Assembly (NCBI GenBank): GCA_010405405.1
Contig: MU004238.1
Location: 1,809,530 to 1,873,529, forward strand
DNA from: Microthyrium microscopicum
Taxonomy: Eukaryota
Direction: 5' to 3'
Length of the DNA stretch: 64,000 nucleotides
The notes below the pieces were generated by a model. It made no database searches and was not told the DNA's origin. It saw only the letters and a list, made by a program, of their open reading frames with translations. Below are positions 1-64,000 of this stretch, one piece after another. Positions within the stretch are counted from its first letter, which is position 1; each line of letters opens with the position of its first letter. The position numbers and the translations under genes were made by a program.

Positions 1-704
1 GATTGCGCTTCTGAATTTAGAGAACACTTACGGCAGCGATGAATCTGTTGACGATGCTTTCAAACGAGCGTGCAGCTTCAATGACAAGCAAGAAATGCAC
101 CAACGCCTCGTCAGTATCTTCATTGAGTCCGGCAAACACGACGTAAGTTCTCTGTGTTTTTTCACAACACAACAAACTAATGAATTTCCAGCGCGCCGAA
201 AATCTATTCCAAAGCATGACTCACATGAAAGATATAACCGCCCAAATCCCCTTCTGGCTGAACTACGCCACTTTTCTCCTCACCACCCTCAACAAATCCG
301 ACGCTGCTCGCGGCCTGCTCATGCGCGCCATGCAATCCGTTCCGTCCGACGACCACTATATGCTGACCGCCAAATTTGGTGCTCTCGAGTTCACGTCTAC
401 TAACGGCGACACGGAGCGTGGACGCACCGTCCTCGAAGGTCTACTGAGCACGTTCCCGAAGAAATTGGATCTTTGGGATATGTATGTTGATCTGGAGAAG
501 GCACATGGGAGTGTCGATAAGGTCAAGCATTTGTATGATCGGATGGCGAAGTCTAAAATGAAGAAACGACGGGCAAAATTTGTGTTTGGAAAGTGGTTGG
601 AGTACGAGGAGAAAAATGGAAATAAGGGAGATCAGGAGAGGGTCAAGGCGTTGGCGGCCGCTTATGTGCAGAAGTTGAAGAAGGCGGAGGAGGACGAGGA
701 GTAG
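1..704 (+). CDS. RRP5: rRNA biogenesis protein Rrp5, C-terminal HAT/TPR region (5' end outside window)
   Basis: IALLNLENTYGSDESVDDAFKRACSFND..., KFGALEF...GDTERGRTVLEGLLSTFPKKLDLWDMYVDLE and FGKWLEYEEKNG...VKALAAAYV match the Rrp5 C-terminus. One intron at about 143-191. Confidence 0.9.
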
Positions 705-1064
705 GCTGGATAGTGAGATCAAGATTGAAATCTTTGTAGCGTTGTTGTCATCACGATTGCATTTTTCAGGGGTTTGTTTACATCTTTGCAGTGACAAGAT
801 TATTGGGATATACCAATCAACACAACGTCTTCCTTCCGGGATTTATCGTTGCATGTCTGCCCTAGGCTATTCACTTTGCTTACGGACCTCTGGATATTCA
901 CCCATGCTTATTCATGTCTTGTCCATATTTCGAAAGGGCGTGGTTTTACACAACCGATATCGCCGACACCAATGACTCAACGCGTACTCTTATTCCCAGG
1001 CTAACTCAACTGCCAATTGAGGAGCAAGATTATTTGGACTATTTTCCCTGAACATTAAACCATC

Positions 1065-2454
1065 ATGAAGGGCATTCCAGGATTTAAGATTGATAAATGG
1101 GGTATGTCGTCTCTATGAGCTTGGAAAGGCAGAAAATAATCTAACAATATTTCCAGTCCAAGAGTACGGAGTACGTTCTATATCAACAACATCCAAGGCT
1201 AAAGCTAACAATCTTTGTCTCTAAGCCCAAGTCGCAAATTTCACTTCACAGTATATCTCTTGGCCATGACGATGCCTTAACGGCTCACTAAACATATCGC
1301 AGGTTCCGTCATTTCCCCAATATCATTGCGAGAACTCCAGAAACTAGCCCCAGAGGAATCCCAAGCAGCCATAGACTATGATCTACCCCTGAACTATGGC
1401 CCCGTTCAAGGCTCAGTAAAACTCAGGCAGCGTATCGCTGAACTGCATTCATCGCCAAAAGTTCAACTCACTGAAGAGAATGTCATCATCACCACTGGTT
1501 CCATTCTTGCAAACTACCTCGTCCTTACCAGCATCTGCGGAGAAGGAGATCATGTTATTTGCCAATATCCAACGTACGGCCAACTTTATGCGTTGCCTCG
1601 ATTTGTGGGCGCAGAGGTGGATATGTGGGAGATGCGTGCTGAGAATCAATGGATACCCAGCGTCGAGGAACTCGCTGCGATGATAAAGCCAAATACCAAA
1701 GCTATAATTCTCAAGTACGGCCCCAGAAACCCACGTTCGTGCATTGCGGAATATACTGATGATCTCAAGTAACCCCAGCAATCCTACTGGTACTGTGCTC
1801 CCCGAGGCCGTCCTTGAAAATATTGTAAAGCTAGCTGAAAAGCATAACATCCTCCTCTTTTCTGACGAGGTTTTCGCTCCCTTATTCCACAGCTCTGTCA
1901 CTGCTCCGCCGCTCATATCGCTCGGATATCCGAAGACCATTGCGACGGGCTCGGTCTCAAAGGCCCAAGGCTTGGCTGGCGTGCGAGTAGGCTGGATCGT
2001 CTCGCCTGATCGTGCACTGATTGAGCAGGCTATGACTCTACGGGATTACACGACGATCAGTGTGTCGCAACTAGACCAAAGTGTTGCAAATTTTGCCTTA
2101 TCACCTGCGCTGTTGCCGAAATTGATGGAGAGGAATCTTGCTGTGTGCCAAAGGACGATTGGCATGTTGGACGAGTTTATAAAGTCTAATTCAATACGAT
2201 GTGAGTGGGTCAAACCAGCAGGTGCCGGCACAGCTTTCGTTCGCATTTTGCAGAGAGATGGTCAGCCTGTTGATGAGGTGAAGTTCGCGGCGGGTTTTGT
2301 ACAGAAATTTGGGGTGTCTGTTGTCCCTGGTGGGTATTGCTTCAGTCAGGATGGATCGGATGACTTCAAGGGTTATATTCGTGTGGCTCTTGGGGACGAA
2401 CAAAAGTTGCGTGATGCATTGCCTCTCTTGCAACAGTTTTTGGGTACAGAATGA
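1065..2454 (+). CDS. PLP-dependent aminotransferase class I/II (VioD/capreomycidine-synthase-like fungal family)
   Basis: Motifs YGPVQGS..LRQRIA, NPSNPTG, FSDEVF, TGSVSKAQGLAGVRVGW (PLP Lys) and GYIRVALG. The N-terminus MKGIPGFKIDKWVQEYGPKSQISLHSSVISP is assembled from exons 1065-1101, 1157-1170, 1226-1250 and 1303 onward. Confidence 0.88.
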
Positions 2455-2617
2455 TTTAGACAGATGGATAACTTGGAACGTAGAGAAGGCACACTGCACT
2501 TCCGTCCAATCAAACATCGGTTTTGACTGTGCCGTCGCTTTTTATGGTGTGTAGCCTGTAGGGCTGTAGCTTGTTTTGGGTGTGTCCAGTACATCATCTT
2601 TTTGACTGACTTTCAGT

Positions 2618-3434
2618 GACACCGAAATAAAGAAAGGTCAACGCTACAAGGTCTCTTCTCTCACTCACGGAATCAAGAAGTGGTATCTAGGACAAGAAGA
2701 CAAGCACAGTTTAGGAACGGCTCCAGAAGAAGATCCCAAGCTCATCTCTGTGGTGCTCAGCTCCCATGACAATCAAACATTTGAAGCTACAGGAAGCAAT
2801 GCACCACCATTAGTCGCGGCGATCAGCACATCTGTGCCTCAAATTGATCTTTCTGGGACGCCTACGTTTACGATATTTGCTGATTGGAAGCTGGTCGGAT
2901 CTCGCAGAATCTGCATTCTTTTAGACCTGATGTGCCAATCCTGTATGGGCATTAGGATTCGCGATCCTCAGACCGGAAGACGACGAGGCCCGGAGCCTGA
3001 TCAAATCAAGAATGACTACGATGATGGGGATCCATTGCTGGAAGAAGACACCCCGGAATTCAGATATGGACTGTCAGACCCATATTTGCTTCGCATTGGG
3101 CCAGGAGATGTGGCTCGCATGTCATATACCTTTACCGATGAAAACAGATGCCCACCTTTTGGTAGGAATGATTATTGGTACTTGAAGTCAGGTAACACCT
3201 ACAACATACAACATCAACCTCTATGACCGTCAATGCAGATGGATGTAAGAGGATGAACTTCCCAGGCCCGATATGAGCGACAAGCGGCTGAAGCAATGGC
3301 TAAAACTGCAACGGGAGTGTACCATCATTTCGGAGTGTATCTTACCCATTGAAGTCGTTGGCAGGCCTCCTGAGACTCGGGGAGCCAGAGATTACGCAGA
3401 TGTCGGCTTGGAGCTAATACCATCCAAGGAATGA
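2618..3434 (+). pseudogene. Probable disrupted fungal hypothetical gene
   Basis: A protein-like frame begins after a CTGAC..CAG acceptor with no obvious upstream exon. A 7-nt tandem duplication TACAACA (3200-3213) shifts the frame and there is an in-frame TAA at 3246-3248. The repaired frame reads ...GNTYNINLYDRQCRWM*EDELPRPDMSDKRLKQWLK...IPSKE*. Confidence 0.5.
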
Positions 3435-3705
3435 AAGCTTTGATGGACAGAAACTGACGTGCTGGCAGCAAAACAGCATGCTGGTTTAGAACTGCTATCT
3501 ATGATCATTTGACATGAGTGGGCACACGAAAGCCATGGATCGGATAGGCAGTTGAAAAATGTTGACACAAGCAATACCAGCAGTCATAGCATGTCAAGGA
3601 ATTGATTTGAAAGTGAATTAAGATTTGGTTTTTACGTAAAACACAGCTTCCATTACATACCTCATCAACGTGGTGATTCAATAACATATTTCAAGCCTCT
3701 AGATT

Positions 3706-6700
3706 TTAATCAACACCAAAGAGCGGCTTCAGCTTGCGGATCAAATTCCACTCGTCGTTCGAAACATCTGCACGATAGAATTCCTTCAACGTATCGATAC
3801 TTCTTCGGTCGACGAGCGAGTAGAGCGTGTCTGTTTCCTCAAGCTGGCGGCCGTACAATGGCTGATGAGAACCCTCGATTTTGATGGCCACGCTTGGTTG
3901 TCCCTTTTTGCAGATTGAGAGTTGTTTGTGATCTCGTTCGATAGATTGTCTAGCAACTGTTAGCGATAATTCGTATAATCTTAGCATGGATCGACTTACA
4001 CTCTACCCAGCTGGATGACTTCTTTGCCATTTGGACCTTGCTTGACCGCAGCAATTGGCGTTAGGAGTCGGAGATTGCCCTCGACAACATCAACACCAAG
4101 AATGATGGGATCTTTCTTGTTGAAGACTGCCACTGTTTTGAGGACGCAGGGGAACACTGCCAACATTTTGCTTTCTTCCTTACGTTGCTGGGCAAGTTCA
4201 TCCATGTGCTTGGTGAAGGCATCGAAGAGATGGTAAATGATATCAGCGGTGAAGATCTTGATACCATTATCTTGAGCATATGCGGCAGCGTCTTTGTCAA
4301 CCTTGACATCGAAGCAAAGCATGACGGCATACTCTGGAGCCTTCTCAAGCATAGTGGCGGTCTGAACAATATCACGTTTGAAGACGGTACCGATATTGAC
4401 ATTGCCCACAGGAATCTTTGATGTCTTCAGGAATTCGAGCAAAGCTTCAAGGGATCCGAGCGTTGATGCCATGACGCTCACACCACGTCGAGACTTGGTG
4501 ACTCTAGAAAGCAGTGCCTCGAGATCGGACATGACCTCGTCTTCCAAGTCTTCCTCGTCGTCATCCTTGCCTACAACCAAAAGACGTGAACCAGCAACGG
4601 CGGAGTCTAGACCATCGGCAGCGATCTTCACACCCATTGCTGCTTTGACTTCTTTGTTGTGAACATACGCTGACTTGATTCGCAACTCCTTCATCTCGGC
4701 GGGCGTGAGCAAAGCTCGAATATTTGTGGAGATTGGACCATTGATACCACATAGCACGATTCGATCACCTTCTTTGAGCACACCGTTGGACAGTATAACG
4801 TCGATAGTAGTTCCGAGACCCTCGATGACTTTGACTTCGAGGACAGTTGCTTGGACCTCCGAGAGATACATCAGTGAGCCAGTCATACGTTCTTGACTGA
4901 GTCCGACAAGCAGCTTGAGAAGATCTGGAATACCCTCTCCAGTGTGTGCAGATGTAGGCACAAGCGAGACGTACTTGGCCATGTTTTTGTTCTCGAAATA
5001 AAGTTCAGCATTGAAACCTTGTTCAGCAAAAGCCACCTTTGTCTTGTCTAAACGATCCTTGAATTCATTTTGGCAGCCCTTATTTTGCATAGCGAAACTT
5101 TCGCGGAATCCATTATTGTCGATCTTTTTCCATCCAAAGAGTCGATCGATCTTGTTGAGAGCAACAATGAACGGCGTTTTACGATCGCGGAGGAGTTTCA
5201 TGGATTCCAAAGTTTGCGGTTCCAAGCCGTGCATGATATCGACGACAAGGATAGCAATATTACACAGACTAGATCCACGAGATCTCAAGTTGGAGAAGGA
5301 CTCGTGACCGGGTGTATCAATGACTAGAAGACCAGGTACCTTGAACTCGAACGCGCCGTCCGTATTGACGACTTGGGTCTTCTTGCGAAGAGCATCCACA
5401 GGGAAATATGTGGCACCGATTTGCTGCGTAATACCACCAGCTTCGCCTTCTTGAACATTGGTCTGGCGAATCTTATCAAGTAGCTTGGTCTTTCCAGTAT
5501 CGACGTGGCCAAGGATACAGCAAATTGGAGAACGAAGGTTGTCTTTTGATCGCGCTGCCATGGCCTCTTCGTGCTGCTTCTTTCGGCGCTCAGCAGCTTC
5601 CGCTTTTTTGGCTGCAGCCTGCTGTTGGGCAACGGTAAGCTCTTCTTCGCTTTCTGATTCTGTATCCGATTCGTCTTCAGAGTCTTCTTCTTCGTCAGAA
5701 GATTCATCATCGTTGGCTGAGGTTTTTGATTTGACCGATGCTTTGACATCAGTTATGGCTTTGGTATCTTCTTTTTCTTCATCAGAGGGCGCATCCCAGC
5801 TATCTTTGACTCCTTCAGCATCAGCCAAGGCCTCCCAATCTTCAAGCTCATCGCTTTCTTCTGCTTTCTTCGCCTCAGCAGCAAGACGAGCTTTTTCGGC
5901 CTCGGCATTTGCAGCTTCTTCTTCAGCGAGCTTGAGCTCCTCCAATTTTTTTCGGGCCGCTTCAGCTTCAGCTTCTTCCTTTGCCTTTTGGTCTTCCTCG
6001 GCTTTCTTGTTACCTTTCTTGCGCTTATCATATGTTGGTTTCTTCTTCTCATTGGCTTCAGCACCACCAATTTTGGCAACACCAGCTTCGAGCATCTGCT
6101 GTAGCCGAAGTTGAGCTCTAGCATCGGCTTCGCGTTGAGCTTTGGTTCGGAAAGTGCCTTCCTTCTTCTGCTGCTCAATCTTTTGCTTTTCTTTGAGCTT
6201 TCTGACGGCTTTGGCTTCTTCTCTACGTTTGACCTCCTCAGCTTCAAGCTTGGCTGCTTCTTCCTCGCGTGCTTTCTCCTCCGCAACAAGACGAGCTTCC
6301 TCTTCCTGTTTCTTGCGCAGCTCTTCCTGTTGTTTTTGAATTGCGGCGAGAGCAGCTGGGACCTTCTTCTTCTTTCCGCCAGCTGCTGCTGGGGCCTCGG
6401 CTTTTGGCTCTTCCACAGGTTTTACAACCTCAGCAGGCTTGGGGGTTTCGGTTTTCGCTGGGGCGATAGTCTTCTTTTTCGAAGCCTGATTCCAAGATAT
6501 TAGCAAGTGATTACAAAATCAAAGGCATATTTGAAGCACAAACCTGTTCCTTTTTGCGCAATTTCTCCCGTTCCTTTCTCTCCTTTTCCTTTTCCTTCTT
6601 GGATTTCACTCGACCACCAGTCTCTTCTTCTTCCTCATCATCTTCATCTTTGGGCTCGGGTGCCTTGCCCTTAGCCCCCTTACCCTTCTTCATTGGTTGT

Positions 6701-7026
6701 CCAAAGACATCTTCATCATCCATGGTAGCCTCTTGAGGAGCCTTAGCCGAAAGATCTTCTGCAGGAGCAGCATTGCCATTCTCTTGAGGGGCGTCTTCGC
6801 CTTCGACAAAATCTTCAACCACTTTGCCTTTCTTTTGTTTTCTTTGGCGATTCTTGCGAAGTGCCGCTAGGAGACCACCGCCATCATCTTCATCGGCGGC
6901 ATCTTTAGCGGCCTCCTCGTCTTTGGCAGCCTGGACGGCTTGGGCAACTGGATCCACAGTCTCGCCAAGATCTTCCTCCCAGTTGTCTTGTTGGGCCTTC
7001 TTGGATCCCTTCTTTTTGGGTGCCAT
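3706..7026 (-). CDS. FUN12: Translation initiation factor eIF5B (GTPase)
   Basis: [54 protein letters not shown] and NKID GTPase motifs, plus a charged N-terminus. Three exons in ORFs 6511-7026, 3996-6506 and 3706-3987. Confidence 0.97.
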
Positions 7027-7582
7027 TGTATGTTATGATGTAGTCGTGGACTAATCTGACTGATTCTTAGTCAACGAAAGGGTGTGTTCGGTAGTATTAT
7101 TTGGCCCGTTAGGCACTATTAACAGCTTTCGTCCGTCAGGTGAGGTCTGGTGGGGTACGTTTCGTTCGAAGACGGGTTCGCACTCGTGTCCTTGAAGACA
7201 TTCACGCAGGAAGAGATGATTTGGAGAGGATGAATATGTAGAACGAAGCCTACCGCGGTAGTGGAAAGACAGCAAATATGACCTGGTAGTGTGCGGACCA
7301 GCTGGATAGATGATTCAAAGGAAGTGACTGTGGGGCACACAAGCGGCAAGAGGCCTGTTGCTGCAAGGCATATCCATGTCGGCAGTGTGTGCATATCTAT
7401 CCATCGGCATCCCGATCAATTGCCGCATGTTATGCCTCGGCGTTTTATCGGAGATAACCGGGCAGCCCAAGATCCGATTCTTTTTGCTCCATCTTCAACT
7501 TTCAAAAGGTGTTGTGCAAGCTTGACTCCAACAACTACCCACCTCTCAATCGCCCCATTGCTGACCCTCTCCCCTCGGCCTC

Positions 7583-8374
7583 ATGTCTCTCGGCCTGTCC
7601 CGCGCCTCGCTGGGGCGACAAGTCCTGTCGTCGAGCCGCCAATTCATCTCTCAGAGGTCCGCCAGCACAGCTTCCGAAGCTGCCAGCTCGGCTTCTCAAT
7701 CAGCAAGTAATGTCGCCTCTTCCGCCAAAGAAAAGCTAGGTCCTGCTGCATCAAAAGCCTCGGAAGGACTCTCAAGAGTTACGTCGTCAGCCGGTAACGC
7801 GCTCGGAGCTGCTGGACGGGCTTTAGGAGGCATTGGTGGACGGACCGGTCGACTAATTGGGGCTGTTCAAGGTAAGCTGGAACGTCAATTGCTCCTCAAT
7901 ACTAGTTCAGAGCTCGAAACGGCTTGGAACTAGTAATCAGGAAGTCAATTGAGTAGTAAATGCTTCGATTGGAGCCGCTCTCTGACTCTTTATCAGGCAT
8001 GATACCACCTACAATATATTACTCACGAGTCGGTCTCGAGATGGGCAAAGTCATCTTCGAAACTCGAAGCATGAACCCTCCGTAAGTTTGCTTGAAACGT
8101 ATTTAGACCGCATTTAATAACCATTACCAGATCAGTACAAACTTTCCAGAACTACTTCAACAGCGCACTAAAAACCGTCCGAAATCCCTCCACCCTCTCA
8201 AACTATTCGCCAGGCAACCTAATTTCGCAATTTCGCAACCTTGATCGACAACAACTCACATCCGCAGGCATCATTGGTGCCGAAGTGCTCGGATTTTTCA
8301 CTATTGGCGAGATGATCGGACGTTTCAAGGTCGTTGGTTACCGAACCAGCGAACCAGCACATCACGATGAATAA
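7583..8374 (+). CDS. ATP20: Mitochondrial ATP synthase subunit g
   Basis: Mitochondrial presequence; spliced product contains IPPTIYYSRVGLEMGKVIFETRSMNPP and GIIGAEVLGFFTIGEMIGRFKVVGY (subunit g GxxxG signature). Confidence 0.92.
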
Positions 8375-8663
8375 ACGCAAGATGGGCGATAAGCTAAGAT
8401 GAGATCAGTGGTATTTTGGGGGAGCTGGGTTCTAAGCGGTCAAAAGTGCTCTTGCAAAATAAACTCTTTAGATCGAAGGGGAATGCGCTAACAGCTGCTA
8501 TTGAGCAATGCCAAAAGAGGACTGGACTGCTGTATTGCACATAATTGCCTGCTTAGATTCCATTTGTAGCCTGTATAACAGTGAAACCGATCAGCAATGC
8601 TGGATTCGGGATTGAAATGCATGGATTTGTTCATTTTATATGTAATACATGGTGATCAGCCTC

Positions 8664-10442
8664 TTAATTGAGCATGTCTATTAGTATGTCCAACATCTCT
8701 TTAAACGAGATCGACTCTTCGTCGGTATCAACGACTCCACTCAATTGCTCCTGAAGAGTACTCTTGATATCACCGAGGCCTTCATCTCGATCTGCCAACA
8801 GCTGCACGGTCTTTCTCTTTGCACCAGCATCCTCAGCTATTAGCCAAGCTAGTACTATATCCAACGTCTGCAAGCTATACAATCCCGCATCCAGTCTTTG
8901 CGACAGCCACACAGGCTCCCTCTCTTCCTGCTCCTCTGCATTCAATTCTTTCCGTTCTGCTGTGATTTGCTCCGCAACCAGTCGCAGTTTGGGCGCCAAT
9001 CCGCTACGCACTTCTACCAGTCGCGCGATCTTCTCATAGTCTTTCTCCACGAACTTCGCTAATAAGCGGATCCGCTCTGCCGAGTCACCAGGCAGTGCGC
9101 GCAGTAATCCCGCAAACGCACTCAACAGGTGTGGCAGTATCCGTGTGTCCGTGACGGGCGTTTTCATAAATGGACCAAACAGTGCTTTTAAACCTTGTGC
9201 TTCGACGATACGTTCGCAAACCTCCAGACTGCCCGCGCCACTCGCTGCATGATCTAACAGCTGGAAAGCACGTGGGCGGGCTTGTTTGGTCGCACCGCTG
9301 CGCACTAATAGAAGGGCCAGCTCAATGCCTTCTGCTTTCACGAATGCGGTTTTGCCAGCGGGTTCGGCAACGAGACAAGTCAGCGCGTCGAAAAGGTTCG
9401 CGACGAGTTCTTCGTCTGCTAGATCACGAGCTTGGTCGGCGCGACGATATGGGGCGAGAAGTTGCAGAAGGGTATCAACCGCATCCAAAGGTATGAGGGC
9501 CAGACGGTTGGGAGTGTTGGATTGGACGAGGATTGATAGCAGTTCGCCAGCGTAAAGTTTGTTTTGTGATGGGGCGGTTTCGGGTGCTTGGATTCGTTTA
9601 AGAAGCCATGGGAGGATCTTAGTGTCTTTGCCGATGGTCGTAACCAGGGCGGGTTGCGAGGCGAGTGATTCGATTATACTGAGACTGTTATATATGCCAC
9701 CGCGGTCGATTTCGTCGCTCTCATTGAGACGAGCGAAGTTTTCCACAAGGAGGTTTAGCATGTCGGCATCGATGGCTGTGTTGACGACGGCATTCCATTG
9801 TGCTTCGGAAGCGTCGACATCTTCGTCGATGAGTTCGTTGATGATTTGAATAGCTTCGATTGCTATATCGGGGTTTTCGTGAGCTATTAGCGATACAAGG
9901 GATGCAACGCAACCAAGGTTGGCAAACTCCTCGTACAATTCTGGATGCTCTGAGAGGATTGACAGCTCTTTAACTGACGTGTCTAGATCTGCTTCCGATC
10001 CCATGAACTTTGTTGGATCCTCTTCGAATTTTGCACGCAGTTCCGAATTCTTGGAGATCTTCTTTTCGAACGCGAGCGCGAATTTTCTCAGCCAAGCCAT
10101 ATCGTACTTTTCTTCTACATGCGTTTCTTCTGCATCCTTTGCATCAATAAAGTCCAGCGCCGCCTTCCCATCTTGGTCAACTCCTCCGCCAAAGAAGCGC
10201 CCATCTTCGTCGTCGCCAGGACCATAGTTTTCGTCTTCATCGTCGGGAGGTGGAGCTGGGCCCGCTTCCATATCTTCATCCTCGTCTGGATCTTCTTCCA
10301 CGGAGGCATGAGATGCTCCTTTTACGTCGCCATTTTCTGTATGCTTTGCGGACTTGTAGAATTGTGATGGGTCATGGGAGACTTCGAGCTTTCGCTTCGC
10401 AGGAAGGTGTGGTTTCTTGAATAGATCATCGATGCTGCTCAT
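8664..10442 (-). CDS. CTNNBL1: Beta-catenin-like protein 1 (spliceosomal Prp19/CDC5L-associated)
   Basis: FEKKISKNSELRAKFEEDPTKFMGSEADLD, LIAHENPDIAI, NKLYAGELLSIL, KFVEKDYEKIARL and RLDAGLYSLQ. Single long ORF. Confidence 0.9.
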   Translation of the reverse strand: MSSIDDLFKKPHLPAKRKLEVSHDPSQFYKSAKHTENGDVKGASHASVEEDPDEDEDMEAGPAPPPDDEDENYGPGDDEDGRFFGGGVDQDGKAALDFIDAKDAEETHVEEKYDMAWLRKFALAFEKKISKNSELRAKFEEDPTKFMGSEADLDTSVKELSILSEHPELYEEFANLGCVASLVSLIAHENPDIAIEAIQIINELIDEDVDASEAQWNAVVNTAIDADMLNLLVENFARLNESDEIDRGGIYNSLSIIESLASQPALVTTIGKDTKILPWLLKRIQAPETAPSQNKLYAGELLSILVQSNTPNRLALIPLDAVDTLLQLLAPYRRADQARDLADEELVANLFDALTCLVAEPAGKTAFVKAEGIELALLLVRSGATKQARPRAFQLLDHAASGAGSLEVCERIVEAQGLKALFGPFMKTPVTDTRILPHLLSAFAGLLRALPGDSAERIRLLAKFVEKDYEKIARLVEVRSGLAPKLRLVAEQITAERKELNAEEQEEREPVWLSQRLDAGLYSLQTLDIVLAWLIAEDAGAKRKTVQLLADRDEGLGDIKSTLQEQLSGVVDTDEESISFKEMLDILIDMLN

Positions 10443-10812
10443 GATGTAGATAATCAATGACTTGGCGCATACATAGGCAGGTAGGTTCTTGAGGATTTCT
10501 GTATTGGCTGAAGCTTCAAGAATAAATATCAGAAACTGAGATGAAGATGTAGGGTTGCAAAATCGGTAACCCTTGTGTACTGGGAACCAGGGGCAGTTGC
10601 TTGCGTTCCCACGAGTGACGAGCCTCCTCCACCTTGTCGCGACACGCGCAGTGACACCAGTTGAGATCCGAGAGCGTGTTCAGTCCTCAGCATCTGCCAG
10701 CAGTGCTTCCCGGCTATGCCGATTATTCTCTTCATGGTCCAAAGCTTTTGAAACCTCGCGCATTTGCTTGATATGAAATGCTTGTCCGACATTCAAAATC
10801 AGTGACTTCACA

Positions 10813-12849
10813 ATGGCTTCCAAGCTCTCATATAACGAGTTTGTCCACATCGGAAAGCAGAACTATAGAGAGAAGAACTTCGAAGCTGCCCTCGCAAACT
10901 TTAAGAATGCCTTGAAAGTGGCAAAGGAGCCAAATCTGGATATCTTGGAATTTCTGGCTGCCGCGACTGAGAAACTCGGTGAATTGGAAACCTCTCTCAA
11001 ATATGGAAAGCAAATGGTAGATCAGAGTGAAGGCAACACGAGAGGGTATCTTCGACTGGGAAAGACGCTTGAGGCGTATCAGAAGGAGTCCCAGAGGAAA
11101 AAAGGCCTTATGATCTACGATCGTGGTCTAACCAAAGTCTCCGCAGCAGACCCATACTTCAAGGTATACCAAGTGGATTATTGGTGTTTTCAGTACAAGA
11201 GCTGACTGTGGTAGCTTCTTCAATCGACTAGACACCGTCTATATCTAGTAATTGAAGGACCCAATGCTAAGGATCCCTTAACGGCTTTCCCATATGAAGT
11301 TGCTCAAATAGTGATGAGCTATCTACCCTTTCACCAGGTTATGTACGTTTAACCCATTGCCCTTGTGCATATACAACACTAACCCCCAATCTAGCAAATG
11401 TCTTGCTGTATCCAAAGGATGGAGGGGTTATTTATCGTCTTGCCCCGAACTCTGGCTAGATATAGATCTGTCACACGGCAAAACATCACGACAAAAGCGA
11501 ATTCCTAGAGCATTTGTCAAAAGCTGCGTCAAGTACTCCGATCATCAAGTCAAGTCATTAAAACTCGGATGTTTCGCTCACCGGCCAACAGTCCTCGCCA
11601 TCGCCATGACTTGCAAGAAGTTAGAATCAATCGAGATTCCCTTTGATTCTGATCTCGGCGGGGATACACTTGTCGAAACACTAAAGTACTCAAAAAGTCT
11701 CAGACGTCTGTGTGCTAAGGTCGCGCTCCCTTCGGATCAGATCAACCAGATTCTTGAGAGAAGCAGCGGTTTGACGCATCTGGACGTGGGATGGATCTCA
11801 CCAGGTAAGAATTCCTACGCGCAACTTAGTAAGGTTATTGCGAACTTGATTTGTCAAGAAATGTTCTGCCAGTTCTGGAACATTCGCATTAATAAATTAT
11901 AGGGACGGGTAGAATTCTGTTCGCATCCACATTTTCTTTACCCAACTTGAAGCATTTCGAGTGTAGAGGCCACTCATCAAGAAATGTTGAGATTACTGGT
12001 CCCAATCTTCATCAGGTACCTTCTTCGACCTCTTGATATGTAGCAAGCCCTAACGTCACAAAGTTCCTGAACAGCGTTCCCAATCTAGAATCCTTCTGTC
12101 TGACCAGCGCCACCATTAGCTCACTGGTGGCAGATTTTGGCCTTCTCAAGAAACTCAAGTCTCTCAACCTAGAAAGCGTCTACTTTGGTGTTGGCACAAG
12201 CCTAAGCCTTCCTCCAACACTCGAAAAGTTAGCCCTTCGATCTGTTCTTGGCCGACTCATAGGCTGGGGAAATTTACCGCATCTGAAGCACATTGAGCTA
12301 AGGAATTGTTATGACGTTCCCGCCTTAATGGATCGCTTACTCCAGATGACGGCAACCGAGAGCCCGGAGGTAGATAGCAAGGGCGAGCTCATCTGCTCCA
12401 AACTCGAAACGCTTATGTTGGTCGGCATGGTATGGAGCGGCAATACTATTGCAGCGCAGATATTTTCGCCAGACCTACGATCCATATTCAAGCAGCCACG
12501 AGTATCGGAAGTCAAGACATTAGTAGTTCAGGGGCCGGAATTTCTCGACGAGACGGTTCAGGTCATCGAAGGTTCGTACTGTTGAGCCGATCTGTGTTGT
12601 GTTTCGATCATTCGCTAATTCACCACTTTAGAGAACCTGACAAAACTCAATATGGTGAAGATGACTACCACCGGTGTATCCGGTGTAGCAATCAAGAAGC
12701 TGGTGCAGTCTCAAAAAAAGCTAGAGTGGATCATCCTTGAGAATTGCCTATCCGTCTCGCCCGATGCGGTGACTTGGGCCAAGAGTCAAGGTATCAACAT
12801 TCGCACTCGTTCGGAGCTTGCCCCCAGAGGACAAACTATCTGGAGATAA
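10813..12849 (+). CDS. TPR + F-box + LRR protein (Pof3/Dia2-like)
   Basis: N-terminal TPR helices (GKQNYREKNFEAAL...RGYLRLGKTL), an F-box (DPLTAFPYEVAQIVMSYLPF...CLAVSKGWRGYL) and LRR-like C-terminus. Several introns. Confidence 0.8.
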
Positions 12850-13362
12850 ATAGCCAGGCTCCACAGTCTATCATTCTTAGAGCTCTTGACGGATGGAATC
12901 TTCAACTCGCAGTGTCGGGCCCACTGGGAGGAAACCCAGACAACTGTGCCTGCAATGAGAACCGCAGATCATCTTATTTCATTCATTTTCAACAACATTG
13001 CTGAACTGCTCCTCTTGATTTAATGTCATCATTGCATGCCAAGTGTAGCAAGTCAAAAATAATATGGTTGGTGCTGAGGTAGGTCCCAAAGTACGGGTAG
13101 CGTTCGCTCCTTCCATTAAAATGGTTGCTCCTGCCTACTTCTTTCCAACTTCAACCACACGAAGGGTTGCTACCTACCTACTTTAAATATGATGCCGTGG
13201 CAACCGCAGCCGCCAACAAACGCTCGAACTTTTAACTCACCTGAGGCCCCAGGTAGTTGATCATCCTACCTTTCATCTTCTTTTTAGAAGATGAATCCGG
13301 TAAACCCCAAGGGAAGCACCGCGGTTTAGTCGGATCGCAGGATACACTTAATCCAAGCCATT

Positions 13363-13860
13363 ATGCGAGCCTGCCAACCTTGCAAGTGGAGAGAATTGAC
13401 TACTAGTTGCTGCTGCAAAGTCGGAGCTACAAGTCACTTGGAGTCGCTCTGGACCGGTAGTGCGGTACTTTCCAAGTCCATGCTTCCAGCGACGCGTGCG
13501 CAGGAGGTGTTTATGACCACCGCGGGAGTGCATAACACCGAGGAAATGGGAGTAATGAAACTCAAGAAGACGAAAAGCAGGAAGGACATCAGGAAGCGCA
13601 CAGTAAGTTCATCCACGTCTGCAAAATTGTCCACTGACATCCATTTGCAGAAACCGTACAACAAGCCACTGCCATCCGCCGAGGAGATCCCCTATTCACG
13701 GATCGTAGCAATACATGCTGATGCATCGACGACACTCCTCGCTTCATGGCTGCAGCAGAGAGCCGAGATGTCCGGTAATGACTGCACGAGATCAGGGGAT
13801 GGAACAGTCGCTATTAGGTCTATGATGAACTTGTGTACTCTCGAAACCGAGCTGAACTAA
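13363..13860 (+). CDS. Possible hypothetical gene or remnant
   Basis: 165-aa ORF containing a canonical in-frame 48-nt intron-like element (GTAAGT 13603 ... CTGAC ... CAG 13650). No recognisable domain. Confidence 0.25.
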   Translation: MRACQPCKWRELTTSCCCKVGATSHLESLWTGSAVLSKSMLPATRAQEVFMTTAGVHNTEEMGVMKLKKTKSRKDIRKRTVSSSTSAKLSTDIHLQKPYNKPLPSAEEIPYSRIVAIHADASTTLLASWLQQRAEMSGNDCTRSGDGTVAIRSMMNLCTLETELN

Positions 13861-14309
13861 AAGGCAGTGTCTTTGGGTCATTCCGGGACCTCCTTGTCTG
13901 TCGATTCGATATACCTTACTGAGACCTACCCCAATCCCTATTTCACTCTTTCCGTTCTTCTTGTTCCCTTTGCTTTTTCCACTGTGGGCTTTGTTTGGGC
14001 AACAAAGCCCACAGGGTCAACCGATAGGCAAAATAATTGGGATCCCCTGTCGAATTCGATGGCTCCCATATGACTCTGGCATCGAGTGCTTTATTTACCA
14101 TAAGCCGGTCCGACTTGGACGTTCTATCGGATACAATGGAGAATATGACACCGCTTAATTAATAGCGTTAGTGGGAGCTGACGAAGTTAATAGGAGAACG
14201 CAAATTATTTTCTCATGCCGTTGAGCGTATCACAATTCTGTCAAAGAAATAATGCCAATTTTGATTACTTTCTCATTGCGAAGTACTTTCTATGCGATTA
14301 GCATCATTA

Positions 14310-17300
14310 CTACAAGACATTGACTAACGGAGATAGTGAGTTCTGCTGCATTTCCGTATCCTCGTCCTCGCTGTGGTTTGGTCCGGTGCCGAACATTTGG
14401 GTATTTTCGTGCTCTTCGTAGATGGCGGCCCCTGTCTGAAAAAGGTCATCACTTGCCGGTCCTGTCATGCCATTATCTATCGAATGACTGTCATCTAGAA
14501 CTGGATCGCTCATTTGCATGATCTTTTCCCAATCAAAATGGCGAAGACTTTCGTCATAATCATCAATCACAAGCCCAGGCACAGCTGGTTCTCCAAGCTT
14601 TGAAGTATTGGTTGTGATGTGTTGGTCATACTGGACTACCTCTGTCGAGATGGCACCTCCAGGCTCGGCATCGCCTGCCACCGTTGTTGAATCCATGCTC
14701 GATCGTGCTGGGTGTTTCGTGATCGATTCCATGCTCGCTCGAGAGCGAGGATATGCATTGAGAAGTGCAGGATCCAAATTTTTAATATTGTTCTCGGTCA
14801 AGTCTGGTGGAAGAGAAACAAGGCCGTCAGAGGTCGAGGCCTGTCTCTCGTTGAAGTGGTCCTCGTTGTCTTGGTTTTCGAACTCTACCAATATCGTGTT
14901 GGGGTTGATCACGGATTCGAATTCGTTCTCGATCCATTGACGTACTAACAAGCTCATTCCTTCAGTGAACTCAGTCGATCGCGCTTCAATTTCTCTCTTC
15001 ACCCTGTCCAGTAACCGACGACGCAATTCAACGACCTCAGGTCTGCCCATTTTTGGGAATATTCTAGGAGGAGCATCTTCACCAACGTTAGCAGCCCGGA
15101 CTTGAACTTGACGCAACAATAGAAAGCTTACATGGGTCTGGTATGTTCTCGACGCTGTCGTTCGGAAACAGAATCTTGTACAGTTTCACCTATCTGTCAG
15201 GCTCGCTGAGGCCTTTCAAGCCTGCTCTGGACTTGAAATTCGCCTGTTCAGTCTCACTAAAGCCTAGAAATTGTCAGATTATTGTGCGGCACAGTATTGT
15301 ATGAGATCACTCGTTTGTATGCCAACATACTACTCCATCACAGTTTGGTTGAGTAGCAATATGTTATGGAACGCATAGAAGGTGTAAGTAGTGCTTGGAA
15401 GTAAGAGCTTACCACGAGACCGATCAAAGTCATCTTCATTAGGTTGACAAGGCACACTGGATACTGCATGTGCGTCGCGTGCTTGAGGATCTTCGAAATC
15501 TAATTTACAACGAGCGCACAGGATGAGTTTGTGTGCTCGTTTTACGTGCTCCCTGGTTGACTTGTTAGTTATAACTATTGCTACACCATGGCAGTGGGAG
15601 ATTTGCCACTTACTTGACTCGATGGGTATCTCGAAATCCCGACTTGCATCCCTTTCGATCCTGGTGTTTTTCTGGGTTTCTTTTGAGGTAAGGACAAGCA
15701 TACTCGCGCTGACCTTCAAGTGGACTGAGAGTATCACTCCTTGGACGCTTGTTGCGCCCATCTTCCTGCTCATCATCGTCATCCTCCGGTCCATTGCCTG
15801 AGTTCAATGGTCTTTTACCGGATAGTCCGGAGCGAGATGAAGATCGACTTATTTGAGGCTGTCCGTTGAAGCTAGGAGAAGTATTACCTGGACTATTATT
15901 TGTTGGCTGTCCTTCTGCGCAGAGCCTTGTTCCGTCGTGACTTGCGAAAATCTGGTTCGCCTGGTTCATCAGACGTAGCACAATGCCCTTTTGCAGCGAT
16001 CGAAGATAAGACTCTATCCACTGGTCATCGTCATTATTGCCATTGAAAGAGCAATCAGATGTGCTCTCATCGCTCATTGTGCTCGACGACAATTCAGATT
16101 TACCAGAACCACTCATTCCACTATCCATTGGGATCTCAACACGAAGCGACATTGCTCCCGCCTTGAGATAAACATTGGATTTCTGCGTGACGTCCTCATA
16201 GGGCTCAGCAGGACTGCTGACCTCTTTTGAATTGACATGGGAAACAGCTTGTCGGCTTACGGAATTAGAGGTAAGCTCAGGTTCATTGCCCAGCATTACC
16301 ACTGCGGGATTGGTATTCAATTCTAGAATCGGTTGAGGTTGTTTGACTTCATATGGCTCAAGGGTCTCTTGGGCGGCGAAACCGGTTTCGATTGTGTCTC
16401 GAAGCTCAGATCCGGTAGCAAAATCAAGTATATCAGAGTTAACACTCAAAAGAGGCTCCTGGACTTGTTGCATCAGCTCTGCGTCAGGCGAGGACCTCGG
16501 AATAGCGCCGTTTTCCTCGTAGCCAGTCGACTTCGTAGCATGAGCTTGCATCAAGTCATTGAGCCGACCACGTCCTGGCCTTGTTAGCAAGGAATTACGA
16601 ACCCAGGCTGCCGTACTGTTGGATTTGCTGCGTTTGAGATCCATCGATGTCTGATTCTCGTTTACACTCAAATACTCCAGTCCAGACGAGATCACATTCA
16701 CCCCGGCTCCGTCCTCGCCTGCGGTACGTTTGCTCAAGGTACTTCTGGAAGATACCTCGCTATCATACTCCACATCCACTTCATTTGTCTCAGGCAATTC
16801 TCTTTCAGGATCACGTATTCCCCGAAGACTACTATTTAAATGTGCTTGAACCCTCATAGAATTTGTCCGGAAAGTACCTGGATGAAGTGGAGGAGAACAA
16901 GTTCTTCGATCACTGTGACGAGCTCCTCGAGCCTTGGAACCAGCGAGATCAGGGAGAGAGCAGTTTGTGTTCATCGTGCGTAGTCGCGGAATAGGCGGAT
17001 ATTCCGCACCTGTTGGGCTATCCACAGATGCTCTGTTCCTTTTCTTTCGAAGTTGCTCAGGGTCAATAGCAGGTTCTGCGGACAAGGAAATCAGGGTCGT
17101 GGCTCTGGACAGAGTGCTTCGCGAAGATACGGTCGAATCTCGTCTAAACGGATACTCGCAGAAGGTTGTAGATCTTGAAGGTGAGTAGACCGATGGTACT
17201 GGCGGTGTCCTTGGCGATAACGGCGGGCTTGTTGCAGTTTCGGATGTAGAATACATCGATGAATGCTTGTCCTCAGGAAAGTGTATCGACTTTATCCTCT

Positions 17301-17764
17301 TCGTGAGCGGTTCCACCTCGTCGAACGACCGAGTATCACTACTCTGCTTAGCATCATCGGTCGTGCATGGCAGTTGCTCATTGTGGCTTTGGCTAGAAAG
17401 CTGCTGTGCAGGTATCCTCTCATCCACGACATAATCTTTCCAATGCGAAGCTTCAGCTAGCTCCGCTAGCAAAGCGCTCTCGTCATGTTTTAATGATATT
17501 CGTAGTTTAGACATTCGTGACCTCCATGTCCTCTTCGTCGATGTCAATGGGTCTCCAGGCCCTGGCTTGGTAACAGATCGTTCGCTTTCAGGGTGCGAAG
17601 AATTCGATTCTATCAAATCAGTCAATTTCAGTCAAAGCTATTAGCGACGATTGGTTCTCACTAAGCTTCTTTGTGTGTCGAAACGTTGGTTGTCTAGATA
17701 TAGCCTGAAGTAAGCGCTGCATTCCCGAGCCATCAGGCTGAGCTTCTCGAGTACGAAATGGCAT
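14310..17764 (-). CDS. Large low-complexity fungal protein with C2H2-like zinc-finger region
   Basis: Long Ser/Pro-rich ORF 15610-17625 ending YACPYLKRNPEKHQDRKGCKSGFRDTHRVK, spliced to EHVKRAHKLILCARCKLDFEDPQARDAHA. Further exons run to 14310. The start ATG at 17764 is tentative. Confidence 0.65.
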
Positions 17765-18724
17765 GGCGAGGGCAATGTTTCTGACAATGATAATATGATG
17801 AGAGGATTCGACGCTAAAACTAAAGATTCACTTCATTACAACGTATGAAGTATGGCAAACAATTTTATATCAAGAGGTTTGGATTGCTGGATACTCCACT
17901 CTCGTTGCTGAGGCCGGTGGGTCCATGGGTCCAAAAGCACTAATGGTTCGTGCAACAACAGCATCCAATCACTAACTAGAGACGCTCAATCGCTTGGAAC
18001 GTACCCGTTCTTCATGCATTAGCGGTGGTTTGGAACAGGCCTATTACACCCGTAGGTACTGTGGCGGAGCTCTATTCCTAGAACGACGACGAGTATATGG
18101 GTTGAGCATATGCACGATGATTCAATCTGCTATGCTTGATGAATCTAAAGAAGTGGTCTCAAACGAGAGCGTCACGTCTGGACCTTCAGATGGCATATTG
18201 ATTGCAGTGCGAAAGACAAGTATTGAGAAGAACAGAGGAGAATCAAGATCTAACAGTACATCAAAAGGGAGCTGGCGTCACTATTTGCTTTTGTTGGCAG
18301 CGCCTCATTTGTGCATTTCATCAGGCTGAGCTAGACCATTTCAAGCTAGCGCAGACAGCCTTGCGGCGGATGCCATCTACATTGCGCTCTTGCGCGTAAG
18401 TTCTTGCGCCCAATTTGAAGGCGTATGTCAAAGAGCATACTCTCAAATCGCCGCGGGGAGCGTATCTTCAACAGCACTTTCAAAGTTGCGAAAGTTCTCA
18501 AGAAATGCCCACCGCAGAAATGGCCAGGCAATACCATAAAACCCCGTTTGATGAAGCAGCAGCTTCATCATTCTTTTATATCAAGATAATAACATTATCT
18601 TTGACGTTTTCTCCGCTGTCCATACACTTGAAGTAAGCATTTTTGTGTTCGAAACTTCTCGCGAATTTGGAGAACTAATTGGATTCAGAGCGGTCTTATA
18701 TACCAACACTTCCATTTGGCCATA

Positions 18725-19092
18725 ATGCCCGCAAGCAGCTCGATGGGGCCATCCTGTAATTGTTGTCCTCACCGGTCAGTTTTGATTCCTTCTTCCTAGA
18801 TCTTAACCAACAATAGTTGGTCTAAAATGAGGCTATGTAACAGTCAACTGACGTATCACTTAGCACCTGCACCATGTCCGACACATATTCCATCAGGCGA
18901 TATTCAGATGAGCCAGCCTCAGTACAAGAGAGAATACTACGTCCTGATCCGGCGGCGCGGCGTGTCCGAGAGGACGCCACATTCCGGGCCATTGAAGAGT
19001 ACAGCAGAGCGGCTGGAGTTCTCTCACCGGCAGACAGAATCAACGATAAGATGATGAGGGAGCTTGACGATATTATTCGTGAAGCTAGATAG
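18725..19092 (+). CDS. Predicted 92-aa small protein with N-terminal Cys/His cluster
   Basis: TATA-like TTATATATA at about 18695, ATG 18725, and intron 18775-18863 (GTCAGT..CTGAC..TAG) joining in frame to ORF 18874-19092: MPASSSMGPSCNCCPHRTCTMSDTYSIRRY...IIREAR. Confidence 0.45.
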
Positions 19093-19266
19093 ACGTTGCT
19101 GTTGGTATCACCCTTTACGAGGAGGAGTTTTTGAAAAGGATTTGCTTATTCGATACCCATGTAGGTACTTAAAGTATATATCTCCTATTCTGTGTCGAAC
19201 AAGGAGCAATTTTTATTACCATTAAACCACCATATAACCATAGCATAACAACATTAAGATCTCCAT

Positions 19267-21297
19267 CTAGCTAAGATTGTTCTTTGTGTCCTCAAGATGC
19301 TTCCTGTCAGCCTCTTGTAAGGCGACGGTCTTCTTGGTGTACTTTCTCTTATCGATGGTTGGAATGAACAATGCGGCAATGCAACCTGTAAGACCAAAAG
19401 CCAATGCCACGTAGTAAGCAAGATGTGCGCCTTGTAGATATGCCTCTTTGTTGGCCAGCACAGCTGCGGCTTCGACTTGAGGATTGATGCCTGGAACCTT
19501 TGCATATGCGGCAGCAGTGCCAGTACCAGCGGCAACAATAAGAGCCTTCAGGTTGGTGGCCGGGAAGTTGAGCTTCGTTGCAGCGGCTGTAATGTAGCTT
19601 GGGAGCTCTGCCTTGTACTTATTCGCTGAAACGTTACCGAAAATGGCGATTGCGATGGATCCTGCCAGTAGGCGAGCGGTGCCAGCAATACCAGCCGCCG
19701 TTCCGATATCTTCTTGATAGACAATACCAAAACCAACCATGACAAGACAGTTAAGGATGACTAAACTTGTGCACATGGAGATGATGACACTGAGTATGAT
19801 TGATTTCGCGTGGTTTTCCACGCTGGCGGTCGACATGGCACCGATGCAAGCCGTCTGTAGTGCAATTGAAAAGAAGACCTGCCATCTTTGATGGCCAATT
19901 TTCTTGGAAAACATTATTATGATTCCTCCGACTATATTGCATTAGAACTGACATCACCGAAAAGATCAAGATTGGATCAAACTTACAGATGGTTCCTAGT
20001 GAAAGGGCTTCACCATACAATCCTTTTTGAATGTCTGTAGTAGCATATACAAGCTGTGACATACGTGGCCACTATATACATGTTAGTGTGTGACAATGTT
20101 TTTGGACTGTGAATACTCGTACAAGAGTAGCTTGGCTGTAGTATTGCATGCCGGCGATAGCCATAGCGACGATTGGCATGGTAAAGCTAATATGGGATCA
20201 GTCTCATTCATACTGTTTTTGAGATTGGATACTCACTGTCGAACTTGTTTGAAAAGCCGTGGTGGTAGTAATGGTTCCGTTATTTTACCATATCGTTCAT
20301 AGAAGCCAAGACCAATGAGGGTGCAGAATCCAACCACGATAGGAGCGATTGTCGCAGCACTTTTCCATGGATGAAGACTTCCACCCCATGAAAGTCCACA
20401 GATGAGAAGAGTGCAACCCGCAACGAAAAGAAACAGACCGATCCAGTCAAACTCTTTCAAAAGCTGCAGTTTTGTCTTGCCATCAGCGCGATGCTTTGTT
20501 TTGAATGCTGGCGGATTGTAGAAGAAGAACAAGAAGATTATGTTAAGGGCTTGGAAACCTATCATCATGTAGTAACAGTTTCGCCAGTTCCCGGTGAGGT
20601 CAATGATCGCCCAAGAGGTCAACGGCATCATCTGAGCAATGATAGAGGAGGCATCGAATAAACCAATCGTAACCATGCGCCATTCAGCAGGCACGATTTC
20701 CTTGGAAAGTAGTTAGAACTGTGAAGCTATGTAAGATATGGCTGATGACCTACCTGGACAGCACCAAATGACATTTCCAAGAAACCAGAGCCGGCACCAA
20801 ACAATGCTCCTCCTGCAATCATTTGCGGTATACTTTTGCCCGTTGCACTAACAACACTGCCAATCAGGATTATGCAGCTGCCAGCGATGAAGAACCATCG
20901 ACGACCAAAGATGTCCGAGAGACGACCTCCTACTGTGACGAAGATGGCGCCTCCTAGATTCCAAGAGATAGTGATCCAGGTGTAGGTCGGATCTGGTCCA
21001 AGTTCAGCGTTGATGAAGCTTAGAATGGCCGGTGGAATCAACAGTGTGAACAGATAAGCATTATAACACATGCCCATAGCCTATAATTCCAAAGTCAATT
21101 TGGGTCAAGATTATGGTTTAATCACTTACACAAGCAGCCATAATGGTTCTCCATGTCATACCAACTTCGTAACCCGTTGTTTCCAAGTGACGAATGATGG
21201 CCTCTTGTGCATCGCCCTCCCGGGCTGGAGATGTGGTGCTCGAGCGGTCGACATTGTCGACATGCTCAAGAGCTGCTTTCTCGTGAATTTCTGCCAT
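19267..21297 (-). CDS. MFS transporter, fungal TRI12 (trichothecene efflux pump)-like family
   Basis: MFS motif A (GRLSDIFGRRWFF), LINAELGPDPTYTW, WRNCYY...FFYNPP, FDWIGLFLF...GLSWGG..HPWKSA, and many TM segments across exons. Confidence 0.88.
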
Positions 21298-22419
21298 GCT
21301 TTCAAAGTGCAAAAAGAAACAGAACCTTGGAGGGAAACTCTTGAGAGCGACAGCGCGCCTGGATAATTATATATCTTTGAGCTTTACCACCCTCTTGGAT
21401 CCATTCATTCCGATTTCTAAGCTACTGCCATCTCGCAAGACTACTCTATTGACTAGCGCTTCTCCACACTGCATGACCCCAGATTATTGGCAAGGCTGTA
21501 GGTTCGTAGAATGATAATGAAGATGTTTCCCGGGTCGCTAGTGAAGCTAAGGATACGCTCCTTCGGGTTGGGCACGCGAAAGCTTACTTCTCTGGGTCAC
21601 TTGGCGGATATAGAGGCGGATCTAGAGGCGGAACCAGTACGGTAGGCCAAGGAAATGAACGAATGATTGGACGCGGAAAATGTGCTTCCAAAACCTAAGG
21701 GTCGGTGAAGTTGCGAGGAGACCAAAATGAGGAAGCATCGGAAAAGCACATCCATTATCGCCACCATGTTACTGGCGTTCATCAGGGATATCCTTTTCCT
21801 CCGATTATTCTCATTACTATGACCAATAACATCGAAGAGCACAATTTATAAATGCTGATTTTTCTCAAGTGTCATGTTGGAACAATACTTCATTTGATGG
21901 ATGCAAGTTGTGGAAACAAGACCAGAGATCAGCGAGTCTAAAGGTAGAGAAGGTCAGCACAGCGAGCTGCAAAAGCTAACAACCAGTATCCAGCAATCCG
22001 GAAGACGCGCTATTTTGGGACTAACTTGTTAGGCTAGGCACGGGACCTTGATTATCTCTACCAAAGGACCACATTCCCGGGTCAATCAAGGTCTGGACTT
22101 TGGTAGGCCTCAGCCCAGGAACCAAGATCCTATGGCGACGAGGACATAAATGATCATCTGCAGCCTTGCCATGATCGAAATGTACCAATAACAATATGGT
22201 ATTGTTAGCTTGTTGCTCGGATTTGAAGCTTGACATGCAAAAGTGACCTCTTGGACGCTGACTCAATATAAACCACCCTGATTATCGAATTCCGCAAGCG
22301 AGATATCTGAAAAGTAAAGCGCCAGAGTTTATTCTACTAAACAAGGGTCCAAGTGATCCTGAATGGCTTAACCGTTCGCATCTAGTGTCTCCAAGTGAAT
22401 TTCCAACCACCTTTGCAGA

Positions 22420-23339
22420 TCATGGACCAGTGATACTCTGGATATCGTCCAGTCTTCTGGTCTCGATCCATGCAATGGCTTCCTTTCTATTCCGACACAT
22501 GTGTGCCTGTCCTCCACCTCTACTGTCAAGCAATGATTCTGAGCCTTCTAGCGTCATGTCGGCTGAACAGAGTATCTGATTTCGGAGATACTCAAAACAA
22601 TGTGCGGCATGATCATCATTCCTTTCTCCGTCAAATCCAAAAGACCCATTAACGACCAGTTGGTGGTATGTATCCACACTATAGTACAGACAATGCAAAG
22701 CATGCGTCCACGATGCTTCGTATAGGGGACCAGACCTGATAGGATCATCAAGGATTGGTTTACCTAACAAAGGATACTGTTCATGTTCCGGAATTGCAAC
22801 GCTTCCACTTCCCACTGCCTCTAGGTTAGCTAAATTTTCCTTTGGCAAAACACGGCATTTCTTGATTAACTTACATGGCATCAGTAGATCCCAGTTCTTT
22901 CTCACCTCCATCCTATTGACATTGGAAGCCATATCTGGTATGAAAGCAGATTCATTTGAAGTAAGTATTGTGTAGGTGTGTGATTCTATCAAATATTAGG
23001 AGAAGAAACTTGGAAGAATAATAGGACGTTACTTGGAATATAGAGACCATTCACGTCGCCTCCTGTTTCTGTTTCTGAAGTCTTCCATTCTACTTCGCGG
23101 TCCGAGTTTTCATTCCGCAATAGTAAAATTATTATCGCAGTTTGTAGTATAGTAATAGTTGCCCAACGAAACCATACCAACAGAGAGGAAAGATTTTGGA
23201 AGCGCGGATATCCTCTGCGCCTCAGAGAAGTCTTTCTGCGCTTACCATCAGAAGTCAAGGTCGAGTCAGAGCAATACTCCAAGTCAAGAGCCTCCATATT
23301 AAGAGGTGTGTACTCTTGCTTGTTGTTGGAGGATTCCAT
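22420..23339 (-). CDS. UstYa-like / DUF3328 oxidase (copy 1)
   Basis: N-terminal TM anchor (WFRWATITILQTAIIILLL), WDLLMP, two HxxHC motifs (HALHC, HAAHC) followed by FEYLRNQILCSADMTLE and HMCRN. Introns at about 23032-22986 and 22874-22815. Confidence 0.93.
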
Positions 23340-23881
23340 AGAGAGTTACTTGGGAACTAGATTGGAGAGTGAGCTGTCTTGCAATACTTGGAGGCTACCA
23401 AACCCGACTCGTTGAGCTTTCGTGGGAAGAAGAGCAGACAACCATATTGCTGCGTGTCGTCCATGTTCCACTCAATTGTTTTGGTGACGAAAGTGATTAC
23501 GAAGGAGCAAGCTTTACTGGCACTGGGAAAATGTTTCTAACAGTTCTGTTTCAGTTCCTGCCAAAAGAATGCTTATTTCCTGTGCCGCGCGCAGCCAAAC
23601 AATTGAAACATAGGCGCCCAATCCAACAAAAAGATCAAAACACTGAAACACTGAACACTGCAGCCTGTACTGACATCCACGCCATATCCTGATGCAACGA
23701 CCCCGAATCCATCTGGCGCCTTTCCACAAATCCGAGTCCGCCCTGAGAAGAAAAGAAACAATGGTAACGTTCAGAGCTGGCGACGCATTGAGTAAGCATA
23801 ATGACCTGTTTATCAGTAATTGCCTCACGTTTGAGGCATACGAAATTATTTGAAGAGGTAAACGTTGGTTTTATGTCATTA

Positions 23882-24843
23882 TCAGAATTCATCTGGCTGT
23901 TCCATGTTTCCCACTGAATTTTTCAATCCCCACTGCCGTACTTTATCAAAATTCCGGCAAGTATGATGTGAGTTCAACTCAGGCCATGGCAATGGGTCGC
24001 CCTCGAGCATGTAGAACGTGAATACTCCAATGTCGGCATTACACTGCGTATTGACTCGAAGAACTTCCAGGCAATGATCTGGGCAGCTATCAGTAACAAA
24101 AAATCTCAATGTGAAAGGCTGCATTACCTGTGTGCATTTGTAGTTCTTCGCCACTGACCGCAAGATTTCCAATCTCAATTTCTGTATAATACTCTTTGTA
24201 TGTTACTTGACGAAGCAGGTTGATGCAATGCAGTTGATGGAAGACTTCAAGCCCAACCCTATAGCCTTCTACTCCAGTTTTGGGGTTCTTCACTTTCAAG
24301 CTATCTTTTGGCATGTTGATGATATCAAGCTCTTCCGGAGAAATCATTTGGTCACCAACTGGATAAATCAGAAAAATAGTTCATTCTAGTCATAAATAAC
24401 TTACTATCGTAAGAAAGTGCATCCCATGCTTTATCAACTTCCGGGCCTTTGCCGGTGTAGGGGGATTTCTTTCCCATTGTGAAGTTGAATTTCACATTCT
24501 CATATTCAACAGCCTCCACAGCGGGTGCTAGATACGTTGTTAGATCAGTTACTTTAGATCTGTTCCAGAGACACTCACAATATGCTGAAAAACGTCTCAC
24601 ATGCTCTGCTGTTGAGATATGTCTAAAATACGTTGCTGTGAACATTGTAAAAGAAAGCGAAAGGAGTACGGCATGCACCAGCCACAACCACCTGGACTGG
24701 AATCCTTGACTGTCATGAGATATTTTGGAGACTTCTTCGTGCAGCAATGTCAAATCTGAGGAAGAGGAAATTGAAGTACGATTTCGATAGCCATCATGAT
24801 ATTTCTCTTCCTCCTTTCGAACTGGTTGATAGGTTTGAGACAT
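23882..24843 (-). CDS. UstYa-like / DUF3328 oxidase (copy 2)
   Basis: TM anchor (WLWLVHAVLLSLSFTMF), Y|SPAVEAVEY, SPYTGKGPEVDKAW, LEVFHQLHCINLLR, HT|DHCLEVLRVNTQCNAD and HTCRNFDKVRQW. Four exons. Confidence 0.95.
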
Positions 24844-25658
24844 TTCTGTGGATTCGAAAATGTGTAAAATTTTGATCAATGAATACTTGTCGATGAAGAA
24901 TTATGAAAGATTCAAGAAATGGGTAGCGGCCCCGTTATTGCGATGCGATGTAGTTACAAACGGGACATGAACTTACAAACACAAGCTTTCTTATTTCAGG
25001 GCCAAGACTGCGAGGCGCCGTATCATGCTCAAAAGAATTGTTTTTTTGTTCTTGGGATTGCACGCCTGAGCGGGTAGTTCGTGTGGTGGAGAGCGCCTAG
25101 ATTTGAAACATATGGAGTTGCAACAGTCATGTCAACATGCAGGGTAATGGGGTTGAAATCCACTGAGATATCTCGGCTACATCTCCTCCGCAATTAAGAT
25201 TATCTTTTCACCAGATCGTCTGCAAGCCATTTCAAGCATACGCCGGAATGGCTCAGATGTGACACTATTACCCATGTGGCATTATGGGGCTTTTGACAGC
25301 TTTAACAAACTGTTTGGCAGCCAAGTGAGCGGGTGGACAACCTCTGTCAGAATGTTTCGACAAACGCTGTCTCGTAATGTTTGACATTATGACAACTTGC
25401 GTTGTTTTACTAACCTGAGGATGCACCACACTGAGCAATCCAATAAGAGCTTGCAATGGATAGGAGTACATGATCCTTTTCCTGTCGTTCGTATATAGGC
25501 ATGACAGTCAAGCCATTCCATTTAAGAGTACATCTGCTCCAATTTCTTGGCTTTTTCATCATCCTCACTATCTTTTGACTTCAACGACCTCGCTGGTTCG
25601 ACAATTTACATTCGCTTTCACTGCAGGACAGTCAGTCATTCATACTTCAACCTTCGAT

Positions 25659-26423
25659 ATGCATACCTTCTCTTTCGCCCAGCTCTTGACTGTTGGTCTT
25701 TTGGCTATTGCGCCAATCACTTCAGCCTATGTTGTTGATGGAGGAGAAACTGAAGAGCTATCTACCAAGAGATGGCTTGTAAGTACTACCAATCTCAAGT
25801 GACTCTGAGCCAAAATTGAGCAGTCTTAGGGAAGTCCATCTGTCCTTGTACGATCTGTCTTACAAGTTCGACATCACGCCGCTGCTAAAGGGTAAGTTGT
25901 ACTGTCTACACATCACAAAGCAAACCTAATCAAAACCAGGGCGGCTAAAAAAGGAAAGAAGGCAAAGAAGGCACAGAAAATTGCCCGTGCCATTGATCTC
26001 GTAGCGCGAGACCCTCATCACGCTGCTGCCAAGGGCGCGAAGAAAGGGAAGGGTGCGAAGCACGCTGCTCGCAGTGTTGAAGTCGAGGCCAGAGATCCTC
26101 ACCACGCTGCTGCCAAGGGAGCGAAAAAAGGGAAGGGCGCGAAGCACGCTGCTCGCAGTGTTGAAGTCGAGGCTAGAGACCCTCACCACGCTGCTGCCAA
26201 AGGCGCGAAAAAGGGAAAAGGAGCAAAGCACGCCGCTCGCAATGTTGAAGTCGAGGCCAGAGACCCTCATCACGCTGCTGCCAAGGGAGCCAAAAAGGGA
26301 AAGGGAGCAAAGCACGCCGCTCGCAGTGTTGAAGTCGAGGCCAGGGACCCTCATCACGCTGCTGCCAAAGGCGCGAAGAAGGGAAAGGGCGCAAAGAAAG
26401 GCACAGCAGCCAAAGCAGCATAG
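25659..26423 (+). CDS. Secreted tandem-repeat peptide precursor (KEP / candidate RiPP precursor), 221 aa
   Basis: Exons 25659-25778, 25830-25891 and 25940-26423 (GTAAGT donors; TAG and CAG acceptors) join in frame. Product: signal peptide MHTFSFAQLLTVGLLAIAPITSA, acidic pro-region ending LSTKR, WLGSPSVLVRSVLQVR-HHAAAKGAAKKGKKAKKAQKIAR-AIDLVAR, then 4x[DPHHAAAKGAKKGKGAKHAAR-(S/N)VEVEAR], then DPHHAAAKGAKKGKGAKKGTAAKAA*. Confidence 0.9.
26010..26420 (+). repeat. 84-bp coding tandem repeat (four full units plus a diverged fifth)
   Basis: Units start GA(C/T)CCTCA(C/T)CAC at 26010, 26094, 26178, 26262 and 26346. Confidence 0.97.
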
Positions 26424-26737
26424 ATGTTTAGTCGCCAAGAACATTTGAAGGAAATACCATGCAACCTCAACTGAAGCTCAAGTCGCAAACGAAGACAAAA
26501 GCTCACAGCTACTGCTCAAGAATCATCAGTCCGGTTGTAAGAGGTCGAAAAAGATCGATTTGGTGCTTTTTGCCAGTATCATACAACTGTATTTCTAGCG
26601 TAGTGTATCGTCACTGCAACCTTTTATGCCAATTCCAGCGCAAGTTTGGTGCTTACTTTATCTCTTTACTCTTTCAAACTTGATATCTTTGCTGTCCGTG
26701 TCTTTATTTCCAATAAATGTAAAGACTGGTGTTATTT

Positions 26738-28529
26738 CTAGCCACCATAAGTCGCTCCAGCTGCTGGCCTTCTGACCACACCCGGATCGTCTATTTTCAG
26801 AGTTTCGGAGCCATCTAGCCCTGAAAAAACAGCACCATATTGTACTCTTCGATGCCCAATTTCACCTAGGAGCGTCTGTGACGTCGAATTCGCATCCTGG
26901 CTGCGTAAAATTGGGGCTCCGAAGGCTCTCCCAACCTCAATCGGACTCAACGAAACAGCTCGCCCAAGCGACCACCAGCCGGCGAATATTGGTGCAACAC
27001 ATACCACAGCTAGAATCGTAACAGCTACCGCGCCTGACATGAAGGCATAATTTGAACGGAAAACCGTTACCACTTCCGACTGCTGAGCCATAATTTCTTG
27101 TATATCTGTGGAATTTGTAAGGTTTGCCGAGTGCAAAGCTGCCCGAAAGGCAAGTTCGCGAGCAGAATCAAGGACCTTATCTGTTGGGTCACTCCATGTG
27201 GTTGGACACTTCTGCGTAAGGCTGGAGTTGGTAGACTTGATGAAGCTGAATGCACCGCTCCCTTGGCTTGAATATTCCAAGCCAACAGCGCCACCAAAAC
27301 TCATGTGGACGCTTGAAGACCACTGTGTCGTTAAAGCCAGGAACATCCCGCCATGCGTTGTAGGCCCAGTGGCTCCTTGGGGAGCGGTGGTGGTGTAACG
27401 AATCAATCTGTCGAATTCATGATTGAAGTCCGGATCTAGAAAAGCGGAATCGTTTCGGAATAGCACTGGATATACCATGGTGGCTGGGCGGAGAGTACAA
27501 TTTTTGACCTCAAGTGTTCCATTGCAGGCGTCCGTTGTTTTATACACGCTATTGTATTTGATGGGAGCAGTTTGACTGTATTCATCATAAGCGAAAGAAA
27601 TGGAAAATATGTCGAAGCCGGTATAGTTGAAGGTTACGGAACCATTGCTTTCAAGATGAGCTACCGCGAAAGGTACAGTTGTAGAAATGCATAGCATCTG
27701 GTAGCCGGCGCCTTGTAAATTTGCTTTGCATGTCCCATGACAACCGCTATTCGAAACGTTGACCGGTGTCCCAGCATTATACTCAGTTAATACTGTACTG
27801 AAATTTGACGTAGGAAAGGATGCAATTCTCTGACAGTCTGTTAGTCATAGTGTAAGTACATTAAGGAAGTATTTGACAATGTTCTTCTCGGAACTAAGCA
27901 CGGAAAGAACTTACAACTCGGCCAGTGATGATTCCTGTCAATCCTTGAGCAAACTCTTGAGCAATAGGCACTCTCATCTTCATAGTCGAATTGACCAGCT
28001 TTGTGCCCACGGTCGAAGAGCGCTGTAGCAGTGGCCCGTTTATGGGCATGAGAGAAGCAGCGATGCCAGCGATTGCCATAATATTCAGTGCCGGTCCAGC
28101 GAGTAATGCTGCTCTAGACTGCGTCCCAAATGCCCAGATATTGCTCAATTCTGTCAATTGGGCTCCACGCGATGCCTTTACCCACCAAGCCACGGCCACA
28201 CCCTCTGAAAGCGATGCGCGAAGAAAGATGTTGGCACCCGCGGACGCGATAGCCAAGTACACAGAAGGTTGCACCACCCAGTTACTGACTGGAGATTCAT
28301 TCGAAGAGACAATAATTCCGACCATGACACCGGTACATGCAAAGGCAGTTAGAAGCGACAAAATCCCGGCCCAAGGCAATCGCCTCCAGAACCCAGTTTT
28401 CCATGGTGATGTGGCTTCGAGAGGTTGATATGATTGATTCTGCTTTCCATATAAAGAGTTTGTGGACTTGTTATCTTGCAGTGAATGTTGAAGGTGATCC
28501 CGCAACATGTACTCTTCATTCGAAGCCAT
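26738..28529 (-). CDS. Fungal membrane protein, DUF3176-like
   Basis: Two N-terminal TMs with PVSNW..QPSVYLAI...SLSEGVAVAWW, NGPLLQRSST, an N-glycosylation-rich luminal region, and a C-terminal TM followed by GWWSLGRAVSLSPIEVGRAFGAP. Confidence 0.7.
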
Positions 28530-29497
28530 ACGACAATATTCTCATCAGGAGAAACGGAAGACCACTCCTCTTCGTATAGTTTCTGAGTTCGAATAATACA
28601 GAAATGTGGAATTGCGAGAACAAATGAGTTTAATGATCTAAATAAGTAGTGGAACTACTGCTGATTTTATCGTTACTTACTACCCTACCCCGGGAAAAAT
28701 CACTAAGCCTATTTCTGCCTTGTATTTATGTCTATCCCGTGTATTTGCATACAATTCGACGATCATAGACGGTCTAACTGTTAGGCGAACCCCTGCGCCT
28801 ACTGTGAACCCGTAAGCTGACTATAAGATGACAGGGACACAAACCGCTAATGCCAATCTCATAGTAAGAACAGATAGGAAAGATTGTATATGGCAACGAT
28901 TCTTAAGCTTTGTCTTAGCATATTGGATGATATTGATTTGGGAGGATAGGTCTTGATATCTTCGAAATTGATTACAGCCACTCTTCTCCACGTTACGTTC
29001 CTCCCTTTAGGCGTACTTGTTTCATAGCCTTTCAAACGTTTTGAAACTAGGAACTGTCTATTTTTGGACCGACTTATTATTTGCATGGATATCCCAAGTT
29101 AAAGGTGCCTCTTTAATAGTCTAGATTTGCAAGAATATTCACACTGTCGTCCAGTCATAGAGTACCTAGAGGCTTCTACTACCACTATCCTGCGAAAACG
29201 TTGATTTCTACAACTACTACTGTTCATAAAAACTACTTTGGTTGCAAGAATTATTGTCTCAAACACAATTGTGGCAAAACACATAATAATTTACTCGATT
29301 ATCCCACCCTCCCATCGTTGAAGAGAAGACTTGATAATGAATATCACTAAATTACTCCATCTCGTAGAGTTTCAGTTCCAAACTAACATCTAAACAATGA
29401 CCGTCCCATCTCAACTAAGCAACGACAAGAAGATAATTCCCATTCCATAATGTATCCATACTAATACTCCCACACAGAAATCAACGCACCAAGTTTT

Positions 29498-30517
29498 CTA
29501 GCGACGGTTCCGAGTCTTTCGACGCTTCGGCCACCACGAACGTATTTCACGCTGAAACTCCTCCTCATTGTGTCCCTGCCCATCTATACGGCGCTCAATC
29601 GGTTCTGCTCTCATATCACTTGGAATCTCTCGCAAATTCTCCTATGATCTTCGCGGATTTTCGCGCCCGACTCGAGGTGTTCCTGTTCCTGCTCCTTCTG
29701 GCCACATTGGAGTGCCCTGTATTTGGCTTCGTAATGGATCGTGCAATACAGTATCTTCTTGAGGCGGTTGGAGGTGAAGACAGCGTTGGTGTTCCTTTGC
29801 CTGCTCTTTCAGATTCCAGTGATCAGATCGCTTTGACTGTTGATGTTGGGTAAGAGGGCCCTGGTAGAGGCCTAGTTCTTGAGGAGTTTGCTCAGGGGCA
29901 GCTGGTTCACCGGCGATTTCTTGAAAGGGAGGTGCTCTTGGTGAGAGGGGTTCGCTGGGCTCCAGGAAAGAACATGGGAGAAATTCGATCTGCTCGTTAT
30001 CAGGACCGGTATGGGCCAGCGTAACATCGTGCCCAGCTAGACCGGCTGCGATTTCTGCCAACGGAGCAGGTGGATCGAGGCGGGTGTTGTCTTCGGTTAT
30101 TTTTTCTTGACTGGGTGCTGGAAGAACTGTTCCTTGAGGAATGTTCCAGTTGATTGGTCTGTCAGATGCTAGTCGAATAGGGAGGACTGGAGAGTCGTCA
30201 ACTGGTGTTCGAGGCCTCTGCTGAATAGAACGGGTCCTAATAGGAAGAGAAAAGGTGAGTGGTGGTTGAGGTGCCTGCTGAATCGAACGGGTCCGAAATG
30301 GTAGAGAATAAGTGACTGGAGCAGGAGCAGATGATGTATCGATGGGATGAATATGCTCTACTGGTTCTGTAGTATGCCCATCTGATGCGTCATTCGAAAC
30401 CACAAACGATGGCTCCACAGGACTCGTCGAGTCAACTCGCTTGGGATCCATAGGCCCAGCCGAGTCCACTCGTATAGGAGGAGAAGAGCTGTAGGGTTTC
30501 TAGACCTGATCGGCCAT
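29498..30517 (-). pseudogene. Pro-rich hypothetical gene interrupted by two in-frame TAG codons (or a shorter intact 29642-30451 gene)
   Basis: One frame runs from ATG 30517 (MADQV*KPYSSSPPIRVDSAGPMDPKRVDSTSP) to TAG 29498, with internal TAGs at 30500-30502 and 29642-29644. It contains an internal duplication (T[YF]SLP[FI]RTRSIQQ x2). Confidence 0.45.
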
Positions 30518-31274
30518 GTCGTCCCAGTGAATGCTTGGTAGATATATTGAGCGATGGATGATAAGACTGCTCTACGAGCGAAGATGATGCTGTAAGTTTG
30601 AGACGGAGGGTCATAGAACGAATAAGAGGCTGTTCCTTAAATAGAATGTGAATCTGGAAGAGCAGATGACGATATTTACCAAGGAGAGCTTACCAGTCCA
30701 TGGGAAGGAGCGAGGTCTCTGGATAATTGGAAAGTGCGAGTAGATAATCGACAGGAAGAAGATGCCGAAATATAAATCTGGAAAGTGCGAAAGGATCCCA
30801 AAGAAAATGGACATAAAGTTTGGTTAGTGTCAACGATCTTGACCGTTAATTCATCATATTGAATTCACGGGTACCATTTTTGAAGTCGCCCACATATAGA
30901 TGCTAAGGCTAGCAATGTAAAGCACCAAAAGTTGGCCTCATAGGACTAGAACCATAAGTAACATCAGGAATTTCAAGGTATCAGGTCAATGGCTTCTCAA
31001 AATCGCTCAAAATATGCCAGTGACTTGATCCATTTACTCACCACACCATCACATTGAATACCGCATCGCGATACCAATCCCTGGAGAAAATCAACCAGAA
31101 AAACAACAAAAGGAAGTCAAGAAGAAACATTAGGATCTAATACTCTAGGAAGCCAATCTATAGACCACCTTGACCACGTATACAATCCGTCCATAACCAA
31201 TAGTTCTAATATCTAGGTTCTAGGTTCTAAGATCTAGAAGTCCCCCAACAGCCGCCCCTTTCTCACAGTGGTAC

Positions 31275-34200
31275 CTAGCGACCATTCCGATGCCCATTCG
31301 CCGGCACTCCAAAATAATCATCCTCCTCAGCGTCTTCCTCATCATCATCGTCTGCACCATCCGTGATTCCCAGCCCACTGCGTCCACCTCTTGAAGTGCC
31401 ATCACCAGCCTCAACCTCATCAGCAAAGTTCGTCGCCAACGCACCACCACCTGTATTGATGCGCAAAAGCTCGCCTTCCACATAGCTAGCCACGCGGCTA
31501 TCCTGCTCAGCCTTTTGGGCCAGCGCATCTGCGTCCCAGACACCGACTGAATTGACGCGACGGAGGCGGGCACGACGGATTTGCTCTACGTCTTCTTCAT
31601 CGTCGTCTTCATCTATTGATTCAGCACCAGCGTTTGAGATAGGCGGACGAGAGGAGACGGATGACTGTCGACGGCCGCCGAGATCGCGCGCGGTGGAGGA
31701 GCGGCGGAGTCGGCGAGGGCCGAACCCGGTTTTGGAGCGCTGAAGAATGTCGTCAAAGTAGTGAGCAGCGGCAGCGCCGGGGGTGGCGGGAGTTTGAGGA
31801 AGTTTGCAGTTGATGCTAAAAGGCATGTTAGTATAAGATGAAAAAGGGGAACCAGTGCGGACATACCCAGTATCATGGATGATCTTTGCTATGAGACCTG
31901 TCCATCCAGTCTGGTGAGTGGCGCCGAGACCGCGACCGGTGTCGCCGTCAAAGAATTCGTAGAACCATACACAGTCTCTCCAATTGGGGTCGAAATCGAC
32001 CATGTCGTTGCCGTTGTTGATAGGGCGGCGACCTTCGTTGTCTTGGAGGAATAGTCCAGTGAGACGATGCTGGATTTCTTCAGCAACCTGGCCAAGATGT
32101 TTTTCATCGCCAGAGCCGGTGGGGCATTCGACAGTAAGACTATTGCCGTAGAACATGTAGAAGCGTTGCAGAGATTCGACAATGAGGAAGTTGACTGCGA
32201 GCCATATTGGGCCACGCCAGTTGCTGTTTCCACCGAAAAGACCACTGTCAGAGTCGCCAGGTAGGTAAGCGACTTCAAACTTTTGGCCGTTGACAACCAT
32301 AGAGTAAGGATTGTCCTTGTGAAATTTTGATAGTGAGCGTATTCCATGATCCGCAAAGAATTCCTCCTCATCCAGCATGCGATGAAGAATTCTCCTCAGC
32401 TTGTTTTCGTCGCAAAGAGCGAGCAGCATTCGATCGCCTCGACCTTTTCGTTTGAGACTTGCTAGATTTCGGTCCGCAATTTCTTTGTTGTGTTCGATAA
32501 ACCACTGAACTCGCTTTTTGAACCATGGCAATCTGTCCATGACCTCCGGCTCCAGTGTACACGTTGCGTACAATGGAATAAGACCGACCAGAGACCGTAC
32601 CGGCATCTGAAGGCTCCAAGGGCCGCCCCATGAAATCGCATCATAGTAGAAACCATCTTCGTCGTTCCACAATGGTTTCGACTCGCCACCAGATCGATAT
32701 CGTAGTGCGTCGCTGATAAGAATGAAATGCTCAAAGAATTTTGATGCAATATCTTCGTATGTCCGTCTCCATTTGGCCAGTTCCAAAGAAATGTTCAACA
32801 TGCAAACACAATAGAAACCCATCCAGCCAGTGCTGTCAGCTTGTTCAAGAACACCTCCTGTAGGTAGAGGATCTGAGCGGTTGAAGATACCAATATTGTC
32901 GAGGCCTAAAAAGCCACCTTCAAAGACGTTTTTGCCATCAGAATCCTTCCGATTGACCCACCAAGTAAAGTTTATGAGTAGCTTAGTGAAGCATCGCTCT
33001 AGGAAATCCATATCTTCGACGCCGTACATTTTCCGCTCAATTTTGAATGTTCGGAAGACAGACCACGCATGGACTGGTGGATTGGTGTCACCAAAGTTCC
33101 ATTCATACGCAGGAAGTTGACCGTTGGGGTGCATGTACCATTCGCGAGTAAACAAGTCGAGCTGCTTCTTTGCAAATTCTGGATCAATCATAGCCAGAGG
33201 AATGCAGTGAAAAGCAGTGTCCCAAGCGGCAAAGAACGGGTATTCCCAGGAATCAGGCATGGAGAGAATATCGTCCAAATACATGTGCTTCCACTGCGCA
33301 TTTCGAATATTCTTGCGACTTTCGGGCGGAGGTGGCATACTAGGATCGCCATTCGCCCATTGATCCCAGATGAAATGGTAATATTGCTTGCACCAAAGCA
33401 TACCAGCAAAAGCTTGTCGTTGAATGTTTCGCATATCCTCGCTGATAGGCATAGGACTAATGCGAGCATAGAACTCATCTGCTTCTACCCGACGTTGCTC
33501 GATAATCTCATCGCAAAGTTCTTCGTCGACATATCCATCAGCATTTGGAGAGACTCGAAACCGGACGACAGCACATTCTCCTGGCTTGATACCCTCATCT
33601 TCGTCAAAAGCATACCAAGCTGCAAGTTTAGTACCGGTACCATTGGGATTCACGGCATTTTCTTCGTTGTCACAGATGTGTTTGTGGAAAGCATCCTTGA
33701 CATATTTTGTCTTGTTGTCTCCCCATCCTAGGGCTTCGTAATTGGTGTCATTGTCTGTGAATAGAAGAGTTGGTTCAATATCGTCGCTGTTTTCGCCAAC
33801 ACCAGGAGATGGTGAGAATTCTACATATCGTTCTCCAAGGTCGGGGTGGACAGCCTTGGCCAGTAGCTCAGATTCCTGATTTATTGATGGTTTTTTATCC
33901 GGAGCCTCCCGGCCCCATGCCCATGTGTTTCGGAACCAAGTTTGCGGTATAATATGAAGAGGAGCGGGCTTGTTTCCGCGATTCCAAGCCGTCACACGAA
34001 ATACGAGGGCCTCTGGATCATCGGCCTCTTTTGCAGTCTCGATGAATATATCCCAATATTCATCGTCTTCGAAAATGCCGGTATCTGTGATGTTGTATTC
34101 TTTATCGAGGCGACCGCGTCGAGCGTTTTCTTTGATGAGATCCTCGTAGGGAAATGCACGTTGAGGGTACTTGTAGAGGAATTTCATGTAGGAATGCTGC

Positions 34201-34830
34201 AATCTTTAGCTCTGATCACAGTAGACATTGATTAGAGTACATACCGATGGAACATTGTCAACGTGGAAGTGAGCTTCTTTGACAGATTCTCCGTGGTTTC
34301 CCTGCGGGTTGGACAAGCCAAATAGACGTTCCTTGAGGTGATCACTGCATCCAGATCAGCTACGTCCATCATAGTTTGAGCAAAGAGCCCTACTCTTTTC
34401 CGTTCCAGAAGGAGAAAGCAATGTTGAATCGACCGTGAGTATCGCAAACGCCGGCAATGCCATCCTCGCCCCAACGATAGGCTCGAACTCGAGATTGAGG
34501 ATAAGAAAAGTCTATCAAATTATCAATTGGGCTGTTTCTCTGATCGTAGTGGGGTGCATACGCTCCCAAGCATCACCGTCATGACTGCAGACGCGATATA
34601 TCAGTTATGGTCTCAAAAAGGTAGCTAGTCGATCAACTTACGAGTAATCTTCACGAACTGCAAAAGGTTAGCATTTTCCAGTCCCGATCATCAGGCGAGA
34701 GCTTACCAGTAGCCCATTGTCGTTCCGCAACGTAAGGACCGAATTTTTTCCAGTACTTTTCGCGTTTACGGTCTTGACGAAGGCGTTTTTCCTCTTCCGT
34801 CAGGAACTCGTGGTTGTCTACGAGCACCAT
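31275..34830 (-). CDS. Glycoside hydrolase family 63-like protein (MGH1 / YMR196W-like)
   Basis: WKKFGPYVAERQW, SMPDSWEYPFFAAWDTAFH, HPNGQLPAYEWNFGDTNPPVHAW, FEGGFLGLDNIG, GGNSNWRGPIW, YEFFDGDTGRGLGATHQTGWTG. Several small 5' exons. Confidence 0.9.
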
Positions 34831-35994
34831 GATGTGAAATGAAGAGGGGCAAGGAGCAGTGCGGAAAGAGAGAAAAGGCGAGAAGGTCTAGAAAACTAGC
34901 AGGATAAGAGGTGATGAAAAATAAGTGGAGATGCAGGTACAAGAATCAGGGTAATAGTGAGGATGAGAGCCGCAGCACGCTCAATGCAAGTGGACAATTG
35001 CAGCAAGATGGATGAAATGAGGAGGTTGAAGCTGGAGGAGAGTTTAGGGTATCATGTTTTGGAGGGGTGTGTCGATATTCAAGGCGTGTCTCATACGAGA
35101 TTTTTAAGTCGTCAGGAATTTGAAGGGCGAACAGAAGGAAGAAGGAAGTATGGAGATGGAGATGGTGTAGGTACCGGGCGGAACTTGAAGAAGGTACAGC
35201 TGCCGTGCTATCACCAACACTTTCGAGTGTAACTGCTACTTTTAAACTGTACTCTGGTATTGTGTATCTTTTTCAAGGTGTTAGGTGCAAGGTAGATCGA
35301 CGATGGAAGAAGGTGGCAGGCAAAAGGTCAAGCAGAGGCAGGGATAAACACAAGGCGGTCTGGCTTGGTATGGTCGAGACTGCTGGGCTGCATTGAACTA
35401 CTGCCGCCGCATATCATTTACAAGCATTGCAAGCATTGATAGTTCAAGAAATTTGGTGTTTTGTTGGAGCTTTGACTGCGTGGGATGCTGGAAGGTACAT
35501 TAATTTCGATCTTTCGACCTCAAGCTAACTTTGCATCCGCCACTATCTTGCAAGATTGCAAGACCTCATCTTCTGATTAACGTTACAAACACGAAGTCCA
35601 TGTTGTTTGGTTGTATCACATCTAATATTGGCCGAAAAGGAGCGGTATCGCAGCCGCAATGGGCATTATTTACAGCTAACAGAATCCGATACACGGCTTT
35701 TTGATATGGCAATTGAGAATTACATCATTGGCGCGTGCAACCGTTTCTAGCGTGCGTTGGAGCTCTAGTGCACCCCTCCCACGTTATACCCGCTTGCATG
35801 AACCACATATAGAGCAAGACCATTGGTACATGCCTTGAATTCGGTCCAGAAAACCACACAGCTACGTTGTCTGATAAGTTTCTTTTTATTCCCTCACCGT
35901 GTCTATCGTGCCTTTTCTTCTCCTTAACGGCAACACATAACTTTGCTTCACCAGGCCCAGCTGTTCAAACTGCTCGACTTCGTGGCTATTCTCA

Positions 35995-37028
35995 TTACCC
36001 TTCCACTGTGTCTAGCGTGCCTTTGCCAGTCGTAGAAGCCGGAACATAGCCTTGCTGAGCTCTCAACCTCTCCTCGAACTTCTGAAACTCCTGCATCGCA
36101 ACTTCCTCCTCCTGATCGAAAGCCTGTTGCACGCCTTGAACCTCTTCAATATAATGCATCTATACCCATTAGCAACCGCCATATCTAGCCAGACTTGAGG
36201 CGCAGAACTTACCAGCATACTCTCAATTCCATTCCTGAGCGTCACCGTACTCGAATCACAAGTCCGACACGCCCCCCTCAACTTCAAATAAACCTGTCCA
36301 TTCTCAAACCCACGAAACTCAATATCGCCCCCATCATCCTGAATCGCCGGCCTAATCCTCGTCTCCAGCAACTCCTTAATCATGCCCACGACTTCACTGT
36401 CATTCTCGTTATATGCCAAACTGTCTGCCTCTTCTTCTACGCCATCTTCGCTTTCTTTAATGGTGACCATTGGTTGCCCGCTCGTGACTGCTTCAGTGAT
36501 GAGACTGAATGCTTCCGGCTTGACGTGCGCCCATTGAGCACCGGCATCTTTGCTGATGGTGATGTAATCGCTGCCGAAGAACACGCCTGTTACACCGTCA
36601 ATGGCGAGTAGTTGGGCGGCGAGCGGGGAGGGGTAGGGTGGGGTGATTGTGGAGCGTGGTGAGAGGTATTCGACATATGGCGATGGGAAGGGGTCGGGGA
36701 GGACGCGCTGGTTGGGCTTGAATTTGAGGGCCTATATTGATGTCAGTACTCTGTTGCGGGTAAGCTCTACGATTGGAATAAGACGCACATCGGGATTTGG
36801 TGTGTCCTCTGTTTGTATGAAAAGCGTTCGCTTCTGAGGCTGACATATCGAGCTCGTTACAGGCCTAAGTTGTCGATATGATGGCCGTAGTGGATTGCTC
36901 GATGTTATATGGATTTGCCGCACTGCTGCTGGACATTGACAGGTTCGTACTGAGCGCGCGATGGCGGTGGAGGGTCGAATTGACCGGACTGATCTCGCGA
37001 CCGATTGTGAAAGCGACCTTGAAGCCAT
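35995..37028 (-). CDS. NFU1: Mitochondrial NifU-like Fe-S carrier
   Basis: Presequence, LFIQTEDTPNPD, IKELLETRIRPAIQDDGGDIEF and LRGACRTCDSSTVTLRNGIESML|MHYIEEV (CxxC). Confidence 0.95.
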
Positions 37029-37147
37029 GATGATCTATCTCTTGTTTTCCGAAGAACGGGAAAAAGATGTATGAAGACGAGATGTTTCGCTTGCTAAGCA
37101 TTCGATGGCAAAAGTTTAAGATCACGATCTAGGATGACGTTAGGCTC

Positions 37148-37170
37148 GATTAGATTAGATTAGATTAGAT
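37148..37170. repeat. Short (GATTA)n microsatellite
   Basis: gattagattagattagattagat, lying between the GFA 3' end and the NFU1 start. Confidence 0.7.
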
Positions 37171-37322
37171 CTTTATTTATGTCCCATCTCTCAACTTCAA
37201 ATACGATACGCTCTTGTGCTCTTGTCAACTTGAAGTTACTGATACACTCGTTGGCTCCAAATAATGCACCACTCCCTACGAATCTCTTTCATTCAGAAGC
37301 CTTCTCACTCTTTACTGCTATC

Positions 37323-37805
37323 CTAATGACCCGCCTCCATCTGCACCGCTCCATCAACATCCCCTAACCAGCCAGGCCTCCTCTTCGTAAACAACTCCCC
37401 TCGCGGCTTCAACTTCTCCATCGCATCGCCATCGAGTACCCCAATCTTTACAATGATCAGATCAGCTAATGTCGGCGACTCACTCCACATCGTACAACCA
37501 CAGTTCCCACAAAAGCTGATACTCGTCACATTTCCGCTCCCGCCTGGCGTCTCATAGACTTTAGGCTCGCCAGCAACGATGGTGAAGGCCGATTTAGGGA
37601 AGATCGCATTTGCTGAGTATGCTGAACCAGAATACTTTTTACAGTTTTCACAATGGCAGAGACTCTAAGTGAGGTTAGCCCCCCTGGGAAAGTATGGATC
37701 GAGTGGTGGATGGGAGAGGGAAAGACTTACAGTCTTTGCTGGTTCGCCTGTAATTTCAATTCTGATGGCGGCGCATTTGCAGCTTCCGGTATACGTTGCT
37801 GCCAT
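37323..37805 (-). CDS. GFA / Mss4-like (CENP-V/GFA) Zn protein
   Basis: YTGSCKCAAI...|SLCHCENCKKYSGSAYS...FCGNCGCTMW...VKIGVLD...ELFTKRRPGW. One intron. Confidence 0.9.
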
Positions 37806-38626
37806 TTTGGGCGATGTTGTGAAGAAGTTGCGTTTTTGGTTGACTGTTCGCGAGTTATCGGGGGCATTTGCGTATGCTGACTGTTGAGTTGCTGACTTGT
37901 TTGATCTTGATGCATGATGCACATGGTTCATGGTCGAAGCATCTCTTGACACCATTTGATTTGCTTACCGGGTGCAGGCCTAGCTACGCGATGCATATCA
38001 ACATCAAGGTAAGCACTAGGCGCAACGGATAAGTTATGGATGAATTTTTCTGCAAGATATCATTGCTCTCAAGCATCAACTTCCCTGCTGGGATCATGAA
38101 TGATGATGGTACACCCTACTATTGGTCTCTTCAATATCCCTCGACGGGGAGGCAGCAAAGAACACATGAAAGATTGGGTTCATATCAAATTCTAGTGCAT
38201 TTCGAGAGGCTGGGGTAGCTAACAACGGCCCCAGTCTAGATTTACTGTACCTTTTAAAAGTAAGCTCAAGCTCCAGGACCATACCTGTACGACCTACATA
38301 GTCCGCCCTCTGCTCGAGCCTCCGACCACGAGTGATATTTCTGAAGTCATTCGGGGAGGGCGCCTATACGAAGATAATTGGCTCATGTAGTTCGAAAAGC
38401 AGCTCCACTTCACTCCACATGGTTCAAGTAACTTAGAAGGCAGAGCTACCCTCGGTTCAGATATCCCCGCGATTGACCATACCAGACTATGAAGTAATCT
38501 TACTCCAGTTCAGACCTATATAGTGAACATCTCGCCCTCTGATCTTGGTTTACCGTTACTTCCCAAATCTCTGATAAATCAACCTTCCAAAACTTACTAC
38601 ATTCAATTACCATACCAAACTATACC

Positions 38627-40279
38627 ATGTCCGACGACACAGCAGCCATCAAGCAGCTCGAAGAAGCACTCGCCATCCAAAAGAAAGCATTTCTCAAAAA
38701 CCAATGTCCCTCCGCCGAAGAACGAAAAGCCAATGTTGGTAAGATTCCTGCCATGGTTCTGTCCAATCGCGATGCTATTCGAGAGGCTTTGAACAAGGAC
38801 TTTGGAAACCATGCTCAGACAACTACGGACTTGGTAGAAGTTCTGGGTGTGGCGGGAAGAGCAGCATACGTTATTTCCAAGATTGATGAATGGATGAAGT
38901 ACGATAGGAGAGACATGGACGCACAGATGTATGGTGATGGAATAGGAGAGGTGCGGTATCAACCGAAGGGTGTGATTGGGAACATTGTTCGTAAGTATAT
39001 TTCCTTTTCTCAACTAGTCTCTCATGGCTTTGATATGCGATTTTGTATCACTCTTTCTTCATACGGTTATTGGAACTGGAGGGAAGCAATTGCATCATGC
39101 CACGACAGCATAGAAGCCTTCAGCAGAATATCCAGATACGCTCTCCTCCATTATAGCTGTATCGCATATTGCAGAGAACTCAACTAACCAGCAAAAGCAT
39201 GGAACTTCCCCGTCGACCTCTCCCTCGGACCCCTATGCGAGATGCTCGCCGCCGGCAACCGCGTAATCATCAAGCCCAGCGAATTCACGCCCAACATCGG
39301 CGCCCTCCTCGCCAAAATGATCAGCGATGCCTACCCAGCCGACCTCGTCACCGTCATCAACGGCGGTCTCGACCTCTCCAAACGCTTCTCCCAACTCAAA
39401 TTCAACCACATCCTCTACACCGGCAACCCAGCCGTCGGCAAGCTAGTCATGGGCGAAGCCGCAAAGAACTTGACTCCTGTGACCTTGGAACTGGGCGGCA
39501 AGTGTCCAGTGATCATGACAAAAGGCAGCGTGAATGCAGAAAATGTAGAGAATATTTTGGGCACGAAGATGTTGAAGAATGGGCAGATGTGCATTACGCC
39601 TGATTACGTGCTTGTGCCAGAAGGTGATGTGGAAGCGTTCACCGGCGCCGCGGAGAAGTTGTTTATGGAGAAATTGCCGAATTATGCGCAAAATGCTGAT
39701 AATACGGGTATTATTTCGGAGAGGCATTTGAAGCGGATTACAGGTATGATTGAGGAGGCGGAGAAGGCTGGCGTCAAGTCCATTGAGCTTGGTGGCGAGG
39801 CTGCGAAAGATAACAGCAAGAGACAACTGCCGATGACTCTGCTTGTGAATCCGGGGCGCGATCTCAGCGTCATGAAGGAAGAGATCTTTGGACCTGTATT
39901 GCCTATTATCCCGTATAGCAACCTGGAGGATGCCATTGACGAGGTCAATGATGGCGAACGCCCGCTTGGGCTGTATGTATACTCTGATGACTTGGATGCT
40001 GCGAACAAGATTATTGATAACACGAATTCTGGCGGTGCAGCTATCAATTGTGCGGCGATGCAAGGAGCGCTGCCATCACTGGGATTTGGCGGAAGTGGTA
40101 ACTCGGGCATGGGTAGACATCATGGCGTAGAAGGTTTCAGAGAGTTCAGTAACCCGAGGGGAGTTGTTACGAGGGATGCGAAGAGGCAGGATATGATTGC
40201 TGCGTTTATGCCACCATTTGCGGCTTTGGGTCAGCCAATGGCAGATGCTGCGTATAAACAAGCTATGGGTTTGGCCTGA
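38627..40279 (+). CDS. Aldehyde dehydrogenase, coniferyl-aldehyde dehydrogenase (CalB/ALDH3)-like
   Basis: YQPKGVIGNIV|PWNFP, LAAGNRVIIKPSE, LTPVTLELGGKCP, NGQMCITPDY (catalytic Cys), EEIFGPVLP and FGGSGNSGMGRHHG.EGFREFS. One intron, 38991-39197. Confidence 0.92.
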
Positions 40280-40411
40280 ACGAGCTTCACAAGAATAAGA
40301 CTCTAGTCACTACTATGTAAGAGTGTTGAATGTCACTCATTGATTCTAAAGGAGTTCATACCTATCATCGTGACCGTACTCATTACCCACATGAAAGCAG
40401 ATGAGCTAGTC

Positions 40412-42470
40412 TCAATCTCTCCGAATCTTAACAACAGGTCCTTTGTAAACATGCCGTCCATGAACATAGTACAGCACAACAGAAAATCCGACTACCACAG
40501 CATACACCAAACTAGACCAATTCATGTTTTGAGGGTTAAGACCTGCCTTGCTTGTAGGGAAGAAGCTCATAACAAACACAAATATGATGTAGCAGACTGA
40601 GAAAATGTTGATGGGAAGAGCGAATGCGCCCATACTCCAGCGGCTTGGTGGTAGTGGCTCCTTACGAATGCGTTTAAGAAGAATGCATCCGATGGAGATC
40701 AAGTAGGACGTAAACTCTGCAGCTACCAGAAGACTTGAGATTGAGTTGAAGGCTGCGGTCGATCCGATGTTGATCAAGCTGATGAGGACCGCGATTGAGA
40801 GGGAGACTAGAAGGGAGTTTAGGGGAATTTCTACGCCGACTTTGACGACCTGGTTACATCATTTTAGCAAAGCTTTTGATTTATGATGCTATGAGCCTCG
40901 TACCTTGCTCCAAATGTGTGGGAACGGAAGGCCATCATCACGAGCGAACGCGAAAGCTTGTCGTGAGGCAGTAGCCAGCTGGCTGATACCGCAGCATATC
41001 AGTAGCAAGATGAGTATTACACTCATGACTATTGTGCCTGCTTTTGAACCAGTAGTAGCGTAGAACACTTCGATGAATGGATATCCTGTGGTTGTCATCA
41101 GGGCAGCTGGAAGATCGGTGATGCAGAAGCAAAAGGTTACAACTGCGACGAAACCTAAAACTCCGTTCAAGATGACTGTTGATATCATAACGCGAGGGAC
41201 TGTTCTTGAAGCATCGTGGACTTCCTCAGCTGTAAAACGATTAGTATTGGGATACCTTGATACCGAAGCTTCCCATACCCATATGCGCAGCGCCATCAGG
41301 TCCTGATTTGCGATTAGCTATTGTTTAGACAGTTCTGATACAGTTCTTACCAATAAATGAGAACACAGTAGCCAACTGAGCGATCATACAAGCGCTTCCA
41401 ACCGATGACCAACCGCCACCATTGTAAAACTGAGTAAAGACAACTTTCGCTGGCACTTTTGGTCCTATTGCCCAAAGTGGTATGATAATAGCAAAAAACC
41501 CAGCGATATGTAGAACCAAAATAATGCCTTCGAATAGTGGAAGATGCTTTGCGCCAATCGTGTTGACCAATGTGCATACGAACAGAACGGCAATCATGAG
41601 AAGTGTGCCCTCCCATCTTGTCGGCGTGTATGTCTCATAGTTCAGTACAAGGAGGCCCTGTATCATAGTCGCGGAGAGGTAGGATGCTGCTGCTACGCCG
41701 CATTGCCAGCCTAGCGCAGAAGTCCAGCCTGATAATTGATGTATTAGCTCAAGCTCGGTGATTGTCCGGTGTCGAACTTGAAAGGCTTACCAACTAAATA
41801 GCTGAGGAATCTCTGTTTGCTTTTTGGTGCGAATTCAGAAACCCAATCTAATGGGCACATTAGCGTTCTCAAAAGAAATCGGAGTTTTCAATCGTCCAGC
41901 TTACGATATTGTCCTCCAGTAGTCGGAGCCCTATAGCTATTAGAGATGGAAATCGCATGATATGCTTGTTACTGACATTGAGGCCATATCAGCCATAGAC
42001 GAAATGACTGCGCCGAAGCAGAACGTTGTCGCGAAGAAAGTCCATACGAAACCCTGAAGTAACACGATCAGTCGCTGCGACGGTTATGTATCTTTCTATC
42101 AATGAGCGCGTACCGCAAGTCCGCCGTCAACAAGAGCAAGACCAGCAGATCTATGATCATTAATAAGTTCCACGTTTGGAAGATAGTGAGGGTGATACTC
42201 ACACAAAGACAGCCTCCCAAGTTGCCATAAGAGTAGATGTGAATCCAAGAATTGTCAGATACTTGAAGTTTCGCTACATCGCAAACGACAGTTAGCATAG
42301 TCTTCTTCAATGACTAGTACTTATGTGTATACCTGGAACTGCTGCTTTTTCCCCAACCTCGCCATATCCTCAGCATCATGGGCAGTCCCATTAGCCAAAT
42401 CGATTGAACTCGGTGGACTTGAAGTATCAAGTTCCTTGACCTCTCGATGTACGCTCTTTGGTTCATCCAT
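40412..42470 (-). CDS. APC-family amino-acid/GABA/choline permease
   Basis: DMARLGKKQQFQ, SMADMASM..PTTGGQY.WVSEFAP, GPDGAAHM|AEEV..ASRTVPR, ASRQAFAFARDDGLPF and INIGSTAAFN. Multi-exon. Confidence 0.9.
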
Positions 42471-42527
42471 CTTCACCTTCTAAACGAGTAAAACAGAAGA
42501 TATTGAAATGAAGTAAGAAGACGACGC

Positions 42528-42556
42528 AAGTCACGAAAGTCACGAAAGTCACGAAA
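42528..42556. repeat. 9-bp tandem repeat (AAGTCACGA)x3 upstream of the permease
   Basis: aagtcacgaaagtcacgaaagtcacgaaa, about 60-85 nt upstream of ATG 42470. Confidence 0.7.
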
Positions 42557-43928
42557 CCAGGTGTGCAGTAAATAATCAGCAAATGACAACGGCCATCAAC
42601 ATTTATTCACCCATTGTTCGACTTGATGGCTTGGTTGTACGATGAGCTAAGTAACTAGTACCGTATGTACTACAGCTCTAAACATTTTCATGTGGCCGAC
42701 AAAGAAAGCTTTTGCTTTTTTTTCCGCCTCGTACACGATCTGGCTATTTGTATTGGTCGCGGAAGATGCATCGCACATATAAATGTCCCGTCGAGGCGGC
42801 TCACCCGCTTTAGCCAAGCTGGGTTGTTCGACTTCACAAAGAAAACTAGACCACTGCTTTTTCGGATTCGACACGCGCAAGAGAATATCAAACCTTGCGC
42901 GCACAATGTCAATTTTGAAAATCTTCATGGGCGCCGTCCGTGTCAAGTCTTCGACTATCAAAAATATTGATGGATGATCAGTAGACGTGAATTACCGCAG
43001 ATCGGTCATCTGTAGTAAGGAGAAGATAAGGTGCGATATACAACGATATAAGTGGGGGCAAGATCTGAGTTCCACGGACTCTTTGTAGTAGTATACATTA
43101 GTCTTATGCAGAAAGTTGTACAGCTTGGCCGAAAGTTCGTACCTTCGTCTCCAGGAATCTCATACGTCCGTTCGTTAACCAGTAGTACTTGAGGCTTACT
43201 TGGCGGCTGAAAGTCAACGTTGAAGTACCTTTAAAAACATTCATATCGCCAGTGTGTGCACACTCAAGTACGAAGATAAGATGGAGAGAAAAATGCAGAG
43301 TATGTCATTTCAAGTACAAACAGCCTCCCCGAAGCGTGATTTCAAAAAAATCCAAGTCGCTCAGAACAAAGCCAAAAACACAAACCCCCAAGGCAATAAT
43401 ATGTTACACGCCCAGAGACTGTTATATCTCACCGACCCTAAAATTATGCGCAAAAGTGATTTTTACTAACAGATCGCAACTCCACAAAAACAAAAAGATC
43501 CCATGGGGTATGTTGGGGTTACGAAAGCGAGTTTTGAAATGAGAAACTCGACCAAGTCTGGGAAACAAGAAGTAACAAGAAGAAAATTGATAAAAACAGG
43601 CCTATGCTTCAGTTCAATATACGGTGGAAGATATCGGACTGAGCAGGCAGGGTGACTTGGGCATGAGACATATGTGGACAGGTTCTTCATCCACGAGATG
43701 GGCGAGAGAGGATAGAGAGGGGAGCCGGGATAGAAAAATCGAGGGAAGCCTTTTGCTCAAGGTGAAGAAGGTTGGAAGCCATAGAGTCTCGTTGGAACAT
43801 AAACAAAATCATTATTCTGGATGGTAGATCTCATGATCAAACCCCTGGGACTCAAAGGCTTTGGATGCAGGTGCTTTCTCAACGCCAAACAATGCAAAAA
43901 CTAGTAAGCAAAACCAACGATGGCTGAA

Positions 43929-46061
43929 TTAGCTTTGCTTGCCACGTTTGGCACCACCCATTTGAGGACTGGGTTTCACCTTCTTGGAAGTGGTCCCGTT
44001 TACGCCATCATCCTCGCCTTTGACGTTAGGCTGGGTACTTCGCCGCCGTTTGGTGGTGATGTTCGGACTTGTGTTCGCGCTGAGACCAGAGGCGCTGCCT
44101 TGCTGACTTCTTTGAGTTGTCATGGGCGGCGCCATGTGAGATAGCCCTGGCGATTGTGTTGCTCCCATGGGATTTGAGCCGGAAGCGACTCGCGGAGACC
44201 CGTTAACACCAGCTCCAGGAAGTAAGGATGCTTGCATTGCAGGAGACATGATCATTTGGTGCCCACTCATCATCGCACCATTCATGAGTCGGTTGTTTTG
44301 CTGTAGGCTTGCAGAATTGTTGCTCTGCTCCTGTTGGCTTTTCACTAGTTGTTGGAATTGTTGATGCTGGACTGAATGTTGCTGGACATACGCCTCTAAT
44401 GCAGTACTAACATCGCCACTAGGATTTTCTGTTCGAGTTTCCTTAAAGAAAGCCATCAGATCTTGCATCAGAATAAACGTCTCTGCTACCTATAAAGAAC
44501 GTAAGCAAAATGGCGGACTGTCGCGATTGAGGCGTGAACTTACTTCCAACCATAGCTGAGTATCCTTGAGGATTCCCATGTCTGATATTGGGGACTCGGG
44601 CATTATTTTCGGTGGCTCTACAACTTGTTTTCCAGCCCCTTTTTTGAGTCCAGCATTCTTTGTCATCCTTGGTGACTTTGAAAGTGTAGCAGCAGCTTTT
44701 GTGCACATCTCTTGTACAATTCCACGAGAAAAGAACTGTTCGTGGCTTTCGGACTCGAACAAGAAAGAATCCATTTTCGGTTCAACTTGGGCGTTGTTCA
44801 CAGGCGCAAAGATTGCTTTGAGTCGACCAGTAATGATTACCTAGCGCGGTTAGTGTGGTACTTCAGAGTACAATCTTGGGATACTCACTTGACCTTGTTC
44901 TTTGATGGAATAAACCATTCGTGCTCTTTCAGCGTAGAGGCCATGAGCGGTGGCGTTCCCGGTGGTAGTAACAATTTCTTCTGTGCCTTCCAAAATCAAT
45001 TGTATTTGCTCGACATTTCGGTCAAAATGGGCATGAAAGAACCGCGGAATGAGCGATCTGCAAATTTCATATTGCTTTGATTTTGTCTTTTCTCTGTCTT
45101 GACTTTCCGGTTCAGGTTGTTCATGGAGTAACAAGTATAGTGAGCCGGTGTCGCTGAAAAAATTGTTGATTAGGTTGGTCCAATGGCCCATGCTATTGTG
45201 GGTTTGATCAGACTGAACGATAAGAGTTAGCATATTACCAAGCTAGCATGTAACCAACTTACCAATCTAAACTTGTTGAGCTCGTCAGCAAATTTGTACA
45301 GACGTAATGAACATTTTGAAGATATTATCTCTTGTGTCTGCCTTATACGTTGGGCTAGAAGGTTCTGTTGGGCTTGTTGCTGTTGTTGTTGTAGTGCAAT
45401 CTGATTTTGTGGATTTCCTTGCTGTGGTGGCTCCCCTTGGGTTTGCTGCTGCTGAGCCTGCTGCTGCTGGGCAGATTGCTGTTGTTGTCTTTGTTGTTGC
45501 AATTGCAATTGTAGTTGCTGTTGTTGAGCTTGTGCTTGATTTTGAGCCGCCTGTGGTTGTTGTCCAGGAGCCGCAGGACCAGCAGGACCTTGGTTGGATT
45601 TCGGTGTTTGCGCTGAGGGACCTGAAGTTGGCTGATTTTGTAAGGGATGATTCAACTGGGATGTGCTAGCCGGTGGTGCTTGAGGTCCTGTCGATTGTGC
45701 TTGTGATGGCGTAGCTTGTTGCGGTTTCTGCGGCGGTGCTGGTGAAGACTGCGCTTCCCGAGATCCTCCCATTGCCGTGGATGGTCGCATTGGGCCAGAA
45801 GTCGGCGGCTGATGAGGTTGTCCCGGCATAGGCTGAGGTGTGGGATGGTTACTGGATTGTGAGTTCGCATGTTGCATTGCTTGAGCTTGAGCCATCTGCA
45901 CTTGTGCCTGCTGCTGTTGAGCTTGTGTAGCTGCCATATGCTGTTGCTGATTTGCTTGCTGCTGGACCATAATATTATGTTGCTGCTGCGCTCGAAACTG
46001 TTGGAGACTCGCCGAACTCATAGATTGCTGCATATGTGCCGGAACATGTTGGATCATTGAT

Positions 46062-46093
<32 letters not shown>

Positions 46094-46813
46094 TTGCTGT
46101 TGCTGTTGCTGTTGCATCGCCGCAATCTGCGCAGGATTCAAAGTATTCGGATGTCCCTGAAAGCCCATTGGCATGCCACCATGTTGTTGCTGGTGCTGCT
46201 GCAGTTGCTGCTGCTGGTGAAGCTGCTGCTGCTGGGCGTGTTGCTGCTGCTGGGCGTGTATCTGATGGTTTCTCATGATTGCCATCTGTTGTTGTCGTAG
46301 CTGCTGCTGTTGCATCATGTGATTATTCATGGGGTTTTGAGCAACTAATAATGATCAGCAAAAAGTCTCTTCAAGATGTTTTCGTTCTTGAGGAGCCATT
46401 GTGAAAACAGAGATCCGACAGGACAAGATGTCATCACAACTTTATTCTCGTGATAGCAGAGAACGTCGTGAGTCTGTCTCTGCCCAAGTCGTCCCTAGGT
46501 ATCATCGACAAACACGACTGGCTTGGAATAACTCACATTGCTGCATATTTGGCTGCTGTTGAACCATTGGACCACCAGGAGTAAGATGCGACATTGCATG
46601 GGCATTAGGTCCTCCGGGACCCATTACTGGTTGCATCCCGTTCATCATTGGGCCTCTCTGTGTTGCCATAGGACCACCTGGTCCCGATACCATATGCATC
46701 ATTTGGCCTTGGGCTATAGGCTGGCCAGGGTGGCCTTGACCTGGCCCCATTGGATGCCCTTGAGCCACTCCAGGATGCGGTATTCCGCCTGCGTTCGAAA
46801 AGAAGGTCGCCAT
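43929..46813 (-). CDS. Gln-rich LIM-domain-binding transcriptional co-regulator (PtaB/Adn1/Mfg1-like)
   Basis: Poly-Q N-terminus; LRLYKFADEL, WTNLINNFFSDTG, KQYEI...IPRFF, MPESPISDMGI...LE|VAETFILMQDLMAF; C-terminal SANTSPNITTKRRRS. Confidence 0.8.
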
Positions 46814-48924
46814 TTTGACAGATATTCTCGAGGCCTACACGTCCTCTCCCGAGATCAAATCAGAGACCAGAGGCCTCCTTGCCACGCAATGAGCCAGGAG
46901 CCGCGATCCAATATTCCTCGCTCTTGCGATACGCAATTGGAGTCCCTAAATGTGATCCCGTTTCGAGGTATCCGCCACAACTTCTTGCGCGTAGAAAACT
47001 ATTGCGAAGTTCATGAATTGAGAGTGATGTTGAGCCAAGTATATCGGACAGCCGAGGAGACGAACTAGGAAACAATTAGTACAGTGCTGGGTCCTTGTAT
47101 GAGATGGCGCACCCTCAAACAGCGGCGACTTGATTGTATCCAAGGCAATTCGCGTGATGCAGTCCTGGACGCACAGGACGCGATAAGGGACAGAAATATG
47201 CGATATCAATTATTCCAGGAGCACTTGGGGCCTAACGTAATGCGTAGATTGACCAAGGAGATAGTATTGGACTGGTATAGTGCTGGATAAGTGGTAGAGG
47301 ACGGCCGTTCATCGGGATTTGACCAGGCAGAGTTTTGGAGTAGTAGAAGTGTCGCATTAACTGCAAAAACACGGGAAAGGCTTGCGATGGCGATAGGCCC
47401 CAGGCCCAGGGGAGAAACGGGCGGAGAGAGGAATTGCGGGCGGAATAAGAGGTAGTCTGAAGTGCCAGGAGAGTGAGTTAGTCGAACAGTGGAGTTGGAG
47501 AAGAGAGACGATCCATCCAGTGCAGAGGCTGGGCTTTGGCTTGGCTGCTGCTGGCACCACTACAGAGTCCAGGGCAAGATCCTTTACGGATAGCGGGGCT
47601 TAGCTAAGCCAACGTGACTTTTGAGCGAATCCATCGGCATCATCGGAAGTAGATTCTCTTACCAACAAAGATAAAAAAAGAAATGTAATAAACGTACAGC
47701 ACTGTTGATCTATACTCCGTACCATTCCGATAGGTTTTATGTCTCTCACAGACGAGCGCAAAGTATTGAAGTGAAGCGGCAAAGTCACACCACCCTGTGT
47801 CTGATAGCATAATCAAGTATTGTAAAACGGCAGCCAACCAGCCCTCTGCTTAAAGACAAATTACCCCTGCAGCTAGTTTAGTCACTCCAATTATCAACCT
47901 ACATTATGTATGTAGTCTACAGTACGGAGTTACTCTACTATTTGACGCAAAACTCCATTGTCCGGTCTGAAGCAAGCTTCCTACTTTTAGAAGTACATCC
48001 ATCTGGTAGCCATCACTCCGTCTAAGTAAGTACCTCCTGGAGTCCTAGCAAGGCCATACGAGGATCTTCATAGCTGCGAGGCTGAAACATCCCTTCTGTC
48101 TCACCTTCTTTCTGTCCGTAATCATTCAACCGATTCAACACTACTATCTTTCCCTGTTACATTTCAGCCTCGCGCACCGTCAAGTACCTCTTACTTTTAC
48201 TTGCTATCACTGGCATTCTCTATCGTGTTGTTTCCTTGACAGAACTTATAAAACTAAGAGATTATTCGCAGGTCAGATCTCTTCGTAGAAAACATCATGT
48301 CAAGTTGAACACGCATGGAAGCGCATATTCTTCTCGTCCCATCTCTCCTGCATCAAAAAACTTGCTCAGAATAGTGATATTGACCACACACTTCCATTAC
48401 ACCTTTCTCGAGATGAGTATCTCTTTGGACCTCGCTATCCATATCCAGCCCAATTGAGCGGCAAAATATATGGCTGACGTTTAACGACGTTGGCTCTCAT
48501 TGCTGATCAGCGCTTCTGAACAAAATATAGAGTACTGTACTTGATCATGCGCAGCAGTCACGAATCGCTAGAACAATGTGAACGCATTATTCTCGTCTTA
48601 CACCACACCAGGTATTGAATCCATATCAAGATGCAGCTAATATTTCCTGATTGTTGGAGTTTGTTGGAGTTTCGTGGGGCGGTAATGCAAGAGTGGGGGC
48701 TCCTATCCGTAGATTTAGTGCAGCATGACTATCTTTGCGAGCTTACTTGTGTAGCAGCTAGCTTGCTTGCCTGCCTGCCACTCGAGCTTCGCAACTCCAC
48801 CCCTCCAAATCTACTCCTACTTTCTATCTACTACTCCATCCACCACCTTAAGCTGTACTGAGCTCAATTTCCTTCCAAGAACCCTCGCTACCCTCGTTAA
48901 CCTCAGTCTCTCACATCCGACATT

Positions 48925-50817
<1,893 letters not shown>

Positions 50818-51420
50818 TTTTGGTCAAATATCTTTGCCGATTCAAGTCGGTTGATGAAGTTGTTGTGATGGGTTTATTATGGCGGCTACTATTACTGCCT
50901 TGCGGACCCTGCTAGAATTTGTTTTTGTGGATATAGTGCGTCTTGTCAATGATAATAGTCCTGCAGGCTATGATTTGATTCTGAAAAGTACTTGAGTCGT
51001 GTCTAAGAGATAGAGATACTACAAGTGGACAAGTGAGTCGAATGGCGTTCACAATAAGTCATTCCAGTCACATAGCAGGCGGCGCAGGTAAGCAGTCATG
51101 ATTTACTTCTAGATTGCATCGAGAGACTTCTCGAGAAATGTCATTAAATATGTAAAAGATTTGATCCCCAAAAGATATAAACAGCGGCAAACTTTTGCCT
51201 AGCCAACTATTCATGAACCAAAAAAACACAAGAGAAAAAAAATATTAAAAACTGGACGCCCGCAAGTAAATGCATCAATTCGTAAAGACATCAAAGGGCT
51301 CTGCTCTTCTACCTTTAGCCACACATATTTGCCACCATCATGAATAATCGAGTACAAAGGAAGGGTATATGGCGTAGAGTTATTGTCCTAGGAGGAAAAG
51401 AAAAAAAAATACCAAAAGAA

Positions 51421-52911
51421 TCACAAGGAGCCCATCATGGCAGCAATTTTCTCGTTGGCCTTTTGGACCTGCTCAAGAAAAGCACAAGCTTCCATAAGCA
51501 TGGCACTTTTACTCTGGCCATTATCACGTAGGCCAGGTACCAGCTGATTTAATTCGTCAAACCCGCTCTTTATTTGCTGACGACGTTTTTGCTCGGAAGC
51601 AATGTGATTTTGTCGTTTTTGCTGTTCTGAAAGGTTTTCTCGCTTGACTGGTCGAGCCCCGGGAGCAGAGGCTCGACGTTGACGTTTTTGGCTGACACTT
51701 GCTTCTGATTCTCGACGAGCGAGTTTGTTGTCCGAGTCGGAAGGTTGCGAGTCGTCTTCTTCGCGTTTTATACTCCGCCGGCGCTTGCGGTCTTGTTGGT
51801 GATCTAGGGACCCTGCAGTACGCTTCTTGGGCATGTGATCTTGTATTGGGTTCTGAGTCTCTGGACCCCGATTGATGGCCTTCATGCGAGTGAGCTCTTC
51901 CGTGAGATAGTGCGCTCGTTTCTCGTGGTTCTCGGAAGGAAAGGTTGGACGAAATCCATAGGGGTCGAAGGCTTGATCAGAGCCAAACTGATAAAGCCGG
52001 GGGTTTGTAATGTCGTCGTGTCCATTGGAAACTGGTGCGGTAAAGGGCCCAAAAGTGCTTAGACCGCCGACGCTCGTGTCAATGCGAGGCACTATGGCTG
52101 AAGATAGTATCGCGTTCTGAGCCTCAGCCTGCATCTTCTGGATTCCCGAAGCATTTGAGATGGCGACCATTGCTTGAGGGGTATGAATGCCTTCCAAGGT
52201 TGTTGGGGTATGCAGCTGATGCTGAGGCGTATGGTCTGGACTAAAAAGATGATGAGATTGGGATGCTTGTGATTGTTGCATAGTATAAGCTGGCATGGTC
52301 GCTCTTGGGTTCGTTGGATGCTGTGAGATTGGATTACCAACCGCTAGCCCATTTTCATGGTTCTGTGGATGAGCCGGTAGATTGCCCATGTCTATTTGAG
52401 GCGAAAGTTGCTGAGAGATGTGTGACGATGTATGAGATGGAATGGTGGCAGTAGTAATATCGTGGACAGTTGGTGGTGCTTGGTCAAGCATCCACATATG
52501 TTCTTCTTGCGCTAATTGATCTAGTTGATTAAAGTCGGAAGATGTGGGCAGCCCTTGCTGTTGCACATAGAAGTTGGTCAGAAAGCTTTCCTCTTGCATG
52601 TTTAGCAAGGACGGTTGATTGTTGGGTGGGAGGTCTGGCGGTGGATGTTGACTGAATTCCTCAGCGAATTCATATCCGAAAGGAGCGGGAACTCGCTCCG
52701 TGTTATGGCCGTTCATGCCTGGGCCTTGTCTGGATTGAGCGTAACCAAATATCTCCAGCCCGCGACGGCGTAACGATTCTACTACAGGCTGGCCTGAAAT
52801 AGCAGTCGAAAGGCCAGTAATGGATATGTTGGCAAGTGGTGAATATTTTGATATTTGCGAAGAAAAATCATCCTCGCTCCCTAGGCTTTGACGGAATAGC
52901 GCGGGTAACAT
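51421..52911 (-). CDS. bHLH transcription factor (Ino2/Ino4-like); true start uncertain (possibly ATG 52716)
   Basis: C-terminal bHLH ENLSEQQKRQNHIASEQKRRQQIKSGFDELNQLVPGL...SKSAMLMEA, with an upstream FGSD..F..YGF motif. Confidence 0.85.
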   Translation of the reverse strand: MLPALFRQSLGSEDDFSSQISKYSPLANISITGLSTAISGQPVVESLRRRGLEIFGYAQSRQGPGMNGHNTERVPAPFGYEFAEEFSQHPPPDLPPNNQPSLLNMQEESFLTNFYVQQQGLPTSSDFNQLDQLAQEEHMWMLDQAPPTVHDITTATIPSHTSSHISQQLSPQIDMGNLPAHPQNHENGLAVGNPISQHPTNPRATMPAYTMQQSQASQSHHLFSPDHTPQHQLHTPTTLEGIHTPQAMVAISNASGIQKMQAEAQNAILSSAIVPRIDTSVGGLSTFGPFTAPVSNGHDDITNPRLYQFGSDQAFDPYGFRPTFPSENHEKRAHYLTEELTRMKAINRGPETQNPIQDHMPKKRTAGSLDHQQDRKRRRSIKREEDDSQPSDSDNKLARRESEASVSQKRQRRASAPGARPVKRENLSEQQKRQNHIASEQKRRQQIKSGFDELNQLVPGLRDNGQSKSAMLMEACAFLEQVQKANEKIAAMMGSL

Positions 52912-55900
52912 GCCACAAGTTGGTGATTAACTGCTACGAAGAAAAACAGTAGTAATTGTGAAACTTTTGTGTACAATTGGGAGGATCGCGAAGGAAGTCG
53001 AGGCTGAGGCTGAAACTGTCAAGGCGATTGATGCGGCGAATGATGGATGCAAGTGGCAAGGTTCTGCTCAAAGCTTGGTTAGAATTCAGCAATATAAGAG
53101 CTATCAGAGGACCCAAGGGCAGTCTACATACTACTAGGATGCAAGATTTTAAAGCTGAGGGTAATATGATCAATCTAGGCAAGAAATCTGAAGTGGATAT
53201 CTGGCGGGGTGGTGGATCTTGGAGAGCTCGACTGGATAATGACTTGCAACAGGCATGTATGTATGTCTGTCTGCGGTGTGTCCAGGCGGATATAAAGAAG
53301 CGCACAGCGTGGTAGAAACACAAGTGCTTGGGCTCAAAGGTAGATAGGCCGTGAAAGAGCGCAAGTATCTGCCTCAGCTTGGAGGCTTGTTTGCAACCAG
53401 CCAGCAGAGCATTGGCAAGTTTGTTTCCAAGGACAGTGCACACAGTTCGTCGGATGAGAGCAGGGCAGACGAAACTCGAGAGCTGAGCGGTAGTGATTCG
53501 ATCCGGCAGGGTGGGAAGGGAAAAGCAAGCGCGAAGGAGCCTGGAGGGGCAGGCTGAAGCAGGGCTGGAGGTGCAAAGGAAGTTATCGGGATGAGGTTCT
53601 GGTGATGTTGAGATGTTGTGGGGGAGAAAGGCGCGATGTGGGTCTTTGGTTGAGGATTTGGTGGTTCGTATGGAGAAAGCGCGGTGGTAGTTGGAAGTCT
53701 GAACGAGCGGGATGACCGTTGAGGTGTAAGGAAAATGATGGAGTACTCTAGCAACCCGTCACATGTGATTGTGGAAAGAGCAACCAGACCAGATGCGCTT
53801 GCCTTTCTTCGTACTCCGTACCTTCCTCACCCAATAAAGTTGGCAGTTGCAACCTTGCTTGGGCTAGATACAGTAAGGAAGTTTGATGCCGATGTCGTTT
53901 GGTGAGACCTGTAAGAGTAACTTTGGGAGTCCAGCTCTTGCTAAAGTCGTAGCCTCGTAGGTATTGGCAGTGGATCTGACTTGCTTTAAATGTCCACCCT
54001 TTCTCAGACTTGAAGGATCAAACTGTTGATAGTTTACGTTGGCCGCCTCGAAGGTACAGGTACCGCAACTAACAAAAAGTGGTCATGGCCCAAAGGTTGC
54101 TGAGTTTGTAAGAGGATGGCTGGTTGAGGATTCAATGGTAGGCAGAACTACCAACAGTAGAGCAGACAGATGAATACGTATATGCCTAGGTAGTACGGTA
54201 CTTGTTATGTATAAACTAGTACTAGAAACCACCTGCATATAGTAAGTATTAAGAAGTAATATTCCACTGACAAAATGATACACTGCGTATAAGGTTTGAC
54301 GCGAGTCCGAAGAGCACCTCCACCACCTACATCGCCAGTCTCTTGACCCACTGCCCCATGACCACCATCTGCTCTGTGAAGCTCACGGCTCAACTAAAGC
54401 ACCATGCAAGCTGTTCTCATCCGCTACCTACCACCGAAATATCCCCCCCCAGTTGCGTCCATTATTGTTATCTTATTACTCTTATGACACTATTCCAATG
54501 ATGAATACCCCACTAGCACAAACATGTCAAACATGACCCAGTCACCAGTATACCAGAAATCGCTCGTCATACACCCGACGCATCTATTGGGAGTAATCCA
54601 ATCCGGCCAGCATGTCCTTGAGCCAGATATCTCCAGACTCCCTGTAAATGATGCCCCCAATCAGCTACCCATCCAGGAATCAGGAATAATTATATCTGCA
54701 ACTTGAACTAGCTTAAACTTTGCTGTTGAGCCTCGTCGTCAAGTTTGCCTTTGCGGCGCTGCGAGTGCGACATTATTGATGGTACAAAATCACGTAGCTT
54801 GCCACGTTTAAAGGTGTTGTAACCTCACCAAAGAGCCTCCTCCCAACTTCCTCTCCTCCTATGGACCATCGCAACTAATTGCGCGCGCCTCCTATTTCCC
54901 ATCTACAACATCACATATAGACCTTCCCAATCCATATCATATCTCAACAACTAAGTGTCAGGTCTATGATCGACCAAACCAATCTTGTCCCGCCTCTAAT
55001 TCGCTCGGATCCTGCCTCGGGTTCTCGTACTTGGGCCTGTTTTCTCCTGCAGCCTCAACTTCTACCTTTCTTCCGGTACGCCCGCAACTTCACGACTCGC
55101 TAGAATCTCATCTATTCTTCCCCGGTTGACTTCCTTTTTCATTTCCTTCTCACATTGCCTATTTCCATTCCCGGCCGACGTTCCACCCATTCTATCGTGA
55201 CCTTTATCTGCCCAGATGTACGTTATTTCCACCCTTGCCATGCTGTCAATTCCCGAGATCCAACAAGTTTAAGCGGGCCCGATACTGTGGTTACAGCCCT
55301 GCGACTTGTTTCTACACAATTGCATCTGGCGCTGATCCCGTTTGCAAGATTCACATTGAGCTGCGGTGCTGCTATGCCATCTACCATTGTCACTATTGTC
55401 TCCAAATCTTTCCCGTAAGCCTCCATATCGTTGAAGAGCTCCAGGGCTGGCGTACGGCCGAAGGACCTCCCTTGTATGTTCCTATTGATCTGAGCTCATG
55501 GTCATTGCTGCTATATGACGCCTGTTAAGATCGTTCCTGTTAGCAATCACCACCAGATCAGGTCAAACTGGAAGAAGATGGTCCTCAGCAGGTCAAACTC
55601 ATCCGCTTTCACCCATAATGTCCAATACAGCCTGAGCGTTCCTGGTCCATATGGCGCGTTCCCTATTTTGATGTACTATTACACTTTTTGTTCTTCAACT
55701 GACGAGTGAACACAGTTTGAATGCACTCCTCAAATAATTGTTGTGGAAGAAAATGGGCTTTCAGCTATTTTATTGATGCCAGCGTCAATATACCTCGACA
55801 CCACAGGTAGCATCTCAGACTTGACTCTTCTTCATTGACAGACATCTCATCTGCCAATACTTGGAGTAAAGAAGTCTAAGCCCTTGACTTTTTGTGCGCT

Positions 55901-56198
55901 TCTATCCCAAGGAACGGACGCCGAGCCCCAATCGCCCGGCCCAAAGGCACCTCATAATATCATCATTCCCGAGCAGGCATTTCCTGACCCTTGAACCATC
56001 CCGCTCGCGTGTCTTTCATCAAACGTCATCCGCTCCAATTTTACTGTACCTTTGGTCCCCAGGCGCACTGTAAAGGGTAAACCCCGTCGCGAACGAGTCA
56101 AGACTGGGCTTTCCAGAAAATCAACACACCTCCCACACCACGGCTTGTATATCCCTGTTGCATCGTGGTACTCTTGCCGATGCATCTTTCCTCAACCC

Positions 56199-58195
56199 AT
56201 GGCGCTTAAATCTCCTTCTAGCCGAGACGGCAGACTACTCAATCCGTAAGTTCAATTTTACTTGTCATTCCACTAGCTCGTTTGACCCAACGTTTCTCGC
56301 ATTCGCAACCGTCAAGGGTTGGCCACATGGCTTTGAACACTCTCTGGGTTTTGACGTGCATCTAACCTCACCATTCTAGGGCCGCTAAAGCGTTTCTCTT
56401 GGCATATATATCTACAACTGGTCCAAGAACTCTATCTCTATTGATCAAGATCATACGTCAAGGCAGATTGTCTGTAGATATCAAAGAAAAGGTAAGCAAC
56501 GCGAGCTTGCTATAGCCTCACTATCCCGGCACATCTCCCGACCACATTTTGGCGTAATAGCATCATATCGTGAAAGTATTCTTGTACAAATGGTATAGTA
56601 CGGGTGACTATTACAACCAATAGTTTTACAGGTTTCACAGTCGGGCATCGGGCCGCCTAGTACTTTCGCACGTACCTGAGGCCCTTTTCCCCCTCATGTT
56701 TCATCGACCCATATGCTATCATGTCTTGTTTTCTTTAACAACAATACTGTGAAGCAATATCTGTTGTTCTTACTGACAATCCATAGTTAAGCAAGACTTT
56801 ACTAGATGGCCTTGATCCATATCGACTACCAACCTTCGCTGCGGTCGTAGTTGGCGGCTCCAAGGGACTTCAATTGCCCATATATCAGATTCTGAAAACA
56901 ATTGCTTCTAGAATCAACTTGTTTTCCAAACCATCAAGTCCAGCTCAGATATTGGCTCTTGCACGTTTCTTAGCAGCCTTGGTATCATCATGGTTCGCCT
57001 TTACTCTGCTCAACAAACCCAAGGACCAATCCACCGCCTCAAGCATACAAACAACACAGAAAACACCAAATCCGCCCCCTCCAGTCTCAGACAAACCATC
57101 ACGAATCCCGGATGGCATCCCAAAACTCAACGTGGACATTGAGTCCATGCCATCGCAATTCTCCGCCCAAGGCATCCCGCTAGCCGGCCGAACCCTCGAT
57201 CTCACCCTCTTTGCCGCCGTCCGCGCCATCGACGCCGTTTTCCAACTAACACCACCACCCAAAAATGACCGTCTCAAAAAACTCTCGGCCGCTTTCGGCC
57301 GAGTCTCCAGCCCTGCAATCTTCAGCCTCTCCTGCGCGTTCATCATGCACGCATTCTTCTATGCCCCACGTGCGCTCCCACTAACCTACAACGCCTGGAT
57401 CCAACGCATCGCCAACGTAGACGAACGAATCGTCCAAGCACTCCGCCAAGCGCGCTTTGGCAACTTTGTGTATGGCAAAGAAACTGGCATTGGTCCACTA
57501 GTCGGATCCATGTGTCGCGATTACGGGTGGCCGGAAAAATGGGGTAATCCGGCAGTCACTGTACCGCTCCCGTGTGAAGTCGTGCATCAGGGAGCTGGGC
57601 CGAGCTGTGAGGTACATGCATTGAGCCGCTTAGCGCGCAGTTTTGTCGCGGCGTTGGGCGTGTATGCGCCGCTTCAGGCTGTTATTTTACTGCGTCGTTT
57701 ATCGCGGGTTGGCGTGGATAAAAGCGCAGCTGTACGTCGCGCGCTCCTAGATTCTGTGCGTGCGGCATCGTTTCTGGGATCATTTGTAGCACTCTTCTAC
57801 TACGGCGTTTGTCTAGCACGCACACGCCTCGGGCCTCCACTGTTAGGAAAGTGGGTAACGCCGCAGATGTGGGATTCGGGTTTATGTGTGCTGGGCGGGT
57901 GCTGTGCGTGCGGCTTCTCAATCAATCTTGAGGCTGCTAAGCGGCAGACTGAGCTTATGCTGTTTGTGGCGCCGCGGGCACTGGGGATTTTCTTTCCGAG
58001 GCGGTATGATCGCAAGGTATGTTTACTCACTGTATGTTTTTTTACTCTGATTTGGCTAACACGCATGTGTAGGAGCTGTGGAAGGAACAGGCCGTCTTTG
58101 CGCTTAGTACAGCTGCTGTTCTTACCGCAGTGCAGACACGGCCTTCTGCAGTACGAGGAGTCTTTGGTGGTGTTTTGGCAGGCGTTTTGACATGA
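56199..58195 (+). CDS. TMEM135/PXMP4-like integral membrane protein
   Basis: AGRTLDLTLFAAVRA, IMHAFFYAPRALP..YN.WI, PLPCEVVH...PSCE.H, SFLGSFVALFYYGVCL.R and ELMLFVAPRAL. 5' exons inferred from splice signals. Confidence 0.75.
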
Positions 58196-59885
58196 TGTGA
58201 CGCCGCTGTGACGGGGCTGAGATTAGATCATGTTGCATATAGACCCACCGGTTTTACATGATGGACCATGTTGTAATACTACATACGACGAAGCTAGCGC
58301 TGTCGAACTTGTAGACCAGTAGAACGAACATTTAGACAAGTAGAATTACAAAGAACTTGAACGAATATTCGAAACTGATTTCAGCCTCATAGGTCGATCA
58401 TACGCATATAGAGCTGCCAAGGTCAACTAGAGATCTAGCCAGCCAAGAACTTGAAAACTTCTAGAATGTTCCTCAATGCCTTCTGAATCAATTCAATATG
58501 CGAAACAGCTAAGAGGTGATACCGGCCAGCTAAGATGTGGAAGAAACGTTTCGTTCAAACGTCAGTGAGCAATCAGTGCTCAACGTCATACTCGGAGACA
58601 TATAGCCGTCAGGTATCTGATACCGCCACAGATATTATGGAAACAATGTAGATCTACGAACCATAGATGGGCGAAACATATCTCGAGATGGCGGTGAGAT
58701 GTGTTTCTTTGTTTGTGATACTAGACAGGGTCGAAACTTAATCGATCGGCCGTTATTGGTGTTGTACCTCCACCTTTCATTTCGTGGAGGATGAAGTGAA
58801 GTTGGAGTTAGTGTTTGGTTGGTCCCGAATATCATAATCAAGGACCACAAATTCTGAAGTTATGGACTGAACAAGCCTATCTACTAGACTACCAACAACA
58901 TGAGGTCAGTGATTAGACACCATTGGACCCAACCAGATATAAATCTAACTTGCTCAATCCGACCTGCGAGACTGGTCGTTGGACAATCTAGCTTATCCGT
59001 CTTCCACATTTTCACGCTGTTGTATGGTTGAACATTCTATTTATAACTAATAGTTTCTAGGTAGCCACGATTTCTTCGCCACAGCATGGTCGGCTAGCAA
59101 TACCTTCCTCTCGCCCGTTACTCAGATATGGCTGGCCGTACCCCAGTGTTCCCCGCACATCTCAGTTGGATTTCAATAGACTAGAGTACCAGAGCGCATG
59201 AGGTTGGAAGAGCCTCTTTGTTGGTCCTGTATTTCACTACTCCAGGACTTATTGGGCGCGATTGAAACGCTTATGCAGGGCAGCTGGTTCTGTCTTTGTA
59301 GGGCTGTGTTGTTGGTACGCCAGACGTTAGTTGCGTTTGTCTTTTGAGGATTTGAAGCTTGTTGAAGTTACCTATTGAGGTTACTATGATGTCGTTGTGG
59401 GATTTGATAAGATTGATGGAAATAGATTGAGGATTGAGAGGGGTAGCAAAGTCAATATTTGTATATCAAAGACATGATATTACTTGATAGAGAAACCTTA
59501 AGTTCACAAAATGATGGTCTTTAATCCAAAGTGAAGAAGCTGATTGATTCTTGTAGCTGTAAGCAGATCGTCGTTATATTCGTAATTATTTCCCAGTCCA
59601 GCTTGGCGATACATATAACATTACAACTAAGGTATCGTTAAGTCTGCAATTCCTCCTCTCTCTCTCCAGAGGCTTCCTGCTCTCCTCAAGCTGAGCTCAA
59701 TTTGGCGATCTGGTCACCAAACTTTTTAGTCTCACCCAAACGCCAATCTCGTTTAGTTCACCCAGACATAGCGACATCATTTCGAGATACAATCTCTGCG
59801 ATATCGGTGACTCAACCTTGGAAGTCCAGGTTCCAATGGACAATGTATTGTTACGCCGGTTCCTTGACTCCCTGACATTTTCCAC

Positions 59886-60219
59886 TCATGAACCCTCAAG
59901 TACACGTCTGGTGGTAATGCCTATAAACACCAACACCGTCGTACCAACAGTCATAGACACTAGGCCAAGGAATGCCGAGCAGGCAGTCACTCTCTGCTCG
60001 CCTTGTTCAGCTCCAGGCCGCGAATCCCAGAAATTGTCGAAGAGTGATCCCGAAGATTGTCTGTAGATTTGCTGTTCGATATCTTGGTCAAGAGAACCGC
60101 GGATTGGTTTTTCGAGTTGTTCGACTTGTATTTGGACTTTTTCTGATGCTATTGGGGATTCCTATATGACAATTAGTTATGCTTTTGATAATCACGCAAA
60201 TATTCAAGAAACGAACCAT
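59886..60219 (-). CDS. Predicted 92-aa tail-anchored microprotein with ATG-only first coding exon
   Basis: ATG (60219-60217), then a 55-nt intron GTTCGT..CTAAT..TAG (60216-60162), then exon 60161-59886: MESPIASEKVQIQVEQLEKPIRGSLDQDIEQQ...ACSAFLGLVSMTVGTTVLVFIGITTRRVLEGS*. Confidence 0.6.
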
Positions 60220-61054
60220 GATTAAGTTTATGATATAGGTATTATTGCGGAAACGGAGAGTATTCTGGGAACGAGAAAGAACAGTTGGGGTTGAATGAAC
60301 AACATATAAACGCTGATACTTGTCTCCCTGATTTACGTTGATAGTATCTTGTTCAAAGTATGAGGCACGGTATGCGGCGGAACCGGCATTGTCTCGAACA
60401 TCTGCTGTCGCTTATTGTCGCTCATAGTTTCATGTCATTGGTCGAAAGTTGACAGGGCCTGATGTTCAGTACAGCGTTTGTAGTGTTTACTACTGCAAAC
60501 TCACAGAAGTACAGAAGGAAACCCTACTTTTTGAACCAAGAAGAAAATTGAATATGACAACCCCGGTGGCTTTCAAGTGTATATCATGTAAGTACTTACT
60601 GTGTTCTGTTCGAGGATGTTTTGTTTGATAGGTGTTGTTGAAGTTGAAATTTTACCTTACGAATAAAAACATACAAGAACTTATCAAAAGCTAGGTATCT
60701 GACTGTCGAACCAACATATAATTTGATTTAATTGCAAGGTAAGCAACCGTATTTCTATATGGCGAATCTAGAGAGGTCGTAGTCTGATCTAGCCAATCCG
60801 AGCTAGTCAGCAGAGATAAGCAAGGTACCTCCTACCTGTTATCACCAGGAGGATCCAGACTCCAAGACCTAGACTCGACATCGACCTGGCCAGCTTTGTG
60901 ATAGATACTAGCATCGACTCTCTTCTCTTAAGTCTTTATTTGTATCGAGCATGTACCAGAATCAGCTTGCAATTTGATGCAGCAGGATGCTTACCGCAAC
61001 GCGTGACTGACTACGGTGGCTTGCCCGAACCTATAAGGGATCGATGACCAAAAC

Positions 61055-62920
61055 ATGCCTCGAAAGAGTACAGGGTGTTGGACATGCAAGGCTCGGAAAA
61101 AGCGTTGCGATGATGTTAGACCAACATGCTCCTCTTGCGCTCTACGATCCATCAAGTGCTATGGCTACGACAAGAAACCAGAGTGGATGGATGGCGGCCC
61201 CCTGGAAAAGGAGATGATGCTTGCCATCAAAATGCGGACCAAAGAAAGCTACAGACAACGCCGGACTAAAAGGCCTCAAGCAAGGTCGGATTTCTCTTCT
61301 CAGGACATGTCAACGACGTCGCCATCACCGTTGACTCCAGCGGCTTTGTATTCACCGCCTTTGCCTTGGAGTCCTGCTGAGAGCTCGATGAATGCAAGCC
61401 ATGTGACAAGTGGATCTCATTTGAGAGGGATACAATCCACGATACCTCAAAGAATGTTTTCTTACGACAAAGATGGGAGACGATCAATCAGCAGTACCGA
61501 TAATTATGACGAAAAATCTCGACGAGATATGGGCACTCCGCAGTCCACCACCACTGCTACCTCGGAGAGCTGGTTTCCATATAGCGAGCAGGAGCTCAAT
61601 ATGGTCATGTATTACTTGGACCATATCTTCCCTAGAATATACCCCTTCTTCAAGTATTCGGCTGCAGATAACGGCAGAGGCTGGCTATTGAACCTCCTTT
61701 TGCGGACCAGACCAATCTGTGCAGCCGCGATTTGTCTGAGCGCATGCGACCAAAAACAATTCGTAGTTGGGGCTCTCTCGGATGCTCCACAGAATGATGA
61801 CCTTGAAATTAGGCATATTGAGATTGTCGCAGACCTGCGTGATCATCTTGGTCGACTATCAGAAAAAACGGGAGCTCACAGAATGGCCGCGGCCGTTGAG
61901 GCACTTGCTTGTATAATGCATTTAATTCTCTTTGAGGTATGTCAACCCGATTGTTTCAGAGTTAGATGCTAGACAGCTGACTGCTTGCAGCTTTGGATTC
62001 CACGAAAAGGCATCATGAACGACTGGGTCATGCATCTCGAAGCTGCAAGTGCTCTATTATCCTCAGTGGCGCTTCCTGAATCAGAAAGGATGATCACGGA
62101 CTCACCTGCTTCCGTTAATTCTGAAGTAGCAGAAAATGAAATTGCTCGGAGCTTCCCTATCCACCTTCTTTCCGAAGGAGACAAGTCAGCTTTTGAATAC
62201 TACTTGAGTCTTTACACCTGGACTTTCATCACTTCAACCGTTAGCCTAGGATTAATGCCAAATTCTGAACAGGCGGTAGCGCGAATCAAATCAATCTTTC
62301 ACAAAGATCAATCCAAACTGAGGGGAGTATTAGGATGCGAGGATTGGATTATGACGACACTTTTAGATATTGCTGTGCTGAAAGACTGGAAGCAGAAGAT
62401 GCAGAGTGCTGGTACTCTGAGTCTGAGAGAACTCTCTCGAAGAGCAGATATTCTTGATGAGAGGCTCGGTGACGGCATCCGCGCCATGGCCGCCACAGAA
62501 TCCAATGCCAGAACTTTCAATGAGAAGCAGCAACGAATAATTAACAATACAATGATCCACGGCTCGTTGCTCTTTCTTAGCGCCGTCACATCTGGCTTTT
62601 TCCCAAATCTTCCCGAGATCAGGCAAGGCGTCGCAAATACCTTGGAAGCTTTAGAGTACATGCGAGAAAACTCGTCTATCAACATCCCGTCCTGGCCATA
62701 CTGCGTAGCCGGTTGTTTAGCACAAGAATCACAATACTCTAGGATCAGAGCGCTGCTGCCACCGCCCAGGAAAGACACTCACCCTTTGGTCTTAACAAGG
62801 TGGACTTTGGATATAATTGAAGAGTGTTGGAGAGTAAGAGCATCACAAGCCGACGGAATGGAAACCTGCGATTGGGTTACAGCAATGGGTCGTCTGGGTA
62901 CTAGATTATTGCTAGCCTAA
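61055..62920 (+). CDS. Zn(II)2Cys6 transcription factor with Fungal_trans_2-type domain (Pro1-like)
   Basis: GCWTCKARKKRCDDVRPTCSSCALRSIKCYGY..KPEWMDGG, YYLDHIFP..YPF...GRGWLL, LGCEDW and WPYCVAGCLA. One intron at about 61937-61990. Confidence 0.92.
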
Positions 62921-62948
62921 GTTCTAACGATGAGGAACAAATAGTGTC

Positions 62949-64000
62949 TCATTTAGATGCTAAAGCACTTTCAAACAGTTCTGCCAACGCGATCATCTTC
63001 TCTTCCTGAAGTCTACGCCCGACTAGCTGGACTGCAACTGGGGTGCCATTTGATGCCTCAGGATCATCTGCAGATTGATTAGCCATATTCCTCACAGCAG
63101 AATTGTAACGTACATTCTTCCCAAACAATCCTATCGCTATCGTTCAGAGGCGTGTATTCCGTCTCAAACTTGTCGATGGTCGAGTCCGTCGTGGTCACTG
63201 GCACAACTACAGCAGTATAGTCAAGAGTATTGACCCAAGGGGTATACGCTATATTCGTGTCAGCATGAACTGCTCAGGTCAAAGATAAATGACTCAATAA
63301 CACACCAACGATGGCAGATTTGCCGAACTCAAGAGCAGGGAATGGAGCGACGGGTGCCAAAATAGCATCTACGGGCTTTCCTGTCTTCGTCAAGGCCGAT
63401 GTGCTGTTCCAATAATCCATGTATTCCTTTCGGTATGCTGCCACATCAAGGTTGATTCTGTGAAGAGCATCGACAGTCTTGGCGGGAACAGCCTTCTTGC
63501 CATAGAATTCCTCAATTCTGGGCTGAAGCGTCTCTCCAGACAAGCCAATATGGTGATGAATGTCTATTCCGCCATCAGAAGTGAACGCTTCGAACTGGAT
63601 CGAATTAGCAAACATCTTTCGCTATATGTTTCCCATCTTACGGCAAGTTTATATGCTCTGGCATGAGATGGTGGATTCCATTCAATTATTTCGTGGCCCA
63701 TTTCAAGAATCAAAGCCTTCATCTTCTCCATTGCTCTCTTGACTGGCGGCAACGGATTAACGTCGCCATCTGAGGAGTATAGACCAAAGGTGAGCTTTTG
63801 GTCTGTTGATAGCTTCGCAAGTTCTTCCCGCCATGGCATTTCAACTACGGCAGGGTCATGAAGCCATGGCTCTTGGGTCAATGCAGCTTGCATCATCAAC
63901 TTGATGCTTCTAGCGGTAGGAGCTAGAGGCCCACAAACAGAGGGTATTGTGTTCTGGCCAGGCATACTGTTGGCGGCGCCCACATACGGCAAGCGACCGA
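62949..64000 (-). CDS. Amidase-signature family enzyme (acetamidase-like), 5' end outside window
   Basis: GRLPYVGAANSMPGQNTIPSVCGPLA, EPWLHDPAVVEMPW, YTPWVNTLDYTAVVVPVT and GTPVAVQLVGRRLQEEK. Confidence 0.9.

Follow-up and report, generated by a model that had tools for sequence, protein, structure and literature searches.

The window analysed here, a stretch of 64,000 nucleotides from Microthyrium microscopicum, fairly likely carries one copy of a conserved three-gene ascomycete cassette, in which a secreted multi-core precursor is encoded together with two distinct, membrane-anchored UstYa/DUF3328 copper oxidases that act on it, making it a dikaritin-like RiPP locus with an uncharacterised product (Table 1). 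Judged by its sequence, the precursor is no orphan but belongs to a family spread widely through the Pezizomycotina, of which it is a divergent and apparently unannotated representative, and the cassette probably makes a modified peptide. An initial annotation of the DNA had read the locus as a dikaritin-like RiPP cassette. This reading is supported, as the spliced form of the precursor exists and orthologous DUF3328 pairs are linked to it in other fungi; cassettes of this type have been catalogued before.

Table 1. Features of the precursor and oxidase locus (positions are those of the window)
Feature	Positions	Strand	Description
MFS transporter, TRI12 type, 590 aa	19267..21297	-	Pfam TRI12 and MFS_1; five introns bridged
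UstYa/DUF3328 gene 1	22420..23339	-	270 aa; exons 23033-23339, 22875-22985, 22420-22814
UstYa/DUF3328 gene 2	23882..24843	-	271 aa; exons 24579-24843, 24405-24527, 24128-24358, 23882-24078
Divergent spacer	24844..25658	.	815 bp from the start codon of UstYa gene 2 to that of the precursor
Precursor gene	25659..26423	+	221 aa; exons 25659-25778, 25830-25891, 25940-26423; stop 26421-26423
Exon 1 of the precursor	25659..25778	+	Signal-peptide-like N-terminus (MHTFSFAQLLTVGLLAIAPITSA) and start of the pro-region; from the translation
Exon 2 of the precursor	25830..25891	+	Remaining pro-region and first His-His unit directly after Arg (QVR-HHAAAKG)
Five tandem units	26010..26420	+	Starts 26010, 26094, 26178, 26262, 26346; Tandem Repeats Finder and unit table
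568-aa DUF3176 membrane protein, transcribed towards the precursor	26738..28529	-	PF11374; intron 27830-27914 bridged

The three-exon structure of the 221-residue precursor was confirmed by its splice sites, by its translation and by the presence of both junctions in contigs of sequencing run X5. From the ATG at 25659 the coding exons total 666 nt. The junctions 25778/25830 and 25891/25940 appear as GT..AG joints in X5 contigs and are absent from the DNA runs X1, X4 and X6. X5 was presumed to be RNA because it contains 14 joints that skip an intron, each of them GT..AG when read along the gene concerned, and X1, X4 and X6 contain none of these; its depth is contig-derived, is present in all 30 bins including the spacers, and is no measure of expression level or co-regulation. 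The putative signal peptide at the N-terminus of the translated precursor is hydrophobic and ends in T-S-A, and it aligns to the N-termini of homologues at 24-42% identity. A single KR occurs in the whole protein, at residues 37-38 in the exon 1 pro-region. The window precursor was absent from the protein collections searched.

The proposed divergent arrangement over about 815 bp follows from the gene coordinates, and the start codon of the precursor lies 815 bp and ~2.3 kb from the two DUF3328 genes. The 815-bp spacer is presumed to be a shared promoter region. The X5 contig that bears the precursor exons begins already at 25141, inside this spacer.

Assignment of both oxidases to UstYa/DUF3328 is indicated by PF11807 matches and by the presence of both HxxHC motifs in each. 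Four of the five exon-level reading frames of the two genes scored above the PF11807 cut-off of 25 bits (47.4 bits for gene 1; 61.0, 53.6 and 33.0 bits on three frames of gene 2), and the N-terminal frame of gene 1 gave no PF11807 match. The spliced translations place HALHC at 177 and HAAHC at 208 in the product of gene 1, and HQLHC at 170 and HTDHC at 205 in that of gene 2, where an intron splits the HTDHC motif. Both introns of gene 1 (22815-22874 and 22986-23032) are bridged by one X5 contig, and all three introns of gene 2 (24079-24127, 24359-24404 and 24528-24578) by X5 contigs. The claim of two complete genes, each with both motifs, is borne out by the Pfam matches, the bridged introns and the spliced translations. 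The two products share 29% identity over 89 aa only, and in both a putative membrane anchor is marked by the hydropathy maximum at residues 53-71, with mean Kyte-Doolittle values of 1.7 and 1.6. The public protein P0080 is identical to the gene 1 product over its full length, and two HxxHC motifs are found in 52 of 57 relatives of UstYa-1. A sequence search of solved structures found no relative of the oxidases.

Excerpts of a recent study show DUF3328 enzymes to be O2-dependent binuclear copper enzymes, dimeric and bound to the membrane, in which the HxxHC(x)nHxxHC motifs are used and each monomer needs two copper ions (PMC12435403). CctR, the DUF3328 hydroxylase of cyclochlorotine described there, resembles the window oxidases at the level of the family: it belongs to the Pfam family in which they fall, bears the HxxHC(x)nHxxHC motif and has an N-terminal membrane anchor, which in the window proteins is putative, but its substrate is a non-ribosomal cyclic peptide.

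The repeat region of the precursor was detected by Tandem Repeats Finder with a period of 84 nt, 4.6 copies and 90% matches (26008-26396). The unit is 28 aa long. Five units open with DPHHAAAKG, in addition to one earlier HHAAAKG in exon 2; each unit reads DP-HHAAAKGAKKGKGAKHAAR-SVEVEAR, and the final one ends in a Lys/Ala tail. The copy number is taken from the window sequence alone, the DNA contigs of X1 and X4 breaking inside the repeat. Among the four full units, pairwise comparison gave 50 synonymous and 3 non-synonymous codon differences, all 3 from one S/N change, and the reading frame of the repeats is therefore the one under selection. According to the translation, the repeat exon has no Tyr, Phe or Trp. 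The repeats are also devoid of KR sites: their Arg is preceded by Ala (A-R), and internal KK pairs are present, with 26 aa between successive KK sites. A match of the repeat exon to Wbp11 (24.1 bits against a cut-off of 24.3) was rejected as a Lys-rich low-complexity match. None of six precursor-family proteins reached a Pfam cut-off.

No match at E<=0.001 came from a word-index search in which only the repeat exon was used, and an exhaustive search was required. The latter yielded 19 matches at E<=0.001, and 8 of the 11 retrieved were clear relatives, a count from which eight long matches (587-2344 aa) had been left out; P0008, P0016 and P0018 proved to be unrelated repeat proteins. The repeat exon directly matches proteins of the HHTEAQIAAK type (P0006, 2.7e-8; P0009, 1.6e-6; P0010, 4.2e-6; P0014, 5.2e-5), and a profile search collected 63 family proteins. 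Their repeat can be written as R-(X-Pro/Ala)-His-His followed by a Lys/Ala-rich tail, canonically HHTEAQIAAK, and the invariant columns of the family are R, P, H and H. The cassette was found in Botrytis, Lachnellula, Venturia, Rhynchosporium, Hymenoscyphus and Trichoderma, and further in Talaromyces, Capronia, Fonsecaea, Exophiala and lichen fungi. The UniRef name 'Small EDRK-rich factor-like' on some Botrytis homologues looks like a low-complexity artefact, as does the Wbp11 match.

Processing sites were counted at 286 HH sites in 66 family proteins. The HH pair stands directly after Arg at 71 of them and after Arg plus one X-Pro or X-Ala dipeptide at 193; at 10 of the other 22 it follows two successive dipeptides (EAEA, EAEP, EPEP, EPEA or SPSP). 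The first unit lacks the dipeptide, reading 'R then HH', in 50 of the 66 proteins. KR precedes 96 of the 264 classified sites. This pattern resembles that of yeast alpha-factor, where Kex2 cleavage is followed by removal of X-Ala dipeptides by Ste13: a basic residue, one or two X-Pro/X-Ala dipeptides and the mature peptide, with a first unit that lacks the dipeptide. The peptide sequences themselves are unrelated. A parallel of alpha-factor processing to the dikaritins is noted in the available part of PMC9233826.

The same site pattern bears on whether the cassette is decaying in the window genome, the precursor having drifted from HHTEAQIAAK, with its KR sites lost and its processing gone. 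The window core HHAAAKG... is indeed unlike the canonical one, P2 is Ala instead of Lys, and the gene is missing from the protein collections searched. Yet Arg sites that lack a basic P2 residue occur commonly in the family (AR 57, ER 35, TR 29 and SR 15 of 264), the precursor gene is intact and is seen spliced in X5 contigs, the two oxidase genes are likewise intact, and the differences between the repeats are overwhelmingly synonymous. Decay is thus very improbable.

A further possibility is that the peptide is functionally linked to the oxidases and yet is no classical substrate, its N-terminal His-His binding copper so that it serves as a carrier, a buffer or a secreted copper-binding peptide. 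Peptides with a free amino terminus and a His next to it are good ligands for Cu(II), and the sole invariant feature of the released peptides is the His-His pair, which the predicted processing would place at a free N-terminus; the two copper ions that each DUF3328 monomer requires point in the same direction. We nevertheless consider this role unlikely. The ten-residue HHTEAQIAAK is strictly kept at 229 of the 286 sites, which suggests more than a metal-binding dipeptide, and other DUF3328 enzymes function without such a partner, as far as the excerpts of PMC12435403 describe them.

The preferred reading, in which the precursor is modified by the two oxidases, draws on their linkage across genomes. 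An orthologue of UstYa-2 lies upstream on the opposite strand in seven of the eight metagenome loci whose upstream sequence extends over 2.2 kb or more (41-82% identity by segment), and an orthologue of UstYa-1 lies beyond it in three of the four with 10 kb (identity up to 83%); these loci are partly non-independent, L006/L008, L012/L014 and L013/L015 being near-duplicates. UstYa was confirmed by Pfam in L004 and L009. The oxidase call in L002 was made by tblastn alone, its UstYa exons being too short for the Pfam scan, which covered 80 of the 152 frames of at least 110 aa in the related loci, overlapping alternative frames being excluded. Six named genomes have their homologue of the precursor and their orthologue of UstYa-1 on contigs of equal length; in Capronia epimyces (A1O3_10087/10089) and Icmadophila ericetorum (MMC33_002123/002125) the two locus tags differ by two. 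The co-occurrence of such precursors with DUF3328 pairs in other fungi, which the initial annotation had put forward as a check, was therefore seen in metagenome loci as well as in named genomes. From this conserved gene order we infer that the precursor is the substrate of the two oxidases.

The window MFS and DUF3176 genes were rejected as cassette members, having no counterpart in the related loci, although the neighbouring TRI12-type MFS is a possible exporter. An unrelated MFS gene is present in some of the related loci.

The conserved order also weighs against an ordinary Kex2-type repeat protein that gives plain linear cationic peptides, antimicrobial or signalling, while the oxidases act on something else. 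Such proteins are common: 78% of KEPs lack a DUF3328 neighbour and are regarded as sources of linear peptides, and HH content is similar in KEPs with DUF3328 neighbours (5.7%) and without them (3.9%) (PMC7329392). Moreover, the peptides lack the aromatic residue used by known DUF3328 cross-links, and at L005, a locus with long flanks, the 10 kb to each side of the precursor homologue contain no UstYa gene. However, in distant fungi the precursor keeps the same two orthologous oxidases as neighbours, their order and orientation unchanged, where all other neighbours change, and a plain linear product is accordingly unlikely.

The initial annotation had called the locus a candidate new one, which is right only in part. 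A precursor family with an HH motif and DUF3328 neighbours was already known as KEP type 6 (G-3), defined by a di-histidine motif accompanied by Pro, with a DUF3328 gene nearby in 57 of 64 members and none nearby in 7 (Umemura 2020, PMC7329392); the catalogue gives no product, and neither gene order nor oxidase orthology. The window shares with type 6 a di-histidine/Pro repeat protein, predicted to be secreted, and nearby DUF3328 genes, but it has the core HHAAAKGAKK and AR at its Arg sites, in place of the canonical HHTEAQIAAK and KR. All six profile matches looked up (EXJ76930, KIX96925, KIW35370, TEY74882, EED15881 and RAO73516) are listed under type 6, each marked for a DUF3328 gene in its vicinity; the link of the window to the type 6 list runs through this profile, no direct match of the repeat exon being confirmed as a listed member. 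Neither the window gene nor its closest relative, KUI60763, is in the Umemura 2020 list. The survey rule asks for three or more repeats, each 8 aa or longer, between KR, KK, RK or RR and for a DUF3328 gene within 15 genes (PMC7329392), and the window precursor, with five DPHH, KK-bounded repeats and two adjacent DUF3328 genes, formally falls within it.

Compared with the dikaritins as described in parts of PMC9233826, the locus shares a precursor with tandemly repeated cores, its signal peptide being putative here, and adjoining DUF3328 genes, two in number as in ustiloxin. In the dikaritins each short core lies between KR sites and is cross-linked by way of a Tyr or Phe side chain (PMC9233826, in part), whereas the window repeats have neither KR sites flanking each core nor an aromatic core residue for an ether bridge; the chemistry would therefore differ from ustiloxin-type ether bridges. 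The cores are Tyr...Ile in ustiloxin and phomopsin and Tyr in asperipin, and victorin has a Leu...Phe bridge (same excerpts). Because the repeat sequence is unlike all of these, the earlier statement that the product is none of the four compounds is reasonable. According to the partial sources, tyrosinase, methyltransferase or peptidase genes further belong to the dikaritin clusters, but Pfam found none of these at the window locus. The epichloecyclin cluster (gigA with gigB, gigC and kexB; PMC10540207, in part) is similar as a small cluster around one repeat-peptide gene. Its cores, however, are nonapeptides reportedly cross-linked between Tyr and Ile (PMC9233826, in part), and its precursor is unrelated in sequence to that of the window as far as the searches show.

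A possible pathway can be outlined. The signal peptide would bring the 221-aa precursor into the ER, where the oxidases, held by an N-terminal anchor, would expose a lumenal HxxHC...HxxHC copper site and may oxidise C-H bonds at or beside the invariant His-His pair in the secretory pathway, in which dikaritin processing also occurs (PMC9233826, in part). The family-wide site pattern suggests that a Kex2- or yapsin-like protease would cut after the Arg of VEVEAR and HAAR, and that a Ste13-like dipeptidyl aminopeptidase would trim Asp-Pro. The predicted output is about six peptides of ~19 residues each, strongly basic, with His-His first and bearing the modification added by the oxidases. Peptides of ~19 residues are much longer than known dikaritin cores. 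In the papers searched, no product, cleavage or modification was found for any family member. Papers on Trichoderma, lichens and Sclerotinia and a survey of 250 secretomes (supplements aside) held nothing on the precursor family, nor did literature on UstYa expression in Aspergillus oryzae (2021 onward) and on DUF3328 histidine cross-links.

More tentatively, and with less than even confidence, the N-terminally exposed His-His pair might be the site of an undescribed DUF3328 reaction that gives an oxidised or cross-linked histidine cap, the products being secreted basic, possibly copper-binding peptides. Excerpts of PMC12435403 report that DUF3328 enzymes were recently shown to be binuclear copper enzymes opening unactivated C-H bonds, and the characterised DUF3328 peptide substrates described in the literature consulted, in the parts available, all use an aromatic side chain. 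Because two conserved DUF3328 enzymes are here paired with a peptide invariant only in His-His, the cassette offers a defined, testable substrate for a reaction unlike aromatic-side-chain cross-linking. As the cassette is widespread, characterising it once would allow many genomes to be annotated. The window example also makes plain that members of the family escape gene callers and precursor screens based on KR. If a histidine cap is indeed formed, a peptide family and the two copper oxidases dedicated to it would have been conserved together in five or more classes of filamentous ascomycetes, whose members include plant pathogens, Trichoderma, black yeasts and lichen fungi.

PF11807 was matched by four of the five exon-level frames of the two oxidase genes (47.4, 61.0, 53.6 and 33.0 bits against a cut-off of 25), the N-terminal frame of gene 1 giving no match to this family in the Pfam scan. 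Contigs of X5, a sequencing run taken as RNA, span the introns of gene 1 (22815-22874 and 22986-23032) and gene 2 (24079-24127, 24359-24404 and 24528-24578). The spliced products of 270 and 271 aa, respectively, both have a hydrophobic segment spanning residues 53-71 along with two HxxHC motifs, HALHC and HAAHC in gene 1 and HQLHC and HTDHC in gene 2. The initial annotation had placed these two UstYa/DUF3328 genes and the precursor gene correctly. The gene 1 model was checked by the complete identity of its product, across all 270 residues, to a public Microthyrium microscopicum protein (P0080). With only 29% identity over 89 residues, the two oxidases are separate paralogues rather than the outcome of a recent duplication. 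DUF3328 enzymes are established as dimers, anchored in the membrane and linked by disulfide bonds, in which the two HxxHC motifs form a binuclear copper site; with O2 and electrons they attack unactivated C-H bonds, resulting in hydroxylation, halogenation or macrocyclisation (PMC12435403).

The starts of gene 2 and of the precursor gene diverge on opposite strands, 815 bp apart. Both splice junctions predicted for the precursor were exactly right: they are found as GT..AG joints in X5 contigs and are absent from the contigs of the DNA runs X1, X4 and X6. Although the designation of X5 as an RNA run is a guess, it contains spliced transcripts, because it has 14 intron-skipping joints within 9.7 kb, each canonical when read in the direction of its own gene. 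All five neighbourhood genes are represented in this one run by spliced forms; since the spacers are covered in X5 as well and depth is averaged per contig, the claim is limited to the presence of these forms and does not extend to co-regulation. The X5 contig with the precursor exons begins at 25141, 518 bases upstream of the ATG, and contigs cannot show transcript starts. Several ATGs lie in the region 25141-25658, including an in-frame one near 25470; because the homologues begin at the MH... methionine, this region appears to be either a long leader or an overlapping transcript. The Lys/Ala-rich start of exon 3 (25943-25978) is the sole part matched by another X5 contig, which is less than 90% alike, has a depth of about 165 and continues into unlike sequence that closes with a stop codon; its probable source is an unrelated and abundant Lys/Ala-rich transcript.

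Elsewhere in the window, an X5 contig that extends beyond the region of the MFS gene omits 50 bases (21942-21991) with GT..AG on the plus strand, opposite in sense to the introns of the MFS gene itself. This points to an unannotated transcript, spliced on the plus strand, in the interval from the MFS gene to UstYa-1 (gene 1); no convincing reading frame was seen around the joint. By Pfam, the remaining genes have ordinary housekeeping or regulatory functions, and no tyrosinase, methyltransferase or peptidase was seen in positions 1-64000.

Features of the window, with positions relative to its first nucleotide
Feature	Position	Strand	Remark
IF2-type GTPase	3996-6518		Pfam
Catenin-beta-like protein	8664-10679		Pfam
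MFS transporter	19267-21297		No counterpart in the metagenome loci
UstYa-1 (gene 1)	22420-23339	-	DUF3328
UstYa-2 (gene 2)	23882-24843	-	DUF3328
Precursor, three exons	25659-25778, 25830-25891, 25940-26423	+	ATG at 25659; 221 aa; splice sites and translation
DUF3176 gene	26738-28529		No counterpart in the metagenome loci
GH63-like glycosidase	31275-34205		Pfam
NifU-like protein	36063-36731		Pfam
Aldehyde dehydrogenase	38543-40279		Pfam
Amino-acid permease	40412-41786		Pfam
bHLH factor	51421-52926		Pfam
Zn2Cys6 factor	61037-62920		Pfam

The translated precursor starts with a signal-peptide-like N-terminus and a pro-region harbouring the only KR of the protein (aa 37-38). A first unit, QVR-HHAAAKG, and a Lys-rich stretch follow, and then five units DP-HHAAAKGAKKGKGAKHAAR-SVEVEAR, the final one closing in a Lys/Ala tail. 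Tandem Repeats Finder reported an 84-nt period with 4.6 copies and 90% matches. Pairwise comparison of the four full units yielded 50 synonymous and 3 non-synonymous codon differences, the latter all one Ser/Asn change, and the repeat frame is therefore coding and constrained. The repeat is open in other frames as well, and these are not supported by splicing or homology. The same synonymous bias, together with the intact genes and the observed splicing, argues against a cassette that is decaying in this genome, which we regard as very improbable.

A word-index search with the repeat exon gave no match. When 1.84 billion representatives were searched exhaustively with phmmer, 19 proteins were obtained at E<=0.001; of the 11 that were examined 8 are clear relatives, and a profile built from the relatives matched 63 proteins. 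Named members come from Talaromyces, Capronia, Fonsecaea, Cladophialophora, Botrytis/Botryotinia, Ciborinia, Cytospora, Trichoderma, Lachnellula, Scytalidium, Xylogone, Acephala and lichen fungi. All of the proteins matched by the profile have one layout in common: a similar N-terminus (MH.xS...GLLA...), a pro-region and repeats with Arg, Pro, His and His as the invariant columns. Most members carry the unit HHTEAQIAAK and then a Lys/Ala tail (229 of 286 His-His, or HH, sites); different Lys/Gly-rich sequences follow HH in the window, Cytospora, Sporothrix and Phyllachora. The window's own precursor gene seems to be unannotated, because its protein was missing from the word-index, phmmer and profile results whereas the neighbouring UstYa-1 protein was found. 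None of six family proteins reached any cut-off in the Pfam copy used. One member (P0033) has a precomputed accession, PF28547.1, in the protein collection and no match in the scanned copy, and there may be a newer Pfam family for part of these proteins.

Many members interleave a second conserved, Phe/Trp-rich unit, ..PDEFGPWDS.EDEFGSWVDKR, between the HH units, including the public proteins P0020, P0023, P0024, P0029, P0037 and P0055 and the metagenome loci L001 and L002. The window, the Botrytis-type proteins and locus L004 are without a unit of this type and keep both oxidases. In several units at L009, L010, L012 and L013 the frame is interrupted immediately behind HHTEAQIA and continues further downstream, which looks like introns recurring within successive repeats; these putative introns lie at about the same place as the second intron of the window's precursor, which follows HHAAAKG.

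Conservation of the gene order was assessed at 17 loci obtained by scanning metagenome contigs with a profile of the canonical family, using as queries the two spliced oxidases and all reading frames of window positions 13-36 kb. In eight loci the precursor match is preceded by 2.2 kb or more of sequence, and these were assessable for oxidase 2, the other nine being too short on the upstream side. An oxidase 2 orthologue (41-82% identity by segment) lies directly upstream on the opposite strand in seven of the eight (L002, L004, L006, L008, L009, L012 and L013), and an oxidase 1 orthologue (up to 83% identity, last exon) lies beyond it in three of the four loci with 10 kb of flank (L002, L004 and L009). 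Because these identities are far above the value between the paralogues, the metagenome oxidases are orthologues in the order and orientation of the window; not all loci are independent, L006/L008, L012/L014 and L013/L015 being near-duplicates. Pfam confirmed UstYa in L004 and L009. The exception is L005, where the 10 kb to each side of a long precursor homologue (L005:9700-10855, more than 10 HHTEAQIAAK units) contain no UstYa gene. L005 and L004, the latter with all three genes, stem from one metagenome, and the L005 homologue may be an unlinked second copy. Beyond the three genes, nothing was common to the window's 13-36 kb frames and the metagenome loci. Among named genomes, genera with the precursor family also contain UstYa-1 orthologues (58-83% identity); six genomes have orthologue and precursor homologue on contigs of equal length, and in Capronia epimyces and Icmadophila ericetorum their locus tags are two apart. 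Metagenomes and named genomes agree that homologous precursors are linked to orthologous DUF3328 genes in other fungi. Given this conserved trio, we consider it improbable that the precursor yields plain linear peptides and that the neighbouring oxidases are unrelated to it.

The 286 HH sites of 66 family proteins were classified by what precedes them: 71 directly follow Arg, 193 follow Arg and one dipeptide, mostly Glu-Pro (104), Glu-Ala (41) or Asp-Pro (25), and 10 follow two such dipeptides. The first unit is without a dipeptide in 50 of the 66 proteins. Such a pattern suggests that cleavage after a basic residue would be followed by stepwise removal of X-Pro/X-Ala dipeptides, which would leave His-His at a free N-terminus. 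Yeast alpha-factor is matured by basic-residue cleavage and then stepwise removal of X-Pro/X-Ala dipeptides, and the likeness lies in the layout of the inferred processing sites. Since the residue before Arg is Ala, Glu, Thr or Ser in 136 of 264 classified sites (Lys in 96), the Ala-Arg sites of the window are normal for the family; their cleavage may depend on a protease different from classical Kex2. In their best-conserved C-terminal exons the window oxidases are up to 82-83% identical to those beside canonical precursors, with which the window peptide has in common only the leader, the acidic spacer, Arg-X-Pro-His-His and the basic tail. Judged from this conservation, the oxidases most likely recognise or modify the His-His end and its surroundings. 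The His-His peptides might instead bind copper, an attractive reading in that the neighbouring oxidases are copper enzymes, and one that is given a small chance.

The precursor type has been listed before. Umemura 2020 (PMC7329392) surveyed 1461 fungal assemblies for signal-peptide proteins with at least three repeats between KR, KK, RK or RR. Its KEP type 6 (G-3), with 64 members in 20 genera, is marked by "a di-histidine (HH) motif" together with Pro, and in 57 of the 64 DUF3328 is encoded no more than 15 genes away; no product is given. All six accessions of window homologues looked up in Table S2 are type 6 and flagged for DUF3328, and a Cytospora leucostoma homologue is a stand-alone type, likewise flagged. 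KUI60763, the closest relative of the window protein, does not appear in the list, probably because its repeats lack a dibasic site. In the searchable literature, which leaves subscription-only papers outside, the string HHTEAQIAAK does not occur and "di-histidine" is combined with "Kex2" solely in this survey. Of the candidate new RiPP locus proposed initially, the architecture is borne out and the newness only in part; the cassette is not an unrecognised class. The locus has the same architecture as characterised dikaritins, but these have KR-flanked cores and an aromatic cross-linking residue, whereas the window's repeats contain no KR, Tyr, Phe or Trp, and it is therefore not a member of that group. 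The proposal that the precursor is the substrate of the adjacent oxidases is supported as far as sequence evidence reaches, and the cassette is a good, widely conserved target for DUF3328 chemistry.

What the first reader, a model, noticed from the sequence alone, without database searches (positions are those of the whole stretch)
26010..26423. Non-canonical core: polycationic His/Lys/Ala/Gly peptide with no Tyr, Phe or Trp
Seen: the repeated core HHAAAKGAKKGKGAKHAAR (19 aa after DP) contains 3 His, 7 Ala, 5 Lys, 3 Gly and 1 Arg. Established: the characterised dikaritin cores I know are short and cyclised through Tyr/Phe (YAIG, YVIPID, FYYTGY, GLKLAF); other DUF3328 enzymes do aliphatic halogenation or hydroxylation. 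Inference: if modified, the chemistry must be different, for example His-Lys or His-His crosslinks, or Lys/aliphatic hydroxylation or halogenation. The product would resemble a cationic antimicrobial or nucleic-acid-binding peptide, and an N-terminal His-His could bind Cu/Ni.
Basis: partly seen in the sequence, partly recalled or inferred. Interest (0 to 1): 0.8.

Follow-up and report, generated by a model that had tools for sequence, protein, structure and literature searches.

The report
Di-histidine peptide precursor, BcCGF1 relative
This fungal gene encodes a secreted protein that is probably cut into short histidine-tipped, lysine-rich peptides and modified by two neighbouring copper enzymes, and its grey-mould counterpart is a known germination gene that had not, in the papers I could search, been recognised as a peptide precursor.

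Summary
The repeat is real, protein-coding and spliced in one run's contigs. It belongs to a 221-aa precursor that lies head-to-head with two intact DUF3328/UstYa genes.

It is not unprecedented. Tyr-free di-His cores beside DUF3328 genes were catalogued by Umemura 2020 (types G-3/#6 and G-8). Leader, gene layout and both enzymes make this locus the orthologue of type #6, although its core has lost the family's T-E-x-Q-I residues.

The new link is that the Botrytis type-#6 precursor is BcCGF1 (BCIN_16g01820). Its knockout delays germination, lowers ROS and is rescued by cAMP; that paper never mentions Kex2, repeats or DUF3328.

Best reading: Kex2, Ste13 and Kex1 release an 18-residue His-His peptide, which the copper enzymes oxidise at His, Ala or Lys. 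It then acts on the fungus's own development rather than as an antimicrobial. The deviant core narrows the candidate sites to His1, His2, Ala5, Ala8 and Lys10.

Modification, product structure and function here are inferred, not shown. No product structure turned up in my searches.

The parts
25659..25778 (+). Precursor exon 1: hydrophobic N-terminus (probable signal peptide, about residues 1-23), acidic pro-region, the only KR site, then Trp-Leu
   Evidence: gene model; splice joint; leader scores 41 bits on a type-#6 leader HMM against a maximum of 9.9 for shuffles; no signal-peptide predictor was run
25779..25829 (+). Intron 1 (GT..AG, 51 nt), two codons after the KR site
   Evidence: same place and phase in relative L022
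25830..25891 (+). Precursor exon 2: rest of the pro-segment, LxxR-type site, start of the first His-His core
25892..25939 (+). Intron 2 (GT..AG, 48 nt) inside the first core
25940..26423 (+). Precursor exon 3: end of core 1, four identical cores with acidic spacers, C-terminal variant core, stop
25872..25988 (+). Core 1 (variant, split by intron 2); matches the family consensus at 6 of the first 10 positions
26016..26324 (+). Cores 2-5: identical 18-mers plus Arg (26016-26072, 26100-26156, 26184-26240, 26268-26324), each after a monobasic aliphatic-x-x-Arg site and Asp-Pro
26352..26423 (+). Core 6 (variant ending at the stop codon)
23882..24843 (-). DUF3328/UstYa enzyme A, 271 aa, 3 introns, one TM helix, two HxxHC motifs (170, 205); head-to-head with the precursor, 816 bp between ATGs
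   Evidence: Pfam PF11807; introns; model; 55-59% identical to Botrytis orthologues
22420..23339 (-). DUF3328/UstYa enzyme B, 270 aa, 2 introns, one TM helix, two HxxHC motifs (177, 208)
   Evidence: identical to Microthyrium microscopicum KAF2667142.1 and 59% identical to BCIN_16g01800

Best explanation
This is a minimal three-gene peptide locus, orthologous to the widespread di-histidine KEP type #6 and so to Botrytis BcCGF1. SHOWN: gene structure, splicing of all three genes, protein-level selection on the repeat, orthology of the leader and both enzymes. INFERRED from known KEP processing: the precursor enters the secretory pathway, Kex2 cuts after the aliphatic-x-x-Arg sites, a Ste13-type peptidase removes Asp-Pro and stops at His-His, and Kex1 trims the last Arg. 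This gives about six His-His-headed, Lys-rich peptides; the main one is 18 aa, +5 at pH 7, linear monoisotopic mass 1737.99 (about 0.8). INFERRED from co-inheritance: the two lumenal copper enzymes oxidise the core (about 0.65). His most likely serves as the electron-rich ring in place of Tyr (a His-anchored cross-link, or His/Lys hydroxylation). The residues kept in common with the family (His1, His2, Ala5, Ala8, Lys10) are the candidate sites (His about 0.45). INFERRED from the BcCGF1 knockout: the product acts on the producer's own spores and hyphae upstream of cAMP and ROS, as a germination or development signal (about 0.4).
For: A profile search gave 66 relatives. 63 of 69 pooled precursors carry a conserved HHTEAQIAAK-type core, and 6 of 6 accessions looked up are Umemura type 6 with DUF3328 nearby. 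The window leader scores 41 bits on the type-6 leader model, against 14.8 on the other-HH model and a maximum of 9.9 among 498 scored shuffles. A Botryotinia type-6 precursor hits only this gene in the genome. Enzyme B orthologues lie 2-3 locus tags or accessions from such precursors in Capronia, Icmadophila, Varicellaria, Trichoderma chlorosporum and Talaromyces stipitatus, and in Botrytis B05.10. Enzyme A homologues beside His-His precursors score 174-336 bits, against 32-96 for 11 other DUF3328 loci of this genome. They lie head-to-head in 6 of 7 metagenome loci with at least 2.5 kb upstream. xP/xA dipeptides of variable number precede His-His in 125 of 185 cores, and 60 have none, as Ste13 trimming to a fixed N-terminus predicts. 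Kex2-like and DPP-IV-family genes are present. BcCGF1's named homologue PQE13889.1 and B05.10 ATZ58384.1 are both type 6; the phenotype is.
Against: No peptide or modification was observed anywhere. The core fails the type-6 consensus at 4-5 of 10 positions, so function may have diverged from BcCGF1. The C-terminal cut (His at P4, monobasic) fits Kex2 poorly: only 48 of 186 family C-side sites are dibasic or aliphatic-P4. One type-6 locus (L022) has no DUF3328 within about 8 kb on either side, and 7 of 64 type-6 genes lack one in Umemura's table. His-His is barely enriched among DUF3328-linked KEPs (5.7% against 3.9%). The Botrytis DUF3328 neighbours are absent from the 22 supplementary files in which BcCGF1 is listed as 156-fold induced. 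The invariance of His-His is partly built into my searches. Four of the six supporting metagenome loci share one core type and are not independent. I did not see the BCIN_16g01820 sequence itself; that link rests on accession order and the paper's named homologue.
Confidence: 0.55

Rival explanations
1. The His-His peptides are released linear and unmodified, like alpha-factor. The DUF3328 pair acts on another part of the precursor (the single segment after the first KR site, which starts with Tyr, His or Trp) or is dispensable.
For: The segment starts with Tyr in 11 and His in 3 of 28 type-6 leaders, and with Trp here. The Ste13 signature is typical of linear pheromone-like KEPs (PMC6339444 passages). 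L022 lacks the enzymes. No co-induction is listed in Botrytis.
Against: Six leaders (the Botrytis-type ones) have no aromatic residue there, yet Botrytis keeps both enzymes at 55-59% identity. Enzyme A homologues also follow precursors with unrelated His-His cores. 57 of 64 type-6 genes keep a DUF3328 neighbour.
Confidence: 0.2
2. The peptide is mainly a copper carrier or copper-redox agent. The free N-terminal His-His binds Cu, the Lys tail tethers it to anionic cell surfaces, and it feeds or drives local ROS chemistry. Signalling effects are secondary.
For: His-His sits at the predicted mature N-terminus in every core type found, with otherwise unrelated Lys-rich tails. The BcCGF1 knockout lowers ROS and raises stress sensitivity. 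Cu binding by an N-terminal Xaa-His is recalled knowledge, not tested.
Against: cAMP rescues the knockout, which fits signalling better. The near-invariant positions 7-10 of type 6 (96-98%) are more than metal binding needs. A His cross-link could remove ligands.
Confidence: 0.2
3. It is a cationic antimicrobial or nucleic-acid-binding defence peptide.
For: Net +5 at pH 7 and +7.7 at pH 5. Several relatives are equally Lys-rich. His/Lys-rich non-lytic antifungal peptides exist (histatin 5, recalled).
Against: 0 of 18 large hydrophobic residues, and a hydrophobic moment of 0.27 that 23% of 2000 shuffles reach. Median net charge of the family cores is +2. The orthologue's knockout phenotype appears in axenic culture.
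Confidence: 0.12
4. The protein is secreted largely intact, or cut only at the xEAR sites, as a charge-alternating structural or cell-wall polypeptide.
For: No dibasic sites lie at the repeat boundaries here. The BcCGF1 knockout is sensitive to SDS and Congo Red.
Against: N-side sites are dibasic or aliphatic-P4 in 176 of 186 family cores, matching the expanded Kex2 motif (PMC8528282 passages). The variable-number xP/xA dipeptides make sense only with processing.
Confidence: 0.07

Closest known systems
KEP type #6 / G-3 of Umemura 2020 (PMC7329392): di-histidine KEPs, 64 genes in 20 ascomycete genera, 57 with DUF3328 nearby
   Same: Homologous leader, same two DUF3328 orthologues in the same order, intron 1 position, His-His after R-xP, Lys/Ala-rich tail.
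   Different: Core positions 3, 4, 6 and 7 differ (Ala, Ala, Lys, Gly for Thr, Glu, Gln, Ile). More cationic. Lacks the acidic Phe/Trp unit present in 34 of 63 relatives. Monobasic boundaries. Microthyrium is not in that catalogue.
BcCGF1 (BCIN_16g01820) of Botrytis cinerea, Zhang et al. 2020 (PMC7214349)
   Same: Type-6 precursor two genes from the enzyme B orthologue; predicted secreted; gives the only genetic phenotype I found for the family.
   Different: Described as a 255-aa protein without domains; 0 mentions of Kex2, DUF3328, RiPP or repeat in its main text. Botrytis precursors carry the consensus core, not this variant.
Dikaritins (ustiloxin, phomopsin, asperipin-2a, epichloecyclin)
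   Same: Signal peptide, multi-copy cores, acidic spacers, adjacent UstYa/DUF3328 genes with two HxxHC motifs.
   Different: No Tyr in the core, no tyrosinase, methyltransferase or S41 peptidase found in the window, a Ste13 signature present, and a long cationic core.
CctR (DUF3328 copper hydroxylase, PMC12435403)
   Same: Single TM helix, lumenal HxxHC(x)nHxxHC copper site; a precedent for aliphatic C-H oxidation without Tyr.
   Different: CctR acts on a non-ribosomal cyclic pentapeptide; no sequence comparison with CctR was run.
Ascomycete alpha-pheromone precursors
   Same: Kex2 site followed by xP/xA dipeptides before each copy.
   Different: Those are not accompanied by DUF3328 genes and carry Trp/Cys motifs.

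Membership tests
KEP (Umemura 2020 definition) | ER signal peptide | tested here: inconclusive
   Hydrophobic N-terminus homologous to type-6 leaders; no predictor was available or run.
KEP (Umemura 2020 definition) | at least 3 tandem repeats of at least 8 aa | tested here: met
   4 identical plus 2 variant cores.
KEP (Umemura 2020 definition) | repeats bounded by KR, KK, RK or RR | tested here: not met
   Boundaries are monobasic (aliphatic-x-x-Arg); KK occurs only inside the core (definition). It works like a KEP under the expanded LxxR motif.
KEP (Umemura 2020 definition) | peptides actually released by Kex2 | not testable with these tools
   Needs peptidomics.
KEP type #6 / Cgf1 family | homologous leader | tested here: met
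   41 bits against a shuffle maximum of 9.9 and 14.8 on the other-HH model.
KEP type #6 / Cgf1 family | orthologous DUF3328 pair in conserved order | tested here: met
   A 55-59%, B 52-62% identical to neighbours of type-6 precursors.
KEP type #6 / Cgf1 family | repeat profile HHTEAQIAAK | tested here: not met
   6 of 10 positions in core 1 and 5 of 10 in the repeats. Filed as an orthologous locus with a divergent core, not as a profile member.
KEP type #6 / Cgf1 family | shared intron two codons after the first dibasic site | tested here: inconclusive
   Clean match in L022. In L078 the donor is in the same place but the acceptor does not read in frame.
Dikaritin RiPP | adjacent DUF3328 with intact HxxHC(x)nHxxHC | tested here: met
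   Two genes, each with two motifs, spliced.
Dikaritin RiPP | Tyr in the core for an aryl-ether macrocycle | tested here: not met
   No Tyr/Phe/Trp in any core here; 2 of 185 family cores contain Phe.
Dikaritin RiPP | clustered tyrosinase (ustiloxin/phomopsin subtype) | tested here: not met
   16 tyrosinase matches in the genome, none on contig C9; none in the 51 window ORFs scanned.
Dikaritin RiPP | DUF3328-dependent modified product | not testable with these tools
   Needs MS and NMR.
Amphipathic cationic antimicrobial peptide | net positive charge | tested here: met
   +5.0 at pH 7.
Amphipathic cationic antimicrobial peptide | hydrophobic face | tested here: not met
   0 of 18 large hydrophobic residues; moment reached by 23% of shuffles.

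The most novel reading that the evidence does not exclude
The di-histidine precursors plus their dedicated DUF3328 clade make a Tyr-free class of fungal RiPP, found in five ascomycete classes, in which copper enzymes cross-link or oxidise histidine. The product is an autocrine germination and development hormone acting upstream of cAMP and ROS, and it is the unrecognised product of Botrytis BcCGF1. The Microthyrium core is a natural variant that strips the substrate down to His1, His2, Ala5, Ala8 and Lys10.
Probability: 0.25. Interest if true: 0.85.

Novelty: new variant of a known kind. Interest (0 to 1): 0.6.

Why it matters
What DUF3328 enzymes do to the many Tyr-free precursors they accompany is an open question, and so is whether any fungal RiPP has a function for its producer: deleting ustiloxin, asperipin or epichloecyclin genes gave no phenotype (PMC7329392). 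This locus ties one of the most widely distributed Tyr-free types to a gene with a strong published knockout phenotype. It also gives a three-gene system small enough for heterologous expression, with a predicted mass and a short list of candidate residues. If the product is a modified self-signal, it would be new copper-enzyme chemistry and a new kind of fungal developmental peptide.

Tried and rejected
Searches that gave nothing:
- Single-sequence search of 5.8 billion proteins with exon 3: 0 hits among 8000 candidates.
- ESM Atlas: no usable hit for exon 3 or for P0034.
- Pfam on exon 3: only a sub-threshold Wbp11 match, rejected as compositional. PF28547, listed for P0034, did not appear in the Pfam scan and stays unidentified.
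- Earlier-finding look-ups by sequence and by nearby place were empty.
- Sequence motifs of the family were in 0 papers and in none of the text-held supplements of PMC7329392 or PMC6339444. Figures, where sequences may be drawn, are not held, and most subscription papers are not searchable.

Rows dropped:
- 11 of 19 hits were dropped as unrelated repeats after reading them.

Ideas considered and rejected:
- The tail-to-tail DUF3176 gene as a receptor, and the TRI12-like MFS gene as a cluster member: no homologue of either by tblastn in 20 His-His loci, nor by Pfam in 34 long ORFs of 7 loci. Many loci are short, and DUF3176 has 21 exon matches in this genome. Left out of the module.
- Horizontal transfer of enzyme B from Helotiales: it groups with Cudoniella and Hyaloscypha at 94/81 and 90/86 on a long branch, in a clade that also holds Venturia. 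No clade test was run, so nothing is claimed.
- Trichoderma RiPP cluster 55 (PMC7099791 passages) and the lichen clans (PMC12048977 passages) are unrelated. PMC9100685 holds both BcCGF1 and DUF3328, but BcCGF1 only in its reference list.

Other limits: no run on record as RNA was listed, and contig depths were not used to rank genes. No structure or complex prediction was run.

Full report
1. OBSERVATION. It is exon 3 of a 221-aa gene with ATG at 25659, introns at 25779-25829 and 25892-25939, and stop at 26421-26423. Contigs of one public run (X1; RNA is the tool's guess) skip both introns, and also the introns of the two upstream genes, at GT..AG. This shows transcription and splicing, not levels. 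There are four identical cores, a variant at the C-terminus and a variant across intron 2. Among the four full 84-nt repeats, 14 of 15 variable bases are third positions and the single replacement is in the spacer, so the peptide sequence is under selection. The 19th residue is the Arg of the cut site; the predicted mature peptide is 18 aa, +5.0 at pH 7, monoisotopic 1737.99.

2. SURROUNDINGS. Two UstYa/DUF3328 genes lie head-to-head with the precursor: A (24843 to 23882, 271 aa) and B (23339 to 22420, 270 aa). Each has one hydrophobic helix and two HxxHC motifs. Spliced B is identical to Microthyrium microscopicum KAF2667142.1. No tyrosinase lies on this contig (16 matches elsewhere). Pfam scans of 16 + 35 window ORFs found no tyrosinase, methyltransferase or S41 peptidase; short exons were not scanned. 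A Kex2-like gene and DPP-IV-family genes exist elsewhere in the genome. The flanking TRI12-like transporter and DUF3176 gene were not found beside other His-His precursors.

3. RELATIVES. A phmmer search gave 19 hits, of which 8 were fungal His-His repeat precursors. A profile of these gave 66 hits. Of the 69 pooled proteins, 63 carry a conserved HHTEAQIAAK-type core with a Lys-rich tail, and 34 of those also carry an acidic Phe/Trp unit. None carries the window's core. Named hosts span Leotiomycetes, Eurotiomycetes, Sordariomycetes, Lecanoromycetes and Dothideomycetes (class assignments recalled). Six of six accessions looked up are KEP type 6 with DUF3328 nearby in Table S2 of Umemura 2020 (PMC7329392; parts 1, 3 and 4 of 8, further passages, and supplement searches). 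That paper already says that types G-3 (#6; 57 of 64 with DUF3328) and G-8 (#15; 45 of 49) have di-histidine motifs instead of Tyr. A Tyr-free His-His core beside DUF3328 genes is therefore catalogued, though no product is described there.

The window locus is the orthologue of type 6. Its leader scores 41 bits on a model of 28 type-6 leaders (two rows without a signal peptide were dropped), against 14.8 on a model of 5 other His-His leaders and a maximum of 9.9 among 498 of 500 shuffles reported. A Botryotinia type-6 precursor hits only this gene in the genome. Intron 1 sits at the same codon in L022; L078 is unclear. Of 34 other named enzyme B hits, 5 have a precursor within 2-3 locus tags or accessions, 2 more share a contig length with one, and 1 has both on separate short contigs. 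The rest, Botrytis apart, had no precursor among my hits and could not be tested. The core itself fails the family consensus at positions 3, 4, 6 and 7 (positions 3-6 are fixed in that count by my filter).

A metagenome pattern scan (120 loci, capped) gave 20 true precursor loci with further cores that share only His-His and a Lys-rich tail. Six of 7 loci with at least 2.5 kb upstream have an enzyme A homologue head-to-head. Four of the six share one core type, and L022 has no DUF3328 within about 8 kb. These homologues score 174-336 bits against A, while 11 other DUF3328 loci of the same genome score 32-96. Enzyme A therefore belongs to a clade that follows His-His precursors, while B was seen only with type 6. 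Because His-His was part of the search, I cannot exclude A-clade enzymes beside other cores.

4. THE BcCGF1 LINK. The Botrytis B05.10 orthologue of B is BCIN_16g01800 / ATZ58381.1, and the B05.10 type-6 precursor is ATZ58384.1. A paper search for the neighbouring tags found BCIN_16g01820 = BcCGF1. Zhang et al. 2020 (PMC7214349; abstract, sections 19, 22 and 24, end of Results, passages, and 22 supplementary files searched) describe a 255-aa predicted secreted protein without domains, 66% identical to PQE13889.1. That homologue is type 6 with DUF3328 in Umemura's table. The knockout delays conidial germination, reduces infection structures, ROS and stress tolerance, and is rescued by cAMP. The main text has 0 mentions of Kex2, DUF3328, RiPP or repeat. 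A 2026 paper (PMC13659265, passages) still treats it as a ROS-related gene. In searches I found no paper joining the two lines; only one held both BcCGF1 and DUF3328, and only through its reference list. Against a simple picture, the DUF3328 neighbours are not listed in the supplements where BcCGF1 is 156-fold induced. I did not see the BCIN_16g01820 sequence; other B. cinerea precursors at that locus carry the repeats.

5. MECHANISM. Processing (inferred): N-side sites are dibasic or aliphatic-P4 in 176 of 186 family cores, fitting the expanded Kex2 motif (PMC8528282 passages). Monobasic cleavage of KEPs has been suggested from peptidomics (PMC9769878 passages). Zero to several xP/xA dipeptides precede His-His, the Ste13 signature (PMC6339444 passages), which fixes His-His at the mature N-terminus. 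The C-side cut is less sure; the acidic spacer may remain as a follower.

Modification (inferred): DUF3328 proteins are lumenal, dimeric copper enzymes that oxidise C-H bonds with O2 (PMC12435403, parts 1-2 of 3). With both enzymes intact while Thr, Glu, Gln and Ile are lost, the residues shared with the family are His1, His2, Ala5, Ala8 and Lys10. With the unrelated cores, only His-His and Lys are shared. His as the aromatic partner is my preferred guess; His cross-links made by plant copper cyclases (moroidin) are recalled, not checked here. A rival substrate is the segment after the KR site (Trp here, Tyr in 11 of 28 leaders), but Botrytis-type leaders lack an aromatic residue there and keep both enzymes.

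Function (inferred): the orthologue's phenotype points to a self-acting germination or development factor, through a receptor upstream of cAMP or through copper and ROS. A membrane-lytic antimicrobial role is unlikely, since there is no hydrophobic face.

6. MEMBERSHIP AND NOVELTY. It works like a KEP and like a dikaritin cluster. It fails the strict dibasic KEP rule, the type-6 repeat profile, and the Tyr and tyrosinase features of dikaritins, so I file it as a new variant of a known kind. The Tyr-free His-His idea was in print in 2020. The variant core, the dedicated enzyme clade and the identification of BcCGF1 as such a precursor were not found in print by my searches; subscription journals, figures and preprint supplements were out of reach.

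Noticed in passing
window 26738-28529 (-): A 568-aa DUF3176 membrane protein gene (one intron, 27830-27914) lies tail-to-tail with the precursor, and one X1 contig runs across both ends. Earlier notes report KEP-DUF3176 pairs elsewhere, but no homologue was found beside 20 other His-His loci.
   Followed up: partly
window 19267-21941 (-): A spliced TRI12-like MFS transporter lies directly downstream of enzyme B; it was not found in other His-His loci.
   Followed up: partly
L126, L128, L133, L134, L124 (G000 C15, C8, C12, C7, C6): Five other DUF3328 loci of this genome have their own repeat ORFs: four look like KEP precursors with Trp- or Tyr-containing cores (L133 with many different cores), and one has an Arg/Asp/Gly/His-rich repeat.
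   Followed up: no
P0015, P0021, P0024 and others: 34 of 63 type-6 precursors interleave a second, strongly conserved acidic unit with two Phe and two Trp; it is absent here and in Botrytis.
   Followed up: partly
L022:7470-8774: A type-6 precursor with no DUF3328 gene within about 8 kb on either side, flanked by an aldehyde dehydrogenase and a short-chain dehydrogenase.
   Followed up: partly
L048, L059, L063: His-His precursors whose spacers carry a conserved Trp-containing acidic segment different from the type-6 one.
   Followed up: no
window 22420-23339 (-): Enzyme B of this Dothideomycete groups with Helotiales sequences on a long branch with middling support.
   Followed up: partly
window 21941-21992 (+): One X1 contig shows a plus-strand GT..AG joint at the 5' end of the minus-strand MFS transcript, hinting at an antisense or convergent transcript.
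   Followed up: no
window 31275-34187 (-): A 970-aa ORF with MGH1-like / GH63 glycoside hydrolase domains.
   Followed up: no
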